IMG/VR virus record: IMGVR_UViG_3300006133_000009 | Source: a virus | Length of the DNA: 59,079 nucleotides | Reading direction: 5' to 3' (one strand) | In this document: positions 1 to 59,079 of the stretch, piece after piece | How the letters are laid out: each line of letters begins with the position of its first letter | Position numbering within the stretch: the stretch's first letter is position 1 | Position numbers and translations under genes: made by a program | Notes under the pieces: model-generated | Databases searched by the model: none | What the model saw: the letters and a program-made list of their open reading frames with translations, nothing else | What the model was told of the DNA's origin: nothing

Positions 1-77
1 GAGGTCGAATGTTCGGTGACGGTCTTTTCTTCTTCTTGAATGTCCCAACGGTAGAGATAACTTCCGTTGCCGACAGC
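1..77. repeat. Terminal overlap, identical to 59003..59079
   Basis: Read directly: gaggtcgaatgttcggtgacgg...ccgttgccgacagc occurs at both window ends. A minus-strand ORF reads through the junction without a stop. Confidence 0.95.
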
Positions 78-96
78 CTCCAAGGTTGAAGGCATT

Positions 97-1122
97 TCAT
101 CGTAAAATGCACGTTTCATAAAACTGAGGTTTAATTATAGTTTTGAGTAAATGTTTCGAGTTGCACACTTTCGCCCAGCCGAACCAACTGCAAAGACGCT
201 GTTTATATTCGGCGGCCGATATGTCGTTACGCTTGTTCAACCGAGCGGCGGCACGGCAAAAATTCTTCTTTATGCCTTTACGGATTAGCGTCTGATTGTG
301 ATAAAAGACAAATCCGACAAAATCCAAACCTCGACCGTGTTTGTCGTTTCGATTCTCCGCTATCGGAAATACTTGTTCGTTGCCTTTAAGCGATAGTTTG
401 AGCGTAGCGAGATATGCTTTAATCTCTTTGAGCAACGCTTGCAATTCTTCCTTGCTTGATGATAGAAATACCATATCATCGGCATATCGGAAGTAATACC
501 TAACGCGCTTGACCTCCTTAATCCAATGGTCGAAGTAAGCGAGCATAAGATTAGCGAAGTACTGACTTAGGTAGTTGCCGATAGGCACACCATCCGTACT
601 GTCGATTATCGTGTCTAAAAGTTTAAGCGTGTCGGCGCACTTGATTCTACGCCGGATTACTTGTTTAAGCACGTCATGGTCGATAGACGGATAGAACTTG
701 CGTACATCAATCTTCAGGCAATAGCGTGTATTCTCTTTGTCGCGTAGAGATTTCTTGACTTTCCGCATCGCGCCATGTATTCCTCGCCCTTTGATGCAAC
801 TGTATGTGTCGGTCGTGAATACCGATACCCATATAGGCTCTAACACATTCATAATCGCATGGTGCAAAATGCGGTCGGGATAATACGGAAGTCGGAATAT
901 CAAACGCTCTTTCGGCTCGTAGATTGTGAATGTCGAATAAGGCGAATTGACAAACGCCCGATTCTTCAGTTGCTCGTGAAGCGCGATGATGTTGGCTTCA
1001 CGGTTTTTGTCGTGAAGTCTTACACCATAGGAATTAATCTTGCCGCGCCTTGCCTTTTCATCGGCAAGTTGCAGATTCTCCAACGAGATTATTTTCTCAT
1101 ATAGATTTCCGATTCGCTTCAT
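97..1122 (-). CDS. DGR-type reverse transcriptase (341 aa)
   Basis: Has the RT catalytic motif RYADDMVF (YxDD). Has the DGR-RT hallmark IGNYLSQYFANLML (I/LGxxxSQ). Small size with no maturase or endonuclease domain. TR lies 148 nt upstream on the same strand. Confidence 0.9.
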   Translation of the reverse strand: MKRIGNLYEKIISLENLQLADEKARRGKINSYGVRLHDKNREANIIALHEQLKNRAFVNSPYSTFTIYEPKERLIFRLPYYPDRILHHAIMNVLEPIWVSVFTTDTYSCIKGRGIHGAMRKVKKSLRDKENTRYCLKIDVRKFYPSIDHDVLKQVIRRRIKCADTLKLLDTIIDSTDGVPIGNYLSQYFANLMLAYFDHWIKEVKRVRYYFRYADDMVFLSSSKEELQALLKEIKAYLATLKLSLKGNEQVFPIAENRNDKHGRGLDFVGFVFYHNQTLIRKGIKKNFCRAAARLNKRNDISAAEYKQRLCSWFGWAKVCNSKHLLKTIIKPQFYETCILR

Positions 1123-1270
1123 TAGCTTTGCTTTTCATTATTGGGGCTTTCGGCGGCGTGAATTGCTCCACGCTGCCTACTAACTCCGTTTTGAGGTGAA
1201 GTTTTTTGCCAAGTGGCACGGTCATTGCTCCGAGTTTTGAGTAGTTTTTTTTACCAGATTGAAAATCATT

Positions 1271-1378
1271 GACGGGACCTGACATTCGCATTCGTATTCG
1301 AGGGCGTGTTAGTCGCATTCGCATACGCAAAACCGGCATTCGCGCTGTTATTCGCATTACCGCTGAAAAGGACACCGC
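1271..1378 (-). repeat. DGR template repeat (TR), followed by a 148-nt spacer (1123..1270) before the RT start
   Basis: Aligns gap-free to 1843..1950 and over 105 nt to 42308..42412. Mismatches fall at TR adenines (T on the + strand). In the target reading frame the TR reads GVLFSGNANNSANAGFAYANATNTPSNTNANVRSRQ* with 9 AAY codons. Confidence 0.9.
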
Positions 1379-1400
1379 AAGAGCAATCAACCTTATATCG

Positions 1401-1763
1401 TCACTCGAAGTAATATCGGTTGCCGGTGACTTTCAGCGTCACTCTGCGAGGAAACGCATTGCGCTTCTTAATCTCGTTAAGAACGTACCGAATATCACGC
1501 GAGTTGGTGAAGAACTTTCGTGCGTCTTTATCCGGGTCATCAAGATTCATCTTGATTTTCACGAGGACGCGATTCTCGCCAAACTTCGTTTTCATTCCCT
1601 CGAAGAAGTCACACACCCAAAAGGTTGTGTTGATTAGATTCTGCTGATTCGTTTCTTTGCAGTTGAACTGCTTGTTTGTTTCGTCAGCCGGGATTTGGAG
1701 GAAGTCGAGCGAGCCATCATCGAATCTCTCTTTGTTTTCGATTGTTCCTTGTTTATTTCCCAT
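1401..1763 (-). CDS. Hypothetical protein in the DGR accessory (avd) position (120 aa)
   Basis: ORF lies between the target gene and the TR. AACGCAA-T-ATG start context. The sequence does not look like a four-helix-bundle Avd, so function is unassigned. Confidence 0.6.
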   Translation of the reverse strand: MGNKQGTIENKERFDDGSLDFLQIPADETNKQFNCKETNQQNLINTTFWVCDFFEGMKTKFGENRVLVKIKMNLDDPDKDARKFFTNSRDIRYVLNEIKKRNAFPRRVTLKVTGNRYYFE

Positions 1764-1819
1764 ATTGCGTTGTTGATTATTATGTTACTTGTCGTTTTTC
1801 GGGGGCGCGGCGTGCCGTG

Positions 1820-3262
1820 TTACGCTTTTGGGAAAAAGCAAAGACGGGACCCGACAGCCGCATACGTACTCGAGGGCGCGTTAGTAGCAGACGCACACGC
1901 AAAACCGGCATGCGCGCCGTGAATCGCACTACCGCCGAAAAGGACACCGCGCAGAGTTTCAGCACTTGGAATGTTAGTATAGTGGTAGTCGCAGAAATAC
2001 GTTGTCGAGCCTGCGCCGGAGCTTACAGACGGCATGATTTCGCCGTACTCTCCGAAGATTATCTCTTTGACATATCCATCGTTTCGAGCTTCGTTGCCAA
2101 CGTGCGAATAGCCGTTGTAGTTGCTGTCGGTGAATTTCTCCGGGTCATCACATACGAACACTTTGCTTAATCCGTCACCGGTCGGAGCGTTGGGACTGAT
2201 ACGGATATTGATGCCGTCAGTCCATTTCCAAATGTGTCCGAAAGGATTTTCTATGCCACGGTAACGAGGCACTGTAAAGGTGTCAATGTAGTCACCGTTT
2301 TCGGTGTATAGGTAGTAATCTACGATGCCAGACTTGTTGCCGTGGTGGTCTGTATACCCACATGGAATGAAAGGATAGTTTCCATTGAAAATGCTCCAAC
2401 TGTTCCAATCCCATGTAGTCACGCCATCGCCCAAACCGCCTTGACGATAGCCCTCCGAAGTTAATTGGGGGTTGTATGCAGCTTGGCTGTTGAGCGTGGC
2501 ATATTCGATAACGAATAACCAATAAAGCGTCTTTTGAGCTTCATAGGTCATGCAGTTCCATTCCGTGCTTCCGGCTTTACGATTGCGAGCGTAAGCACGG
2601 AAGTTTGTGCGACTGATGCCAGTAACCGGGCGACCGAGTGCCGAACGGCATGTGCCATCCCAAGCACTTTGATTTCCGCAGCCTCGGAAGTCGGCAGAAT
2701 CGTTCACGACTGATGAAAGTTTGTTGCCGGTACGCTGCAATGCCGCTTCGTATGCCGATATATACATTTTCGGAACGTGATGATAGCCGGGCAGAGGGTG
2801 TTCTGAGATTTTCACGCGCTGTTTGTTGCCGCTTGTTTCAAACTTGCGGTAGTGGTCGGGGATTTCGACCATTACTTGACCGCGTGAGCCGTCACGAGTA
2901 GAGCCGAGCCACGATTCCGGCGGCAGATACTCGACAACTTCGCCGTCATCGTTGAGCAAGCATCCTTTCATGCGGTTGTGAATCGGGAGCGAGCGGTGCA
3001 AGTCCGCGTTGCCGATTCGGGTGCAAGCCGGAGATGATACGGTTTTATCACGCTCAATGCCATAGGCGCATTGGCTCTCCAAATAAGGGAGCATAGACGC
3101 GAGCGCGGCTTTCTTGCTTTCGCCGTCTTTGTCGATAACGTGAGTTACGAGATTGAACGGATTGGTGCCGTCAACTTCCGGCAAGTCTTGAATGCGTTTG
3201 CCGCCCTCAAACGCTGCAAGCATCTGAATAACGACTGCTTCTTGTGCTGATGTTAATGCCAT
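1820..3262 (-). CDS. DGR target protein 1, tail-fibre/receptor-binding candidate with C-terminal VR (480 aa)
   Basis: C-terminus LFGGSAIHGAHAGFACASATNAPSSTYAAVGSRLCFFPKA carries VR1. This is the typical C-type-lectin/FGE-like DGR variable-domain ending (GxRLC). Lies in the tail-fibre gene block. Confidence 0.85.
   Translation of the reverse strand: MALTSAQEAVVIQMLAAFEGGKRIQDLPEVDGTNPFNLVTHVIDKDGESKKAALASMLPYLESQCAYGIERDKTVSSPACTRIGNADLHRSLPIHNRMKGCLLNDDGEVVEYLPPESWLGSTRDGSRGQVMVEIPDHYRKFETSGNKQRVKISEHPLPGYHHVPKMYISAYEAALQRTGNKLSSVVNDSADFRGCGNQSAWDGTCRSALGRPVTGISRTNFRAYARNRKAGSTEWNCMTYEAQKTLYWLFVIEYATLNSQAAYNPQLTSEGYRQGGLGDGVTTWDWNSWSIFNGNYPFIPCGYTDHHGNKSGIVDYYLYTENGDYIDTFTVPRYRGIENPFGHIWKWTDGINIRISPNAPTGDGLSKVFVCDDPEKFTDSNYNGYSHVGNEARNDGYVKEIIFGEYGEIMPSVSSGAGSTTYFCDYHYTNIPSAETLRGVLFGGSAIHGAHAGFACASATNAPSSTYAAVGSRLCFFPKA
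1843..1950 (-). repeat. DGR variable repeat VR1
   Basis: 108 nt aligned to the TR with 16 mismatches. 15 are at TR adenines and 1 is a synonymous GCG-to-GCT change. Lies in the last ~43 codons of the 480-aa ORF. Confidence 0.9.
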
Positions 3263-3279
3263 ATATAAATATTTAGAGG

Positions 3280-4032
3280 TTAGTTGAATAGGAAATTACC
3301 CGAAGAGAGTAACATTGCGGTATTGCGATTCTTGACAAATGCAAGTCCGGCGCACTTAACTCTTATCGAGATTGTCTTGTATAGCTGTGTGTTGCCGGTC
3401 GGTATAACGTGAATCACGCTTACACCCTCGTGATTTATCGTTATTCGACCGTCCGGCGCGACTGACACGGCGTTATTGTCGCCGAGATACATAATGTTCG
3501 GCAGCGAATATCCCGGCTGGAGCTTGGCGCGTATGAATATCTCGGCGAGATTTCCGAGTGTCAGCTCTTCCGGGTATTCAACCGTCATGCCGGTAGGAAG
3601 CAACCCAAGCGATGTTACTTGTGAAGCTGCGTCAATCAACGCTTGACACAGTTCCGTAGCCGAGATTGTTTCTTCTTTCGCCGTGAGTGCTTCTTCTGCG
3701 GCTGTGTTGGCTGCTATTGTCGCCGCTGAAGCTGCTGCGGCTTGCGTGTTAGCGTTTCCGGCGGCTGTGTTGGCTGCATTCGCCATTTGCAACGCTTGTT
3801 CCTTTGCTGCGTTGGCGTTTGCCGCCGTCGTGAGTGCTTCTTCTGCGGAAACGACACAAAACCACCATGCCTTATCGGTAACGGCATGATTCGTGTTGCC
3901 GTCTTTGATAGACAAATACGCGCCGTTGTTGTGTGAAACGAGGTCTAAACGCTCGTATGTTGTCGCTGTTGAATATGCGCCTTTGGGCGATATTGCGACT
4001 TTTCCTAAGTCGATTGATAAATTGCCTGGCAT
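3280..4032 (-). CDS. Tail-fibre-associated protein with Ala-rich coiled segment and Ig-like C-terminus (250 aa)
   Basis: ORF in the tail module. The C-terminal VSVAPDGRITINHEGVSVIHVIPTGNTQLYKTISIRV resembles a Big_2-type Ig domain. Confidence 0.5.
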   Translation of the reverse strand: MPGNLSIDLGKVAISPKGAYSTATTYERLDLVSHNNGAYLSIKDGNTNHAVTDKAWWFCVVSAEEALTTAANANAAKEQALQMANAANTAAGNANTQAAAASAATIAANTAAEEALTAKEETISATELCQALIDAASQVTSLGLLPTGMTVEYPEELTLGNLAEIFIRAKLQPGYSLPNIMYLGDNNAVSVAPDGRITINHEGVSVIHVIPTGNTQLYKTISIRVKCAGLAFVKNRNTAMLLSSGNFLFN

Positions 4033-4035
4033 AGA

Positions 4036-4854
4036 TTACTGATATATGAATTTTAAGTGACCTGTTTCCTTGTCGAGAATGAATTGATTTTCGGCGATTT
4101 GGTCTTGATAATACATTACGAGGTGCATATTGCTGTCATCAACGATAAATGACGGATAAAGCACACCGCCTTTTGCGAGAATGCCGGTATCAACATACTT
4201 TTTGGCTGTTTCATCCCACTTCCACCAATTACCATTTTCGCCCATTTTCGGGGGATTGTCGGCTTGCTCTTTTGCTCGACCGGCTTGTTTGTCAGCTTCT
4301 TTAGCTGAATTGTTCGCGGTCGTAGCTGCATTGTTGGCGTTAGTGGCTGCAGCATTAGCATTTTTCGTAGCGTCTGCGGCGGCTTCCTTTGAATCGTCAA
4401 CACTCTTCGCGGCATCGTTGGCGGCTTTCGTAGCGTCTTCGGCATTCTTCTTTAGAGTGGCGTGTTCTGTCACTCTATTCAATTCAGAGGTTACGCGAGC
4501 ATTCTCGGCTTGTTTCCGGGCATTTTCATTATTGATGCGTGTAGTTTCATTATTCTTTCGCGTCTGCTCGTTTGACTGTCGTGTTTGCTCATTCGATTGT
4601 CGGGTCTGCTCGTTGGCTTCAATGGCTTTGCGTGAATTATCGGCATTCGTGGCGGCTGTATTCGCTCGTTGAGTAGCTTTGTCGGCGTTGTTGATAGCGG
4701 TTTCAACGCCCGATTTGAGCGATGCGATAGTGTCAGCGATATATTGCAGCGACACTCGGACGCTTCGGTTAAGAGCGTCAACGCCGATAGTCCACAAGCC
4801 GTTGAATGCGGTTGACGGAGTAAGCTCCGATATTTTCTTTCTTATTGCACCCAT
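4036..4854 (-). CDS. Tail-fibre-like coiled-coil protein with heptad tandem repeats (272 aa)
   Basis: Carries NEQTRQS NEQTRQS NEQTRKN NETTRIN NENARKQ AENARVT repeats and Asn/Ala-rich coiled coil. Lies in the tail module. Confidence 0.55.
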   Translation of the reverse strand: MGAIRKKISELTPSTAFNGLWTIGVDALNRSVRVSLQYIADTIASLKSGVETAINNADKATQRANTAATNADNSRKAIEANEQTRQSNEQTRQSNEQTRKNNETTRINNENARKQAENARVTSELNRVTEHATLKKNAEDATKAANDAAKSVDDSKEAAADATKNANAAATNANNAATTANNSAKEADKQAGRAKEQADNPPKMGENGNWWKWDETAKKYVDTGILAKGGVLYPSFIVDDSNMHLVMYYQDQIAENQFILDKETGHLKFIYQ

Positions 4855-4856
4855 AT

Positions 4857-5846
4857 CTATTCGTGTAGTTTCAAGTTAATTTCTACATCCTCGCTTCCCG
4901 GCTCGGTAATGACTATCTCTCCGTCTTCGGTTGCAAGCACGAAATAATTGCCGAGAGGTCGGCAGTTCGTGAATGTGAGCGTAGTGGTAAATTCGCACCA
5001 AACCGAGCCATTGCGCCGAATGTCAAACTTCGTCACGCTGTTGCTCTTATAGTGACATTCGAACTCATCTATCGGGTTGTCGATATATAACTTTCGCGAT
5101 TCCGGCTTCAATACGACCGCCCAAAAGGAGTACCACCGTTGCCAAAAGTCCGAAATGCTCGGAGCGTGTATCAACAACTTCAGTCCTACATCTTTCGACT
5201 TATACATTACCCAGTCATTGTCATACACGACACCCGGCGAGTTTTTGACATTGACGGTAAGATTCGCCCTTACATTCGGAGCTTTCTCTATATTGTCATC
5301 GGTGCCGTCAAGCACATAGATTCCAAAGCGAGAAAAATCTATATCGTCAAGTTCATAGCCTTTCTGCTTGAATCCGGCTGGAGCTGTCGCATACGGCTTA
5401 TGATTCAATATGATGTTGGAATCGTCCAAATCATCTTCATTAATGAAGTCGTTAAGCACGACCGGGGGGAAGTCATCTGCGAAGTTGACCGATATTTTGC
5501 CGAGATGAATCAGAGCCGACCGCGAGGGGTTTCCGACAAGTCGCAACTTGTAAGACTTGGAGAGTTCTGCAAAATGGAATGTGTGATATGATTTGTCCGA
5601 CAGCAATTCAAAAAGATTGTCGACCATATCAATTTCAGTGATGCAGAACTGAATCGCGAATGTCTTTGTGTCGAGAATCGGACTTGTGAGGTCGGTTTCC
5701 TCGCCGTCATACTCATCCCATTCGGTAGATTCCAACTTTTTGAAAGAGGGCATCTGTACGAGTGCCTTGTACCCGTACTGTTCAACGAATACGCCATATT
5801 CGGCGTAAGCGTCTTTGCCGTCTATCAAAAGTTTGTTGAACATCAT
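4857..5846 (-). CDS. Distal tail protein (Dit)-like (329 aa)
   Basis: Lies shortly after the tape measure gene. The N-terminus LLIDGKDAYAEYGVFV...EWDEYDGEETDL resembles siphovirus tail-family proteins. Confidence 0.45.
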   Translation of the reverse strand: MMFNKLLIDGKDAYAEYGVFVEQYGYKALVQMPSFKKLESTEWDEYDGEETDLTSPILDTKTFAIQFCITEIDMVDNLFELLSDKSYHTFHFAELSKSYKLRLVGNPSRSALIHLGKISVNFADDFPPVVLNDFINEDDLDDSNIILNHKPYATAPAGFKQKGYELDDIDFSRFGIYVLDGTDDNIEKAPNVRANLTVNVKNSPGVVYDNDWVMYKSKDVGLKLLIHAPSISDFWQRWYSFWAVVLKPESRKLYIDNPIDEFECHYKSNSVTKFDIRRNGSVWCEFTTTLTFTNCRPLGNYFVLATEDGEIVITEPGSEDVEINLKLHE

Positions 5847-6328
5847 AATACTTTTGCGTTGTCTTGTGTCATTATCGCGACTTGTGATTTTTTGTCATTC
5901 TCGATTTTCACCACACTATACCCGGAAGCTATCACAGTAGCTTTCGCGCCACACATAAGGCATACCGTATAGGCTGCGGTTTTCCGGCATTTCACTACGG
6001 CTGTGGTATCACCCACCAAAAAGACATTTTGGGTATCGGTGAGCGTGATTTCTCCGAAGTCGATATACACGCCGAGGCGTTCCGGGTTGTACGGTTTGAA
6101 CTTGCGGAACGTGTTGAGCTTCGGAAACTCAAACGAGGTCATAAACTCTCTGCCTTGTGCCGAGAACATAAGACGCACCAATTCCGGGAGGTCTTCATAA
6201 CCGGCGAACATCTGACACTCGGCGAGCTTCCGAGCAACATCATGCCGCCCGGCTCTCTCGCATTGAGCTTGCGCCTTTGACTTGGCTTTGAGCCAATCTC
6301 GTTGTATGGATTGTATTAGCTGATTCAT
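5843..6328 (-). CDS. Hypothetical tail-module protein (161 aa)
   Basis: ORF start overlaps the tape measure stop, and its stop overlaps the downstream ORF start. Confidence 0.5.
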   Translation of the reverse strand: MNQLIQSIQRDWLKAKSKAQAQCERAGRHDVARKLAECQMFAGYEDLPELVRLMFSAQGREFMTSFEFPKLNTFRKFKPYNPERLGVYIDFGEITLTDTQNVFLVGDTTAVVKCRKTAAYTVCLMCGAKATVIASGYSVVKIENDKKSQVAIMTQDNAKVL

Positions 6329-9300
6329 TATGTCCTGATTTTAAGTCCGCGACTTTCGATTTCGTCAACGCTGCTTTTTATCGCTTTCACATCGGTTTTT
6401 ACATCATTGAGCTTATCGTTTGTTTCTTTGGTGTTTTCCCGGATGCCGGTAGCGACTTCAAGTAGCTTGTTACCGGTGGCGTTAAGCTCTTTCACGCCTT
6501 GCACGAGCGTATATGTATGCTCTTGAATCGTTGTCAGTCGGGCGTTGTTTTCATCTACGCTGTCTTGTGACGCTGTGGCGATTCCTTTCTGCGTACCCTC
6601 ACGCTCGGCATCGTCTAACGGTGCAAACCACTTCTTCCAATCTTCCGGCATATTCTGCCATACTTGCATGAAGTTCGAGCCGACTTCGTTCAAGTCCGAG
6701 GATAGGGAGTTCATCGAGTTAATCACGTTGTCAATGCCTTTGAATCGACCGTCAGAGCCAAACCACTTCGTCTTGTATTTGTCGAATATCTGCCCGATAG
6801 GTTCTTCTATCAGTTTCGATATAAGCATTCGTTTCGTGATGTCGGCTATAATGTCCTTGACGGTCGAGTGCCACGCTTCCATTGCGTCTTCGCCTTGTGC
6901 GGCCGCGTCAATGAATGCGTCACCGAGCCGCTTTGAAATGTCGGCAGAACTGCCACCGATAATGTCCTCTAACATCTCGTTGATGATAGTGGCCATTTCG
7001 TGGGCTATCTCTTGAATTTGGCGTTGCCAATCTTCAATCTTGCCGTTATCGGTGTCTTTTTTGTCGCGCTCTTGATTGATTTGCCGTTGAATCAAGATTT
7101 GTTGCTCGGCAAGGTTCTCAATCTGTTTGCGCGATTCTTCATATTTCTTGCCGCCGAGAGCTTTGTCAGCGGTATATCCGACACCGGCGTATGCGTCTGC
7201 GAGCTTCTGAATGGATTTCTCGTAAATCTCGTTACGATACACCATTTGACCGAGAGTGCGTACCCACCAATTTGAATACTGCTGTGTGGATAGATGCAAG
7301 TGTAACACTTCCTCGGTCGTAGCTCGATAGACGCTGTTTAGTTTCTTGACGGCATCGCCTACGCGCTCTTTGAATCGTACTGTGTCGGCATTGTCAAGTT
7401 CCCATTGCAGTTGGTCGATACGCTCTTGCAGCCGCTCGATTTCTTTCTGCTTGGATTCATCGTCATTGAACAAGCTCGCTATCGCTGTCGCTATTTGCAG
7501 AGCGGCAGAGATTACGGTCAGAATGATAGACGCTTTCTCAACTGTCGATATTGAAGTGGCGGTCGTTTGTGCGGTCGCTTGTGTCGCTGTTCCTGCGGCT
7601 TCGGCTGTCTGTGCAACATCTTTCGACACACTCTTGCCGACATCTCCGATTGCCGAGATTACATCTCCGGCAGCGTCCACGACTTCATCAATGAAGCCGA
7701 GTGCCTTATCCATGCTGTCGGCAATATCGCCGGAGAATATGCGAGCGAGCTTCGATGCACGACCGCCGAGGTCTGTAACGACCGTTCCGGCAGATTTGAG
7801 CTGTGTCGCGAATGTCTTGTATGACTTCGTGACATTGTTCCGGGCGTTCAACACTCGTTGGTCTGCTTGTTGGCTCTTGGTCTTCGCGTCAGTAAGTTTC
7901 TTTTCTGAAGCTGTGACACGCTCGTTAGCGTCTGCAAGTTCTTGGCAGTCTTGCGCGAGTTCGCCGGTTTCGATTTGACCGAGAATCTCATTCTTTGCGA
8001 GCAATGCGGCTCTGTACTCGGATTCCGCATCGTTCAACACCGACTGCGCGGCGGCTACTTCGGCGAGTGCCGCCACAAGCTCGTCCTTTGATGTTGATAT
8101 GTCTTTGAATGACTTGTGCAGGGCGGTGAACGGATTGCGTGATGCTATCTCGTTCTCCATTGCGGTTATTGCCTCCTGGAATGTCTTTATCTGCTCAACG
8201 CTCATGCCGTCTTTCTCGCGGTTAAAGTATGTTCTAACCTTGTCGAGAGCGTATTGCAATGACTGAAGCGACTGATTGCCGAGGTCGCCAAAGACAACAT
8301 CCCAATTTATGGTCTTCTTGAAGTCTTCAGCTTTCAGCGATGCAAACGCTTCTTCCATTTTTTTCATTGCTTCCGGCAATAAGTCCGGCGCGATTGATGC
8401 GACAGTGTTAATCTTCTTCGCCCATTCGATAGTCAGCTTGTCGAATTTGTCATCATAAGAGCCAAATTCGTCTATTAACTGATTCATATACTTTGTGCGG
8501 ACTTCCGCGAGTTGACGCTCTACCGAATTGGCTATGTCGGTCAAACCTTGTGCGTAATTGTTGGCAACATCTTTATTTTTCAGAAGTTCAGTCACCCAAT
8601 CTTGCAGCGAGCGTTTGCCTTGTTCGGAGTTCTCCCACGCTTCTTCAGTCGCGCCTTTCTGCGTCATAAATATTGCGTGTGCGTTGTCGCGCATAGCTCC
8701 GGCAAGTTCAAGCAACGATTGCTCCCACGCTTTTTTGCGGTCTGCTCCGTTCTTGCGTATCGTAGCGAGTTCTTTTGCATATCCGGCTTCCATGCCGTCA
8801 ATCATCGCTTGCGAGATTGCGTTATTGGTGTCGGATATGTATTTCTTCACCTCAGCTTGATACTCGGCAAGAAGTTTGCGTTGCTCTCGTGCGGCGGCTT
8901 TCGGGTCAAAAGTCTTGCCGCTTCCACCTTTGCCGCCGGATTTTGGGTCAATGTGAACTACATCGAAGTGATTTTCTTCCTGAAATGCCTCAAGCTCCGC
9001 TTTCTGCTTAGTCATTTCCTCTTTCCACATATCGGCTTCGTCTTGCGCTTCTTTCGTGATACGCGCCCGGCGTTCATCGTTGCTTTCTCCAAACCAACGA
9101 GCCGGATTATACCAACCTCGGTCAAATTCGCCGTTTTCGGCTTTGTGAGCGATTTCGAGAGCTTCAACGTATGCTTCCACATACTTGTTGAGCAAACCTT
9201 GCTGTACGGCTTTCATCCGCAGCATCTCGCAATACGCCGGACCGCGTTCGGTCAATACTCGCTCCCATTGTTCGAGAGAATCATAATATCCAAGAGCTTC

Positions 9301-10770
9301 GCCGTATTTGTCGTTAAGCTCCTTGACTTTCTTTTTCTCTTGTTCTTTCGAGCCGGTGAAATTTTTGCAAGCCTTGATATTGTCTTCAAGTGCGATTTGC
9401 TCTTGAATGTAGGTCTTCGCGGCTTCTTCTTCGATTTTGTTAAGCTCTTGCGTATGTTTCACCGCTTCGTCTTCGGCGGTGCATAGGTCAACTATCCACG
9501 ACACGAGTTCACCGACAAGCACGACTAACGCGCCTATGCCGGTCGATATAAGCGCGAGTTTCAACACTCGCATTGCTATCGACATTGCCTTTGAAGCGGC
9601 AGTACCGGCAACCAATGCGCCGGTGTGAGCGTTTTGTGCCGCTGTCGCCGCGTTGGTGGCAGTTGTGTTGGTCGCTTGTGCGCCTGCTCCGGCAGTCGTA
9701 ACGGAATTGTTCGCTTGCTGTGCGGCTGTTTCGGCTTCTGTGACTGCTGCATTCTCGGCTGTCGCTGTCGTATTGGCGTTCTGTGCTGCTGTCGCGGTGG
9801 CTGTGGCGGCTGCTTCTTGTGTCTGTGCCGATGCACTTTTTCCGATTAGCTTGTTCCACGTTTGTTTAAGCGAGTTGAGCGTTACGAGAGAGAATGCGGA
9901 ATCCTTGTTTAATGTCTGCTGAACTTGCTGCAACCCCATTGTGATAGCCATTAGGGATTGCACTTTCAGCATTATTTCTTGGAGATGTTCATTCTCACCG
10001 GCGAATAGTCCTACTGCGCCCTGTGCTGCTGAAAACGCGCCCGATAAGCCGGTAAGTCCCGATATTACTCCGGCAAACTGATTTTCGTCATTGGCAAATA
10101 CGTTTCCGGCTGCTTGTATGTCGCCTTGAATATCGCGTAAGCGTCCGAGTTCTTCGATGATTTCACGATAACGCCCGGTAGTCTTGTCTATCTCACGCCC
10201 TTGTGCTTGCTCGGCATCTCGCAACGCCGCAGCTTCCATTGTAAGCTCACGAATACGCTGGCGTAATGACTGTGTGGAATTAGCTTGTTTCTCGGCTGCG
10301 TTGGCGGCTGCAACTAATGACTTCTCGTTTTTTTGCAGTTCTTTTTCTTCAGCTTGTGCCGCCGCGATTACTTCTTTGCGAGCCGCGATTACTTCTTGAA
10401 TCGCCTTGCGCTGCTGTCGTAGCTCTTTGACATATTCGCCGCGTCCGGGAACATTCGCGTATTTGTTGGCTTCATCCGTAACGTGGCGATAGGCATCTTG
10501 CAGTTCAACTACGGCTTCGTTGTTCTCGCGTATAACTCGCGCTATATGCGCGTATGCTTCGCCGATAGCGTTCAATGTCGGCGTATCATCGTGAAGAAAT
10601 TTGAGGTCAACTTCCGGGATAGAAGACGATATGAGCTGTTGAATCCTCGCACTTTCCTGCTCAATCTGCGAAGTCACGCCGCTGACTTTCTCGGCCATGT
10701 GGTCGAGAGCTGCGTCATATTCCGAGGTATCAACCCTCGCGGCATAGGAAAGTCCGTCATTCGTGTTCAT
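6328..10770 (-). CDS. Tail tape measure protein (1480 aa)
   Basis: Very long, largely helical ORF directly after the chaperone frameshift pair. Has a hydrophobic segment ALISTGIGALVVLVGELVSWIV and Ala/Thr/Asn low-complexity stretches. Confidence 0.85.
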   Translation of the reverse strand: MNTNDGLSYAARVDTSEYDAALDHMAEKVSGVTSQIEQESARIQQLISSSIPEVDLKFLHDDTPTLNAIGEAYAHIARVIRENNEAVVELQDAYRHVTDEANKYANVPGRGEYVKELRQQRKAIQEVIAARKEVIAAAQAEEKELQKNEKSLVAAANAAEKQANSTQSLRQRIRELTMEAAALRDAEQAQGREIDKTTGRYREIIEELGRLRDIQGDIQAAGNVFANDENQFAGVISGLTGLSGAFSAAQGAVGLFAGENEHLQEIMLKVQSLMAITMGLQQVQQTLNKDSAFSLVTLNSLKQTWNKLIGKSASAQTQEAAATATATAAQNANTTATAENAAVTEAETAAQQANNSVTTAGAGAQATNTTATNAATAAQNAHTGALVAGTAASKAMSIAMRVLKLALISTGIGALVVLVGELVSWIVDLCTAEDEAVKHTQELNKIEEEAAKTYIQEQIALEDNIKACKNFTGSKEQEKKKVKELNDKYGEALGYYDSLEQWERVLTERGPAYCEMLRMKAVQQGLLNKYVEAYVEALEIAHKAENGEFDRGWYNPARWFGESNDERRARITKEAQDEADMWKEEMTKQKAELEAFQEENHFDVVHIDPKSGGKGGSGKTFDPKAAAREQRKLLAEYQAEVKKYISDTNNAISQAMIDGMEAGYAKELATIRKNGADRKKAWEQSLLELAGAMRDNAHAIFMTQKGATEEAWENSEQGKRSLQDWVTELLKNKDVANNYAQGLTDIANSVERQLAEVRTKYMNQLIDEFGSYDDKFDKLTIEWAKKINTVASIAPDLLPEAMKKMEEAFASLKAEDFKKTINWDVVFGDLGNQSLQSLQYALDKVRTYFNREKDGMSVEQIKTFQEAITAMENEIASRNPFTALHKSFKDISTSKDELVAALAEVAAAQSVLNDAESEYRAALLAKNEILGQIETGELAQDCQELADANERVTASEKKLTDAKTKSQQADQRVLNARNNVTKSYKTFATQLKSAGTVVTDLGGRASKLARIFSGDIADSMDKALGFIDEVVDAAGDVISAIGDVGKSVSKDVAQTAEAAGTATQATAQTTATSISTVEKASIILTVISAALQIATAIASLFNDDESKQKEIERLQERIDQLQWELDNADTVRFKERVGDAVKKLNSVYRATTEEVLHLHLSTQQYSNWWVRTLGQMVYRNEIYEKSIQKLADAYAGVGYTADKALGGKKYEESRKQIENLAEQQILIQRQINQERDKKDTDNGKIEDWQRQIQEIAHEMATIINEMLEDIIGGSSADISKRLGDAFIDAAAQGEDAMEAWHSTVKDIIADITKRMLISKLIEEPIGQIFDKYKTKWFGSDGRFKGIDNVINSMNSLSSDLNEVGSNFMQVWQNMPEDWKKWFAPLDDAEREGTQKGIATASQDSVDENNARLTTIQEHTYTLVQGVKELNATGNKLLEVATGIRENTKETNDKLNDVKTDVKAIKSSVDEIESRGLKIRT

Positions 10771-11536
10771 CTCGCTTTTACTTCAATTTCTTCGTCTTTG
10801 TCAAAATCATTGAAATTATCGGGGTTGTTAGCATCTTTGCTATCGTCATATAGCGGTGCATCCGAATCGTCTTTGTTACTTGTATCGTCCGGCATCGGCA
10901 TTGCGCGGCAGTAGAGCAAAGCATTCAAAAAGCTAATGTCGTAAAGTGCGTATTTCTCGCTTACGCCGAATATCTTTGCAACTCCAAGTACCGATGCCCA
11001 TATACTGTCGTTCAGTTTATCACTTCCGCTTTTGTTGGCTTTAGAATATTTACCGCGCTTAGGGAAGTGATAGTGGCGAAAAAACTTGCCGCCTCGTTCT
11101 GCTTCAGTCGCTCGATTATCGTGTCATTGAGTACCGAGGGGCGCACGTTCAGAAGTAGAGCGTTGGCAAGTTCTGCCTTGCGGTCTATCGTTTCAACGAC
11201 TTTGACACGGCGTTTGAGAAGTCCGAAAAAGCGACGTTTCTCGATGATTCGCTCTCGTTTCTCGGTCAGATTCTTTGCACCGAGAATCAGAATCGCGGCT
11301 ATGTCGCCGAGCGGTTTGTAGTCTTTCGCATAGTGTGCCACTATGTCAAGCCACTGCGATTTGTCGAGCTTGTCGAAAGTCGGGAGTGTCGATATTGTTT
11401 CCGATACGAGAATCAGCGTAGCGAGTGAGGGGGGCGCGATTTCGTATGTCACGCCCTCTATCTCGATAGAGCCTACCTTTCGTTCAAGGATGGCGGCTGC
11501 TACTTTGCTCTCTATCGTAGTGAAGTTATTTTCCAT
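10767..11536 (-). CDS. Tail assembly chaperone -1 frameshift product (GT-like)
   Basis: The -1 frame is open from the slippery site to a TGA that overlaps the tape measure ATG (ATGA). Predicted extension reads ...KFFRHYHFPKRGKYSKANKSGSDKLNDSIWASVLGVAKIFGVSEKYALYDISFLNALLYCRAMPMPDD...EIEVKAR. Confidence 0.65.
11012..11536 (-). CDS. Tail assembly chaperone (G-like, 174 aa)
   Basis: Lies between the major tail and tape measure genes. Contains a slippery heptamer near its 3' end. Confidence 0.7.
   Translation of the reverse strand: MENNFTTIESKVAAAILERKVGSIEIEGVTYEIAPPSLATLILVSETISTLPTFDKLDKSQWLDIVAHYAKDYKPLGDIAAILILGAKNLTEKRERIIEKRRFFGLLKRRVKVVETIDRKAELANALLLNVRPSVLNDTIIERLKQNEAASFFATITSLSAVNILKPTKAEVIN
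11078..11084 (-). promoter_or_regulatory. Programmed -1 ribosomal frameshift slippery heptamer T_TTT_TTC
   Basis: Minus-strand zero frame reads AGT TTT TTC GCC, which fits X_XXY_YYZ. The downstream -1 frame has no stop for about 105 codons. Confidence 0.65.
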
Positions 11537-11684
11537 TGTCAGATGCGTTTATAAGTTGTGGCACAAGTTTGAATCGAACAAACATATCCCTCTAATATTG
11601 AGGTCGCTCTAACCGTTAAGCTATTGCGCCAAAGTGCGAGTTTCACCTCCAACTCGAAAGGGCGTCTTTCCGCTTGTCAGAGTG

Positions 11685-12275
11685 TTATGCTTCATCGGGT
11701 GCGTTCTGCTTTGCCGGGGCAGCGGCTTTCGCGGCGTTAAGGTCAGATGCAAACGTGGGGTCTGCCCAGTCCGTTTTTTTGACCCTAAACTTCTTGTAGA
11801 GGAGTCCGGCTTCAGTTTCGATGACTTTGAATGTGAGGTCAACATACGAGCCTTCTTCCTCGGAAGAGCCGGGGCGGAATTTGACGGAGCATTTGGGAGC
11901 TTTGATGCCCTGCGCCCCTATATTCTTCGGAGTGACTTTGACCGAAAATTCGCCTTGTACGATGTTGGTATTAACATCGAGTTCGTCACCGTCTGTGCTG
12001 ATAACCGCGCCAGTAAGGAGATGCTCGGTGTCGAAGTCCATTTCCTTTACGCGAGTGGTGATTGTTACTTCGGGTTCGCCCTCTTCCTCGGCTACGGTCT
12101 TGCCGCCGGATGCTTTCGCTGTCAGAGTTTCGCCGTCTGAAGTAGCAAGCGAGGTCGATTTGTCGTTTATCGTGCCAACCGAAACGAGTTGCGTTGCCAT
12201 TGCATCGTTCTCCCCGGTATGCCCGATTTCAACACGGCATTCCGACCATGACATAATGATTTTCTTACGTTTCAT
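11685..12275 (-). CDS. Major tail protein candidate (196 aa)
   Basis: Lies immediately upstream of the chaperone pair. Size and composition fit a siphovirus tube protein. Confidence 0.55.
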   Translation of the reverse strand: MKRKKIIMSWSECRVEIGHTGENDAMATQLVSVGTINDKSTSLATSDGETLTAKASGGKTVAEEEGEPEVTITTRVKEMDFDTEHLLTGAVISTDGDELDVNTNIVQGEFSVKVTPKNIGAQGIKAPKCSVKFRPGSSEEEGSYVDLTFKVIETEAGLLYKKFRVKKTDWADPTFASDLNAAKAAAPAKQNAPDEA

Positions 12276-12279
12276 AATC

Positions 12280-12690
12280 TTACTGTGTTAATCGTTGAAA
12301 TTTTAATCGTGCTACTATTAGATGTTGCTCTATATTCTCGGTGAGTTCCGTTGATTTCGGAAGTCCGTCACACTTAATCAGATACTCGGTGTCTTCGCAA
12401 TTCTTCACAAACTCAATAATCGCGCTTTCCAATACCCCGACTCTCGCTTTGTCTTCGACCTTGCGACCGCTGTTGTTGGCAATGTCAGGCACATAGATGT
12501 GAATGAGCATCGTGCCGGACTGCACTTGTTCGTCAGTCCCGGCAAGAAACTTGACAACCAAATCTTCGCTATTAGCGTTGTCCGGGCGCATATCGCTTCG
12601 GTAAACGCTACCACGAATTGCAGAGCCAAGTTTGCTGTTCTTCACGAGCGTATAGAAGTCACGCTCAAAGTCTATTTCCGTTTTCGTCAT
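12280..12690 (-). CDS. Neck/tail completion protein candidate (136 aa)
   Basis: Assigned by position in the head-tail joining block. Confidence 0.4.
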   Translation of the reverse strand: MTKTEIDFERDFYTLVKNSKLGSAIRGSVYRSDMRPDNANSEDLVVKFLAGTDEQVQSGTMLIHIYVPDIANNSGRKVEDKARVGVLESAIIEFVKNCEDTEYLIKCDGLPKSTELTENIEQHLIVARLKFQRLTQ

Positions 12691-13181
12691 TGTGGCGTTA
12701 TATATCCTTTGAGAAGTTTGTTAAGTAGTCTTTCGGCTTCGAGTTCGGCAGATGCGAGTACGTTTTTGCCACGCACGTTTTCGACATAAGCGGCATACTC
12801 CATACCGGCGCACACAATCAGCACTACGCCCCAAGGAAATTTAGATTGCAGTCGCTTTAAGAGAGCTTGACCCTCTGCCACGCCTTGCGCCCCATTACCT
12901 TGTTTGCCGGAATACTGTTTTGTCGCGCCATGCACCTTAACTTCGCCGTCAACGAGAATCACATACCCGATAGAGCTTCGTAGATTGCCGGTAATGTCGT
13001 TGTAATCTCCGCTTTCACGCGCAATTTTGATGCAAGCCTCGCCGATATACGAAAATTGCTTAACGATATGCGCTATAAGCTCCTTTCGCTTAATCTTCAG
13101 CGATTGATACAGCTTGCGTGTGTCGGTCTTTGATACCAACACGCCTTTGTATTTGCCGTGTGTCTGCGTTGTCTTTGCCAT
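12687..13181 (-). CDS. Head-tail joining protein candidate (164 aa)
   Basis: Position, and start/stop overlaps with its neighbours. Confidence 0.4.
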   Translation of the reverse strand: MAKTTQTHGKYKGVLVSKTDTRKLYQSLKIKRKELIAHIVKQFSYIGEACIKIARESGDYNDITGNLRSSIGYVILVDGEVKVHGATKQYSGKQGNGAQGVAEGQALLKRLQSKFPWGVVLIVCAGMEYAAYVENVRGKNVLASAELEAERLLNKLLKGYITPQ

Positions 13182-13504
13182 TACACAACTATCTGAATGC
13201 GTCCTACAGTTGTCAGCGGCTCACGGTTCATTACCCGATATTCGCCAAGTTCTTCAGAGTGCCGGGTCAGCTTCACGCGGTCAAACTGTGCTGTTTCGTC
13301 ATTCTCGATAAGCACGGTGAATGATGCCATGCGAAACTCGCCGTCTTCGTACTTGCCCTTGCGGTTGTCAGAGTTCGTTTTGATTGAGCAAGCTATCGGG
13401 TCACTCCATACGGTAGTGGCTTCGGTAGGCTCTCCAAACTCGTTTACCTCGCCGGGTACGATTATCTGATATTGAAGTGTGCCGTTTGTTCTCATTCTCA
13501 CCAA
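13181..13504 (-). CDS. Head closure/head-tail adaptor candidate (107 aa)
   Basis: Position downstream of the capsid gene, with overlapping starts and stops. Confidence 0.4.
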   Translation of the reverse strand: MVRMRTNGTLQYQIIVPGEVNEFGEPTEATTVWSDPIACSIKTNSDNRKGKYEDGEFRMASFTVLIENDETAQFDRVKLTRHSEELGEYRVMNREPLTTVGRIQIVV

Positions 13505-13830
13505 AAGTTAGTAGCATCATCAATAGTCCGTAGATAGTCGTTTAGTTCCTCGTCTGCGTCAAGTCCGTATTGCTTGCACCAAAAAGCGAGCGATTCTTTC
13601 ACGGCATCTTCGCGAACGGAAGTTGACACGCCATTCTCGCTCCGGCTGCTCTCGACATAACCCATGACAATGCGGATTGCCACCCGAAAGATTGTTGCAT
13701 CTTTCGGTGTGGCTTCCGCTTGTGGGTCGATACCCTCATTGAATAGCGCGAATTTGAGTGTCGCGCTATCCGGGTAAAAGGTATTCACGATAGCATTGCA
13801 AAGGTGGCTTAACGCTTCGAGATTCTTCAC
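13498..13830 (-). CDS. Head-tail connector candidate (110 aa)
   Basis: Lies directly after the major capsid gene. Confidence 0.4.
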   Translation of the reverse strand: MKNLEALSHLCNAIVNTFYPDSATLKFALFNEGIDPQAEATPKDATIFRVAIRIVMGYVESSRSENGVSTSVREDAVKESLAFWCKQYGLDADEELNDYLRTIDDATNFW

Positions 13831-13837
13831 GGCTTTA

Positions 13838-14950
13838 CTATGCTACGGTTTTGAGGGTGTAGATGCCGTTCATTTCGGTTATGACCGGCAGCGACTGTGA
13901 TTCGGCTTTGGTGTACTCGGTATGCTTCGAGCCTTCTTTCTGACCGACACTCCAAAGCGAAGTGACGATACGGCCATACTTGGAGTATGAAACTCCCTCG
14001 TCCGGCTTCAGCTCACAATCCGAGTAGGCATTCTTGACAACGCCGAGTTCGCCGGCAGGCACGAATACGATGTTGTCTTGATTCCAAGGAGCGTAAGGAA
14101 TAGCCTCACGCCCTTTCTGAATGCGGACAATACGGCGAATCGGCTCGAATACCGGGTAATTGTTCGTTTCCATGAAGTCGTTGATGTCGCGGAGAAGTAC
14201 CGGCTTCGATGATTTGTCTGCGCCCCAAATCAACTGCTTCATCTTCTTGGTGCGGCACATATACGAGATTCGCGAGGGCGAAAGGAGTGCCTTTGCAAGC
14301 GCGACTTTATCCTGCGATGCGTCAAGTATCGCTTGAATGTCCTCGAAACAATCTACGGTATCGATGTTTTCGAGCGTCCACGCGGTTTTGCAGCTTGCGA
14401 TGTTCTCGCCCGGCTGATTGAACGAGATAGAGCCTTTGACACCGCCCTCCGGGTTGGTCGTTTCATCGAAGACGAATTTGCCCTCATTCGAGAGTGCGCC
14501 GAGGAAAATCATATCGAGCTTGCCGTAAACGGCATTGACTACGGTCTGAATGTCGCCCATCATAATGCTTATGAGGCGATTCTTTTTGTCTTCGTCTTTG
14601 ATTAGATTGCTGTTGAGTAACGAAAGAATCTTTCGATAGGTCTTCATCAGCATCGGGAGCGTGAGCGCGTGATTTACGAGCGTTTCTTTGAGCGTTTCAA
14701 CACCCGAAGTACCCATAATCGGCTCGGCGGCATTTTCACCGATAGTCGGTGCGGCTATCGTGATATTGTATTTGCCGATAAGCTCCTCAAAGTCGAGTTC
14801 GATTGTGGGGTCATCCCAGTGCATGAATCGCTCGAAGATTACTTGGTCGAAAAGCTGCTTGTTGAGTTTGCTTGCAGCATCGAATCGAATCTGCACCTCT
14901 TTTGTGAGGTCTCCGAACACGGAGCTATATAAAAATTCTTTAGGTGGCAT
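13838..14950 (-). CDS. Major capsid protein (370 aa)
   Basis: Size and position after the scaffold and decoration-like genes. Resembles the capsid protein E family. Confidence 0.7.
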   Translation of the reverse strand: MPPKEFLYSSVFGDLTKEVQIRFDAASKLNKQLFDQVIFERFMHWDDPTIELDFEELIGKYNITIAAPTIGENAAEPIMGTSGVETLKETLVNHALTLPMLMKTYRKILSLLNSNLIKDEDKKNRLISIMMGDIQTVVNAVYGKLDMIFLGALSNEGKFVFDETTNPEGGVKGSISFNQPGENIASCKTAWTLENIDTVDCFEDIQAILDASQDKVALAKALLSPSRISYMCRTKKMKQLIWGADKSSKPVLLRDINDFMETNNYPVFEPIRRIVRIQKGREAIPYAPWNQDNIVFVPAGELGVVKNAYSDCELKPDEGVSYSKYGRIVTSLWSVGQKEGSKHTEYTKAESQSLPVITEMNGIYTLKTVA

Positions 14951-14955
14951 AGCGA

Positions 14956-15570
14956 TTACTGTTTAATGTAGATGATGTTGGGGTTGTTTTTGAGCGCGAT
15001 GCCGGTTAACCATTCCGGCAGCATCGGGAAGAGAAGTGACGGCACGAGTACTACGGCTTCGTAAGCGGCATCGAGCGTAGGCAGTCCGCGCCCGGTAAAC
15101 TCTTTGTCTTCGCCGTTGATGTTGTTGGGGGTGTAGCGTACACGGTTTGTGGTTGTAGCTGCTTCGCCCTCGGTGTCTGCGATACCCTCGGCAATGACAT
15201 CATCGGCTTTGATGCCGGTGTATGCCGCTTTGAGCTTCAGAATGTCGTAGGCATCGTTGCTTCGGTCGATAGTGTCAATTTCTCCGAGCGCATCTGCACC
15301 GTGCTTAATGATTTTGTCACCATTCACGAAATAGTGACCTTTGGGGACTCTCACTTCCTTTGTGGTGCCGCCGTTGAGTACAGTCGCTGTCTTGCAGACT
15401 GCGGCAGTCATAGCGTCAAAATCGACATACAAAGGCGTTGCGCGGCGCACTACTGTTCCGTTCGGAAATTCCTGCACAGGCTTGAAGCCACCGGGGAGCA
15501 TTTTGCATTCACCGCGCCAAATCTCCGGGAAACGACCCGGAATCTGTTGTGTCTTAAATTCAATAGCCAT
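14956..15570 (-). CDS. Auxiliary capsid/decoration-position protein (204 aa)
   Basis: Lies between scaffold and capsid, as gpD does in lambda. No motif recognised. Confidence 0.35.
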   Translation of the reverse strand: MAIEFKTQQIPGRFPEIWRGECKMLPGGFKPVQEFPNGTVVRRATPLYVDFDAMTAAVCKTATVLNGGTTKEVRVPKGHYFVNGDKIIKHGADALGEIDTIDRSNDAYDILKLKAAYTGIKADDVIAEGIADTEGEAATTTNRVRYTPNNINGEDKEFTGRGLPTLDAAYEAVVLVPSLLFPMLPEWLTGIALKNNPNIIYIKQ

Positions 15571-15605
15571 TGTAGGGTTGATGAATTAGAAGTTGATAAT
15601 TGACC

Positions 15606-16202
15606 TTACTTTTTGTCGGGGAGCGTCTGCGCCCAGGCTTCGGCAGCCGCTTTCGCTTCTTCTTCAGAAGTTCCGAGTTCATGCGAACGGTCTTTCGGCA
15701 TGAGATTGTTGTTAACAAGGTCTTGTTTAAGGTCGGATAGCTCCTTGTCGAGGTCAGCATCTTCGGCGAATGACATTCGCTTTACGAGATATTCGGGGAT
15801 TCCGAGCTTCTTTGCCTTGTCAGCGATAAGCGAGGCGCGTTCCGTCTTGGCTTTTTCTTCTTTGAGCGTCTTGTTCTCGGTTTCGAGTGCTTCAAGTCGT
15901 TCATTAACTTTTTTCATCCATGCCGGTTCGTCATCTTCGCCGGTTTCGCCGTCTTCTTCCTCTCCGTCGCCCTCATCTTTGGATGGCTTGGCAGATGATT
16001 TTTTGCGTGACTTCCTCGTTATCTCCCCTTGCATCGCTTTTGCGTAGGGAACGAGCGAATCCACTTTTGCGGCTATTTCGTCATCGGTAGCTTCTTCCGT
16101 GAGGCCTGAAGCTCCGATTTCAACGAGTTCTTCGATTGCTTTGGGTGTAAGTCCGTATTGCTTACATTTTGCGGTCAATGCCGCCAATAATTTCTTCTTC
16201 AT
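15606..16202 (-). CDS. Scaffolding protein candidate (198 aa)
   Basis: Acidic, helical, Lys/Glu-rich protein immediately upstream of the capsid genes. Confidence 0.5.
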   Translation of the reverse strand: MKKKLLAALTAKCKQYGLTPKAIEELVEIGASGLTEEATDDEIAAKVDSLVPYAKAMQGEITRKSRKKSSAKPSKDEGDGEEEDGETGEDDEPAWMKKVNERLEALETENKTLKEEKAKTERASLIADKAKKLGIPEYLVKRMSFAEDADLDKELSDLKQDLVNNNLMPKDRSHELGTSEEEAKAAAEAWAQTLPDKK

Positions 16203-16239
16203 TGCAATGTGCGATTGATGTTTGAATATTCAGTACGCG

Positions 16240-16247
16240 CAAAGATA
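16240..16247 (-). promoter_or_regulatory. Candidate Bacteroides-type -7 box TATCTTTG for the scaffold/capsid operon
   Basis: The + strand CAAAGATA is the reverse complement of TAnnTTTG. It sits 38 nt upstream of the 16202 start. The 12-mer TAATAGGTATTA lies 16 nt further upstream (16264..16275). Confidence 0.4.
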
Positions 16248-16399
16248 GGCAGAAATTTTTATATAATACCTATTAGGTTATGAAAAATTACACAATTTTT
16301 ATTTCTCACAAGTCGCTACCTATAAGTAAAATAGGAATTTAAGCGAAATTTTCTTGAAAAATAGCCACTAAAATAGTTGCCTATTATTAGGATAGTCTA

Positions 16400-16407
16400 T
16401 AACTTTG
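16400..16407 (+). promoter_or_regulatory. Candidate -7 box TAACTTTG for the plus-strand accessory island
   Basis: Matches TAnnTTTG 33 nt upstream of the ATG at 16440. Preceded by TATTAGGATA (16385..16394). Confidence 0.4.
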
Positions 16408-16439
16408 CAGTATCAAACAATACTTAATAGATAACGAAA

Positions 16440-16595
16440 ATGAAAATGCGAAAGAAAACAATCAAAGTGAGCCGAGAGAGAGCTATCGAGTTAGCCGCTA
16501 ATCTCAACTGCATCTCAAAAGAGATGGCAAGCAAGTACACCGACAGCGAATTGAAAGAGTGCCTGCGTCTTCTCAAACTCAAAGCTGACTTCTAA
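16440..16595 (+). CDS. Small hypothetical protein (51 aa, below the ORF-track cutoff)
   Basis: Hand-translated as MKMRKKTIKVSRERAIELAANLNCISKEMASKYTDSELKECLRLLKLKADF. First ORF after the candidate promoter. Confidence 0.4.
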   Translation: MKMRKKTIKVSRERAIELAANLNCISKEMASKYTDSELKECLRLLKLKADF

Positions 16596-16620
16596 ACATC
16601 AACCCTCAATCTCAACGCAA

Positions 16621-16830
16621 ATGAAACCCGAATATCTCGCCGAAGCAATCGGCATCATCAGCAAAAGCAACTCAATTACCGTGTCTTTCAATGTGCCGGT
16701 CAATGATAACTACTCGCACACATACGCAATTCTCATTCATCAGAGCAACGCGAGTGTTATCAAGCAACTCACCGATGCCGGATTCTCACTCTCGATGAAT
16801 CCCAAAGGCTTGGCAGTCGATAAATTCTAA
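16621..16830 (+). CDS. Hypothetical protein (69 aa)
   Basis: ORF with AACGCAA directly abutting the ATG. Confidence 0.5.
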   Translation: MKPEYLAEAIGIISKSNSITVSFNVPVNDNYSHTYAILIHQSNASVIKQLTDAGFSLSMNPKGLAVDKF

Positions 16831-16841
16831 AGCATAGTGAC

Positions 16842-17081
16842 ATGGCAACGAAAAAGATATATACCGTCATTCGCTCCACAATCAGAAGTGAGCGTGAAGT
16901 GTCCGGCACTCTTGATGAATTGACTGAATATTTCAGCTATACATTGGAGATTGGCAATAGTCGCGATTCTCGCATATCTCGTAAGCCCAAAACTATCAAA
17001 TCGCTAATCAATGCCATTAATAAGAGCTTCAGCATATCGGGTCGTTACTATGATTGTGTGACGCTAAAAGAAGTAAAATAA
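16842..17081 (+). CDS. Hypothetical protein (79 aa)
   Basis: ORF in the plus-strand island. Confidence 0.45.
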   Translation: MATKKIYTVIRSTIRSEREVSGTLDELTEYFSYTLEIGNSRDSRISRKPKTIKSLINAINKSFSISGRYYDCVTLKEVK

Positions 17082-17101
17082 TAACTCTAAATACAACGCA
17101 A

Positions 17102-18004
17102 ATGGTTACTGAAACAACTCTCGAAAACAAGATGTTTGACTTCGACAAGGCGAAAGTTCAAACGCTCTCACTCGCTCAATTAGAGCGTACCCACCGCGAA
17201 AACGATGTTTACGGCAAACCGCTCCGTGGCATCTATCACTTCGAGCTGCTTAACACGCTCATCAACGAATGCACCAATCTTGGCTACAATGTTGAGGTTT
17301 ACGACCTCTTCGCCGCGCAGAACAAAGACCGTAGCACTCCCGGCGTTGTGCTGCTTCCGCAAGTCGAAGCACAGTACGGCGAAAGAGCTTTTGAAGCTCA
17401 CATATTGCGCCGCGTCTTCGCTAACATCAGAATCACGGACTTTGACGATGAGGAAAAGACAACAAACCTCGCAGTCGCTTTTCATCAGAAAGGCATTCAA
17501 GTCGGATTCGGCAATATGGTGAAGATATGCCATAATCAAACGATGCTGTGTGCTGACAAATACATAGCCACATACAGCGAGCGCGGTAAAGGTCGAGGCG
17601 AGGCGATAACGATTCCGCAAGTTCTCGATGTCGTTAAATCGTGGCTCGTTGACGCTCGTAAAATCATCGTTACCGAGCGTGAGAAAATCGAGCGTATGAA
17701 AGAAATTGAAGTCGGCGCACAACAAGCACTCTTGCTCATCGGTATGCTGACAGCTATCCGCGTCAAGTGCGATTCTGCATACCTGGCAATCAAAGAGAAT
17801 CGCGTCTATCCGCTCAATCAAGCGCAGATAACGAAATTCACCGAGAGCTTGTTACTGAAGTATCACGAATCGGCTCACCTTTCAGCGTGGGACTTGTATA
17901 ACGCCGCGACTGACCTCTACAAAGCGGATTCAATGGATATTCCGGCTCTTATGCCGCAGAATCGCGCAATGGTTCAGTTTCTCAACGAGCAATTCAACAT
18001 CTAA
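17102..18004 (+). CDS. DUF932-like protein (300 aa from the internal ATG)
   Basis: Start moved to the ATG preceded by AACGCAA. The motif GFGNMVKICHNQTML resembles the DUF932 G..x..C.N core. Confidence 0.5.
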   Translation: MVTETTLENKMFDFDKAKVQTLSLAQLERTHRENDVYGKPLRGIYHFELLNTLINECTNLGYNVEVYDLFAAQNKDRSTPGVVLLPQVEAQYGERAFEAHILRRVFANIRITDFDDEEKTTNLAVAFHQKGIQVGFGNMVKICHNQTMLCADKYIATYSERGKGRGEAITIPQVLDVVKSWLVDARKIIVTEREKIERMKEIEVGAQQALLLIGMLTAIRVKCDSAYLAIKENRVYPLNQAQITKFTESLLLKYHESAHLSAWDLYNAATDLYKADSMDIPALMPQNRAMVQFLNEQFNI

Positions 18005-18022
18005 CACAAATCATCAACCGGC

Positions 18023-26893: not shown

Positions 26894-27763
26894 TTATGTC
26901 TTTTTCTTGAATTTCTCTTTGAGTATTTTCGGAGCTGTGAGCATCCAATTCACGCGATGATGCAAACGCTTCTGATTGACATACTCGTTACCCATAGTCC
27001 GCACCTTGACCGATGACGGTTGATACATTACCGTGAAGAATGATTTTAAGTAAGTGCCGGAATCGAGATATACTTCAGTCATGCCGCCAGCGTTTGATTG
27101 CGTCTGCTTCTGCAATAAGCATACTTGCTGAATCTGCAAAAACAAGTCACCGGTTGAAGTGTTGCGTGTGTAAGTGTTCACATCTTCGTTGATACGCCCT
27201 AAGAATGTAAACTGCCGCTCGGTGTCGCAAATAAACGAGTTCATCGCTTTGCGTTTCGTGCGTAGCTGCTTGCCCTCGCCACCGGCACCACCGCCGAGAT
27301 AATCACCACCTTGTGCCATAGCGATAGACTTTGCCGGTATCTTCTTGAAGAAGTCGAGCATTATGTCAAATACTGCATCAAGATTGCATACTGCCTTGTC
27401 TTTTGTGATATACCGCAAACGGTTGTCGAATCGCCACTCAAAAACGGTATAATCATCGTCAAGCTCGATAAAGTAGCGGTAGCCGAGCTTTCTTGCGATG
27501 TCAAAACACGCATTCCGGGCATACACTATCGTGCGTCTATCGCCAGGCACTCCCTCATCGAAAGTTTCAGCGATAGCCGCTTTGTCGAAGATAACGACAT
27601 TCTCACTCCCGAATCGTGAGATATATTCCGGCGCGGAGGGGTCTTCGTTGTCAAGCACGATGACAATTCGCCCGGTGTAGCCACTCTTTTTCAAGCTGTC
27701 ATAAGTCACAACCCTGTCAGCTCTGCCGTGAGAGAGGATAAAAGCGACAAAATTCTTCATCAT
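26894..27763 (-). CDS. GT-A-like putative glycosyltransferase (289 aa)
   Basis: An N-terminal Rossmann-like strand FVAFILSHGRADR and an acidic IELDDDY (DxD-like) motif. No confident family assignment. Confidence 0.35.
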   Translation of the reverse strand: MMKNFVAFILSHGRADRVVTYDSLKKSGYTGRIVIVLDNEDPSAPEYISRFGSENVVIFDKAAIAETFDEGVPGDRRTIVYARNACFDIARKLGYRYFIELDDDYTVFEWRFDNRLRYITKDKAVCNLDAVFDIMLDFFKKIPAKSIAMAQGGDYLGGGAGGEGKQLRTKRKAMNSFICDTERQFTFLGRINEDVNTYTRNTSTGDLFLQIQQVCLLQKQTQSNAGGMTEVYLDSGTYLKSFFTVMYQPSSVKVRTMGNEYVNQKRLHHRVNWMLTAPKILKEKFKKKT

Positions 27764-28622
27764 AATCTTCTGATATGTCGTTTTCGGTTAGAGCTGCTTC
27801 GTCAGTAATGCCACGCTCAATGCGATATGCGTTTGCGAGGTCTTTTGTCATTGTGATAAATCCGTTCTCAATGGCTTTGTCGAAGTCGATTATCACGAGT
27901 GCTGATTGCTCCATAAGAGCTTGTATCTTCGGCGATGCCTGCGCGTAGTAGTCTGCTATCTTGGCATAGTTGAAAACCGTATGCCGCGCGGCTGCTTGCC
28001 GCAGAAACTCGCGTACCTCATCCGGTAAGTTCGCTTTCTCGATTTCATGAAGCAACGCATCTCGCTTTGTGGTGTCGTACATCTCGCCGAAGCTCGGTGT
28101 ATGTCCGCTCGGCTCGTATGTCGGGGCAATGACCTTACGCGAGTAGCTTTCATTCTGCGCTTGTGCGTTCTCTGCATCTACCGCACTCGTGTCCCAATTA
28201 TCGGGAAGCTCAACGCCCCAAGTCTGCAACTGTTTCGCATCCCAATCGCCGGACTTCAGCTTGCCCCAATCCCAAACTCCAAAGCCGTTATTGTCGAGAA
28301 TCGCATACGCTTTCAGTTTCTCGTTCGGAGTGTTCGGGTCGATAACCACAGCCGGAACGAGTTTATACCCGATTTCAGTCAATGCGCGGAAACGCATATT
28401 GCCGCCGAGAATGATATAATTTCCACTTTCGAGCTGATAAACTTTGAGCGGATTATATTTCAGATATTCCGGGTAGTCGATGATGTCTTGCTTCAATAAT
28501 GCGAAGCGGTCTTCATCAATCGTTCGCGGATTCTCCGGCACTCCGGCAAGTTGCCCGATATTTTCTTCAAGTTGCTCAATAGCTATGAGCCTGACTTGTG
28601 CGAGGTCGTCGAAATTTTCCAT
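27717..28622 (-). CDS. ParB-like nuclease domain protein (301 aa)
   Basis: ParB N-terminal motif YIILGGNMRFRAL. First gene after the candidate late promoter. Confidence 0.65.
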   Translation of the reverse strand: MENFDDLAQVRLIAIEQLEENIGQLAGVPENPRTIDEDRFALLKQDIIDYPEYLKYNPLKVYQLESGNYIILGGNMRFRALTEIGYKLVPAVVIDPNTPNEKLKAYAILDNNGFGVWDWGKLKSGDWDAKQLQTWGVELPDNWDTSAVDAENAQAQNESYSRKVIAPTYEPSGHTPSFGEMYDTTKRDALLHEIEKANLPDEVREFLRQAAARHTVFNYAKIADYYAQASPKIQALMEQSALVIIDFDKAIENGFITMTKDLANAYRIERGITDEAALTENDISEDYDEEFCRFYPLSRQS

Positions 28623-28665
28623 ACTTTTTTTATGCGAGTTGAAATGCGGTTTTTGCGGTTTTTTG

Positions 28666-28673
28666 CAAAGGTA
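28666..28673 (-). promoter_or_regulatory. Candidate -7 box TACCTTTG for the packaging/late operon
   Basis: The + strand CAAAGGTA lies 44 nt upstream of the 28622 start. Confidence 0.35.
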
Positions 28674-28677
28674 ATAA

Positions 28678-28704
28678 AAAAGAGTACTTATTAGGTACTC
28701 TTTT
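28678..28704. terminator. Hairpin terminator separating the early operon from the packaging operon
   Basis: 10-bp stem aaaagagtac/gtactctttt with a 7-nt loop. A-tract and T-tract arms make it symmetric. Confidence 0.55.
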
Positions 28705-28734
28705 GAGATAAAAAATATATCAAGTCGCGGTTTT

Positions 28735-29088
28735 TCAGCTTTCAGCTATGTAATTTCGCATTAGCTTGATAAATTCTTCGAGTGAGCGTACTATCTCGTA
28801 GCGATAGCCAAAAGCCTCAACTTTACGTTGAAAACGCTTTTGCGAATCTTGCTGTTTGCCTTTCGGGGTCTTTACTTCAATGCAAAGTGCGTGATGATAC
28901 TTATTAGGTAGTAGAAACAACATATCTGCAACTCCGGCTGTCACTCCCTCGCCTTTCATTATTCCGGCTTCTATTCTGTTTCTTGCTCCACCATTGGGAA
29001 CGGCAAAGAGCAATAACGCGAGGTCTGCATATTGAAGTCTAAACCATTTCACGCAATTCTGCTGTATCTGACTTTCTTCGTGACGCAT
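28735..29088 (-). CDS. VRR-NUC domain nuclease (117 aa)
   Basis: GVADMLFLLPN...ALCIEVKTPKGKQQDSQKRF matches the PD-(D/E)xK core of VRR-NUC. Confidence 0.7.
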   Translation of the reverse strand: MRHEESQIQQNCVKWFRLQYADLALLLFAVPNGGARNRIEAGIMKGEGVTAGVADMLFLLPNKYHHALCIEVKTPKGKQQDSQKRFQRKVEAFGYRYEIVRSLEEFIKLMRNYIAES

Positions 29089-29090
29089 CT

Positions 29091-29516
29091 TCAGAACGGT
29101 AAGTCGGGGTCGTTCATTGGTGGCTGCTGATAGCCGTATTGCTGTTGCGGCTCTGCGTACTGTTGTGAAGTCGCTGTGCTTCTACGGTCGAGCATCTGCA
29201 CCGTGTCAGCGTGTATCTCGGTCACATATCGTTTGATGCCGTCTTTGTCGTCATACGAGCGAGTACGCATCTTGCCTTGAATGTAGAGAGTTGCACCTTT
29301 GCGTATGTAGTCACGAGCTATTTCAGCGAGCTTGCCGAAAAGTACGATGTTGTGCCATTCGGTGCGGTCTTCTGATGTCGTGCCGTCTCTTTTCGTGTAA
29401 CCGCGTTCGGTGGTCGCGACTGTGAGCGTTGCCATAGTCTTTCCGTTGCTTGTGGTGATGATTTTCGGGTCTTCACCTACATAGCCTATGATTGTAGCTT
29501 GATTTACGGATGCCAT
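29091..29516 (-). CDS. ssb: Single-stranded DNA-binding protein (141 aa)
   Basis: OB-fold signature NQATIIGYVGEDP...TEWHNIVLFGKLAE. Gln/Pro-rich tail ending in DPDLPF. Confidence 0.9.
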   Translation of the reverse strand: MASVNQATIIGYVGEDPKIITTSNGKTMATLTVATTERGYTKRDGTTSEDRTEWHNIVLFGKLAEIARDYIRKGATLYIQGKMRTRSYDDKDGIKRYVTEIHADTVQMLDRRSTATSQQYAEPQQQYGYQQPPMNDPDLPF

Positions 29517-29578
29517 GAGTTTACTACGTTATATTGATTATTTAGTTTTATATATACACACTTATTGATTATTATATA

Positions 29579-29818
29579 TTATATCAATAGAAGTGTGCGT
29601 TGATTATTTCGGTTTTCTGATTTTAACTTGCATCTTACAAGTGTACGTCGCACTGTCGTATATCGGCGACATAAACAAGAATGCTCCGGTATGCGGTATT
29701 CGCGTCCGGCATATCTTCTGCGTATCTCCCGGAATTTCTCGTATCGCTCACAGTTCGTTCTGATGATACAGTTCGAGCCGGAGCATACGGTTGAATCCAT
29801 CGCGATTATTCTTGTCAT
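29579..29818 (-). CDS. Possible small Cys/Arg-rich protein (79 aa from the internal ATG)
   Basis: ORF starts 6 nt after the upstream stop. Its composition looks non-coding, and it overlaps an AT-rich repeat region. Confidence 0.25.
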   Translation of the reverse strand: MTRIIAMDSTVCSGSNCIIRTNCERYEKFREIRRRYAGREYRIPEHSCLCRRYTTVRRTLVRCKLKSENRNNQRTLLLI

Positions 29819-29823
29819 GTCGC

Positions 29824-30300
29824 TTAATATCGAAAGTCTGTGAAGTGGATTATTACACCGTTGAAAGTCATATCGCCTTGCGGTTCTTTGCCGAAAAACC
29901 AATCTGCAAAGTCAGAGAGCGACAAACCGTCATTCTTCGCCAACGCCGCTACATCAATATCATTGCCGCCGATGATTCTTGCTGTCAAATACGGCTTGTT
30001 TGCGTGGAAGTCGTGATGATAGTTGATTTGAATGCGTTGCACACCTATTGGCGTGTCAATCGTGTGGATTTCTCGTTGCTTCGAGCGGTACGGCTTGCCG
30101 CTCCACTGTCTTACGGATAGGTAGAAGTCGCCACGCTGCATCTTTTCAGCGTTGACCGCCCACAAGTCATAGTTGCGGCGTATCGTGTGAATCTTCTTGC
30201 CGGTTTTGAGCTTTGTTTCAAACTCGGTCAGTTCTCCGGCTCTCGGCAATGTCGCCGGAAACACTCTCGAAAGAGTGATGCAAATCTTCTTCTTTGCCAT
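29824..30300 (-). CDS. ASCH-like domain protein (158 aa)
   Basis: KIHTIRRNYDLW and a beta-rich pattern resemble ASCH. Weak call. Confidence 0.35.
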   Translation of the reverse strand: MAKKKICITLSRVFPATLPRAGELTEFETKLKTGKKIHTIRRNYDLWAVNAEKMQRGDFYLSVRQWSGKPYRSKQREIHTIDTPIGVQRIQINYHHDFHANKPYLTARIIGGNDIDVAALAKNDGLSLSDFADWFFGKEPQGDMTFNGVIIHFTDFRY

Positions 30301-30304
30301 TTTG

Positions 30305-30592
30305 TTAGTTCGGATTAAATGTTGTTATCAGTCTTCGGGTTGCGAGATAGTTCCGTGTTTCGGGGTCTTTTACCCGGTCGATGTCGATTTCTTCAAGTCT
30401 TATCTTGAGGTGAATCGCTTTGCCGCGTCTGCTTATCTCGGTATGTATGCTTTGCAGATTCTCGTACTCGGCGCGAATCTCCTTTTGCTTGCATTCGATG
30501 AATGCCTTTGCCCGGTCGTTCTTCTTCGCGATACGCACTTGATTCAGCACGAGAGCCAAGTTTATCACAAGGCAAATTATCTGAAATGTCAT
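30305..30592 (-). CDS. Hypothetical protein with N-terminal TM helix (95 aa)
   Basis: ORF with a hydrophobic N-terminus FQIICLVINLALVL. Confidence 0.45.
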   Translation of the reverse strand: MTFQIICLVINLALVLNQVRIAKKNDRAKAFIECKQKEIRAEYENLQSIHTEISRRGKAIHLKIRLEEIDIDRVKDPETRNYLATRRLITTFNPN

Positions 30593-30603
30593 AGGTGCGG
30601 TTT

Positions 30604-30855
30604 TTACGGCGTTTTATCGTTCGGGTAGTCAAATATACTCGAAGCTTGCGGAATTGCGTCAGGCAAGCCGAGAAGTAGCTCTACGCGGCTAATCTCGGCA
30701 TCTACCTGCGCTTCGAGTCTTTTGCTTTCGGTGAGGTCTGCTTTTCTGCGATACTTGAAGTAGTCGCGTTGCTTGACCCTCATCCGTCTTACAAGCTCAA
30801 AGAACTGTCGGTTATCCATTCTCTGACTTGCTTTCGAGTTTGGCGTTATACACAT
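30604..30855 (-). CDS. Hypothetical protein (83 aa)
   Basis: ORF in the early operon. Confidence 0.4.
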   Translation of the reverse strand: MCITPNSKASQRMDNRQFFELVRRMRVKQRDYFKYRRKADLTESKRLEAQVDAEISRVELLLGLPDAIPQASSIFDYPNDKTP

Positions 30856-31261
30856 CCATTATCGCTGTTTCTGCGATTCCGGCGATTTCGTAGTCTGCCA
30901 TAGTGCCTTTCATGCCCTCAATGAAGTTGTCGTAAGCTCCCTTGAAACTCGATGCCTGCACGAGTATGTAAGACGCTTTGCGCTTCTCTACGGCGGTCTT
31001 TTCGTCTATCGTGATGAATGCGACTTTGACTTTATACCAACGGTCACCGGTTTCATCTCTGAAGATTTCCGAGATGTTGGACTTCTTGACTGCCGACACA
31101 TCGAAGTCGCCCGACATGAACGGCGTTACTTCTTCGTTAGTACGCGCTTCTGCTTCGGTGAATGAAAGAGCGTCAACGAGGTAGTGTTCGGTTACTTTCT
31201 TGACTGTGCCGTTTTCCATTGTCTTGTCGAAACGGACTTTTGTTTCAAACCATTTAGCCAT
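30812..31261 (-). CDS. Hypothetical protein (149 aa), possibly DUF4494-like
   Basis: ORF. The N-terminus MAKWFETKVRFDKTMENG recalls a Bacteroidota DUF. Not verified. Confidence 0.45.
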   Translation of the reverse strand: MAKWFETKVRFDKTMENGTVKKVTEHYLVDALSFTEAEARTNEEVTPFMSGDFDVSAVKKSNISEIFRDETGDRWYKVKVAFITIDEKTAVEKRKASYILVQASSFKGAYDNFIEGMKGTMADYEIAGIAETAIMDVYNAKLESKSENG

Positions 31262-31296
31262 GATTGATTTCGTTTTGAGGTTGATAGATATGTGAG

Positions 31297-31623
31297 TTAT
31301 CGGTTATCTCCAGAGCCGCCGAGCATTCCGCGTTCCTTACGCGATTGCAGCTTGTTGATGTTTATTTGTGCGATTGCTTCAAGCGTGAAGCCGAGGTCAT
31401 TGGCGAGAGTGGCGCAATACCGCAAAACATCGCCTATCTCTTTCGCTATTTCTATCTTTCGCACGGTGTCGAAGCTCTGATTGTTGTCGCGGATTACTTT
31501 CTTTACCTTGTCTGCGACTTCTCCGGCTTCACCACACATTCCGAGTGCCGGATAGATTATGCGCTTGTCTTCGGGATAGACGGCGGTCGTGAGTGCTGCC
31601 GCCTGGTATTCGTTTACTGTCAT
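31297..31623 (-). CDS. mazG: MazG-like nucleotide pyrophosphohydrolase (108 aa)
   Basis: GMCGEAGEVADKVKK and EIGDVLRYCATLA are the paired MazG EExxE/D helices. Confidence 0.8.
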   Translation of the reverse strand: MTVNEYQAAALTTAVYPEDKRIIYPALGMCGEAGEVADKVKKVIRDNNQSFDTVRKIEIAKEIGDVLRYCATLANDLGFTLEAIAQININKLQSRKERGMLGGSGDNR

Positions 31624-31677
31624 TTGATAGTAGTATTATATTGTTATATTGATATTATCTTATGTTGTAGTTAACTG

Positions 31678-31833
31678 CTAATGATACGGCAACCTCGCTC
31701 GGATAGTCGGTTTCGCACTCTGCTTTCTTCGATTGATAGCCGGGCGAGGTATGCCAATGATGGTCTGCACATACCAATACTCTATATCGTAGAAATGTGG
31801 ATATAAGAGTCGGTGTTGAATTTCGAGTATCAT
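31678..31833 (-). CDS. Small basic hypothetical protein (51 aa, below the ORF-track cutoff)
   Basis: Hand-translated as MILEIQHRLLYPHFYDIEYWYVQTIIGIPRPAINRRKQSAKPTIRARLPYH. Its ATG overlaps the upstream TGA (ATGA). Confidence 0.3.
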   Translation of the reverse strand: MILEIQHRLLYPHFYDIEYWYVQTIIGIPRPAINRRKQSAKPTIRARLPYH

Positions 31834-32753
31834 ATTTCGTTGAGTTCGATTAACGCCATTTGCGTGGCAAGTGTCTTTATGTATGTTTCCTTGATTGATA
31901 TGAAGCGTTCTGATACCGGCTTATCGCCGACAAATGCGATAACAAGCGCGTCAAGCCGGTACATTTCATCCGGGAGTATGCGCCCGATTCTATGCCCGAC
32001 TATCTTCTCTATCTTTTCAGTCTGCATTCTGACATAGCGAAAGAGCGAGTGCAAGAGTATGTCGCATTGATAGACAGCCGTCAGTAGGTCGAGATAATCC
32101 GGCGCGAGTTCCGGGTATTCGCCCTTTAGGTCGCAACGGATATTCACAAGTAGTGTCTTGAAGATGTCGTTTACACCGTCTTCAAACATATACATATTCT
32201 CCGTTTCGGAATTGCGGTGAGCATCATCTATGAACGGAGCGCGTACACGGTCGTAGTCACGGCGTAACTCTCTGATTGCACGGCATAGTTTCTTAGTCGC
32301 TTTGAGCCGCATCATTATCGCAAGGTCTATGATTGTATCGGCATAGTCCCACACGAGTTCCGCGATGACAAACGGCACATACGCGAATCTGAATAGCGTG
32401 TCTTTGTCGAGTAGCTTTGAGAGCTTTATAATTTCAGCTTCTTCACGCTGTTTCGGGTCGTCAAATATGACACATTTTGCAGATTTGCCATTGTCAAATT
32501 GAAGACGATTGATGCTTGATGCAACCTCGCTCATAAAGCCGATTTTCGCTTGAAGCGCGTAGTCGGGGGCTGCGTTCATCGTTCTATCGGTCGATGCAAG
32601 TAGTCCGCTTAAAAGCTCGGACTTTTGCTGCTCGGTCAATGCGTCAAACTGCTGTCGGAGTTTGAATGCCTCCAAGTTTGCATCTGCCGCTTTCTTGAAT
32701 GATTCAATAAACCCAGGCGGCCATGCTGAATATTGTTTGTACGGACGATTCAT
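31830..32753 (-). CDS. Hypothetical protein (307 aa)
   Basis: Long ORF in the early operon. Confidence 0.55.
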   Translation of the reverse strand: MNRPYKQYSAWPPGFIESFKKAADANLEAFKLRQQFDALTEQQKSELLSGLLASTDRTMNAAPDYALQAKIGFMSEVASSINRLQFDNGKSAKCVIFDDPKQREEAEIIKLSKLLDKDTLFRFAYVPFVIAELVWDYADTIIDLAIMMRLKATKKLCRAIRELRRDYDRVRAPFIDDAHRNSETENMYMFEDGVNDIFKTLLVNIRCDLKGEYPELAPDYLDLLTAVYQCDILLHSLFRYVRMQTEKIEKIVGHRIGRILPDEMYRLDALVIAFVGDKPVSERFISIKETYIKTLATQMALIELNEI

Positions 32754-32998
32754 TATTTCAGATTATTTCTTGCTTTCGTGTAAAAATCACTCACTTTGCC
32801 GAAGCTGCCAAAGACACGCTTCTTCATCGTATCGGATATGTCATTGCTCCAATAATTCGAGTTGATTTCGGCGGTTATGTCGCTCTTTAGCTGTAAAAGC
32901 ACATTGACATTGTGGCGATAACGCTTGCTTGTTCGCTCTTTAAGCATAGAGCGAAATTCCTTGAATGAGGTTGGAATGTTGAATGTTATTGTTTTCAT
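32753..32998 (-). CDS. Hypothetical protein (81 aa)
   Basis: ORF with overlapping stops and starts. Confidence 0.45.
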   Translation of the reverse strand: MKTITFNIPTSFKEFRSMLKERTSKRYRHNVNVLLQLKSDITAEINSNYWSNDISDTMKKRVFGSFGKVSDFYTKARNNLK

Positions 32999-33279
32999 CG
33001 TTCAGTCGGTTTATGAGGTGAATCGGATATAAGATGTTCTCGGAATCTTTCCAAAGAGTTAATCATCTTGTCGATTTTCTCAATGAATTGAGCCGGTTTG
33101 TCCGTATGTGATAGGTGTAGTCTGATTTTACCGTGGCAGTCTGCAATTTCAATAAAGACACATGGAGATTCTCCCTCGGTATATTCAATATCACCGTCAT
33201 AGCAAACTATGCTCCCGGTAGAAGGTGAATCTTGGGTATTAAGCCAAGTTTCTGATTTGTAATAAGTCGTTCTATCCAT
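32995..33279 (-). CDS. Hypothetical protein (94 aa)
   Basis: ORF with overlapping stops and starts. Confidence 0.45.
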   Translation of the reverse strand: MDRTTYYKSETWLNTQDSPSTGSIVCYDGDIEYTEGESPCVFIEIADCHGKIRLHLSHTDKPAQFIEKIDKMINSLERFREHLISDSPHKPTER

Positions 33280-33577
33280 TACGTTGCTTTTTAAGTCTTA
33301 ATCCGAACAAACCTTTTGAGGGGTCAAATTCGGGGTATGAGTATTTATCTTGCGGATTGTAAGTGCTAATCCATAGATTTATTCTGCGTTCAAAATATTG
33401 TTTATCTTTTTGAGCTTCTATGGAGTTTAAGATATTGCAAAACTCTATCGCTGCACTCTGATAGTCGCCAAAATTTCTTAACGGCTTCACATCGTAGCCG
33501 TCTTTCCAACACACGACATATCCATCTGGAGTGCTTGACTTAATCGCATTCATTTTAAGCTGTCTTACGTTCTGCAA
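33272..33577 (-). CDS. Hypothetical protein (101 aa)
   Basis: ORF in the early operon. Confidence 0.45.
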   Translation of the reverse strand: MQNVRQLKMNAIKSSTPDGYVVCWKDGYDVKPLRNFGDYQSAAIEFCNILNSIEAQKDKQYFERRINLWISTYNPQDKYSYPEFDPSKGLFGLRLKKQRNG

Positions 33578-35258
33578 ACCGTTTTACTGAATCGCATAGA
33601 GCGACACACCAAGCGCGGGCGATTGTCACCTCAACCGCGTTGCCGATAAACTTCTTTTGGTCTGCTTGTGTGCCGATAAGCACATAATCTTCCGGGAAGC
33701 CCATAATCAGTTTTAGTTCCGAGATTTTGAGCATACGCATTTTGATGTCAACGATACGGTAGAGTGCCATAAACTCTTTGATTTTTACCATTATCGGACT
33801 GTCGGTGTCATATACCGCTATCGCGAAGTCGCCGGATTCAGTCGATATGAGGTATGGCGGTCGCTTATCCATTTTCGCTATGAGTGTGAAGCACGGAGAA
33901 TCGACCGAGCCGCCGGGTGATGCAAACTGCGGATTCATCAAGTAATGATGCTTGCGATTGGCTGTTATAACTCTTGACGGTTCGTCAATAGAGCTGCCGA
34001 CATTGCTGTAATTGGTATCCATTACCCACGGGCATACGCTAACAAGTTTCTGCTTTGGATTGGTGAGGACTGCCGGATTAGGACTGTCGATGCTTGAAAT
34101 TTGACCGCCGCCGGAATACTCGTTTGCTATGAACTGCGTCTGAACGAGAGCGAGCCTATCGCGTGTCAGCAACGTGGGGCAAGGATTGTCGATGCTTTTG
34201 CCGGTGTCTTTGAAGTTGTAGCTACATAAGAAGTCAGCGTGTATAAGCGCGTGGTGGTCAACGGTCGTTATCGTACCGGCTGGAGCTTCGATTGATATGT
34301 TCTTATCGTCCGGCGAGCCGCTGAATTGCTTTGATAGGAACTGCACGGAAGCGAGAGCCAACCGCCCTTGTGTCGCGACTGTTGGGCAAGGGTCTTCGAG
34401 TGACGGTGCGACATATCGGCCGCGTTGATTCATTGAGTTGTATTTCACCATAAACGCTTGCTTGCCACCGGCGACAAACTTAATCAGTCCGGCGTATATG
34501 CGTTCAAGCGTCTTATCTGATAGCGGCTTTTTGCGGTCGAATATTGATTTGCCCTCATCTTCCAAGTCGAGGACTTCACGCACAGGTTTCCACTTGTGTA
34601 GAGTGTCGAACAATGCCGCTTCGCCGTTCTTGCTGTGTGTCGGTTCGGGGAACACTATCGGCAAACCTTTCTTCGCGAATATGCCGAAGAATCGTTTGCG
34701 TGAGGTGTATGCGCCATAGTCTGCCGCATTTAAGATGCGATGCTCGAAGTTGTAGCCGTATCGCTTGACATTGTTAACCCAACGGAGATATGAGCGTCCC
34801 TTATCGGTCGAGAACGGTTTGCCGTTTTCGTCAACCTCGCCCCACGACATAAATTCTTCGACATTCTCAATCTGAATATAATCCGGGTCGATAGCTTCAA
34901 TGTATCGGAATAGATGCTCGGCAAGTGTCCGGCTGTCTGCATCGCGAGGCTGACCGCCTTTTGCTTTCGAGAAGTTAGTGCATTCGAGCGATGCCCATAG
35001 CACGGTGAGCGCGTCCGGGTTCTTGATTCTGCACGATTCGAGATGCTCTACAAGTGGCGACAATTCGAGTGTGCGGATGTCTTCGGTGAAGTGTAGCGCG
35101 TCCGGGTGATTCGATGCGTGGGAAGCTATCGCGTTTGCATCGTGATTGACACAAGCGATGACCTCGGCGCATTGTTCTCCGTCAAGTCTTGCGGAGTTAA
35201 CGCCGGTCGATGTTCCACCGGCACCGCAAAAAAGGTCGATATATAGTAACTGCTTCAT
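33555..35258 (-). CDS. DNA (cytosine-5) methyltransferase with expanded target-recognition region (567 aa)
   Basis: Motif I DLFCGAGGTSTG, motif IV-like SLECTNFSKAKGG, motif VI IENVEEF, motif VIII YTSRKRFF and motif X FIGNAVEV. Confidence 0.85.
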   Translation of the reverse strand: MKQLLYIDLFCGAGGTSTGVNSARLDGEQCAEVIACVNHDANAIASHASNHPDALHFTEDIRTLELSPLVEHLESCRIKNPDALTVLWASLECTNFSKAKGGQPRDADSRTLAEHLFRYIEAIDPDYIQIENVEEFMSWGEVDENGKPFSTDKGRSYLRWVNNVKRYGYNFEHRILNAADYGAYTSRKRFFGIFAKKGLPIVFPEPTHSKNGEAALFDTLHKWKPVREVLDLEDEGKSIFDRKKPLSDKTLERIYAGLIKFVAGGKQAFMVKYNSMNQRGRYVAPSLEDPCPTVATQGRLALASVQFLSKQFSGSPDDKNISIEAPAGTITTVDHHALIHADFLCSYNFKDTGKSIDNPCPTLLTRDRLALVQTQFIANEYSGGGQISSIDSPNPAVLTNPKQKLVSVCPWVMDTNYSNVGSSIDEPSRVITANRKHHYLMNPQFASPGGSVDSPCFTLIAKMDKRPPYLISTESGDFAIAVYDTDSPIMVKIKEFMALYRIVDIKMRMLKISELKLIMGFPEDYVLIGTQADQKKFIGNAVEVTIARAWCVALCDSVKRFAERKTA

Positions 35259-35584
35259 TTCTTATGTGATAAGTTTATTTTGATGATATTATTCGGTTTA
35301 TGCTTTGCTTCAAGTGCCTTTTCTCTCTCGGCTGCATACTCGGCGAGCATTTCAACGTGCCGTTCAAGTTCTTGCATGAGGTATTTGTTATCTTCTTGCA
35401 GATTCTTGATTTCGTCATTACGCCGCTTCAGTTCATCGTTATATCGCTTTCTCTCAAACTGTGAGAATGAGAGGTCAAAATCGCGGCAAGTGCATTGCTC
35501 GATGTCGCCGCTGACTGCGGCCGCCATACATCCGGGTATCAGCACTCGCCCGGCGATTTTGTCAACGATATAGTGGCACTTCAT
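35255..35584 (-). CDS. Hypothetical coiled-coil protein (109 aa from M17)
   Basis: The M17 start avoids overlap with the upstream ORF. Confidence 0.45.
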   Translation of the reverse strand: MKCHYIVDKIAGRVLIPGCMAAAVSGDIEQCTCRDFDLSFSQFERKRYNDELKRRNDEIKNLQEDNKYLMQELERHVEMLAEYAAEREKALEAKHKPNNIIKINLSHKK

Positions 35585-35597
35585 TGATTCGTAGCAT

Positions 35598-35933
35598 TTA
35601 GAAGTATAGCGGAGGTATCGGCATCCATGCAATTACGATGTCGGTTATATCTTCACGACAAGGTGACAAGTGTACTTTTACACTTTGCACTCGGTCATAG
35701 TGGTATCGTTCCTTGCACCGAAGCGTTGTTTTGAATCGCCCGGTTTTGGTGTACCAACATACTATCGGTTCATCTCCGGTATGGACTAATACGCGCGAGC
35801 CTATTGGGGGCAATTCTTTTTTAGGGTCATGCCATTTATATGTCTGACCGGCTGTGATTTCGTTTAGAATATTTGCGCCCCCTTTCACCTCAATAGCACA
35901 TTTATCCCAATTGATGACAGGTTTTGTTCCCAT
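35598..35933 (-). CDS. DUF551-like protein (111 aa)
   Basis: KELPPIGSRVLV...WMPIPP is a pattern typical of DUF551. Confidence 0.45.
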   Translation of the reverse strand: MGTKPVINWDKCAIEVKGGANILNEITAGQTYKWHDPKKELPPIGSRVLVHTGDEPIVCWYTKTGRFKTTLRCKERYHYDRVQSVKVHLSPCREDITDIVIAWMPIPPLYF

Positions 35934-35935
35934 AT

Positions 35936-38143
35936 TCAGAAGTCAAAGAGTGTTGGAGTATTGATTTCTTGCTCGGCGCGTTTGATGTTCTTCACGGCTG
36001 TTTCAAAGTAGCTGTCTTTGAGTTCGCAACCGATACCGCGACGATTGTTTTGTACTGCGACATAGACTTCAGAGCCGATGCCGAGGAACGGAGTAAACAC
36101 GACTTCGCCCTCATTGCTCCAAAGGTGAACAAGTCGCTTGATGACTTCAAGCTGCAAGGGGCAAATGTGCTTTTCATCGCCTTGCGCCGTTCCCTCTGCG
36201 CCGTTCAGCACATCAGTACGCTTTATATCCATCCACACCGGCGATGCCCAGCGTTGCCACGTTTCGAGAGGGAAGTTATCGCGATTGAGATTCTGAATCG
36301 GCTCCCAATCGGCTTCATCGCTCTCCCATTTCTTGAATATCGTTATGTATTCAGCCATTCCGATGCCGGTTTTGGAGCTATCCGAGGTGACTTGCTTGTA
36401 GAGTAGGCGTTGCGTCTTCGTGCGCTGCATCTCCAAAACCGGGTCACACCAAATCGTGATTTTAGAATGCAGCTTGAATCCCTCGGCGAGAACGGCGCGT
36501 GTGTGTTCGCCGGTGAAGTCATACATACCCGTGTAGCCGGAAGAGTTCTTATACACGCCGAGGTCTTTTGTGTGGCAGCACATAATTCTACCGGGTTTAA
36601 GGATTCGATAGAGTTCTTTCAGCAAGAATGCGTATTGCTTGAAAAACTCCTCGTGATTCTCGTTGTTACCCATGTCGTGGATATAGTTCGAGTAGGTGAA
36701 TAGCGAGCTGAACGGCGGCGAGAAGATTATGAGGTCAACGCTATTGTCGGGGATTCGCGATATTTCGATTGTCGTATCTCCTTTCATCAGAAATACATAA
36801 TTGTCGCGATACTCGTCATAGGTGTAGTCGTTGAGAAGTCCGTACTTGTGTTCGTTCACGTTTCGGTTGATTTCGCGCTGCATTTCTTCAAACCGCGCTT
36901 GCTTTTGTTCGATGATTGCTCTTGCATTCTGCATCGTGTCGGTTATTATGAGGTGAATGTTTACTGCGTCTTTTCGCCCGAATCGGTACGACCGGCGCAC
37001 TTGTTGATAGAAGTCCTCGAAAGAGAAATCAGGAGCGGTAAATATCTGCGTTCCGCAGCTTTGGAAGTTCATGCCGTAGCCGCATATCTTGGCTTTCGAG
37101 ATTAGTATTCGGATTTTGCCGTCTGCGAAGTCGAGCAAGCGGCGTTCTTTCACATCGTCTTTGTCGCTTCCTCGTACCTCTACGGATTCTGGCAATAGCT
37201 CACGGAGTATGTCGCCCTCCTCGTTCTGCTTAATCCAAATCAGCACTTGCCCCTCGGTTTCATTCGCTAACTTCGCGGCAAGTTCAAGGCGTTCTTTCTT
37301 CGTCTTGCGAAGCTCTGCATTGAAGTTTGTAGCGTTCACGATGCCGCCGGAGAATAGTTGCCCTGCCTGGGGTTCGGTTTCGACCGGGTGAGTAATGTAG
37401 TTGAGCGGTGGCAGCTTGAATCGTTTGCCGGTTTCGATGAATCCGATATCTGCCGGATTCTCGAAGATGATAGCCCAAGATGCTATCCAACCGTAGAAGT
37501 CAGCTTTTGCATGACCTTTTAGGCGGTAGTTGTTCATGCCGTCTTCACGCACAAACCATTTAGAGCGCATATCCTGCGCGTCAAGCACGTTGAGAAATTC
37601 GGAATGATTGCCGATTTCGTTCAAGTCGTTAGGCGAGGGTGTAGCGGTGCAACATAGCTTATAAAGCGTGTGTTTGAACTTCGCTGTTATAGCGTTACGA
37701 TAATGCCCGGTAAAGTTCTTCAGTATAGAGCTTTCATCAAGCACCACGCCGACAAAGCGAGCTTCATCAATGTTGTCTAACTGTTCGTAGTTGGTGATTA
37801 CGAGTTTAGCGTCTGCCGGTATGTTGTCAGAATAGCGGTGAATACTGTAACCGAATGTTGCGCCGACTGCGATTGTCTGACGGCTCACCGACAGCGGTGC
37901 AAGTATCAGTACCGGGCGAGATTCGCGCTCGGCGACTTTCTGCGCCCATTCGAGCTGCATCAGCGTTTTTCCATTGCCGCAACCGGCAAATATCGCCGCT
38001 CTGCCGCGCTTCAAAGTCCAGCGTACACAGTACTTCTGAAAGTCGAAAAGTTGCGGATTGAGTTGCGATTCTTCGATGTCGAAGCCGCTATCAGCTACGC
38101 GCTGTATCTTTGTCGCGAGGAAGTCTTGATAAGCTGTTTTCAT
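35936..38143 (-). CDS. SNF2/DEAD-like helicase fused to an N6A/N4C DNA methyltransferase (735 aa)
   Basis: Helicase motif I GCGNGKT, motif II VVLDESS and motif VI QQVRRSYRFGR. The MTase follows with motif IV IIFSPPF before motif I FTPFLGIGSE (beta-class order). Confidence 0.8.
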   Translation of the reverse strand: MKTAYQDFLATKIQRVADSGFDIEESQLNPQLFDFQKYCVRWTLKRGRAAIFAGCGNGKTLMQLEWAQKVAERESRPVLILAPLSVSRQTIAVGATFGYSIHRYSDNIPADAKLVITNYEQLDNIDEARFVGVVLDESSILKNFTGHYRNAITAKFKHTLYKLCCTATPSPNDLNEIGNHSEFLNVLDAQDMRSKWFVREDGMNNYRLKGHAKADFYGWIASWAIIFENPADIGFIETGKRFKLPPLNYITHPVETEPQAGQLFSGGIVNATNFNAELRKTKKERLELAAKLANETEGQVLIWIKQNEEGDILRELLPESVEVRGSDKDDVKERRLLDFADGKIRILISKAKICGYGMNFQSCGTQIFTAPDFSFEDFYQQVRRSYRFGRKDAVNIHLIITDTMQNARAIIEQKQARFEEMQREINRNVNEHKYGLLNDYTYDEYRDNYVFLMKGDTTIEISRIPDNSVDLIIFSPPFSSLFTYSNYIHDMGNNENHEEFFKQYAFLLKELYRILKPGRIMCCHTKDLGVYKNSSGYTGMYDFTGEHTRAVLAEGFKLHSKITIWCDPVLEMQRTKTQRLLYKQVTSDSSKTGIGMAEYITIFKKWESDEADWEPIQNLNRDNFPLETWQRWASPVWMDIKRTDVLNGAEGTAQGDEKHICPLQLEVIKRLVHLWSNEGEVVFTPFLGIGSEVYVAVQNNRRGIGCELKDSYFETAVKNIKRAEQEINTPTLFDF

Positions 38144-38388
38144 AACTTTTGCTCTTGTGGAAATTCATTGAAGCGGCGAGCGATTTCAGCGCATAAAGCG
38201 TTGGAGCTTTCTACATCGCCGGTGTGAATTGCAGCTATCGACAAATTCCAACCATCTTCGATGCAAAGTTCAGCATCAGTTTCATCGGGGCCGCAGATGC
38301 GTTTACCTCTTGCCGGAACACATATCAGCTTCATGTCTTTTGTGTCAACGGAGCCTCTTGCGTATTTCCATTTGATTTTTATTTCCAT
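38140..38388 (-). CDS. Hypothetical protein (82 aa)
   Basis: ORF with AACGCAA 5 nt upstream of the ATG. Confidence 0.45.
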   Translation of the reverse strand: MEIKIKWKYARGSVDTKDMKLICVPARGKRICGPDETDAELCIEDGWNLSIAAIHTGDVESSNALCAEIARRFNEFPQEQKL

Positions 38389-38420
38389 ATCACTTGCGTT
38401 GATTAAAATTCAATTTCTTG

Positions 38421-38873
38421 CTATGTCACCGGCTCTTTATAACCGGGGTGATTCTCCATGTAATGCGAGCGTAGAGCATCAGCGATTTTGATTCGTTCTT
38501 CATCTGCAATATGCTGCTTGTCAGCTTCCGAGTTCGCTTTTAGAGCCAACTCTAAACTGCCTTTCAGCTTTTTATCAGAGAGAAAAATCGAATACTCCGT
38601 GAACATTCGAGTTGCACCTATCGCGTCTTTCAACTCGGTTTCGGTCTGCTGTCGCACATAAACTGTATGCTGATACTTGGCTATTGCCCGGAGCGTCTTT
38701 TCTTCTCTCATTTCGTCATTCTCGAAGATGACCGAGATAGCTTCTTTCTTTCGGATTTTACCGACTTTCGCCCATCCGTAGAACACTCGCAAGCTCTTTG
38801 ACTTTGTGCGCTGTCCGAGTTCTGCTTTATGACTATTGTCAAGCATCGCTAACTTTAATCGAAGTCCGCTCAT
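38421..38873 (-). CDS. Hypothetical protein (150 aa)
   Basis: ORF in the early operon. Confidence 0.5.
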   Translation of the reverse strand: MSGLRLKLAMLDNSHKAELGQRTKSKSLRVFYGWAKVGKIRKKEAISVIFENDEMREEKTLRAIAKYQHTVYVRQQTETELKDAIGATRMFTEYSIFLSDKKLKGSLELALKANSEADKQHIADEERIKIADALRSHYMENHPGYKEPVT

Positions 38874-39313
38874 TACTTGTAATATTGTTTGAATGTTTCA
38901 ATACCGAACACGAGTTCAAGAGTTGCTACTCGCTCCCAATTTCGAGCTTTGATTATCGGATTGCTTATGCCATTGCCACGTTTGGCATTTTGGTATATAT
39001 CCATTATCATTTTTCGTTCTGCTTCATTACATCGCTCGATAAGGGGGGATTTAAGCAAGTGTTTCGCTCCGGCTATGAAGTCCCGGAATCTCGCCGGTTT
39101 GTTGAATGGTTGGCTGCGAGAGTAGTCCCATGCTGCATTTTTAAGGCTTGGGCTTACAGAGATAGGTTTATCTTCATCTATATTGAAGTCCAATCTATCT
39201 TCATGATAGTAGCATTTGTGAGCCGGGCAGTCGTAATACTTGCCTCCCATATCTTGATAGCCACATTCGTTGACTTCAACGATTGTATTGCTTCCAATTA
39301 GTCGCGCTTTCAT
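38873..39313 (-). CDS. Hypothetical protein (146 aa)
   Basis: ORF in the early operon. Confidence 0.5.
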   Translation of the reverse strand: MKARLIGSNTIVEVNECGYQDMGGKYYDCPAHKCYYHEDRLDFNIDEDKPISVSPSLKNAAWDYSRSQPFNKPARFRDFIAGAKHLLKSPLIERCNEAERKMIMDIYQNAKRGNGISNPIIKARNWERVATLELVFGIETFKQYYK

Positions 39314-39744
39314 GCTGCACCTCCTTTCGGAATGTCAACTACGACATACGGCATACCGCCGGGGAAGCATTGCCAAAACTCGCGAGCAAGCAAGAATTTG
39401 ACTGCGCCGATTGCGATTCCAAGGCAAACCAACATATCGCACATTTGGTGAAAGTCGGTCCACTGCCGACCGTCTGCATCAACACAAAGATTGAGGAAAG
39501 TCCAACCGCCGCCTTTGAACGCATGAAACTCTTTAGGCAAGCAAGATAACATCGAGAGTATGTTATCGCGGTTAGCCGTCACCTTATCACGGTTAAAACC
39601 GGCTTTGATTCTCACCCCGGAAATGATTTGTCGAATTTTTTCGTCTGATTCTGCGAGGCAGTCTTTGAATATCGCCTCGACATTCTCCGAAGTGAGCTTC
39701 ATCGGCTCACGGAGAGCTATTTTGTTTGTTGTCTGAAGTTCCAT
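39310..39744 (-). CDS. Hypothetical protein (144 aa)
   Basis: ORF in the early operon. Confidence 0.5.
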   Translation of the reverse strand: MELQTTNKIALREPMKLTSENVEAIFKDCLAESDEKIRQIISGVRIKAGFNRDKVTANRDNILSMLSCLPKEFHAFKGGGWTFLNLCVDADGRQWTDFHQMCDMLVCLGIAIGAVKFLLAREFWQCFPGGMPYVVVDIPKGGAA

Positions 39745-39748
39745 ATTG

Positions 39749-40033
39749 TTAACCTTTCATTCTGCCGATATAGGCGAGCTGTAACACATCGTATTGCTTG
39801 TTGATTACGGCAAATTCAACCATGCAGTTATCATCTGCCATATCGTTGATTCTCAAAAGCGGAAAGCTATTACCCGAATTGGCGGCATAAAGCTCTTGAT
39901 TTATATCTTCATTCACTCGCCAATCGTTAGCGTTAGCGAAGTATGCGTCAAGGCTTGCGACAACGTGCAAGTTGAGATAATCTTCGCCGAATGCTTCTGC
40001 GATTTTGCTTTTGTTGCGAAGTGCGTATCTCAT
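39749..40033 (-). CDS. Hypothetical protein (94 aa)
   Basis: ORF in the early operon. Confidence 0.45.
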   Translation of the reverse strand: MRYALRNKSKIAEAFGEDYLNLHVVASLDAYFANANDWRVNEDINQELYAANSGNSFPLLRINDMADDNCMVEFAVINKQYDVLQLAYIGRMKG

Positions 40034-40437
40034 TCTTCTATTTCGTCAATGTTAATGTACCAATACGAGCATGAACGGCTGAACAAACGCACGCTCTCAA
40101 TATAGTTGAGTTCCTTGTCTTCTTCTCGGAGTAATGCAAACTGATTGCTGTATTTGTCGATATATCCGACTGCAAAAAACTCCTTGCTCGTGATGCGATT
40201 GTAACCTTTGACAAGGACGTGCATTCCGATAAGCGCGTCAGTCAGATTGAGTGTTTGCCACTTCATTGTACTTGTCTTTTCTTCAATCAGGTTATTATGG
40301 CTTTTGCGTTCATTGCGGCACATTTCAGCCACGCACGGTTTGCAGCGATTGCGATACGACTTCGAGAAGTCGGCTACCGGCTTTATTTCGCCGCATACTT
40401 CGCATTTTCGCGTTTCTTGATAGTTCTTTTCACTCAT
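40030..40437 (-). CDS. Zn-ribbon protein (135 aa)
   Basis: Has CEVCGEIKPVADF...RCKPC (CxxC...CxxC). AACGCAA abuts the ATG. Confidence 0.5.
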   Translation of the reverse strand: MSEKNYQETRKCEVCGEIKPVADFSKSYRNRCKPCVAEMCRNERKSHNNLIEEKTSTMKWQTLNLTDALIGMHVLVKGYNRITSKEFFAVGYIDKYSNQFALLREEDKELNYIESVRLFSRSCSYWYINIDEIEE

Positions 40438-40550
40438 TTGCGTTATTTTTTATTGTTTTTGGTGGTTTCCTTGCGACTCTCCGCGCTTTGAGCGGTGAAA
40501 TGATAGTTTGTATATCTGAGAGCTTTCATCGCGGTTAGGAGCGGTTATTT

Positions 40551-41387
40551 TCATCTTCGGCTTTCGCCGGTCAGATAGAGTACGTTGTATGTCTTGAATC
40601 GGTCTGCCAATCGACCGAATCCATCGTCAAATTCTTTCGTCAGCCTTTCCACATCGAGATTAGTTGTCAGATGCGCGAATTTCCGGCGGTCGGGAGCTGT
40701 CATTGTCCAAATCTCATTCCGGGCGTGTAGAAAGTCATTGACTATCGTTTTAGTGTCGATTCCGTAGAATGGTCGGTTTTCAACGCCGATGTCGTTCAAG
40801 CATAGATTAACCGGCTTACAAGCGAATCCGACTGAATTTTCCTCGTTGTATAGGTAGCGGTCGATATTGTTGTGAATCGTGTAATAGTTCACCATTTGCG
40901 TTACCGATACGTTGTGAAAGAAATTCGGGTTGTTCGTGTATTTCAGATATTCGGAGAAAATCTGCATCATCAGAGTTTTGCCGGTGCCGACTTCGCCCAT
41001 TAGCAAAATATGCTTTTCCAACTTGTGACCCTCGCCCGGAAAGACTTGCTCGGCAAGAGGGCAGTTGTTGAAGTAGTAGAGCAAAAATCGGAGTACTTTG
41101 CTGTTGTGTTCGTCAATCACGAATTTGCGCCGCTGACCGGCGAGGCAGATTGTGTTAGCTATCTGAACTACAAGGTTACTGTGAGCGTTGAAAGTCGCGG
41201 TGTCCGACAAGTTCTCAAACTGTGTGACCTGCTTTCGAGCATCGCATATCACTCGCTTTATAACCGGCTCAATCTTCAATCTTGCAGATTCAGCCGCTTC
41301 ACGCTGTCGCTTGGCTTCGACTTGCGCGATGATTTCGGGTGTCAATTCGTCTTTCATTTCTGCGCTGCGTTTAATATTTAGCTCCAC
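40551..41387 (-). CDS. DnaC/IstB-like AAA+ helicase-loader ATPase (278 aa)
   Basis: Walker A LMGEVGTGKT. Position directly after the replication initiator gene. Confidence 0.6.
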   Translation of the reverse strand: MELNIKRSAEMKDELTPEIIAQVEAKRQREAAESARLKIEPVIKRVICDARKQVTQFENLSDTATFNAHSNLVVQIANTICLAGQRRKFVIDEHNSKVLRFLLYYFNNCPLAEQVFPGEGHKLEKHILLMGEVGTGKTLMMQIFSEYLKYTNNPNFFHNVSVTQMVNYYTIHNNIDRYLYNEENSVGFACKPVNLCLNDIGVENRPFYGIDTKTIVNDFLHARNEIWTMTAPDRRKFAHLTTNLDVERLTKEFDDGFGRLADRFKTYNVLYLTGESRR

Positions 41388-42219
41388 CGAAGCCGCCGGA
41401 ATAATTCATCTTCGTTGTCGGCTGCGCCGGAACTTCAGGCATTTGTTGTTCGGTCTTGATTTCCGGGTATTCGGTAGTCCACCGAGATTGATTGAGCCAA
41501 GTTGCGAGATGCGCGAATTGTGGCACAAACTCTCCAGCTGCTTTCGCGGCAGCGTAGTGTGCGGTCATTCTTTCGAGTGCCGGCATAAGCAAGGGGACTA
41601 TTTCGCGCCACGTTTTCGGATTCTTTTTTTTGAAGTTCTGAAACTCTACATCGTGACCTCGCTTGCTTCCGGGATATGCTTTGCGGAACAATTCAAATTC
41701 AGATTCCAAATCGGAAATTTCCGAATTTTGACATATCTCGTTAGAGATAATATTATTTCTTATATTCTTTATTTCTTTACTTGTGTCCGCTAAGTTATCC
41801 GCTGTGTTGTCCTCTTGGTTGTCCGGGGTTTCGTTGGCAATACCATTGCAACCGCTTAATATTTCGCCATTTAAGCTATCCTTTAGGTTGTCCGCTGTCT
41901 GATACATATTATATTTGCAAATTGTAATGATTGTTGTATTGCCAATAGTTTCTTTCGTTATCATCTTTTCCTCTTGCAGCATCTTCAGGAAGGCAATGAC
42001 TGTGTTATGCCCCTTGTGCCACCGTTGGCAGAGAAAAGCGATTGAAGCTACAAGTTGACCGCGTTTGATTTCGATTAGCCGAGAGCCGCCGGATAACACT
42101 TGACCGTCATCCCAAGACGCCATGAGGAGCAAGTCGAGCCACCATTTAAGGCGTTCGGCATCTTGCCAAATCCAATGCTTCGGCAACTCCCGGCTAATCT
42201 TAATCCAACCGTTCATCAT
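41371..42219 (-). CDS. Replication initiator/replisome organiser-like protein (282 aa)
   Basis: The N-terminal winged-helix-like NGWIKISRELPKHWIWQDAERLKWWLDLLLMA is typical of phage DnaD-like initiators. Confidence 0.55.
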   Translation of the reverse strand: MMNGWIKISRELPKHWIWQDAERLKWWLDLLLMASWDDGQVLSGGSRLIEIKRGQLVASIAFLCQRWHKGHNTVIAFLKMLQEEKMITKETIGNTTIITICKYNMYQTADNLKDSLNGEILSGCNGIANETPDNQEDNTADNLADTSKEIKNIRNNIISNEICQNSEISDLESEFELFRKAYPGSKRGHDVEFQNFKKKNPKTWREIVPLLMPALERMTAHYAAAKAAGEFVPQFAHLATWLNQSRWTTEYPEIKTEQQMPEVPAQPTTKMNYSGGFGGAKY

Positions 42220-42227
42220 TCACGCGC

Positions 42228-42842
42228 TCATCCGAAATAGAAGTCTTGCCAAATCTTGATAAACTGTGTACCGAAATACTCGGCGAGAGCTTCAGATTTT
42301 ACGCAAAGACGGGACCCGACAGACGCAGCCGCATCCGAGGGCGCGGGAGTCGCAGTCGCATACGCAAAACCGGCATGCGCGCCGTTACCCGCAGCACCGC
42401 CGAAAAGGACACATTTGGCTCTCTGCTTCTCGTTCATCTTGTCTATCTCTTTTTGAGTATAGAGCCAGTACCACGGCCACCACTTTTCTTCGCCTTTAAC
42501 ATACTTCGGCTCCCAACCCTCATTGAGAGCGGCGGCGATGATGCGGAGCTTCAGATATGCTACGATGTCTTTTGCCGTTTCATCCATTGGCGGATTCTGC
42601 TCCTCGACTATGCGGCGATACTGATTGACAAAGGCGTGATTGCCGAGGACTGCACAAGCATCCTCAAATGTCTTCACACGCTCGGTTATCGGTCGGGGGT
42701 CAACTTGTATCGGCTCGGCGGCGTCACCGTATAGGTCGCGGAGTAACTGCTGAATTTCGGGGTTTTCACCGGCGTTGCGGAAAGCCGCCTGGACTTGTTC
42801 GATAGTCGGCTGCTTAAATCCGACTGCTTCATTTTCTTTCAT
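42228..42842 (-). CDS. DGR target protein 2, small early-region protein with a C-terminal VR (204 aa)
   Basis: C-terminal LFGGAAGNGAHAGFAYATATPAPSDAAASVGSRLC is encoded by VR2. No signal peptide was seen. Confidence 0.8.
   Translation of the reverse strand: MKENEAVGFKQPTIEQVQAAFRNAGENPEIQQLLRDLYGDAAEPIQVDPRPITERVKTFEDACAVLGNHAFVNQYRRIVEEQNPPMDETAKDIVAYLKLRIIAAALNEGWEPKYVKGEEKWWPWYWLYTQKEIDKMNEKQRAKCVLFGGAAGNGAHAGFAYATATPAPSDAAASVGSRLCVKSEALAEYFGTQFIKIWQDFYFG
42308..42412 (-). repeat. DGR variable repeat VR2 (remote)
   Basis: 105 nt aligned gap-free to TR 1271..1375 with 18 mismatches, all at TR adenines. Shares the IMH-like end GGGTCCCGTCTTTGC with VR1. Confidence 0.85.
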
Positions 42843-43002
42843 TGTTGATTTTGTTTAATTTGGGTAAAACTTCGTGTTTGAGTAATCTCACTGCATTTGT
42901 CAGTCGTAAACTTTTACGAATCGCGGCTGCATCGAGATTGTCAAGAATCTGCGGCAAGCATCGGCATAGAGTGGCGACAACATCATTAGGCACATTTCTC
43001 AT
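42829..43002 (-). CDS. Small hypothetical protein (57 aa, below the ORF-track cutoff)
   Basis: Hand-translated as MRNVPNDVVATLCRCLPQILDNLDAAAIRKSLRLTNAVRLLKHEVLPKLNKINNERK. TGATG overlap with the MBL gene stop, and a 14-nt overlap with the target-2 start. Confidence 0.35.
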   Translation of the reverse strand: MRNVPNDVVATLCRCLPQILDNLDAAAIRKSLRLTNAVRLLKHEVLPKLNKINNERK

Positions 43003-43739
43003 CAGTACGGAAGTTTAGATACGTTGATTTCAATGCCCGGATTTGCCACATAAACCGGTTTTCCTACGGCTTTCGCTATTCGGTCGCGGAATTGTACTGC
43101 ATCGCTGTGTCTGCCCGATAGGTGAAGCAATACCACTTCATTTACGGCTGTGAGGTCGGTCGTGCGTAGTATCTGCTCGGTTGTCTTCAGCTCCATGTGC
43201 GATTCAAGTAACCTTTCGCGTGTGCTGCTGACTGTGCTTCCGTTGCTGATAGCGTCTTCGAGTAGTTCGTCAGAGTAATTCGCTTCAATCATTATGTGGT
43301 TGAGCTTTTCAACCCGATATTCAAGCATCATCGTGTCGGTGACGAACAAGAGTTTGCCCATTTCGCTATGCTCGATAACGAATCCGAGGCACGGCACGTC
43401 ATGGACTACCGGGAGCGCATAGACTTTGAAGCCGCCCACTATGTAGCCGTGCATCGGTTCGATACTCTTGCAGAACGTGCGGTTGAGCTTGGGGAATGAT
43501 GCAAACACATCTTCGAGAGCCAATGCACGGATTCCGAATTTCAGATACTCCGGCAGATACTTTGAATGGTCTTTGTGTCGGTGGCTCACAACGCACCCGG
43601 ATATGCCGCTCAACTTCCAACCGAGAGCTTTTTTAACCTCGACCAACGGCATACCGCATTCAATCAGTAATGCGCCGTTTGAAGATTGTAGAATGTAGCC
43701 GTTGCCACGTGACGAGCTTCCGATACAAAGTAGTTTCAT
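43002..43739 (-). CDS. Metallo-beta-lactamase-fold hydrolase, likely recombination nuclease (245 aa)
   Basis: HxHxDH motif VSHRHKDHSKY. Adjacent to recT. Confidence 0.7.
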   Translation of the reverse strand: MKLLCIGSSSRGNGYILQSSNGALLIECGMPLVEVKKALGWKLSGISGCVVSHRHKDHSKYLPEYLKFGIRALALEDVFASFPKLNRTFCKSIEPMHGYIVGGFKVYALPVVHDVPCLGFVIEHSEMGKLLFVTDTMMLEYRVEKLNHIMIEANYSDELLEDAISNGSTVSSTRERLLESHMELKTTEQILRTTDLTAVNEVVLLHLSGRHSDAVQFRDRIAKAVGKPVYVANPGIEINVSKLPY

Positions 43740-43757
43740 TCGTGTATCTGCATTAGG

Positions 43758-44735
43758 TTAGTAATTCGGTTCTTGGGGTACTTCTTCGACCGCCGGAGCT
43801 GCTTCATCGGCTTTCGGCTGTTGAGTGACTTCGCCGGTTTCTTCGTTTACGACTTCTTCATACGATACCTCGGCGGCATCGAGATTGAGCGTTTGAGCGT
43901 CCGCGAGCTGAAGTGCATCGTTTCGGGCGGCAAGGGCGCGATTCTCGGCTTCGGTGTCGTGACCGAGAGCCGACATCATCTTGATTGAGAGATAGCCGTA
44001 TTTTGAGAGAAGTCGGCGAATGACTGTCTTCAACGACATGTCGTTGAAATTGCCCTCCCAACCGACTGTATTAGACGCTATGCCGCTGTTGGCTTTCTTT
44101 ATAAGGTCGGCGACTGTGACTTCTTTTTTGAACTTGATACCGGGAGCGTAACGCTTGGCATAAGCCGCCATATCTTCAACCGACATATAGAGCGTCTTTG
44201 AGTAGCCGTTAAGCAACTCGAAATAGCAAAAGTAGCCGATGATTTTGTCGGATGTCTTTTGTCCGCCAAGGTTAACTTCGCCGGATAGACGATTAGCGGT
44301 CTGTAACTCGCCTTCATATACCACATCGGCGTTGATTGTGCGATACTGACCTGTACGCATGGCAAGCTGAATGTAACCCTTGTAACCGGGTATGAATGTC
44401 GGTGTCGGCACTTTCACCTCTACAGTTCGACTGGTTTGTGGGTCGGTCTGCTTGACTTTGTTCTTATACACCACGATATACGCGAATCCGAGAGCGCGGT
44501 TTATAGGCAGGTCGAGTACGGCAGCTTTCAAGCACTCTTGTACGATTGTCGAGGGGTTGCACTCTTGCAGCGACTTGTCACCGTTGTAGAGGTCGATGAT
44601 TGACGCGATGAATAGATTTTTGTTCTCTGCGAGTGCGTTTTGGAACTGTTCTACCACACTCGGCGCATTGAGAATTGATTTCAGCTTTGCGAGTCCGGTT
44701 TGCCCGGTAGTCGCGACTTGGTTGTTTTCTGCCAT
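43758..44735 (-). CDS. recT: RecT-family single-strand annealing protein (325 aa)
   Basis: GFAYIVVYKN...GYKGYIQLAMRTGQY is RecT-like. Confidence 0.8.
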   Translation of the reverse strand: MAENNQVATTGQTGLAKLKSILNAPSVVEQFQNALAENKNLFIASIIDLYNGDKSLQECNPSTIVQECLKAAVLDLPINRALGFAYIVVYKNKVKQTDPQTSRTVEVKVPTPTFIPGYKGYIQLAMRTGQYRTINADVVYEGELQTANRLSGEVNLGGQKTSDKIIGYFCYFELLNGYSKTLYMSVEDMAAYAKRYAPGIKFKKEVTVADLIKKANSGIASNTVGWEGNFNDMSLKTVIRRLLSKYGYLSIKMMSALGHDTEAENRALAARNDALQLADAQTLNLDAAEVSYEEVVNEETGEVTQQPKADEAAPAVEEVPQEPNY

Positions 44736-44747
44736 GATTTGCGTTGA

Positions 44748-46775
44748 TTAATGATTATTGAATAGTCTTTTTTGAGACGGTGATTTCTCGATTACAAGCT
44801 GCTCATCGCGTGAAACGATAAGGCTAATGACTTGTGACTGCATCGGTATTATGTCGTTGACTGATTCGGCGTTATCAACGAATATCGGTGCATATACGCC
44901 TTGCGATTTGCATATAGCATTGATGATGTCTAAACCGATGATGATTCTCTCGGCATTGCTGCAAGTACCGTAAGGCTTGCCGTTGAGTGTGGCTTCGCAT
45001 GTTTCTTTCTCCGCGCCGTTGATTGCAGTTGCTATCCAACGGAACTTTACGAGTGCGAAAAGACCGTTTATTCGCGATTCTATTGCCGCACTCCGAGCCT
45101 TTGAAAATTCGAGCATCGTAAATTCAAGGCGTTCAAGCTCCGCGATTTCATCGCTCTGCGTTGATAGCTGTTTTTCGAGTTCGTCAATACGTGCTTGTGT
45201 CTTTTGGTTGTAATCACGCTTTTTCAGTCGCGATTTAAGGCTGTCTATTTCAGCCGAGAGTGTGTCGCGTTTTGCTTTCAGTTCGGTATTGTTCGCCGGT
45301 GTAGCCGGTTGTTCGGTCTTCGCTTCAAGTTCTGCTATCTCGCTGTCGATTTTTGCAAGCTCCGAATCGGCGGCGATAAGCGGAGTTGCGTCCGGCATAG
45401 TGAGTTCTGCGCGGTAAATGTCACTCGCTTTCAGTTGCTCGATAGTTTCGTTATCTGCCTTGATAGATGCTTCGGATGCTTCCAATGCGGCGGTGGCACG
45501 CTGTATCTGCGTCTTGATTGCTGACCCTCTATGCTCATTGTCTGCTATGCTTCGAGCGATTGACGCGAGCGTGGCTTCACGCTGTTTCTCGAAACTCTCG
45601 ATGATTTCAGCCTCTTTCGTTTCGATGTCTTCAAGGTCAAATTGACGGTGGCACATAGGGCAGCAAAAGTCGCTTTCGTTGATTTGCACTTGTTCAGCTT
45701 TGACGGCTTGGCTGTTGGTTTGGAGTGACTTCCATTCTTTGACAAGTCTTGCCCGGTCGTTTTTGTATCGCTCTATCTCATCTTTTCGGGCGACTACCGC
45801 GCTCTCGGTCGAGCGTATGCGCTGCATGAGGCTGTCTATCTGAAATTGCACATTGTCACGCTCACGCTTTTTGTTACGATAGTCGGCTGTGGCTTCGTCT
45901 TCGATGTCTGCCACTCGCTTCGAGCGTTTGCGGCGTAGCTCGGAGATTTGCGATTGGATTTTCATCCGCTCATTGTCGGCGGCGCGTTGAGCTTCGGCGG
46001 CATTCGCCATTTGCCCTTCGATTGCATCGCGTTCGGCTGTCTTGGTCTTGATGTCAGATTCGAGAGCCGCCCAGTCTTCCGGCTCTACAAGGTCGCGTTT
46101 CTTTTCGTCTATGCGACCGGGAATGTCGGAGATTTCGGCATTGAGGCGTGATTTCTTCGCGGCTATCTCTTTCTTAAACTCGTTCATCGTCTTGCCGGTG
46201 ATTTGAGCGAGGAGTGCTTCAAAATCGGCATTTCCGGTGGCTATCTCGTTGTCGGAGATTGACCCTGCCATTTTGAGCAACATTTCTTTTTGCGATTCTG
46301 CGGACTGCGAGGGGAAGTAAGCTGGATTCGTGATAAACTTGAATACTGCTTCGTTGCAGATGTCGGCGATTTTAGCTTCATACTCACGCTGGCTGCATGG
46401 CACATCGTTGTAAAAGCGTTCTTCTTCGTTGCCGGTGAAAACTCGCTCGGTCTGACCGGCGCGTTTGACCCACTTCTCGGTGAATCGGCGGCAGATTTTG
46501 ACTTCTTCGCCGTTTACGGTGATGATAGCTGACACTTCGTGCGGAAGCTGCGGTATGATTCTTCCGTCTGCATCGAGCGTCTTCAGGTCGAATTTCTTGC
46601 GGTCTTGGCTGTCTTTGCCAAAGAGTAGCCAAGTGAATGCGTCAAAAAGAGTAGTCTTGCCGCTTCCGTTACGCCCGAAGATGTCGGTCACTCTCTCGTC
46701 AAAGCTGACCGAGAGTTCTCTAATGCCCTTGAAGTTCACAAGCGAAAGAGATTTGATGATGATTTCTTTCTTCAT
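44748..46775 (-). CDS. SbcC/Rad50-like AAA ATPase with coiled coil and zinc hook (675 aa)
   Basis: N-terminal Walker A GRNGSGKTTLFDA, a long coiled coil, a central CCPMC hook-like motif, and a C-terminal Walker B-like segment (PIFVDNAE). Confidence 0.75.
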   Translation of the reverse strand: MKKEIIIKSLSLVNFKGIRELSVSFDERVTDIFGRNGSGKTTLFDAFTWLLFGKDSQDRKKFDLKTLDADGRIIPQLPHEVSAIITVNGEEVKICRRFTEKWVKRAGQTERVFTGNEEERFYNDVPCSQREYEAKIADICNEAVFKFITNPAYFPSQSAESQKEMLLKMAGSISDNEIATGNADFEALLAQITGKTMNEFKKEIAAKKSRLNAEISDIPGRIDEKKRDLVEPEDWAALESDIKTKTAERDAIEGQMANAAEAQRAADNERMKIQSQISELRRKRSKRVADIEDEATADYRNKKRERDNVQFQIDSLMQRIRSTESAVVARKDEIERYKNDRARLVKEWKSLQTNSQAVKAEQVQINESDFCCPMCHRQFDLEDIETKEAEIIESFEKQREATLASIARSIADNEHRGSAIKTQIQRATAALEASEASIKADNETIEQLKASDIYRAELTMPDATPLIAADSELAKIDSEIAELEAKTEQPATPANNTELKAKRDTLSAEIDSLKSRLKKRDYNQKTQARIDELEKQLSTQSDEIAELERLEFTMLEFSKARSAAIESRINGLFALVKFRWIATAINGAEKETCEATLNGKPYGTCSNAERIIIGLDIINAICKSQGVYAPIFVDNAESVNDIIPMQSQVISLIVSRDEQLVIEKSPSQKRLFNNH

Positions 46776-46787
46776 TTTGCGTTATTA

Positions 46788-47063
46788 TTACAGTTTGTTG
46801 ATTGCTATGTGCGTTGCCGCTTTGCTGTTGATTTCCGCATTAGTTGGTATGCGGTCTGACAGTTGCCATTCTTCGATTTCGGATTTCTTGAAGAATGTGC
46901 GGTTGCCTTGTTTGTAGTGGGGGATAAGACGCTTGCTTACAAGGTGGCGTACCCGGTCGGTAGATACTGAAAGAATAATCGCCACATCATCGACATTCAG
47001 CACGTTTTTGAATTGCAGTAGCATTATCCGTTCAAGGCGTTCAAGTCTTTGCTCTATGCTCAT
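46788..47063 (-). CDS. Excisionase-family (HTH_17) DNA-binding protein (91 aa)
   Basis: LNVDDVAIILSVSTDRVRHLVSKRLIPHYKQGNRTFFKKSEIEEW is the MerR/Xis-type HTH pattern. Confidence 0.6.
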   Translation of the reverse strand: MSIEQRLERLERIMLLQFKNVLNVDDVAIILSVSTDRVRHLVSKRLIPHYKQGNRTFFKKSEIEEWQLSDRIPTNAEINSKAATHIAINKL

Positions 47064-47311
47064 CGCTTGACCTCCTTCTTTTTCTTTCGCGCGGAGCGGA
47101 GTTCGTCAACACTTGGCTTTAACATCAGCTTCCAACCGACATAAGCCATTATCGAGAAAAGCCACACAAAGACATATCCCGGACGGCTATCATCGTCTTT
47201 TATAGTTTCTATTAGGCACCGTACCGCATACGATATGCCGAAAAGCATCATTAACACGGACGCTATGACTTGCGCCCAATAGAATATCATTGGAATGCTG
47301 ATTCTACGCAT
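47060..47311 (-). CDS. Small membrane protein (83 aa)
   Basis: Two hydrophobic helices followed by a basic C-terminus. Confidence 0.5.
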   Translation of the reverse strand: MRRISIPMIFYWAQVIASVLMMLFGISYAVRCLIETIKDDDSRPGYVFVWLFSIMAYVGWKLMLKPSVDELRSARKKKKEVKR

Positions 47312-47316
47312 AGTCG

Positions 47317-47538
47317 TTAAGTGTTAGGGAATAGAGTTTCGGGGTCAACGCCAAATTCTTTCGCGATATGCTTTCGTGTCAGAGCGTCCGGGACTTGCTG
47401 CCCGGTCGCCCACTGACGGACTGTGTTAGGCGACTTCTCCGTCACAGTTGCGACACGCTCGATGAAAGACTGCACCGGCGTAGGTTTGTCCTTTTCTCTC
47501 TGATAGAGGTCTTTGAATGTGATTTTGCGACATTCCAT
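47317..47538 (-). CDS. Cro/XRE-like HTH regulator (73 aa)
   Basis: SPNTVRQWATGQQVPDALTRKHIAKEFGV is an HTH. Second gene of the leftward early operon. Confidence 0.6.
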   Translation of the reverse strand: MECRKITFKDLYQREKDKPTPVQSFIERVATVTEKSPNTVRQWATGQQVPDALTRKHIAKEFGVDPETLFPNT

Positions 47539-47543
47539 ATTCG

Positions 47544-47957
47544 TTATTTTTGTTTCATTACTTCAATGAGGGTACTTCGCTCCGAATCTCGCAAAGGCAG
47601 ATTCATTTCGAGCTTCAAGATGATAGCCGCTTCAAGTCCGATTAATTCGATAACTTCACAATAAAGCTCATCATCAAGGTGCTGCTGTGCCTTTGAGAGC
47701 ATAAGTTTTGCGACCCTCAACTCACTTTCTTTGAAGATGTGGATTGCTGAATCTTTGCGTTTGAGGCTCTGTGTAAACTCTTGTGTACGCTCAAACAATG
47801 CGTATAATATCTCACTGTTGGAGTGTTCTTTGAAATCTTTGCAGAACGTGTCTTTGTCGATGGATTCACCGACTGCGTAATATATCTGCTCTACTTCCTT
47901 GTATCGGTCTTCGGGGATAGTGTAGCCGGTACGGTCTTCAAATTCTTTCTTTGTCAT
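47544..47957 (-). CDS. Hypothetical protein, first gene of the leftward early operon (137 aa)
   Basis: ORF with an AACGCAA-T-ATG start. Confidence 0.5.
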   Translation of the reverse strand: MTKKEFEDRTGYTIPEDRYKEVEQIYYAVGESIDKDTFCKDFKEHSNSEILYALFERTQEFTQSLKRKDSAIHIFKESELRVAKLMLSKAQQHLDDELYCEVIELIGLEAAIILKLEMNLPLRDSERSTLIEVMKQK

Positions 47958-48098
47958 ATTGCGTTGATTTTCGGGGGTTGCTATTGCTTAATAGGTATTA
48001 AGTTTTTATATTTGCACAATTTTTATTTTGATTGTGGCAATTACTTTCGTGATTGCGATGCAAAGTTAATGAACAAATCTCATTGAGGCAAATTTCTG
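47958..48098. promoter_or_regulatory. Lysis-lysogeny switch region with divergent genes and candidate operators
   Basis: Contains a + strand TATATTTG (48007..48014) and a minus-strand TAACTTTG (48061..48068). Also a palindrome CTTAATA-GG-TATTAAG (47987..48002) and an inverted repeat ttgcacaat/attgtggcaa (48012..48040). Confidence 0.5.
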
Positions 48099-48668
48099 AT
48101 GAGAAAATTTCATCATAATTTTCACAACACAATGGAAAGTATTGAAAGTCAAAGCGTTAAGGAAAGGTTAAAATCCTACATAAAATTCAAAAATATATCC
48201 GTGCGCAGCTTTGAAAGCACTTGCGGATTCTCATACGGCTTTGTTGGCAATATGCGAAACTCTATGCAACCCGACAAGATATTGAGAATATCTCATTGCT
48301 TCCCCGACCTAAATACGGGGTGGCTTATAACCGGCGAGGGCGAGATGCTGAAAGATTCATCTATGACCGTAGGCGAAGTGTCCGGCAATGACAACACAAT
48401 CGGGATGACGGTCACGCAAACGATATCGGAGAATAGCGGTCAGAATGCCGGGCGTGATATTAATAACTATGGAGAGCGGCAATTTATGGCCGAACTTGAA
48501 GCGCAACGACTTCTTGCAGCGCGTCAGTTAGAGGTCTATGCTGCTTCTCTTGACAAAAAAGATGAGCAAATTCGTACTGCTCAATCTCAAATAGACACTT
48601 TAATCAAACAAAATCAAGAACAATTCAACCGCTTCATGTCGCTGCTTGAGGCAATGCAAAAAGTATGA
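48099..48668 (+). CDS. CI-like repressor candidate (189 aa)
   Basis: N-terminal HTH ending in NTGWLITGEGEML, a phage CI-repressor-type motif. C-terminal coiled coil. Divergent from the Cro-like operon. Confidence 0.6.
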   Translation: MRKFHHNFHNTMESIESQSVKERLKSYIKFKNISVRSFESTCGFSYGFVGNMRNSMQPDKILRISHCFPDLNTGWLITGEGEMLKDSSMTVGEVSGNDNTIGMTVTQTISENSGQNAGRDINNYGERQFMAELEAQRLLAARQLEVYAASLDKKDEQIRTAQSQIDTLIKQNQEQFNRFMSLLEAMQKV

Positions 48669-49186
48669 AAGTAAGACTTGAAGATATTAGCCGCTTCATT
48701 GAAGACCACAACCTATCTCCACTTTGTCAAACGGAAGATGAAATGGTCACTATCTCGGACGCTTCTTTATCCGGGAAAGATGAAGTTGAAACGCCCGATG
48801 ACTATTGGTCGATACTTGTTGAGCGCGATTCAGAGATGAAAGCCAAACAAGCAAAATGGGATGCTGAATATTCAGCGATTTCATTGCACCGCAAAGCCGG
48901 AATGGAATGCGAGGCAAACGGAGATATTGATGAAGCTATAAACGAGTATGCGGAATCAATACGGCTCGGAGAAAACGCGGAAAACGATATGTTTCACGCA
49001 TTCGGGTATTCATACACACGAATAATCGTACTACTCGACAAAGTAAAGCGTTTCGCCAAGGAAATAGACTACATAGAGGCTGTGTTGAATCATAGCATGA
49101 AAGATTCAGAGCGTGGCAAGTATGCCGCAAGGCTTGAAAAGACAAAAGTTAAACTCGTCAAACAATCTAACGATGGGAGAATCTAA
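48665..49186 (+). CDS. Hypothetical protein, helical repeat-like (173 aa)
   Basis: ORF whose start overlaps the repressor stop. Confidence 0.45.
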   Translation: MKVRLEDISRFIEDHNLSPLCQTEDEMVTISDASLSGKDEVETPDDYWSILVERDSEMKAKQAKWDAEYSAISLHRKAGMECEANGDIDEAINEYAESIRLGENAENDMFHAFGYSYTRIIVLLDKVKRFAKEIDYIEAVLNHSMKDSERGKYAARLEKTKVKLVKQSNDGRI

Positions 49187-49385
49187 CCGATTACCGTACT
49201 TCTTGATAGACTTGATGAAGTCTTATATCAATGGCGAAGTGCCTCTCAATGACAAAGCCGATGTGCTTAAATTTGAGATAGGTCGTCAACTCGTGAACTG
49301 TAACGCTCGTAATGAGCCGACCGCCGACCTTGAATATCTCTATGATACGGCGGAGTGGCTTCAATCTAAAATATTAGAGGAATGA
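49173..49385 (+). CDS. Hypothetical protein (70 aa from M21)
   Basis: The internal ATG reduces the overlap with the upstream gene to 14 nt. Confidence 0.4.
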   Translation: MGESNRLPYFLIDLMKSYINGEVPLNDKADVLKFEIGRQLVNCNARNEPTADLEYLYDTAEWLQSKILEE

Positions 49386-49918
49386 AAAGAGTAGGTTTGT
49401 GTATATGCTCGATGCTGATGCTCTGCGCTTGCTCGAACAATGACGAAAAGCCGGAAGTTGTAAGATGCACCAATAAACTCGTTGAGATGTACCCGAACTA
49501 TCGGAGCAATGAAATTGCCGAAGCTGCAATGTTGGATTCGATAGCTAATCATCCGCGACCAATCGGTCAACTCGCTTCTGATTTAGACGGTGTGGATTTT
49601 CGGTTTGCCCGGCTTATCGAGAATCCGAATGACGGTAGCCAATCGGCATTATTCGTGTCTGACGGCTGTATGTCGGATATTGAGAATCCTAACGGCAAGC
49701 CGAAATATCTAATTACCGACATTCATATTCGCGTGCTTGGTAAGGTCGAGTCTGAAACTGCGGCAAAGTTAGACGGTCACGCTCAATACCGTGTAAGTGG
49801 CATTCTTCACGCGTGGGATGCAAACGATGTGTTCTTTGTCACAAACAAAGTCGGAGCTTCAGTTGACTTTGGCACTTACATTCTCGATGAAATGACTGTT
49901 GAAAGAGTAGGGAAATGA
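49382..49918 (+). CDS. Lipoprotein (178 aa), lysogeny-operon cargo
   Basis: Signal peptide with lipobox MLMLCAC-S. Confidence 0.6.
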   Translation: MKRVGLCICSMLMLCACSNNDEKPEVVRCTNKLVEMYPNYRSNEIAEAAMLDSIANHPRPIGQLASDLDGVDFRFARLIENPNDGSQSALFVSDGCMSDIENPNGKPKYLITDIHIRVLGKVESETAAKLDGHAQYRVSGILHAWDANDVFFVTNKVGASVDFGTYILDEMTVERVGK

Positions 49919-50184
49919 GCCGCCGCCGAGTTTACAGTAATGACACCCTCGCAATAATGGATAGGTTCTTTATCGCGCTTGATGCGTGTCTGCAAAACAA
50001 TCTATTCAAGACACTCAAAGAGTATTTTGAAAAAGCCGGAATCGAGCCGCCACACTTCTACACCCAACGAAAGAATCGTGATAGAGGTTATTTTGAGGTT
50101 GGCTGGCTCGTTCCGCTGATAAAAGACTGTGGCGTGTCGGCTCGTTGGCTTATGACCGGCGTAGGAACGATGTTTGCAGAATAA
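49915..50184 (+). CDS. Second CI-type HTH protein (89 aa)
   Basis: The C-terminal CGVSARWLMTGVGTMF repeats the WLxTGxG motif seen in the 189-aa repressor candidate. Confidence 0.5.
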   Translation: MSRRRVYSNDTLAIMDRFFIALDACLQNNLFKTLKEYFEKAGIEPPHFYTQRKNRDRGYFEVGWLVPLIKDCGVSARWLMTGVGTMFAE

Positions 50185-50222
50185 TCACGATTCCGGCAAA
50201 TTTGGGAACGCTTTTTGGCTCT

Positions 50223-51401
50223 TTATCGCTCGTTTTCGTCATTTTGGGAACGCTCTCCGAAAATGTCCGGGATTCTCGCAACGGCAGCTTGCTTGTTTTT
50301 GTCAAGGACTTTCGCGTATATCTGCGTTGTCGATAGTTCACGATGTCCGAGTAGCTTGCTGACTGTGTAAATGTCGGTGCCGATGTCGAGCATGAGGACT
50401 GCGAATGTATGGCGGCCACAATGGAATGTGATGTGTTTGTCGATGCCGGCGCGTAGGCACCACTCTTTAATGGCGTGATTCGTGTCGCTCGGATATCGGA
50501 TGTCACCAAAGACATATTCGCCCGGCTTTCCTCGCTCTCCCAGGAGGTCGGCAGCTTGAGGCGTGATGTCGAGATATTCTTGACCGCCGGTTTTCTTTTG
50601 CCGGAAGATAATGCGTGTGAAGTCGCCTTGCTTCTGCATTTCGCCCCAAGTCAGCTTCACGATATCGCTACGGCGTAAGCCGGTAAGACACGAAAAGAGA
50701 AAGGCGCGTTTGATTTCCGGGAACTCGCATTGAGTGTCAACGAGCTTTCGGATTTCTTCGAGCGTCAGATACATTCGCGTACCCTCTTCGCCGCTGAATC
50801 CGTCAATGCCACGCATAGGATTGTGCGGAATGATTCTATCTTCGTATGCTTGATTAAGACACGCCCGGAGCTTGTTAAAATAACTCTGCTTAGAGTTCTG
50901 CGACAATGGGCGGCGGTCTGCTCTCACTCGCTTGTCATTGCCGAATGCCTCGGCTTTCTTGTCAAGGTAGGTTCTGAATCCCTCGACCCAACGCGGCGTG
51001 ATTTCGGCGAATGTGATGCGTTTGTTCCGCTCGTACTTTTCGAGATGCTTCAAGCACGATAGCCAGTTGCCCCAATTGCCTCGGCTCTCTTTGCCGAGCC
51101 GCTTTTCAGTCATAGCGCGGTAGTAGTCGAAGAATAGAGTATCTTCGGCAAACTGTGATTTGAATCCGTAGTCGCCGTTCTGCATCTCAACGAGCCGTTT
51201 GCCGAGAATCGACTGTGCGAGTTGCATAGTCTGCTTGTTTTTCTCCTTGTCGGCGCGTGTCTTCTCCGGGATTAGGTAGAGCTTCAGAAACTCGTAATCT
51301 CTCTTGCCGTCTTTGTGGTATATGTCGAGATACAGGCTTATGTTACCGTTGAGTAGTTTCCGTTTCCGAAGCCGGATAGGTGATTTGTTTGTATCAGTCA
51401 T
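50223..51401 (-). CDS. int: Tyrosine integrase (392 aa)
   Basis: Catalytic region LTGLRRSD...HCGRHTFAV...LLGHRELSTTQIYAKV (R..H.R..H/Y). N-terminal SAM-like arm-binding region, as in Bacteroides phage integrases. Confidence 0.85.
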   Translation of the reverse strand: MTDTNKSPIRLRKRKLLNGNISLYLDIYHKDGKRDYEFLKLYLIPEKTRADKEKNKQTMQLAQSILGKRLVEMQNGDYGFKSQFAEDTLFFDYYRAMTEKRLGKESRGNWGNWLSCLKHLEKYERNKRITFAEITPRWVEGFRTYLDKKAEAFGNDKRVRADRRPLSQNSKQSYFNKLRACLNQAYEDRIIPHNPMRGIDGFSGEEGTRMYLTLEEIRKLVDTQCEFPEIKRAFLFSCLTGLRRSDIVKLTWGEMQKQGDFTRIIFRQKKTGGQEYLDITPQAADLLGERGKPGEYVFGDIRYPSDTNHAIKEWCLRAGIDKHITFHCGRHTFAVLMLDIGTDIYTVSKLLGHRELSTTQIYAKVLDKNKQAAVARIPDIFGERSQNDENER

Positions 51402-51462
51402 ATTGCGTTGTTATTTTTGTTACTTTTGTTACTTCGGAATTTGGAGTAACAAAATAACAACA

Positions 51463-51470
51463 CAAAGGTA
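51463..51470 (-). promoter_or_regulatory. Candidate -7 box TACCTTTG for int
   Basis: The + strand CAAAGGTA lies 62 nt upstream of the int ATG. An inverted repeat lies between it and the gene. Confidence 0.3.
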
Positions 51471-51723
51471 ACATATTCTCACCATACCCACACCATATTC
51501 ACGCCAATATTTTCATCTATGCTAAAGCTCACGTTTACTTATATAATATGGTATCAGTATGTTATGCGTATGGTGTCAGTCTGTTATTTTTATTTGTATA
51601 GAAACTCCGATACTACTTTCCGATGCAGAATGTAATAAAAGCTAATATAATAAACTTATAATCAAATATTTAATGTGGGTATAATTTTGTTGAAGTCACG
51701 AAATAACAACAAAATCTAAAAAT

Positions 51724-51764
51724 AAAGCTCTCCGACCCGGTTAAAACACGATTCGGAGAGCTTT
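51724..51764 (-). terminator. Hairpin downstream of the lysis operon
   Basis: 11-bp stem aaagctctccg/cggagagcttt with a 19-nt loop. A T-rich run follows on the minus strand. Confidence 0.4.
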
Positions 51765-51886
51765 CAACGCAAATGATGATTGAAAGAAATCATCGACCAC
51801 AAAGGTAGTCAATAATTTTCGGTTTTCAAATATAAGTCGCGTTTCTCAACGTGGCTCTCATTCAATATATTATTAAACTAACTCAC

Positions 51887-52489
51887 TTAATCTTTATGAG
51901 ATAGACGGCGGCGTAACCTACGAATAATGAAACACAATGTGATAAACGCGGCTATTGCGCCGGTAATAGTGCTTACATAGTAGATGAATCCGCGTATTGG
52001 CTTTTCTTCAGATTCCGTATCGGTGGCGTTGTCTTCGTCACGTTTGGCATCTATGCTTTCATCGGACTGTGATTTATCTTCAGTCGTTATGTCGGCATCG
52101 GTTTTTTTGGTTCGATTGTTATTGAAGTCGATTCGCCCGGTCGTGATTGATTTTATGCCGCTGTGACTATTGGGAGGTTTCTTGCTCTCTCGATTCTTGG
52201 GTTTAGGCATCGGAGTATCGCCGGAAGTCTGCGTTGTGTCGGTTTCGCTTGTGCCGTCATTAAATTCAACTTTCGTAAACTCAATAACGGCATTGGTAAT
52301 CTCGTTGATATTCTGCGAGAGATTGACGGCTTCTTTGTTCTGATTCTCGCTGTGACGGTCTTCGTGCTGTGATGATGTGATGTGCTGCTCGGTCGAGATT
52401 TGAGCGGTTTTCCGAGTTGTTCCGCACGATTCCGAGAGTGCTGCGATGAGCATAGCGAGCAAGAACGGCAAAATTCGGTTCTTAATCAT
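51887..52489 (-). CDS. Candidate unimolecular spanin/lysis accessory membrane protein (200 aa)
   Basis: N-terminal signal with Cys22 (LIAALSESC), a polar low-complexity middle, and a C-terminal TM helix followed by RRLRRRL. Its start overlaps the endolysin stop. Confidence 0.4.
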   Translation of the reverse strand: MIKNRILPFLLAMLIAALSESCGTTRKTAQISTEQHITSSQHEDRHSENQNKEAVNLSQNINEITNAVIEFTKVEFNDGTSETDTTQTSGDTPMPKPKNRESKKPPNSHSGIKSITTGRIDFNNNRTKKTDADITTEDKSQSDESIDAKRDEDNATDTESEEKPIRGFIYYVSTITGAIAAFITLCFIIRRLRRRLSHKD

Positions 52490-53096
52490 ATTTCAGTCCG
52501 TTAAAAGTGATTGCGTTGATGCGGCGTTTCCAACCGCGAATGAATTTCTTTTGCGATGGCTTACGAGCTACAATGTCATCGACAAATTTCAGCCTTGCGG
52601 CGTGTATCTGCTCGAATAGTTTACGCGGCTCTGCTGATTTGAGCGCGGCGAGTGTCTTTGCACCCACAATACCATCGGCAGTAACGCCGAGAATGCGTTG
52701 CGGAATTTTGATGCCGTTATTGCCGCTCGCCCATACCCAATCAACGAGTATGTTTGCGATAGCTTGATTCTCGATAGTGTCAGCTTGCCACTTATCCCAA
52801 AAGAGCTTTTTCATTATCGCTCTCCAGTCTTGATAAGTGATGTTTTTGAGGTCGGCTACTGTTGTTGTCTTATGACCTTGTGACTTGCGATAAGCCGCAA
52901 ATGTTCCGATTGTCACACCGCACATTGTCGCGCCGCCGCTATCGTCCGGGTCGTTAGCAAAGCCGGTTTTCTTCGCTTGTTGAAACATTGCATCAAGCGG
53001 AAGCCCCAAATGTGCGCGGCTCAAACCGACTTCAAAATATAGCACAAAGGGTATGAGTTCTTCAATCTTCGCCATTGTTATCTTTTTTAGGTTCAA
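52482..53096 (-). CDS. Endolysin, GH108-like muramidase with PG_binding_3 domain (204 aa)
   Basis: NDPDDSGGATMCGVT (GH108 core) and GVTADGIVGAKTLAAL (peptidoglycan-binding motif). Confidence 0.75.
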   Translation of the reverse strand: MNLKKITMAKIEELIPFVLYFEVGLSRAHLGLPLDAMFQQAKKTGFANDPDDSGGATMCGVTIGTFAAYRKSQGHKTTTVADLKNITYQDWRAIMKKLFWDKWQADTIENQAIANILVDWVWASGNNGIKIPQRILGVTADGIVGAKTLAALKSAEPRKLFEQIHAARLKFVDDIVARKPSQKKFIRGWKRRINAITFNGLKYD

Positions 53097-53520
53097 CTTC
53101 TTCTAATGCTTTTTCCAAGTCGTGCCGCCCGGATAGTAACTTCCGGAAGTTTATGCGCCAAGGCAGTCCTTTATATTCAGCGTAGTTATTACCTGCGCTT
53201 GAAAGCTCGTTGAGATAAACATATAGAATACACGCTACCGAAACGACCGGGACACCAAAAACAACTCCAACGGAATGACGGCAAGTGTAAGCCACGAAAA
53301 GCCAACATCCGTAGTCAAGTATCTTATTCATCGTGCGGCGGCGCATACGCGAGCCTCGTATTTTTTCACCTCGTTTTTTTGCAGCCATAATGCCGAAACG
53401 GAGGTCTGCGAATATGAGAGCTATTGCGAAGCCTATCCACCATTGCATTGATATATAGAAGTCACTAAAGAGCGATGAGAGCAACGCTTGCGTGGCTTCG
53501 TGTAAAGACTGATGTTCCAT
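53062..53520 (-). CDS. Holin candidate (152 aa)
   Basis: Multiple TM helices with a basic loop KKRGEKIRGSRMRRR. Lies immediately upstream of the endolysin. Confidence 0.6.
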   Translation of the reverse strand: MEHQSLHEATQALLSSLFSDFYISMQWWIGFAIALIFADLRFGIMAAKKRGEKIRGSRMRRRTMNKILDYGCWLFVAYTCRHSVGVVFGVPVVSVACILYVYLNELSSAGNNYAEYKGLPWRINFRKLLSGRHDLEKALEEVEPKKDNNGED

Positions 53521-53546
53521 TGATTGTGATAAAGTCGATTATAACG

Positions 53547-53554
53547 CAAAGATA
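53547..53554 (-). promoter_or_regulatory. Candidate -7 box TATCTTTG for the lysis operon
   Basis: The + strand CAAAGATA lies 27 nt upstream of the holin ATG. TATTAGGTATTA lies 6 nt further upstream (53561..53572). Confidence 0.4.
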
Positions 53555-53596
53555 GGGAAATAATACCTAATAGATACTACAATGAGCCAAAAAATT

Positions 53597-54055
53597 TTAT
53601 TCTTCCGGCAATAATGCTTCAAGTTCGTTGATTTTGTCGCGTGTTTGCTGTCGTTCAGAGTGCAACTGCACTATGTCGTAAGGAAGAGTGTTGCCGAGCA
53701 ACGATGCTTCATAACACTTAGTCACGCGATAGTCAGTTGATGCGAGCGAGTCTTTTAACGCCGCTATTTCAGCTTTGATTCGCTGTCGGTCAAACTTACG
53801 TTCATAGCGAAACTTGATGCAGTCCCCGGCATCGTAAGGTATAGCTACGATGATGTAGTTTTCATCATCTGAAATCATTTGAGATTCGTCTATCAGCTCA
53901 ACCGGCTTCCACGATTCGGGCAGTTCTGCGATTTGTTCTTCAACCGAAACTTCAACGGCTTCCACTGTGCCGTCTTCTCGTTTGCGGTTATATATTGTCG
54001 GTTTGATTTCTATGGCTCTCAGATAGCCGTCTTCGATGTATCCGTATTCAGTCAT
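53597..54055 (-). CDS. Hypothetical tail-module protein (152 aa from M12)
   Basis: The internal ATG lies just after the Tal-like stop. Confidence 0.45.
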   Translation of the reverse strand: MTEYGYIEDGYLRAIEIKPTIYNRKREDGTVEAVEVSVEEQIAELPESWKPVELIDESQMISDDENYIIVAIPYDAGDCIKFRYERKFDRQRIKAEIAALKDSLASTDYRVTKCYEASLLGNTLPYDIVQLHSERQQTRDKINELEALLPEE

Positions 54056-54060
54056 AATGA

Positions 54061-57000
54061 TTAGTATTTCCAACGTGATACAAGCCACGCTTCTTTTTTT
54101 GTAGTTGTATTCCCTGAAGTTACATATCCGATAGAGAAGACGAACATACCGGCATACCCTTCGCCAAAATCGTAATATTCGTTTTCGGTATGGTCATCGT
54201 ATATACAATGCCCGGTTCGCGGTCTGAATCGCATATATCCCGACCACCATTGTTTTACAAATATAACTTGACCCTCGTATGGGTTTGCCGGAAGATACAC
54301 CGTTGCGGCATCGGATGTATAACCGACTACCATAGTATCATTGTAGTTCAAATATTTAGTCACATTTTCCCCACTTATAGCCATACGATGCAGTATAAGT
54401 CCGTGTGCATACAGCTTGTCAAAGAATCCTCCGACTGCCATTGCGTTACCGCTATTGTACGAGCTTCCGTAAACACCCATTACGAGCGTTCCTAACTTAT
54501 CTAACGACCATTCACTTTTGTTTACATTTGCACGACCAAGTCCGACAAGTGACGCACGGAATGTTCGCCCGGTTGTAGCCGACATCGCTTCAGTACCGGC
54601 ACGGTTTGCGAATATGCCTGATGGCGACATATAGCTAACATCATAATCGGTTTTAGAGCGAGCTTCCACAGTTCCGCGTGTAGCGTCTAACGTGATAATT
54701 GCCCCTCGGCTCGATTCTCCAGGCATCATATAATCGCCGCTCGAAGATGAGCATTCGAGAATGATTTTAGGCTCGTAGATGAATGTATTGCCGCTATATC
54801 TACCGACTTGCATGAGGATTCGGTTATTGCTTGTGTCGTCAAGAGTTGAAACTATCTGACCGGCTTTAATAAACCAATCGCCGATATTTGCACCCTCTGC
54901 CAAAAGTAGATTAGTTGCGATGCTTTCAAAAGACGCTCCAAACGAGTTCCATTTAGATGTATTATCCGGCGCGACATCGTAGAACGTGCCAGCATCAATT
55001 CGGGCGATGTAGAATGTATCGCCATACTTCACCGCGTCCAAACGATGCTCGTTGCCGTAGTATGTCTTCTTGCTGTCATATTTTCCGCAGAAAACCAATA
55101 CAGGACTTTTGCCGTCTTTTCCCGGCTTGCCGTCAACGCCGTCATAAGGCGTAACTCGTACCGGCGTAGCCCATTCGGATAACAATTCGTTTGTTTCGCC
55201 GGATATTTTGGCGTATGTGCGCCACATATATTGCAGCGTGTCGAGTGTCGGTTGCTCTACGCCCCAACCGCTCGGATTGCGAGTGTTTTTGGAAAGAGCC
55301 GGAGCGACTGTTTTTGAGCCATTCACGGCATATCTGTATTCGGTGAAGTCGCCGTTGAGTGCGTATCGTAACCAAAGCGTAGGTGTTGAGAATGCGCCCC
55401 ACACTCCGTCACGCTTGTAGCGTACTGATTCAAACTCGTACTGACGCGAATATGTAACGCCGCTCGGATTGTCAGTCCAATCATTTACGACTTCCCAATG
55501 AGTAAAATTCGGCATCCATAATCCGTTTATTTGAGTTACCGGCGCAATGCCGGTCAAATTGTTGGTCTTGCATCTGTATGGGCGATTGTTGCTACCAAGT
55601 ACAATATCGCCGGAATTGTATGTTTGATTGGCATTATACGTTTCAGTTGTTCGTGTAGGCACATAGTCATCTGTGTGTTGGTCGCTGTAGGGAGTGTTCG
55701 GTACTGTGTCAGTATCTGACAACAAATATATACGCTCCGTATCGGTCGTGTCGATTGAGAACGGCACTGGCACACTCCACACACCGACATCATCCGACAT
55801 TCCGTTGAAACGACCTACCGACACCCAACAATTTTCAACTGTGATTATTCGATATTTAACACAATCATCATACTTTGATGTTGAGGAATCTTTCGCATAT
55901 CCGACTTCTACAAAGTGACTACCCGGAGTCGGCACGTTGACATAGAAGATTTGTGAGGTCTGACCGCTGATTCTCGCTGCATAGTTTGTCGTGCGTGTCA
56001 TTTCGGCATTGTCAAGTAAACCGAGAATGCCGAAGTCGTAGTTTTCTTCTGATGAAACAACAAGCTCGATTGCTACTGTCTGATTCGCTGTCCAGGTTGT
56101 GAAACTGATTCGGTTCTTTGTGAGATTGCCGTCAGTTATTGCTGGAGATACACGGAAGCCGTTTTTAACCGCGAATGTCGAGCCGTGGGAGAATTGGATA
56201 ATATCTTTATCGGGCGTGTCGCTCCAACCGGCAGGCGAATTGCCAACCGGCGTTGCCGGTTTGTCGATAGAGTAGCGATATATTAGCTTGCTCCAATCGC
56301 CGTTTGTGCCTTGAGATGCGTATAACGACCAATACGCATTACCGTCACCGCCTGGAGTTCGCCCGGTACAATACGACGGAGCGATGCAAATATACATTGA
56401 AGTGCCTTTGCCGTCATTGTATGAAACAAGGTCACCTTTGTAGTATGTCGTTCTCGCATTCCAAACGCCGCGATAGCAAGGCACCGGAAATTCATCGCCG
56501 CTCTCGCTTTGCACCATAGTACCGTTAAGCACAAGTTTGTTATCTCCGTCAATATTGAAACGGAGCTTGTTGCCGAGCTTGAATGCGTTGGCGAGCATAT
56601 CAAAGAAACTGTTGCCGTCTGCTGAAACAACCTTATCAGTTGTGACGCGACCGGGCAGAATCTCCGTGAATCCGTAGAGTGTCGCAAAGCTGCGTTCACC
56701 GTCATACTCGCTGTTTAAGACACCAACGAGCAAATGATAATAATTCGCTTCTTGCTTCATTCCGATAGCAGTAGGCGACAATAGGAACGAGCCTACGAGC
56801 GCGGTATTTGTGCGATGCACTCTTGCATACAGGTAATACAGCTTCGCACCGTCAGTAAGCTGCGGCGACTGATAAGCATTCATCTCCCAAACGAGATATT
56901 CGTTAGGCTTATGTGAGGGCGCGAGCGTGTTAATGCCGAGCGTCAGGTGTTGTAAGAATCCGTGAGGGCAGTTGAGTCGCTTCGTTTCATAGTTGTATGT

Positions 57001-58692
57001 GATGTTGAGGTTGACCGATGTTTGCGATGTTCGGCTCTGAATGAATCGGAACTGCAAACTTTCGTCACCGACAAGCATCTGCATTGTCCGTACCGCTATC
57101 GGGTTTATAGAGTTCGTGAAGTTGTCGAGTAAGGCATCTTCAAGCATTGACATTGTTTCCGTAGCATCGCGGAAACGGCGTTTTGTGAAGCGTATCGCGT
57201 CATTGTGCGATTCTTCAATTTTCACTTCGTTTTGGCTGATTTCATTCAGCTTTGAGGTGATGTTTGTGCCGTGAGATTCATTCGAGATAGTGATGATAGG
57301 CGCATACGGAGATGATAGGTTTTCTTTAATGCCTACGATTCGTATAGGCACACCGTCCGGCGCGAATTGTTCGTCAGTAAAGAGAATGTAGCTACCGATT
57401 TTTAGGCGACAGCCGATGCGTAGCCAATTCTTCTTTGTGTAGAGCGATTGAAGCTCTCCGCTAAAGGTGAATTTCGGGTTTTCATTCTCATACAAGTATC
57501 GCGCTGCTTCGCGGAACATATCCCATGATGCGCCGGATTTGTCGGCATCGTTGCGGATATATTCATTAGGCAGCATGATTCCGAACACGGCGTACCTGTC
57601 ACCGGCTTGCGGCTTATAAGACGCATTCGGCATCGTCACGCCGTCAATCTCCTGCGGCTTGATTTCAAAACGTCTTTTTTCGTGGTCGTACTTAAATTCA
57701 AACTGCTTATCGTCACCGGCAAGCATTCCGCTCTGAAAGACGATTGTTGCCGTTTCGCCCTCAATAAGATAGTCGTTGAAATTGAGATTTGCCGGAATCG
57801 TGTTATCCACGAAGTCATACCAATTTTTCGCGGCATCTACTGTCACGACTGAAGTCACCTCGCCGACACGCGAGGGGTATATTTCCGAACAATCGAGGCT
57901 GTCTTCTTTTCGAGCTGAAGATATTTTGTCGTATCGCTCTATGAAGTAGCCGTCATCGTCTGCTTTATAGACGCGCCCCTCGTATTCGAGCGTCTGACTT
58001 TTGGGTAACAACAAGTCGGGCGCACCATACTTGGAGCGGTCTATATTTCGCGAGCCACCTTGAACGTAAAGACGCTTGACCGGCTTTTGTCCGCTCTCGG
58101 TAGAGCGTCCGACACCCGGTTTGAATCCGTTGCCTTTTCCATAGCCGAGCGGCAGGGGGTCATCTTTGAAGTATTCTACTTTACGGAGGTGAAACACCTT
58201 ACCTATTATTTCCCACTCTGTATTGAACACTTCCGACACACTCTGCAACGCTGCATCGCAGTATGTGTGATTAAACTCAATCGTTTTTTCTGTTGCATCA
58301 ATGCACTCTCCGACACTCCAACCGCCACCGGCGCGTTGATTGAGATTTTCAACTATTATCTGAACAAACTCGCGAGGCTTGGCACACATAGACCACTTCA
58401 AACGGCGGTCAACATTGTTTCGCACTTTGTATTCGCCGAGCAATTCGGAGGGGTCGCCGAGTGTGAGCGTGTATTCGAGCCTACGAGAGCCTTGCTTCTT
58501 GAAATTCTCCGGCTTGTTGAGTGTGTATATCTCGCCTTGATACTCACACCACGCGCCAACCGGGATTTCGATAAATTCCGGCATAGAGAATTTCAGCGTT
58601 AATGTCGGCTTCTCCATGAGGGCGCGATAGCGGTAAGAACTATCGTCCTCATGGATTTTGAGCGTCTTGTCATTGAAATGCAGCGTTACCAT
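54061..58692 (-). CDS. Tal-like large tail/baseplate structural protein (1543 aa)
   Basis: The N-terminus (TLTLKFSMPEFIEIPVGAWCEYQGEIYTLN...) resembles prophage tail endopeptidase/Tal N-domains. Very large beta-rich C-terminal extension. Confidence 0.6.
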   Translation of the reverse strand: MVTLHFNDKTLKIHEDDSSYRYRALMEKPTLTLKFSMPEFIEIPVGAWCEYQGEIYTLNKPENFKKQGSRRLEYTLTLGDPSELLGEYKVRNNVDRRLKWSMCAKPREFVQIIVENLNQRAGGGWSVGECIDATEKTIEFNHTYCDAALQSVSEVFNTEWEIIGKVFHLRKVEYFKDDPLPLGYGKGNGFKPGVGRSTESGQKPVKRLYVQGGSRNIDRSKYGAPDLLLPKSQTLEYEGRVYKADDDGYFIERYDKISSARKEDSLDCSEIYPSRVGEVTSVVTVDAAKNWYDFVDNTIPANLNFNDYLIEGETATIVFQSGMLAGDDKQFEFKYDHEKRRFEIKPQEIDGVTMPNASYKPQAGDRYAVFGIMLPNEYIRNDADKSGASWDMFREAARYLYENENPKFTFSGELQSLYTKKNWLRIGCRLKIGSYILFTDEQFAPDGVPIRIVGIKENLSSPYAPIITISNESHGTNITSKLNEISQNEVKIEESHNDAIRFTKRRFRDATETMSMLEDALLDNFTNSINPIAVRTMQMLVGDESLQFRFIQSRTSQTSVNLNITYNYETKRLNCPHGFLQHLTLGINTLAPSHKPNEYLVWEMNAYQSPQLTDGAKLYYLYARVHRTNTALVGSFLLSPTAIGMKQEANYYHLLVGVLNSEYDGERSFATLYGFTEILPGRVTTDKVVSADGNSFFDMLANAFKLGNKLRFNIDGDNKLVLNGTMVQSESGDEFPVPCYRGVWNARTTYYKGDLVSYNDGKGTSMYICIAPSYCTGRTPGGDGNAYWSLYASQGTNGDWSKLIYRYSIDKPATPVGNSPAGWSDTPDKDIIQFSHGSTFAVKNGFRVSPAITDGNLTKNRISFTTWTANQTVAIELVVSSEENYDFGILGLLDNAEMTRTTNYAARISGQTSQIFYVNVPTPGSHFVEVGYAKDSSTSKYDDCVKYRIITVENCWVSVGRFNGMSDDVGVWSVPVPFSIDTTDTERIYLLSDTDTVPNTPYSDQHTDDYVPTRTTETYNANQTYNSGDIVLGSNNRPYRCKTNNLTGIAPVTQINGLWMPNFTHWEVVNDWTDNPSGVTYSRQYEFESVRYKRDGVWGAFSTPTLWLRYALNGDFTEYRYAVNGSKTVAPALSKNTRNPSGWGVEQPTLDTLQYMWRTYAKISGETNELLSEWATPVRVTPYDGVDGKPGKDGKSPVLVFCGKYDSKKTYYGNEHRLDAVKYGDTFYIARIDAGTFYDVAPDNTSKWNSFGASFESIATNLLLAEGANIGDWFIKAGQIVSTLDDTSNNRILMQVGRYSGNTFIYEPKIILECSSSSGDYMMPGESSRGAIITLDATRGTVEARSKTDYDVSYMSPSGIFANRAGTEAMSATTGRTFRASLVGLGRANVNKSEWSLDKLGTLVMGVYGSSYNSGNAMAVGGFFDKLYAHGLILHRMAISGENVTKYLNYNDTMVVGYTSDAATVYLPANPYEGQVIFVKQWWSGYMRFRPRTGHCIYDDHTENEYYDFGEGYAGMFVFSIGYVTSGNTTTKKEAWLVSRWKY

Positions 58693-58704
58693 ACGATTGA
58701 GTTT

Positions 58705-59079
58705 TTAGTCGATGTTTAATGATTCACAGTCCGCGTCAACTTGTGCCTTGATAGCATCTCGCTCGGTGAGGAATGCTTTATAGGCGTTGATAGCTGACTG
58801 TGCTTTCTCGCCGGATTTTGTGCCGAAGCATCCGAGCGTGGCGGCGTTGTAGTCGTTGATTAGTTTCTTCTCACGGTTATTAGGCCACATAGCGGCGATG
58901 ACGGCTTCAAGAATCTTGTTGCTTGACACCGGCGACCATATCGTGACTTCAAAGCACGAGTATTGTTTGCTGCTCTCTTGTGCTGTGACTGTTTCGCCGT
59001 CAGAGGTCGAATGTTCGGTGACGGTCTTTTCTTCTTCTTGAATGTCCCAACGGTAGAGATAACTTCCGTTGCCGACAGC
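58705..59079 (-). CDS. Hypothetical tail-module protein spanning the circular junction (130 aa; first 6 codons lie at 78..95)
   Basis: The reading frame stays open from the ATG at 95..93 through position 1 into 59002..58705. The ATG lies 1 nt after the RT stop (TGA-A-ATG). The ORF track shows only the last 74 aa. Confidence 0.55.
   Translation of the reverse strand, partial: AVGNGSYLYRWDIQEEEKTVTEHSTSDGETVTAQESSKQYSCFEVTIWSPVSSNKILEAVIAAMWPNNREKKLINDYNAATLGCFGTKSGEKAQSAINAYKAFLTERDAIKAQVDADCESLNID
59003..59079. repeat. Terminal overlap, identical to 1..77
   Basis: Direct comparison of the two window ends. Confidence 0.95.

Follow-up and report, generated by a model that had tools for sequence, protein, structure and literature searches.

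The locus considered here raises the question of whether a set of repeats, a reverse transcriptase (RT) gene and a small ORF lying beside phage tail genes make up a diversity-generating retroelement (DGR), whether such an element is still at work, and what part the small ORF could play in it. The window, that is, the whole stretch of DNA analyzed (59,079 nt; IMG/VR record IMGVR_UViG_3300006133_000009), is the complete 59-kb genome of a temperate mouse-gut Muribaculaceae phage, and a cultured Muribaculaceae isolate contains a prophage near-identical to it. DGRs are common among the temperate phages of Bacteroidota. Our reading, to which we assign a probability of about 0.93, is that the element is an active DGR of the Avd-less Bacteroidota-phage type (“lineage 3”), in which the small ORF, called ACC here (accessory candidate), would act as a partner of the RT.

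Anatomy of the Element

An earlier note, made from the letters alone, had described a complete DGR cassette at 97–3262, with the minus-strand order target gene, 120-aa ORF, template repeat (TR), spacer and RT. Every coordinate and count that was checked is reproduced, and the order is confirmed as target 1 (with its variable repeat, VR1), ACC, TR, spacer (with an RT-17 RNA) and RT. The parts are all there; their confinement to 97–3262 did not stand, as the same TR also has a remote target, target 2, with a second variable repeat (VR2).

TR (1271–1378, minus strand; 1262..1378 with its 3′ extension) aligns gap-free to VR1 (1843–1950, minus strand; 1834..1950 with the extension), and 15 of the 16 mismatches over 108 nt fall on the 25 adenines of TR (hypergeometric P = 5.4e-11 for at least 15 of 16), the sole exception being a synonymous GCG-to-GCT change in codon 459. 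In the target frame TR translates as GVLFSGNANNSANAGFAYANATNTPSNTNANVRSRQ followed by a stop, with 9 AAY codons, and it is proof against read-through, closing in CAA TGA; it is a non-coding copy, 148 nt upstream of the RT. The third copy of the repeat, VR2 (42299..42412, minus strand), differs from the 105-nt core of TR at 18 positions, all of them TR adenines (P = 6e-15), which for the two VRs pooled gives 33 of 34 differences at adenines. This A-only pattern, which recurs in about 60 related loci, supports at two VRs the adenine-directed mutagenic retrohoming that the note had proposed.

The homology of TR and VR1 continues for 9 nt on the 3′ side (TR 1262–1270 vs. VR1 1834–1842), and within this extension the AATGA of TR faces the TTTGC of VR1. 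The 3′ end of TR (1262–1279) is IMH*-like, GGTCCCGTC AATGA, that of VR1 (1834–1851) is IMH-like, GGTCCCGTC TTTGC, and the 3′ boundary of VR2, GGGTCCCGTCTTTGC, is identical to that of VR1. Thus GGGTCCCGTC followed by TTTGC is common to both VRs, where TR has AGGTCCCGTC followed by AATGA; the VR-type and the TR-type sequences are each kept across related loci, the conserved TR-specific one being AATGATTTTCA. The difference would constitute an IMH/IMH* pair for directional transfer. When the window and its relatives were compared, no conserved stem-loop or cruciform of the BPP-1 type was found downstream of the VRs: a 6-bp hairpin 3′ of VR1 occurs in the window alone, being missing at VR2 and unconserved in relatives, and the folding energy of the region 3′ of the VRs is no better than that of shuffled sequences. 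A stem-loop of the BPP-1 type enhances the process and is not strictly required for it.

Variation Among Related Genomes

The note had proposed looking for heterogeneity confined to TR adenines, and the comparison of near-identical assembled genomes from other samples favors an active DGR: these genomes have 4–17 SNPs over 4.4 kb outside VR1, vs. 15–18 differing positions inside the 108 nt of VR1. Measured against its own TR, VR1 differs exclusively at adenines in loci L085, L087, and L089, and at adenines in 14 of 15 positions in L091; pooled over six genomes, TR adenines account for 89 of 100 TR–VR1 mismatches (Fisher P 6e-55), and ten of the remaining 11 come from a single locus, L090, where the “TR” looks chimeric. 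Clustering of proteins at 90% identity yields 623 variants for target 1 and 483 for target 2, and in samples of 15 variants each the variable columns gather at the VRs (16 of 20 within aa 445–469 of target 1, and 14 of 23 within aa 150–174 of target 2). In addition, the window TR has two private changes (A>G and A>C), and VR1 and VR2 both have exactly those bases, so that both must have been copied from the window TR. Activity is read here from assembled variants of independent samples; by this comparison of sequences the DGR is active, with an ongoing diversification that appears limited to TR-adenine positions.

The Reverse Transcriptase and the Spacer RNA

The RT (97..1122, minus strand; 341 aa) contains both YADD and IGNYLSQ, as had been noticed earlier, and the latter fits the motif [I/V/L]GxxxSQ, which has been described together with the role of its first residue (PMC7826257). 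It matches Pfam RVT_1 (E 8e-21) and PHROG 1423 (434 bits), and its best PDB match is the BPP-1 DGR RT (8ub7; E 2.3e-45, residues 2–334), in whose alignment IGNYLSQ pairs with IGSLTSQ of bRT, and the Arg of PKERLI with that of PKPRLI; this match leads the other solved ones by about 90 bits, the group II-like RTs standing at ~1e-17. The profile and PDB matches and the motif together classify the RT as DGR type. Identification as a retron, group II intron or defense RT (DRT, Abi) was discarded on curated family cut-offs, in that the NCBIfam group II, retron, and DRT models all remain below theirs (117 vs. 300 for group II, 91 vs. 200 for Drt3a, 66 vs. 235 for retron), PADLOC gives only RT and DRT-type model matches of at most 130 bits, and no group II or retron RNA is found by Rfam in 1–4000.

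The 148-nt spacer between TR and RT (1123–1270, minus strand) contains a structured spacer RNA (Sp), RT-17 (Rfam RF03020; 1127..1223, minus strand), whose score of 41.9 bits exceeds the gathering threshold (40.4) and which matches over the full model. RT-17 is also above the gathering score directly upstream of the RT in nine related loci, with both gene orders, and 19 aligned spacers show two helices with compensatory changes. By analogy with BPP-1, we infer that this RNA recruits the RT.

The Target Proteins

Target 1 (1820..3262, minus strand), of 480 aa, matches PHROG 5302 “tail protein” (E 7e-135) and is homologous to crAss-like tail and tail-collar fiber proteins, including the DGR target of crAssphage LMMB; its neighbors are tape-measure and tail genes on one side and a 1543-aa tail-associated protein on the other. 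VR1 occupies codons 438–474 of 480, ~36 codons near the C-terminus. Its position in the tail module and the crAss-like tail-collar fiber homology suggest that target 1 is a receptor-binding protein. As the crAss-like tail-collar fiber targets are classed as CLec3 in the literature, a CLec fold may be supposed for target 1 from this homology, its sole support; in the search for such a fold, the AF2 model was of low confidence (mean pLDDT 66, and <50 for residues 414–480), and neither Foldseek against the PDB nor a PDB profile search gave anything significant.

Target 2 (42228..42842, minus strand) is an acidic 204-aa protein of PHROG 11581 (unknown function), encoded in a replication/recombination module next to a DnaD-like loader, a metal-dependent hydrolase, RecT, and an SbcC-like protein. 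VR2 covers its codons ~144–180 and is followed by 24 more residues. Homologs of target 2 are found in LoVEphage-type phages and in the Bacteroides phage Versailles, where the homolog also has a VR.

The 120-Residue Protein ACC

ACC (1401..1763, minus strand) encodes a basic (pI 9.1), beta-rich protein of 120 aa, assigned to PHROG 19665 (unknown function), which takes the position that avd has in BPP-1. Its AF2 model (pLDDT 82.8) has five strands and one main helix, in the order beta1-beta2-beta3-alpha-beta4-beta5; by its topology and by non-significant PDB matches, this predicted structure looks OB-like. An OB-like topology is typical of proteins that bind nucleic acids. ACC matches nothing in Pfam, NCBIfam, PADLOC, or PDB sequences, even at permissive thresholds for Pfam, NCBIfam, and the PDB.

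Avd is an all-helical, four-helix-bundle, basic protein of ~110–130 aa. The idea that ACC is itself an Avd was rejected, as there is no family match and the prediction is beta-rich, size (120 aa) and basic pI being the sole shared traits. Within the sensitivity of HMMs, there is no Avd in the genome: 45 small ORFs gave 15 Pfam families, none related to Avd, and the ACC ORF, scanned separately against Pfam, gave no Avd-family match. Judging from these searches, the Avd-containing architecture (type B of Wu et al.) does not seem to fit the element.

What distinguishes ACC is its co-inheritance with the RT. It has 264 homologs, and across loci its gene stands either before TR or 3′ of the RT, or else the domain is joined to the C-terminal end of the RT itself. 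By tblastn it is present in 77 of 80 related IMG/VR loci; of the three negative ones, two are cut upstream and the other (L061) is cut 236 nt after the RT and has no ACC upstream, and all RT relatives at least 64% identical that have enough flank have ACC. Searching GTDB from ACC, an RT lies 238–365 nt downstream in 60 of 63 loci, in which RT identity falls to about 36–41%. The C-terminus of the Hankyphage RT contains an ACC domain (blastp E 1e-11, 34% identity), the domain is also C-terminal in other RTs of 433–583 aa, and in BFVD the best structural matches of ACC are viral RT-domain proteins. Thus ACC looks like a candidate for an RT-partner domain, a role suggested by comparison alone. That it would represent an unrecognized class of accessory subunit, basic and OB-fold-like, replacing Avd in a large “Avd-less” branch of Bacteroidota phages and binding the RT together with either the spacer RNA (RT-17/RT-3) or the cDNA as it forms, is a proposal that we hold at even odds. 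The DGR accessory proteins of Wu et al. (2018; PMC5758913) are Avd, HRDC, MSL, and CH1, and no description of an ACC-type subunit was found in the searchable literature, the supplementary sequences of that work (including PAG1–4) aside.

Comparison With Known DGRs

The DGR itself is an ordinary representative of a known class, the Avd-less “lineage 3” DGRs of Bacteroidota phages. The BPP-1 DGR (mtd-avd-TR-brt) is arranged in the same way, from a VR-bearing target through the gene of a small, basic accessory protein, TR, and a structured spacer to the RT. In both elements the transfer from TR to VR is A-specific and the VR lies 3′-terminally in a gene associated with the tail, and the two RTs, each with [I/V/L]GxxxSQ, are homologous from end to end (E 2e-45). 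The present element differs in that the accessory protein of BPP-1 is the helical bundle Avd, with which ACC, predicted beta-rich and OB-like, has no sequence match; that BPP-1 has a hairpin after its VR and a spacer RNA of another family; and that a second, remote target is present here.

The crAss-like DGRs of “lineage 3” (e.g., crAssphage LMMB, PMC7290462; classification PMC5758913) are closer, with RTs 47–57% identical, a C-terminal VR of ~35 codons, no avd, and, in crAssphage LMMB, a tail-collar fiber target homologous to target 1 (30% identity, E 7e-38). Published accounts give their cassettes as target-TR-RT, lacking an accessory gene (PMC7290462, PMC5758913), and no ACC was detected in cr115_1 and cr55_1, in contrast to the conserved ACC gene here; hence ACC does not occur in all Avd-less DGRs. 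Hankyphage (Bacteroides phage p00, BK010646; PMC6199706, PMC12135933) is likewise a temperate phage of Bacteroidales with an active DGR, an ACC domain, and an RNA of an Rfam RT family between TR and RT. However, the ACC domain there makes up the last ~95 aa of a 434-aa RT and is not encoded separately, the spacer RNA belongs to RT-3, the target is a protein of ~2,200 aa, and the phage is a Mu-like transposable one; a separate small ORF in it has been called Avd-like from size and pI only (PMC6199706, PMC12135933).

As for the second target, a distal VR in addition to the first has been reported for Bacteroidota prophages (Nature 2025, PMC12629997), likewise with one TR, a tail-protein VR beside the RT, and a VR in a distant protein of ~200 aa; the LoVEphage-type phages with target 2 homologs belong to that study, and in Versailles (ON453897) the homolog lies in the same recombination/replication module with 14 A-only mismatches. 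These are other phage species from another host family than the Muribaculaceae, and in the double-VR prophages the second target lies beside a methyltransferase, whereas here it is found between replication and recombination genes.

Proposed Mechanism and Alternative Explanations

In the mechanism that we propose, the RT would bind a transcript covering TR and the structured spacer (RT-17) and would copy TR into cDNA with misincorporation opposite template adenines. The cDNA would take the place of VR1, in the 3′-terminal part of the tail-protein gene, and would do so in trans for VR2, some 41 kb distant; how far the transfer reaches on the 3′ side would be set by the boundary GGGTCCCGTC|TTTGC that both VRs have, as against GTC|AATGA in TR. 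Retrohoming would in this way rewrite 16 codons, 9 of them AAY; counted from the TR codons, the possible peptides per target are about 5e14. ACC would be a nucleic-acid-binding partner of the RT, doing what Avd does in BPP-1, free-standing in this phage and RT-fused in elements of the Hankyphage type.

Alternative explanations are that the RT is of a different class (retron, group II intron or defense-associated RT) and that ordinary mutation or gene conversion has driven apart the repeats, as paralogous lectin-like segments, or that the cassette is an inactive relic whose TR/VR differences are old and whose retrohoming has ceased. The former is hardly credible: generic RT models of those classes do match the protein (E 1e-17 to 1e-34), but far under their curated cut-offs and behind the BPP-1 DGR RT among solved structures, the motif is IGxxxSQ and not QGxxxSP, the TR copy is non-coding with a stop in the target frame, and the concentration of nearly all the differences on one template base is beyond ordinary divergence. 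The latter could appeal to the one non-adenine (synonymous) difference of VR1 and to the two adenines that the window TR has lost relative to sibling strains, yet it is very improbable, given VR1 alleles that differ at 15–18 adenine positions between genomes with as few as 4 SNPs in 4.4 kb, VR variants numbering hundreds per 90% cluster, the window-specific TR bases in both VRs, and an RT, an ACC, and a spacer RNA that are all intact.

Greater weight, although we still consider it unlikely, is due to the explanation that ACC lies outside the retroelement, as a phage gene travelling with the tail-protein gene (e.g., a fiber chaperone or assembly factor), either side of which TR-RT was inserted. 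Leaving TR-RT aside, in most loci the first protein-coding gene to follow the target is ACC; as it mostly adjoins the target gene too, part of the ACC–RT linkage could be linkage to the tail module; crAss-like DGRs function without a detectable ACC; and the ACC–RT association is a comparative one, drawn from sequences. Against this, the domain is RT-fused in the Mu-like Hankyphage, with its very different target, and in the other DGR RTs of 433–583 aa; no ACC-like gene adjoins the target-1 homologs of RT-less phages (Porphyromonas phage005b, p-crAssphage gp54); in the annotated phage collection ACC occurs inside RT genes only; and ACC is basic with a predicted OB-like topology, as in nucleic-acid binders. 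ACC as a partner of the RT is thus the reading that we prefer.

Significance

A DGR in this phage is expected biology, and elements with two VRs have already been reported. The value of the present one lies in being a clean natural example, with a complete 59-kb genome, a prophage in a cultured isolate, hundreds of VR alleles, and two targets, in which a private TR mutation copied into both VRs shows the flow of information inside one genome. Target 2, situated among early replication and recombination genes, is a lead to uses of DGR diversification outside structural proteins. Avd is missing from about a quarter of DGRs, an abundant gut-phage lineage included. For these Avd-less DGRs, a concrete candidate for how the RT assembles on its template is offered by the conserved putative partner domain, which some RTs carry as a fusion, and ACC would also help in the reconstitution of compact, Avd-free DGRs for directed evolution.

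Cassette organization and repeats

The region 97–3262, which an earlier note had described from the sequence as a complete diversity-generating retroelement (DGR), was reproduced on the minus strand in its whole arrangement: a 480-aa ORF (target 1; 1820–3262), a 120-aa ORF (the accessory candidate, ACC; 1401–1763), a template repeat (TR; 1262–1378), a gap of 148 nt and a reverse transcriptase (RT) of 341 aa (97–1122). The alignment of TR (1271–1378) with the variable repeat of target 1 (VR1; 1843–1950) is gap-free and contains 16 mismatches, 15 of them where TR has an adenine, while the remaining one, GCG to GCT, is synonymous, just as that note had reported; with 25 A in the 108 nt of TR, at least 15 of 16 mismatches on A would be expected by chance with P = 5e-11. 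The reading of TR in the target frame, with its nine AAY codons, and the YADD and IGNYLSQ motifs of the RT were also recovered, and, in general, the observation is confirmed and its interpretation supported.

A third copy of the repeat (VR2) was returned by the repeat finder at 42299–42415, and over the 105-nt core all 18 of its differences from TR are at adenines (P = 6e-15). VR1 and VR2 have a common 3′ end, GGGTCCCGTC followed by TTTGC, where TR has instead AGGTCCCGTC followed by AATGA, and the two types of 3′ sequence are each kept across relatives; on the sequence, this difference at the boundary reads as the IMH/IMH* arrangement expected for a DGR. A hairpin after the VRs, like that of phage BPP-1, was rejected as a feature: VR1 of the window is followed by one of 6 bp, which is energetically not unusual, and neither VR2 nor the relatives have it. 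The contigs of three comparison loci (L086, L087, and L088) end inside TR, at locus position 4477 (about 1286 in the window), where public contigs often break; three repeat copies confuse assemblers, and DGRs called automatically from contigs of this kind will lack parts.

The two targets

Target 1 belongs to PHROG 5302 (“tail protein”) and shares homology across more than 85% of its length with crAss-like tail and tail-collar fibre proteins, the published DGR target of crAssphage LMMB being among its homologues. The tape-measure and tail proteins precede it, and a 1543-aa protein whose prophage-tail match is weak follows; this neighbourhood, together with the PHROG and tail-collar homology, makes “tail-fibre block” a fair description. 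The AF2 model (50 homologues) reaches a pLDDT of 66 with the VR region disordered, its best Foldseek match in the PDB has an E-value of 0.63, and a profile search of the PDB returned a single hit, which was spurious. No CLec call follows from these results, and the CLec fold and the receptor-binding role, both raised previously, are putative.

Target 2 (42228–42842, minus strand, with VR2 at 42299–42412) is an acidic protein of 204 aa assigned to PHROG 11581, of unknown function, and is found in a replication/recombination module, with a DnaD-like loader on one side and hydrolase, RecT, and SbcC-like genes on the other. Its VR is unusual in not forming the protein end, as 24 further codons follow. 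LoVEphage-type phages have homologues, and so does Bacteroides phage Versailles, whose copy is encoded in the corresponding module and is a VR in its own right (L092:3352–3458), of the same design and with 14 mismatches to the Versailles TR, all at A. Distal second VRs were reported in Bacteroidota prophages in 2025 (PMC12629997), so that a remote target is known in kind.

Reverse transcriptase and spacer RNA

Pfam recognizes in the RT only the generic RVT_1 domain, and the NCBIfam models for group II, retron, and DRT enzymes all score far below their cut-offs, for which reason these classes were rejected. The protein matches the phage family PHROG 1423 with 434 bits, and its best solved match is the DGR RT of Bordetella phage BPP-1 (8ub7; E = 2e-45 across the full length, against about 1e-17 for the class that follows), in whose alignment IGNYLSQ falls on the IGSLTSQ of the BPP-1 enzyme. 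This is the signature motif [I/V/L]GxxxSQ, the first residue of which promotes adenine misincorporation (PMC7826257). The profile and structure-database matches, together with this motif, favour a DGR-type enzyme, as had been proposed. The nearest annotated RTs are those of crAss-like phages (47–57% identity); one of them, the enzyme of crAssphage LMMB, has been assigned to “lineage 3” of Wu et al., which lacks Avd, the accessory protein of the BPP-1 DGR (PMC7290462; PMC5758913). In the crAss-like phage cr111_1 (L159:4812–5198), the DGR has decayed, with only an RT fragment of about 129 aa (48% identity) beside the target-1 homologue, which agrees with published accounts of incomplete cassettes in this phage group. 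The PADLOC defence-system models gave no hit for ACC, target 1, or target 2.

The spacer between TR and RT contains an RNA (1127–1223, minus strand) that scores above the gathering threshold of Rfam RF03020 (RT-17 RNA) and ends 4 nt before the RT start codon; nine related loci have a member of this family at that position as well. When 19 spacers are aligned, compensatory changes are seen in both a UGCC-N4-GGCA hairpin and a longer helix, and the tail GAAAAGCAAAG is invariant. By analogy with the BPP-1 spacer, this RNA would recruit the RT.

Natural variation and activity

Variation among assembled genomes speaks against an inactive relic. At 90% identity, the protein clusters contain 623 distinct sequences of target 1 and 483 of target 2; in alignments of 15 cluster members per target, 16 of the 20 variable columns of target 1 lie at aa 445–469 and 14 of the 23 of target 2 at aa 150–174, the variable columns coinciding with codons in whose first or second position TR has an adenine (Fisher P = 3e-5 and 1e-4, respectively). 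Compared with the window, five near-identical sibling genomes obtained from other sequencing runs have 4–17 SNPs over about 4.4 kb outside VR1, against 15–18 changed positions within the 108 nt of VR1, and, when each genome is compared with its own TR, the TR–VR1 mismatches fall at adenines in 18/18, 12/12, 19/19, and 14/15 cases in four of them. The heterogeneity at TR-adenine positions that the earlier note had looked to is therefore seen among near-identical genomes of other samples. The “TR” of the sibling L090 (L090:4385–4492), with VR-like substitutions and an indel, was treated as an assembly chimera, which it probably is.

The TR itself also differs between the window and its siblings, in that two adenines have changed, from AATACGAATAAC to AATGCGACTAAC (A to G and A to C; window 1312–1316, positions 4447 and 4451 in siblings L085, L089, and L091). 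Mutagenised cDNA may, as a rare event, have homed into TR by mistake, or the cause may be ordinary mutation. The window-specific G and C are present in both VR1 and VR2, which indicates that both VRs were rewritten from their own TR after that change. With both VRs following a private change of the TR, and VR1 hypervariable at adenines in otherwise near-identical genomes, the inactive relic is effectively excluded, short of read-level confirmation.

Genome and host

Bases 1–77 are identical to 59003–59079, and this exact terminal direct repeat of 77 nt makes the window a complete, circularly closed assembly of 59,002 bp. A 138-aa ORF after the RT, on the minus strand (58705..59002 joined to 1..119), extends across the circular junction as far as the RT stop, which it overlaps; Pfam gave no match for this ORF. 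The tyrosine-type integrase of PHROG 1 (50223–51401, minus strand) identifies the phage as temperate. A megablast of 1–3600 against 50,697 phage records gave no match, and thus no close annotated relative; a near-identical element is found in Muribaculaceae bacterium Isolate-036 (Harlan) (contig RIAY01000006.1, L094), with ACC 100%, RT 99.7%, and target 1 97% identical; Muribaculum gordoncarteri also carries an annotated protein 86% identical to target 1. The window is that of a temperate Muribaculaceae phage. Isolate-036 (Harlan) is a cultured mouse-gut isolate, and its near-identical copy of the DGR region offers an experimental handle.

Short imperfect direct repeats (3651–3848 and 9629–9812; spacings of 21, 63, and 84 nt) lie within the tape-measure gene and two fibre-like ORFs (250 and 272 aa), in Ala/Asn/Thr-rich parts that resemble coiled coils, and look like low-complexity coding repeats rather than regulatory elements. 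Sigma-70 promoter and intrinsic terminator models, whose coverage does not extend to Bacteroidota promoters, found fewer sites in 1–3400 than in shuffled sequences.

The candidate accessory ORF

ACC occupies the position that avd has in BPP-1. It was rejected as an Avd, having no match in Pfam, NCBIfam, PADLOC, or PDB sequences and a beta-rich model, and a Pfam scan of 45 small ORFs of the genome, with the ACC ORF scanned separately, found no Avd-like family. In the predicted model (pLDDT 83), the elements follow one another as beta-beta-beta-alpha-beta-beta, which is the order of the OB fold; no Foldseek match in the PDB is significant, those obtained being scattered OB-fold/SSB proteins with E-values of 0.15–2; topology and matches together hint at an OB-like protein. 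Its pI is 9.1. The family comprises 264 close homologues and 181 representatives at E ≤ 0.001, all without annotation.

The genomic behaviour of ACC points to the retroelement. It is present in 77 of the 80 IMG/VR loci found via the RT (tblastn); of the other three, L015 and L036 are cut upstream, and in L061, where the sequence stops 236 nt past the RT, the target immediately precedes the RT with no ACC. When GTDB genomes were searched from ACC, 60 of 63 loci had an RT 238–365 nt downstream, at RT identities down to about 36–41%, and no ACC-like neighbour accompanies the target-1 homologues of RT-less phages. Two gene orders exist, target-ACC-TR-RT and target-TR-RT-(about 400 nt)-ACC; the downstream copies are only 30–38% identical to that of the window, and in these loci the TR lies in the roughly 300 nt between target and RT, none being found downstream of the RT.

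In the annotated phage collection, the only ACC matches lie inside RT genes. In the Hankyphage (Bacteroides phage p00) record, the domain corresponds to residues ~340–420 of a 434-aa RT; the profile also finds proteins of 433–583 aa with RVT_1 followed by the ACC domain, one beginning with a translated TR, and the best structural neighbours of the ACC model among viral proteins are RT-domain proteins. The Hankyphage TR–RT spacer (L081:2292–2441) is Rfam RT-3 (146.6 bits), against RT-17 in the clade of the window, so that the spacer RNA family is not the same for fused as for free ACC.

The crAss-like DGRs show no ACC (the ORF after the cr55_1 RT is dissimilar, hhalign E = 0.3, and cr115_1 has none). 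In Versailles, the RT of which is 43% identical, the second ORF after the RT (L084:6450–6830; 126 aa) resembles ACC weakly but over nearly its full length (15 bits in hmmsearch, E = 0.011 in hhalign), has the motifs FYTDS and PFR, and may be a very divergent ACC. Both cases count against the universality of ACC.

Discussion

In the work on Hankyphage, a separate small ORF was called Avd-like on the basis of pI and size (PMC6199706). The searchable literature contains no mention of the C-terminal domain of its RT or of an OB-like DGR accessory, the supplement of Wu et al. (CH1, PAG1-4) being outside this comparison; on an Avd-independent or OB-fold accessory, nothing was found beyond a general statement by Wu et al. 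(2018; PMC5758913). ACC may already be listed as a “potential accessory gene” among their supplementary sequences.

What the analysis contributes beyond the earlier note is thus a remote second target, known in kind since 2025, and a non-Avd candidate accessory domain, which was not found described, and it is this domain that is worth an experiment.

What the first reader, a model, noticed from the sequence alone, without database searches (positions are those of the whole stretch)
42228..42842. Second, remote DGR target inside the early replication/recombination operon
A third copy of the repeat (VR2, 42308..42412) lies about 40.9 kb from the TR in the window, or about 17.9 kb across the circular junction.

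- **Mismatch pattern:** VR2 has 18 mismatches to the TR, all at TR adenines.
- **Independent diversification:** several VR2 substitutions differ from those in VR1 (for example AAT becomes GCT versus AGT, and AAC becomes CCC versus AAC).
- **Host gene:** a 204-aa protein with no signal peptide, sitting between the MBL/RecT recombination genes and the replication initiator. It is not in the virion module.

Phage DGRs are normally described as diversifying tail fibres or receptor-binding proteins. A diversified, apparently cytoplasmic early protein suggests variable binding to an intracellular host factor. A candidate role is adaptable anti-defence or host takeover. That role is inference.
Basis: partly seen in the sequence, partly recalled or inferred. 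Interest (0 to 1): 0.9.

Follow-up and report, generated by a model that had tools for sequence, protein, structure and literature searches.

The report
Remote non-structural phage DGR target
A gut Bacteroidota prophage uses its mutagenic retroelement to rewrite both its tail protein and a small, apparently cytoplasmic protein inside its recombination/replication operon; this kind of second target has been reported before, but what it does is still unknown.

Summary
VR2 (42303..42412, minus strand) lies in a 204-aa ORF (42228..42842). It ends in the same IMH-like sequence as VR1.

A near-clonal prophage differs from the window at 1 of 8,891 flanking bases but at 13 of 110 VR2 bases. Nineteen near-identical proteins vary almost only at TR-adenine codons. 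So VR2 is actively diversified.

The protein belongs to PHROG 11581 (function unknown). That family is also a remote adenine-mutated target in LoVEphage, in cultured Bacteroides phage Versailles, and in 9 of 9 IMG/VR contigs that carry both genes.

The gene is operonic. In about 69 of 80 loci it sits in or beside a recombination module (RecT–MBL, or phrog_3657–YqaJ exonuclease). It has no signal peptide or TM segment. No fold match was found, so a C-type lectin fold is unconfirmed.

Non-structural second DGR targets were already reported for Quimbyvirus/LoVEphage (2021) and for four prophage species (2025), with the same counter-defence speculation. This is therefore a new member of a known kind. 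The function is inferred, not shown.

The parts
42228..42842 (-). 204-aa target gene ('T2'), a PHROG 11581 family member. Soluble, with no signal peptide. The conserved core is roughly aa 45-139, the VR loop is aa 145-180, and a conserved C-terminal helix (YFGxQF...W.DF) follows.
   Evidence: ORF. phrog_11581 at E=6.8e-62 over the full length. Hydropathy. Conservation. AF2 model with mean pLDDT 76.6.
42303..42412 (-). VR2, the 110-nt variable repeat encoding aa 145-180 (VLFGGAAGNGAHAGFAYATATPAPSDAAASVGSRLC).
   Evidence: 21 of 21 mismatches to the TR are at adenines. It is hypervariable between near-clonal genomes and among 19 near-identical proteins.
42303..42317 (-). IMH-like 3' end of VR2 (GGGTCCCGTCTTTGC): a G+C-rich element plus TTTGC. 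It is identical in VR1, while the TR has ...AGGTCCCGTCAATGA (IMH*-like).
   Evidence: Alignments. The same VR-versus-TR end difference is seen in LoVEphage.
1266..1375 (-). Template repeat (TR): 28 adenines, 16 adenine-containing codons (nine AAY), and no stop codon reachable by adenine mutagenesis.
1838..1947 (-). VR1, at the C-terminus of the 480-aa tail protein.
   Evidence: 19 mismatches to the TR, 18 of them at adenines. VR1 varies among 8 genomes that carry an identical RT.
1820..3262 (-). Primary DGR target: a 480-aa tail protein (phrog_5302).
   Evidence: E=6.6e-135. Similarity to T2 covers only about 38 aa by BLASTP and 58-65 aa by hhalign, around the VR.
1401..1763 (-). 120-aa gene in the Avd (accessory) position between target and TR.
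   Evidence: Position and phrog_19665. No Pfam or NCBIfam hit, so its identity as Avd rests on position only.
97..1122 (-). DGR reverse transcriptase, 341 aa.
   Evidence: RVT_1 at E=8e-21. The sequence contains IGNYLSQ and YADD. The identical protein is indexed in 1,949 blocks of the public collection.
42829..43002 (-). 57-aa ORF that overlaps the T2 start by 14 nt. It is conserved upstream of T2 in RecT/MBL-type loci.
   Evidence: tblastn finds it in 15 of 80 loci. A similar small ORF overlaps the T2 start in Versailles.
43002..46775 (-). Recombination genes immediately upstream in the same operon: MBL-fold hydrolase (43002..43739), RecT (43758..44735) and an SbcC/SMC-like ATPase (44748..46775).
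40551..42219 (-). Replication genes immediately downstream: a DnaD-like loader/initiator (41371..42219, starting 9 nt after the T2 stop) and a DnaC-like loader (40551..41387).
48061..48092 (-). Bacteroides-type promoter motif (TTTG-N-TAnnTTTG) in the divergent regulatory region. It is the nearest such motif upstream of T2 on its strand.
   Evidence: 7 matches against 1.97 expected. Gene map. A regulator and an integrase lie nearby.

Best explanation
**Shown**
- The 204-aa gene is a bona fide second target of the phage's single DGR, about 18 kb from the cassette.
- cDNA made from the TR by the RT, with adenines misread, replaces VR2 as well as VR1. Both VRs carry the same IMH-like 3' end, so distance does not matter.
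- About 16 codons are randomised, giving up to about 5e14 protein variants. Stop codons cannot arise, and two structural glycines are kept by selection.
- The protein belongs to a large Bacteroidota-phage family (PHROG 11581). That family was a remote DGR target in every genome tested.
- The gene is transcriptionally embedded in early recombination/replication operons.

**Inferred**
- The protein is a soluble intracellular (non-virion) binding protein made early after induction or infection.
- Its DGR-programmable loop recognises a strain-variable intracellular ligand.
- The most likely ligand is a host or rival-element protein that interferes with phage recombination or replication intermediates. 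Candidates are a nuclease, or a defence sensor that monitors SSAP/exonuclease activity.
- On this reading it acts as an adaptable counter-defence or host-compatibility factor.

**Confidence by layer**
- 'Active remote DGR target, family-wide': about 0.97.
- 'Non-virion, early, cytoplasmic': about 0.7.
- 'Counter-defence binder': about 0.35.
For: **DGR target status**
- Mismatches are adenine-only.
- VR1 and VR2 share the same IMH-like end.
- The RT carries IGxxxSQ and YADD.

**Activity**
- Prophage contig L086 differs from the window at 1 of 8,891 nt outside VR2 but at 13 of 110 nt inside it. Against the majority TR, its VR2 mismatches are all at adenines, 19 of 19.
- L090 differs at 43 of 6,883 outside and 12 of 110 inside. 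Its VR2 mismatches to the majority TR are 27 of 27 at adenines.
- Among 19 near-identical proteins, 15 of 17 TR-adenine codons vary against 18 of 187 other codons (Fisher p=6e-12).

**Selection on the protein**
- G154 and G176 are Gly in 19 of 19 sequences, although the TR encodes Ser and Arg at those codons.
- The sequence outside the VR is almost fully conserved.

**Family-wide behaviour**
- LoVEphage: 17 of 17 mismatches at adenines.
- Versailles: 14 of 14.
- 9 of 9 IMG/VR contigs carrying both the RT and the homologue, in two different gene contexts.
- 90%-identity clusters hold up to 37,449 distinct member sequences.

**Context**
- The upstream neighbour is co-oriented in 73 of 73 loci, usually with a gap under 30 nt.
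- 46 of 80 loci read phrog_3657 - T2 - YqaJ/lambda-exonuclease.
- 17 carry the full RecT-MBL-T2-DnaD order; 2 more are cut before RecT.
- 4 further loci have only RecT, RecT with YqaJ, phrog_3657 or YqaJ beside T2 (families).
- Versailles has the same order.
- The operon starts at a divergent regulatory region with a Bacteroides-type promoter motif.

**Localisation**
- No signal peptide or TM segment.

**Literature**
- Published authors reached the same tentative reading for the LoVEphage/Quimbyvirus homologue (PMC8008677, PMC12629997).
Against: - There is no positive evidence of function. Pfam, NCBIfam and PADLOC gave no hits. PDB sequence searches gave none. Foldseek found no PDB fold match and only uncharacterised phage proteins in BFVD.
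- Expression timing and absence from virions are inferred from gene order only.
- In LoVEphage the gene is about 8 kb from RecE/RecT, among methyltransferases and RtcB, so the recombination link is not universal.
- VR2 shares its loop scaffold (about 60 aa) with the tail protein. This could mean a similar, surface-type ligand.
- Because one TR serves both VRs, part of the VR2 diversity could be a by-product of selection on VR1.
- No hairpin of at least 6 bp was found downstream of VR2.
Confidence: 0.55

Rival explanations
1. The protein is a virion-associated or lysis-released receptor-binding accessory. It would be an ordinary adhesion-type DGR target that merely happens to be encoded outside the structural module.
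For: - Its VR loop and about 25 residues upstream are homologous to the C-terminus of the tail protein.
- Remote second targets in Bacuni phages and Toutatisvirus are interpreted as adhesins or receptor-binding proteins (PMC8143477; bioRxiv 10.1101/2024.10.15.618418).
- The Versailles homologue is annotated 'tail protein'.
Against: - The 'tail' similarity is confined to the VR.
- In 73 of 73 loci the gene is operonic with non-structural genes. In about 69 of 80 it lies in or beside a recombination module, across three module types.
- It has no signal peptide and no domain resembling a tail attachment domain.
- The structural genes of this phage lie elsewhere.
Confidence: 0.15
2. The protein is a host-compatibility adaptor for the phage recombination/replication machinery. 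It would bind host SSB, a helicase or another replisome part, and DGR variation would let the phage work in many Bacteroidales hosts. This is not counter-defence.
For: - Tight embedding between the SSAP and the exonuclease, or between the recombination genes and the DnaD/DnaC loaders.
- DGR-bearing gut phages have broader host ranges (PMC8144416, PMC12636319).
- The family occurs across many Bacteroidota genera.
Against: - Core replication and recombination partners are conserved, so they should not need about 1e14 variants.
- LoVEphage places the gene among methyltransferases and RtcB rather than replisome genes.
- There is no detectable similarity to known mediator proteins.
Confidence: 0.15
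3. The protein is a prophage-encoded hypervariable sensor that protects the lysogen against superinfecting phages or other mobile elements. It would be analogous to the DGR-diversified 'antigen sensors' of bacteria.
For: - The phage is temperate. It has an integrase at 50223..51401, and a near-identical copy is integrated next to mnmE/trmE.
- Intracellular DGR targets in bacterial conflict systems are known (PMC10907252).
- An identical VR2 allele recurs in at least 24 contigs of the collection.
Against: - The gene has no promoter motif of its own, and its start overlaps the upstream ORF inside the lytic early operon.
- At 204 aa it has no effector, NTPase or protease domain.
- It has no PADLOC hit.
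Confidence: 0.1
4. VR2 is a functionally neutral passenger. A VR cassette was copied into a dispensable gene and is rewritten only because it still carries the IMH, with no adaptive role for the diversity.
For: - A single TR drives both VRs, so VR2 is unavoidably mutated whenever the DGR is active.
- Some family members have a non-DGR-like loop.
Against: - Target status and the IMH are maintained in three clades only 36-45% identical, each matching its own TR.
- Two glycines are strictly selected within the VR.
- The scaffold is under strong purifying selection.
- TR codon design excludes stop codons in this reading frame too.
Confidence: 0.05

Closest known systems
Second, non-structural DGR target of Quimbyvirus / LoVEphage (Benler et al. 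2021, PMC8008677; also the four prophage species with a distal second VR in PMC12629997)
   Same: - Same protein family: 42-43% identity over 94% of the length, PHROG 11581.
- Also a remote, adenine-mutated target of a tail-linked DGR (17 of 17 mismatches at adenines).
- Also non-structural and lacking recognisable domains.
- The same 'phage-host conflict' speculation was offered.
   Different: - A different phage: 59 kb, no nucleotide match in the phage collection.
- Here the gene is on the same strand as the DGR and sits directly between RecT/MBL and DnaD/DnaC. In LoVEphage it is in an island of methyltransferases, RtcB and a MutY-like protein.
- The published work did not define the family, its breadth, or its link to recombination modules.
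Mtd of Bordetella phage BPP-1 (the prototype DGR variable protein)
   Same: - TR/VR adenine mutagenesis.
- An IMH at the VR 3' end.
- AAY-rich TR codons.
- The VR lies in the C-terminal part of the protein.
   Different: - Mtd is a tail-fibre tip protein encoded next to the cassette, with a solved C-type lectin fold.
- Here the target is about 18 kb away, non-structural by context, has 24 residues after the VR, and no lectin fold could be shown.
- No downstream hairpin was detected.
Remote second targets in Bacuni phages and Toutatisvirus (PMC8143477; bioRxiv 10.1101/2024.10.15.618418)
   Same: One TR serves two VRs, one of them many kilobases from the RT (17.5 kb in Toutatis).
   Different: Those targets carry DUF1566, Fib_succ or DUF6273 lectin-like domains and are read as adhesins or receptor-binding proteins. 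The present family has none of these domains and sits in recombination/replication operons.
Intracellular DGR targets of bacterial conflict systems ('antigen sensors', PMC10907252)
   Same: A DGR-diversified binding module acting inside the cell in a conflict context (inferred here).
   Different: Those are large multidomain bacterial proteins with NTPase or protease effector parts. This one is a 204-aa phage protein with no effector domain.
Lambda Gam / P22 Abc (anti-nuclease genes in phage recombination modules)
   Same: Position only: a small accessory gene embedded in an SSAP-exonuclease module.
   Different: There is no sequence or fold similarity. The analogy comes from general knowledge and is a lead, not a test.

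Membership tests
DGR variable-repeat target | The VR is near-identical to a TR, with differences essentially confined to TR adenines. | tested here: met
   21 of 21 mismatches at adenines over 110 nt, P=6e-17.
DGR variable-repeat target | A cognate DGR-type reverse transcriptase in the same genome, with the TR next to it. | tested here: met
   RVT_1 at E=8e-21. The IGNYLSQ and YADD motifs are present. The TR lies 144 nt upstream of the RT start.
DGR variable-repeat target | An accessory variability determinant (Avd). | tested here: inconclusive
   A 120-aa ORF sits in the canonical position and matches phrog_19665. It has no Pfam or NCBIfam match.
DGR variable-repeat target | An IMH at the 3' end of the VR that differs from the TR end (IMH*). 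| tested here: met
   VR1 and VR2 both end in GGGTCCCGTCTTTGC, whereas the TR has AGGTCCCGTCAATGA. This is sequence-level only; function was not tested.
DGR variable-repeat target | Population-level hypervariation restricted to TR-adenine positions. | tested here: met
DGR variable-repeat target | A stem-loop or cruciform just downstream of the VR, as in BPP-1. | tested here: not met
   No inverted repeat of at least 6 nt lies within 30 nt downstream of VR2. VR1 has a 6-bp one. This element is not universal among DGRs (own knowledge).
C-type lectin-fold DGR variable proteins (Mtd/TvpA type) | The VR is displayed on a C-type lectin / FGE-like fold. | tested here: inconclusive
   In the AF2 model (pLDDT 76.6) the VR segment itself falls below pLDDT 50. 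Foldseek gave no PDB match (best E=3.5). No Pfam lectin-type family matched even at E<=1 in 94 members. The terminal G-S-R-L-C motif is typical of such VRs, but that is own knowledge only.
PHROG 11581 | A full-length match to the family profile. | tested here: met
   E=6.8e-62, residues 11-203 against profile positions 5-192 of 200.
Phage tail protein (PHROG 5302) | Homology beyond the shared VR cassette. | tested here: not met
   Only residues 139-184 match. BLASTP covers 38 aa and hhalign 58-65 aa around the VR.
Known anti-phage defence system component (PADLOC) | A match to any defence-system model. | tested here: not met
   No hit at E<=0.01.

The most novel reading that the evidence does not exclude
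PHROG 11581 proteins would be a phage-encoded, DGR-programmable intracellular binder that is functionally coupled to the recombination module. They would work like a rewritable Gam-type anti-nuclease, or like a decoy for defence sensors that watch SSAP/exonuclease activity. Temperate Bacteroidota phages could then adapt their post-entry compatibility to new hosts as quickly as DGRs adapt adsorption. This would be the first functional class of non-structural phage DGR targets.
Probability: 0.3. Interest if true: 0.85.

Novelty: new member of a known kind. Interest (0 to 1): 0.55.

Why it matters
DGRs are the strongest genomic correlate of broad host range and prevalence in gut phages, and they are explained almost entirely through tail-fibre variation. 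A second, intracellular target would mean these phages also hypermutate a post-entry function.

The largest DGR survey could not see remote targets by design (PMC8144416), so this class is under-counted. This work shows three things:
- The published LoVEphage/Quimbyvirus case is one member of a large, coherent family.
- The family is DGR-targeted in every genome tested.
- The family is usually wired into recombination modules, and it is present in a cultured phage (Versailles) and in isolated temperate phages (BI-TP1, PV4-TP1).

Together these make the open question 'what do non-structural phage DGR targets do?' experimentally tractable.

Tried and rejected
**Searches on the 204-aa protein that found nothing useful**
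- Pfam, NCBIfam and PADLOC: nothing.
- Pfam at E<=1 on 94 family members: only noise.
- PDB sequence-profile search with the family alignment: noise only.
- First AF2 model with 47 sequences: too poor to use (pLDDT 58.8). The second, with 94 sequences, was usable (76.6), but Foldseek found no PDB match and only uncharacterised phage proteins in BFVD.
- Megablast of the 9-kb region against the phage collection: no match.

**Other tests**
- Hairpin search downstream of VR2: none found.
- Sigma-70 promoter and terminator scans were not above shuffled expectation. The only minus-strand 'terminator' near the gene is a small hairpin inside the VR itself.
- Attempt to show that phrog_3657 is an SSAP. 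The PDB profile search failed. hhalign against RecT aligned only a shared C-terminal 'VDPETGE' tail (probability 86%). Its SSAP role therefore rests on position next to a YqaJ exonuclease.
- Attempt to reach a lectin fold through the tail protein's C-terminal family: no PDB hit.

**Literature**
- No virion proteomics was found for related phages.

**Rejected idea**
- I considered and rejected the 'tail protein' annotation of the Versailles homologue. It is an artefact of the shared VR.
Full report
**1.

The window is a circularly permuted genome of 59,002 bp; bases 1-77 repeat at 59003-59079. A three-copy repeat family is found at about 1262-1378, 1834-1950 and 42299-42415. All copies read on the minus strand.

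In register, the copies are TR = 1266..1375, VR1 = 1838..1947 and VR2 = 42303..42412. The canonical cassette is present:
- a 480-aa tail protein (phrog_5302) ending in VR1;
- a 120-aa ORF in the Avd position;
- the TR;
- a 341-aa RT (RVT_1, with IGNYLSQ and YADD).

VR2 differs from the TR at 21 of 110 positions, all TR adenines.

The last three differences (TR AATGA versus TTTGC) are identical in VR1 and VR2. They follow a G+C-rich GGGTCCCGTC, so they are best read as the IMH/IMH* distinction. Both VRs therefore carry the same homing signal.

**2. VR2 is actively diversified**

- A prophage copy in an ENA assembly (L086, integrated beside mnmE/trmE) differs from the window at 1 of 8,891 aligned bases outside VR2. 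Inside VR2 it differs at 13 of 110. A second contig (L090) differs at 43 of 6,883 outside and 12 of 110 inside.
- Eight contigs encode an RT identical to the window's. Seven of them share a 'majority' TR with 30 adenines. Against that TR, the VR2 alleles of L086 and L090 differ only at adenines, 19 of 19 and 27 of 27.
- Nineteen near-identical proteins from metagenomes are essentially invariant outside residues 148-176. Of 17 TR-adenine codons, 15 vary, against 18 of 187 other codons (Fisher p = 6e-12).
- Two adenine codons never vary at the protein level. Gly154 (TR AGC) and Gly176 (TR AGG) are Gly in 19 of 19 sequences, which shows purifying selection acting on the VR2 product itself.
- The TR design randomises 16 codons (nine AAY), giving about 4.7e14 possible proteins, and no stop codon can be reached.

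**3. What the gene is**

The 204-aa product has no TM segment and a hydrophilic N-terminus. It matches PHROG 11581 (unknown function) over its full length (E = 6.8e-62). It matches nothing in Pfam, NCBIfam or PADLOC.

The family is large:
- 6,224 proteins at E<=1e-3 in the 90%-identity clustered collection.
- 854 cluster representatives at 50% identity for the non-VR part alone.
- At least 516 IMG/VR loci.
- Prophage-like copies across Bacteroides, Phocaeicola, Prevotella, Muribaculaceae, Alistipes, and even Ignavibacteria and Flavobacterium bins.

Some 90%-identity clusters contain 4,771 to 37,449 distinct sequences, which is a signature of hypervariation.

An AlphaFold model built on a 94-sequence alignment reaches mean pLDDT 76.6. 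It shows a helical N-terminal half, a low-confidence VR loop and a conserved C-terminal helix. Foldseek finds no PDB match (best E = 3.5) and only uncharacterised phage proteins in BFVD.

Homology to the tail protein is limited to the VR plus about 25 residues upstream. A few family members have a loop that does not look DGR-templated. A crAss-like phage encodes a 135-aa hypothetical protein that matches only core residues 57-130.

**4. The family is a recurrent remote DGR target**
- In LoVEphage (MW660583), the homologue's VR matches the TR beside the RT about 15 kb away, on the opposite strand. All 17 mismatches are at adenines.
- In the cultured Bacteroides caecimuris phage Versailles (ON453897), the homologue is mis-annotated 'tail protein' because of the VR. 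It matches the TR about 43 kb away with 14 of 14 mismatches at adenines.
- Nine IMG/VR contigs appear in both my T2 and RT locus lists. In all nine the VR matches the TR next to the RT, and 131 of 137 mismatches in total are at TR adenines.

Counting the window, 12 of 12 genomes tested show the pattern.

**5. Genomic context**

In the window the gene overlaps a 57-aa ORF at its start, and its stop lies 9 nt before the DnaD-like gene. It sits in a long co-directional array:
small regulators - SbcC-like ATPase - RecT - MBL hydrolase - 57-aa ORF - T2 - DnaD-like - DnaC-like - ... - helicase/methyltransferase - C5 methyltransferase - ... - terminase.

The array begins at a divergent regulatory region next to a repressor-like gene and an integrase. 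A Bacteroides-type promoter motif lies there (48061..48092). That motif is enriched in the genome (7 found against 1.97 expected), and none lies between it and the gene.

Across 80 IMG/VR loci:
- The upstream neighbour is co-oriented in 73 of 73 cases, mostly with gaps under 30 nt.
- 46 loci read phrog_3657 - T2 - (small ORF) - YqaJ/lambda-type exonuclease.
- 17 carry the full RecT - MBL - T2 - DnaD order; 2 more are cut before RecT.
- 4 more have only RecT, RecT with YqaJ, phrog_3657 or YqaJ beside T2.
- 11 have other contexts, including 1 with an MBL gene 4.3 kb upstream (families).

phrog_3657 has no annotation. It sits where an SSAP would be expected, and it shares a C-terminal 'VDPETGE' tail with RecT. 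Its role is inferred.

The family is thus usually wired into phage recombination modules of at least three compositions. I did not find this regularity stated in the searchable literature. LoVEphage is an exception: there the gene lies among methyltransferases, RtcB and a DUF2400 protein, about 8 kb from RecE/RecT.

**6. Mechanism**

The diversification step is shown. Mutagenic retrohoming from one TR reaches two IMH-bearing VRs, independently of distance or strand.

The window adds one piece of evidence that both VRs are rewritten from the current TR. Its TR (identical in JGI contig L094) differs from the majority TR at two adenines (A to G at 1316, A to C at 1312). Both VR1 and VR2 of the window carry exactly G and C at those positions.

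The function is inferred. I read the product as a soluble, early-expressed, non-virion protein whose DGR-programmable loop binds a strain-variable intracellular ligand. Given the neighbourhood, the most plausible ligands are host or rival-element factors that attack or monitor recombination/replication intermediates.

The rivals, each with its own refuting test in the rival entries, are:
- a virion-associated adhesin;
- a host-replisome compatibility adaptor;
- a prophage-encoded sensor that protects the lysogen;
- a neutral passenger VR.

**7. Comparison with what is known**
- Benler et al. 2021 (PMC8008677) described a second Quimbyvirus DGR target that is 'distal to the structural module', surrounded by methyltransferases, a MutY-like nuclease and a tRNA ligase. 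They proposed a role in phage-host conflict. That neighbourhood matches the LoVEphage locus seen here, and the 2025 Nature paper cites that work for LoVEphage.
- The same Nature paper (PMC12629997) reports four prophage species with a second VR distal from the RT, near counter-defence genes.
- Remote second targets of adhesin type are known in Bacuni phages and Toutatisvirus.
- The largest DGR census states that it could not detect remote targets (PMC8144416).

The finding is therefore a new member of a known kind, not a new phenomenon.

New here are the family definition, its consistent DGR targeting, evidence of selection on the VR2 product, the recombination-module embedding, and the identification of cultured or isolated phages that carry it.

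**8. Verdict**

The novelty is modest because of the 2021 and 2025 precedents. Interest is 0.55, because the function of this widespread, hypermutated, non-structural phage protein is still an open and now tractable question.

Noticed in passing
window 1312 and 1316 (within TR 1266..1375): The window's TR (identical in JGI contig L094) differs from the TR of 7 genomes with an identical RT at two positions. Both are adenines in the majority TR (A to C, A to G). VR1 and VR2 of the window carry the same C and G. This suggests the TR itself changed at adenines, by rare self-homing or VR-to-TR conversion, and that both VRs were rewritten afterwards.
   Followed up: partly
window 43002..43739 (-): The MBL-fold protein between RecT and the target gene has a sub-threshold match to the anti-Pycsar nuclease family Apyc1 (PF23023, E=0.005). 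It also has weak RNase Z-like hits. It could be the recombination exonuclease or a cyclic-nucleotide-degrading counter-defence enzyme.
   Followed up: no
IMG/VR loci, e.g. L023:9078-10001 (+): phrog_3657 is a protein of about 300 aa with unknown function. It lies immediately upstream of the target-gene homologue in 46 of 80 loci, paired with a YqaJ exonuclease. It shares only a C-terminal 'VDPETGE(I/V)' tail with RecT of sister loci (hhalign probability 86%). It may be an unrecognised single-strand annealing protein family.
   Followed up: partly
window 20372..23203 (-): A 943-aa protein combines a head-morphogenesis/minor-head domain with a strong match to the 'Bxa ADP-ribosyl transferase' PHROG (phrog_16625, E=9e-140). 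It may be a virion-delivered toxin or effector.
   Followed up: no
window 33555..38143 (-): A SNF2-helicase/N6-N4 methyltransferase fusion (735 aa) and a 567-aa C5 methyltransferase lie 4-9 kb downstream of the target gene in the same gene array. This echoes the published proximity of distal VRs to methyltransferases.
   Followed up: no
window 44748..46775 (-): The SbcC/SMC-like ATPase upstream of RecT gives PADLOC hits to LmuB (Lamassu, E=3e-19), PtuA, PbeC and GajA. This probably reflects generic ABC/SMC ATPase similarity rather than a defence system.
   Followed up: no
window 42829..43002 (-): A conserved 57-aa ORF overlaps the start of the target gene by 14 nt. It is found upstream of the homologue in 15 of 80 loci, and a similar small ORF is present in Versailles. 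It has no family hit, and the overlap suggests possible translational coupling.
   Followed up: no
L091 (NC_055890.1, crAss-like phage cr56_1) 4980-5387: gp09 is a 135-aa hypothetical protein that matches only the core of the family (residues 57-130, 36% identity) and lacks the VR part. So the scaffold also exists in Crassvirales without a DGR loop.
   Followed up: no
window, whole: The Bacteroides-type promoter motif TTTG-N17-23-TAnnTTTG occurs 7 times against 1.97 expected. Sites include 48061..48092 (-) and 51388..51419 (+), next to the regulator and integrase genes.
   Followed up: partly
L086 1..2620: In an ENA assembly the same phage is integrated with its integrase directly beside a bacterial mnmE/trmE gene, which gives a candidate attachment locus. 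The identical RT is indexed in 1,949 blocks of the public collection, so the phage is very common.
   Followed up: no
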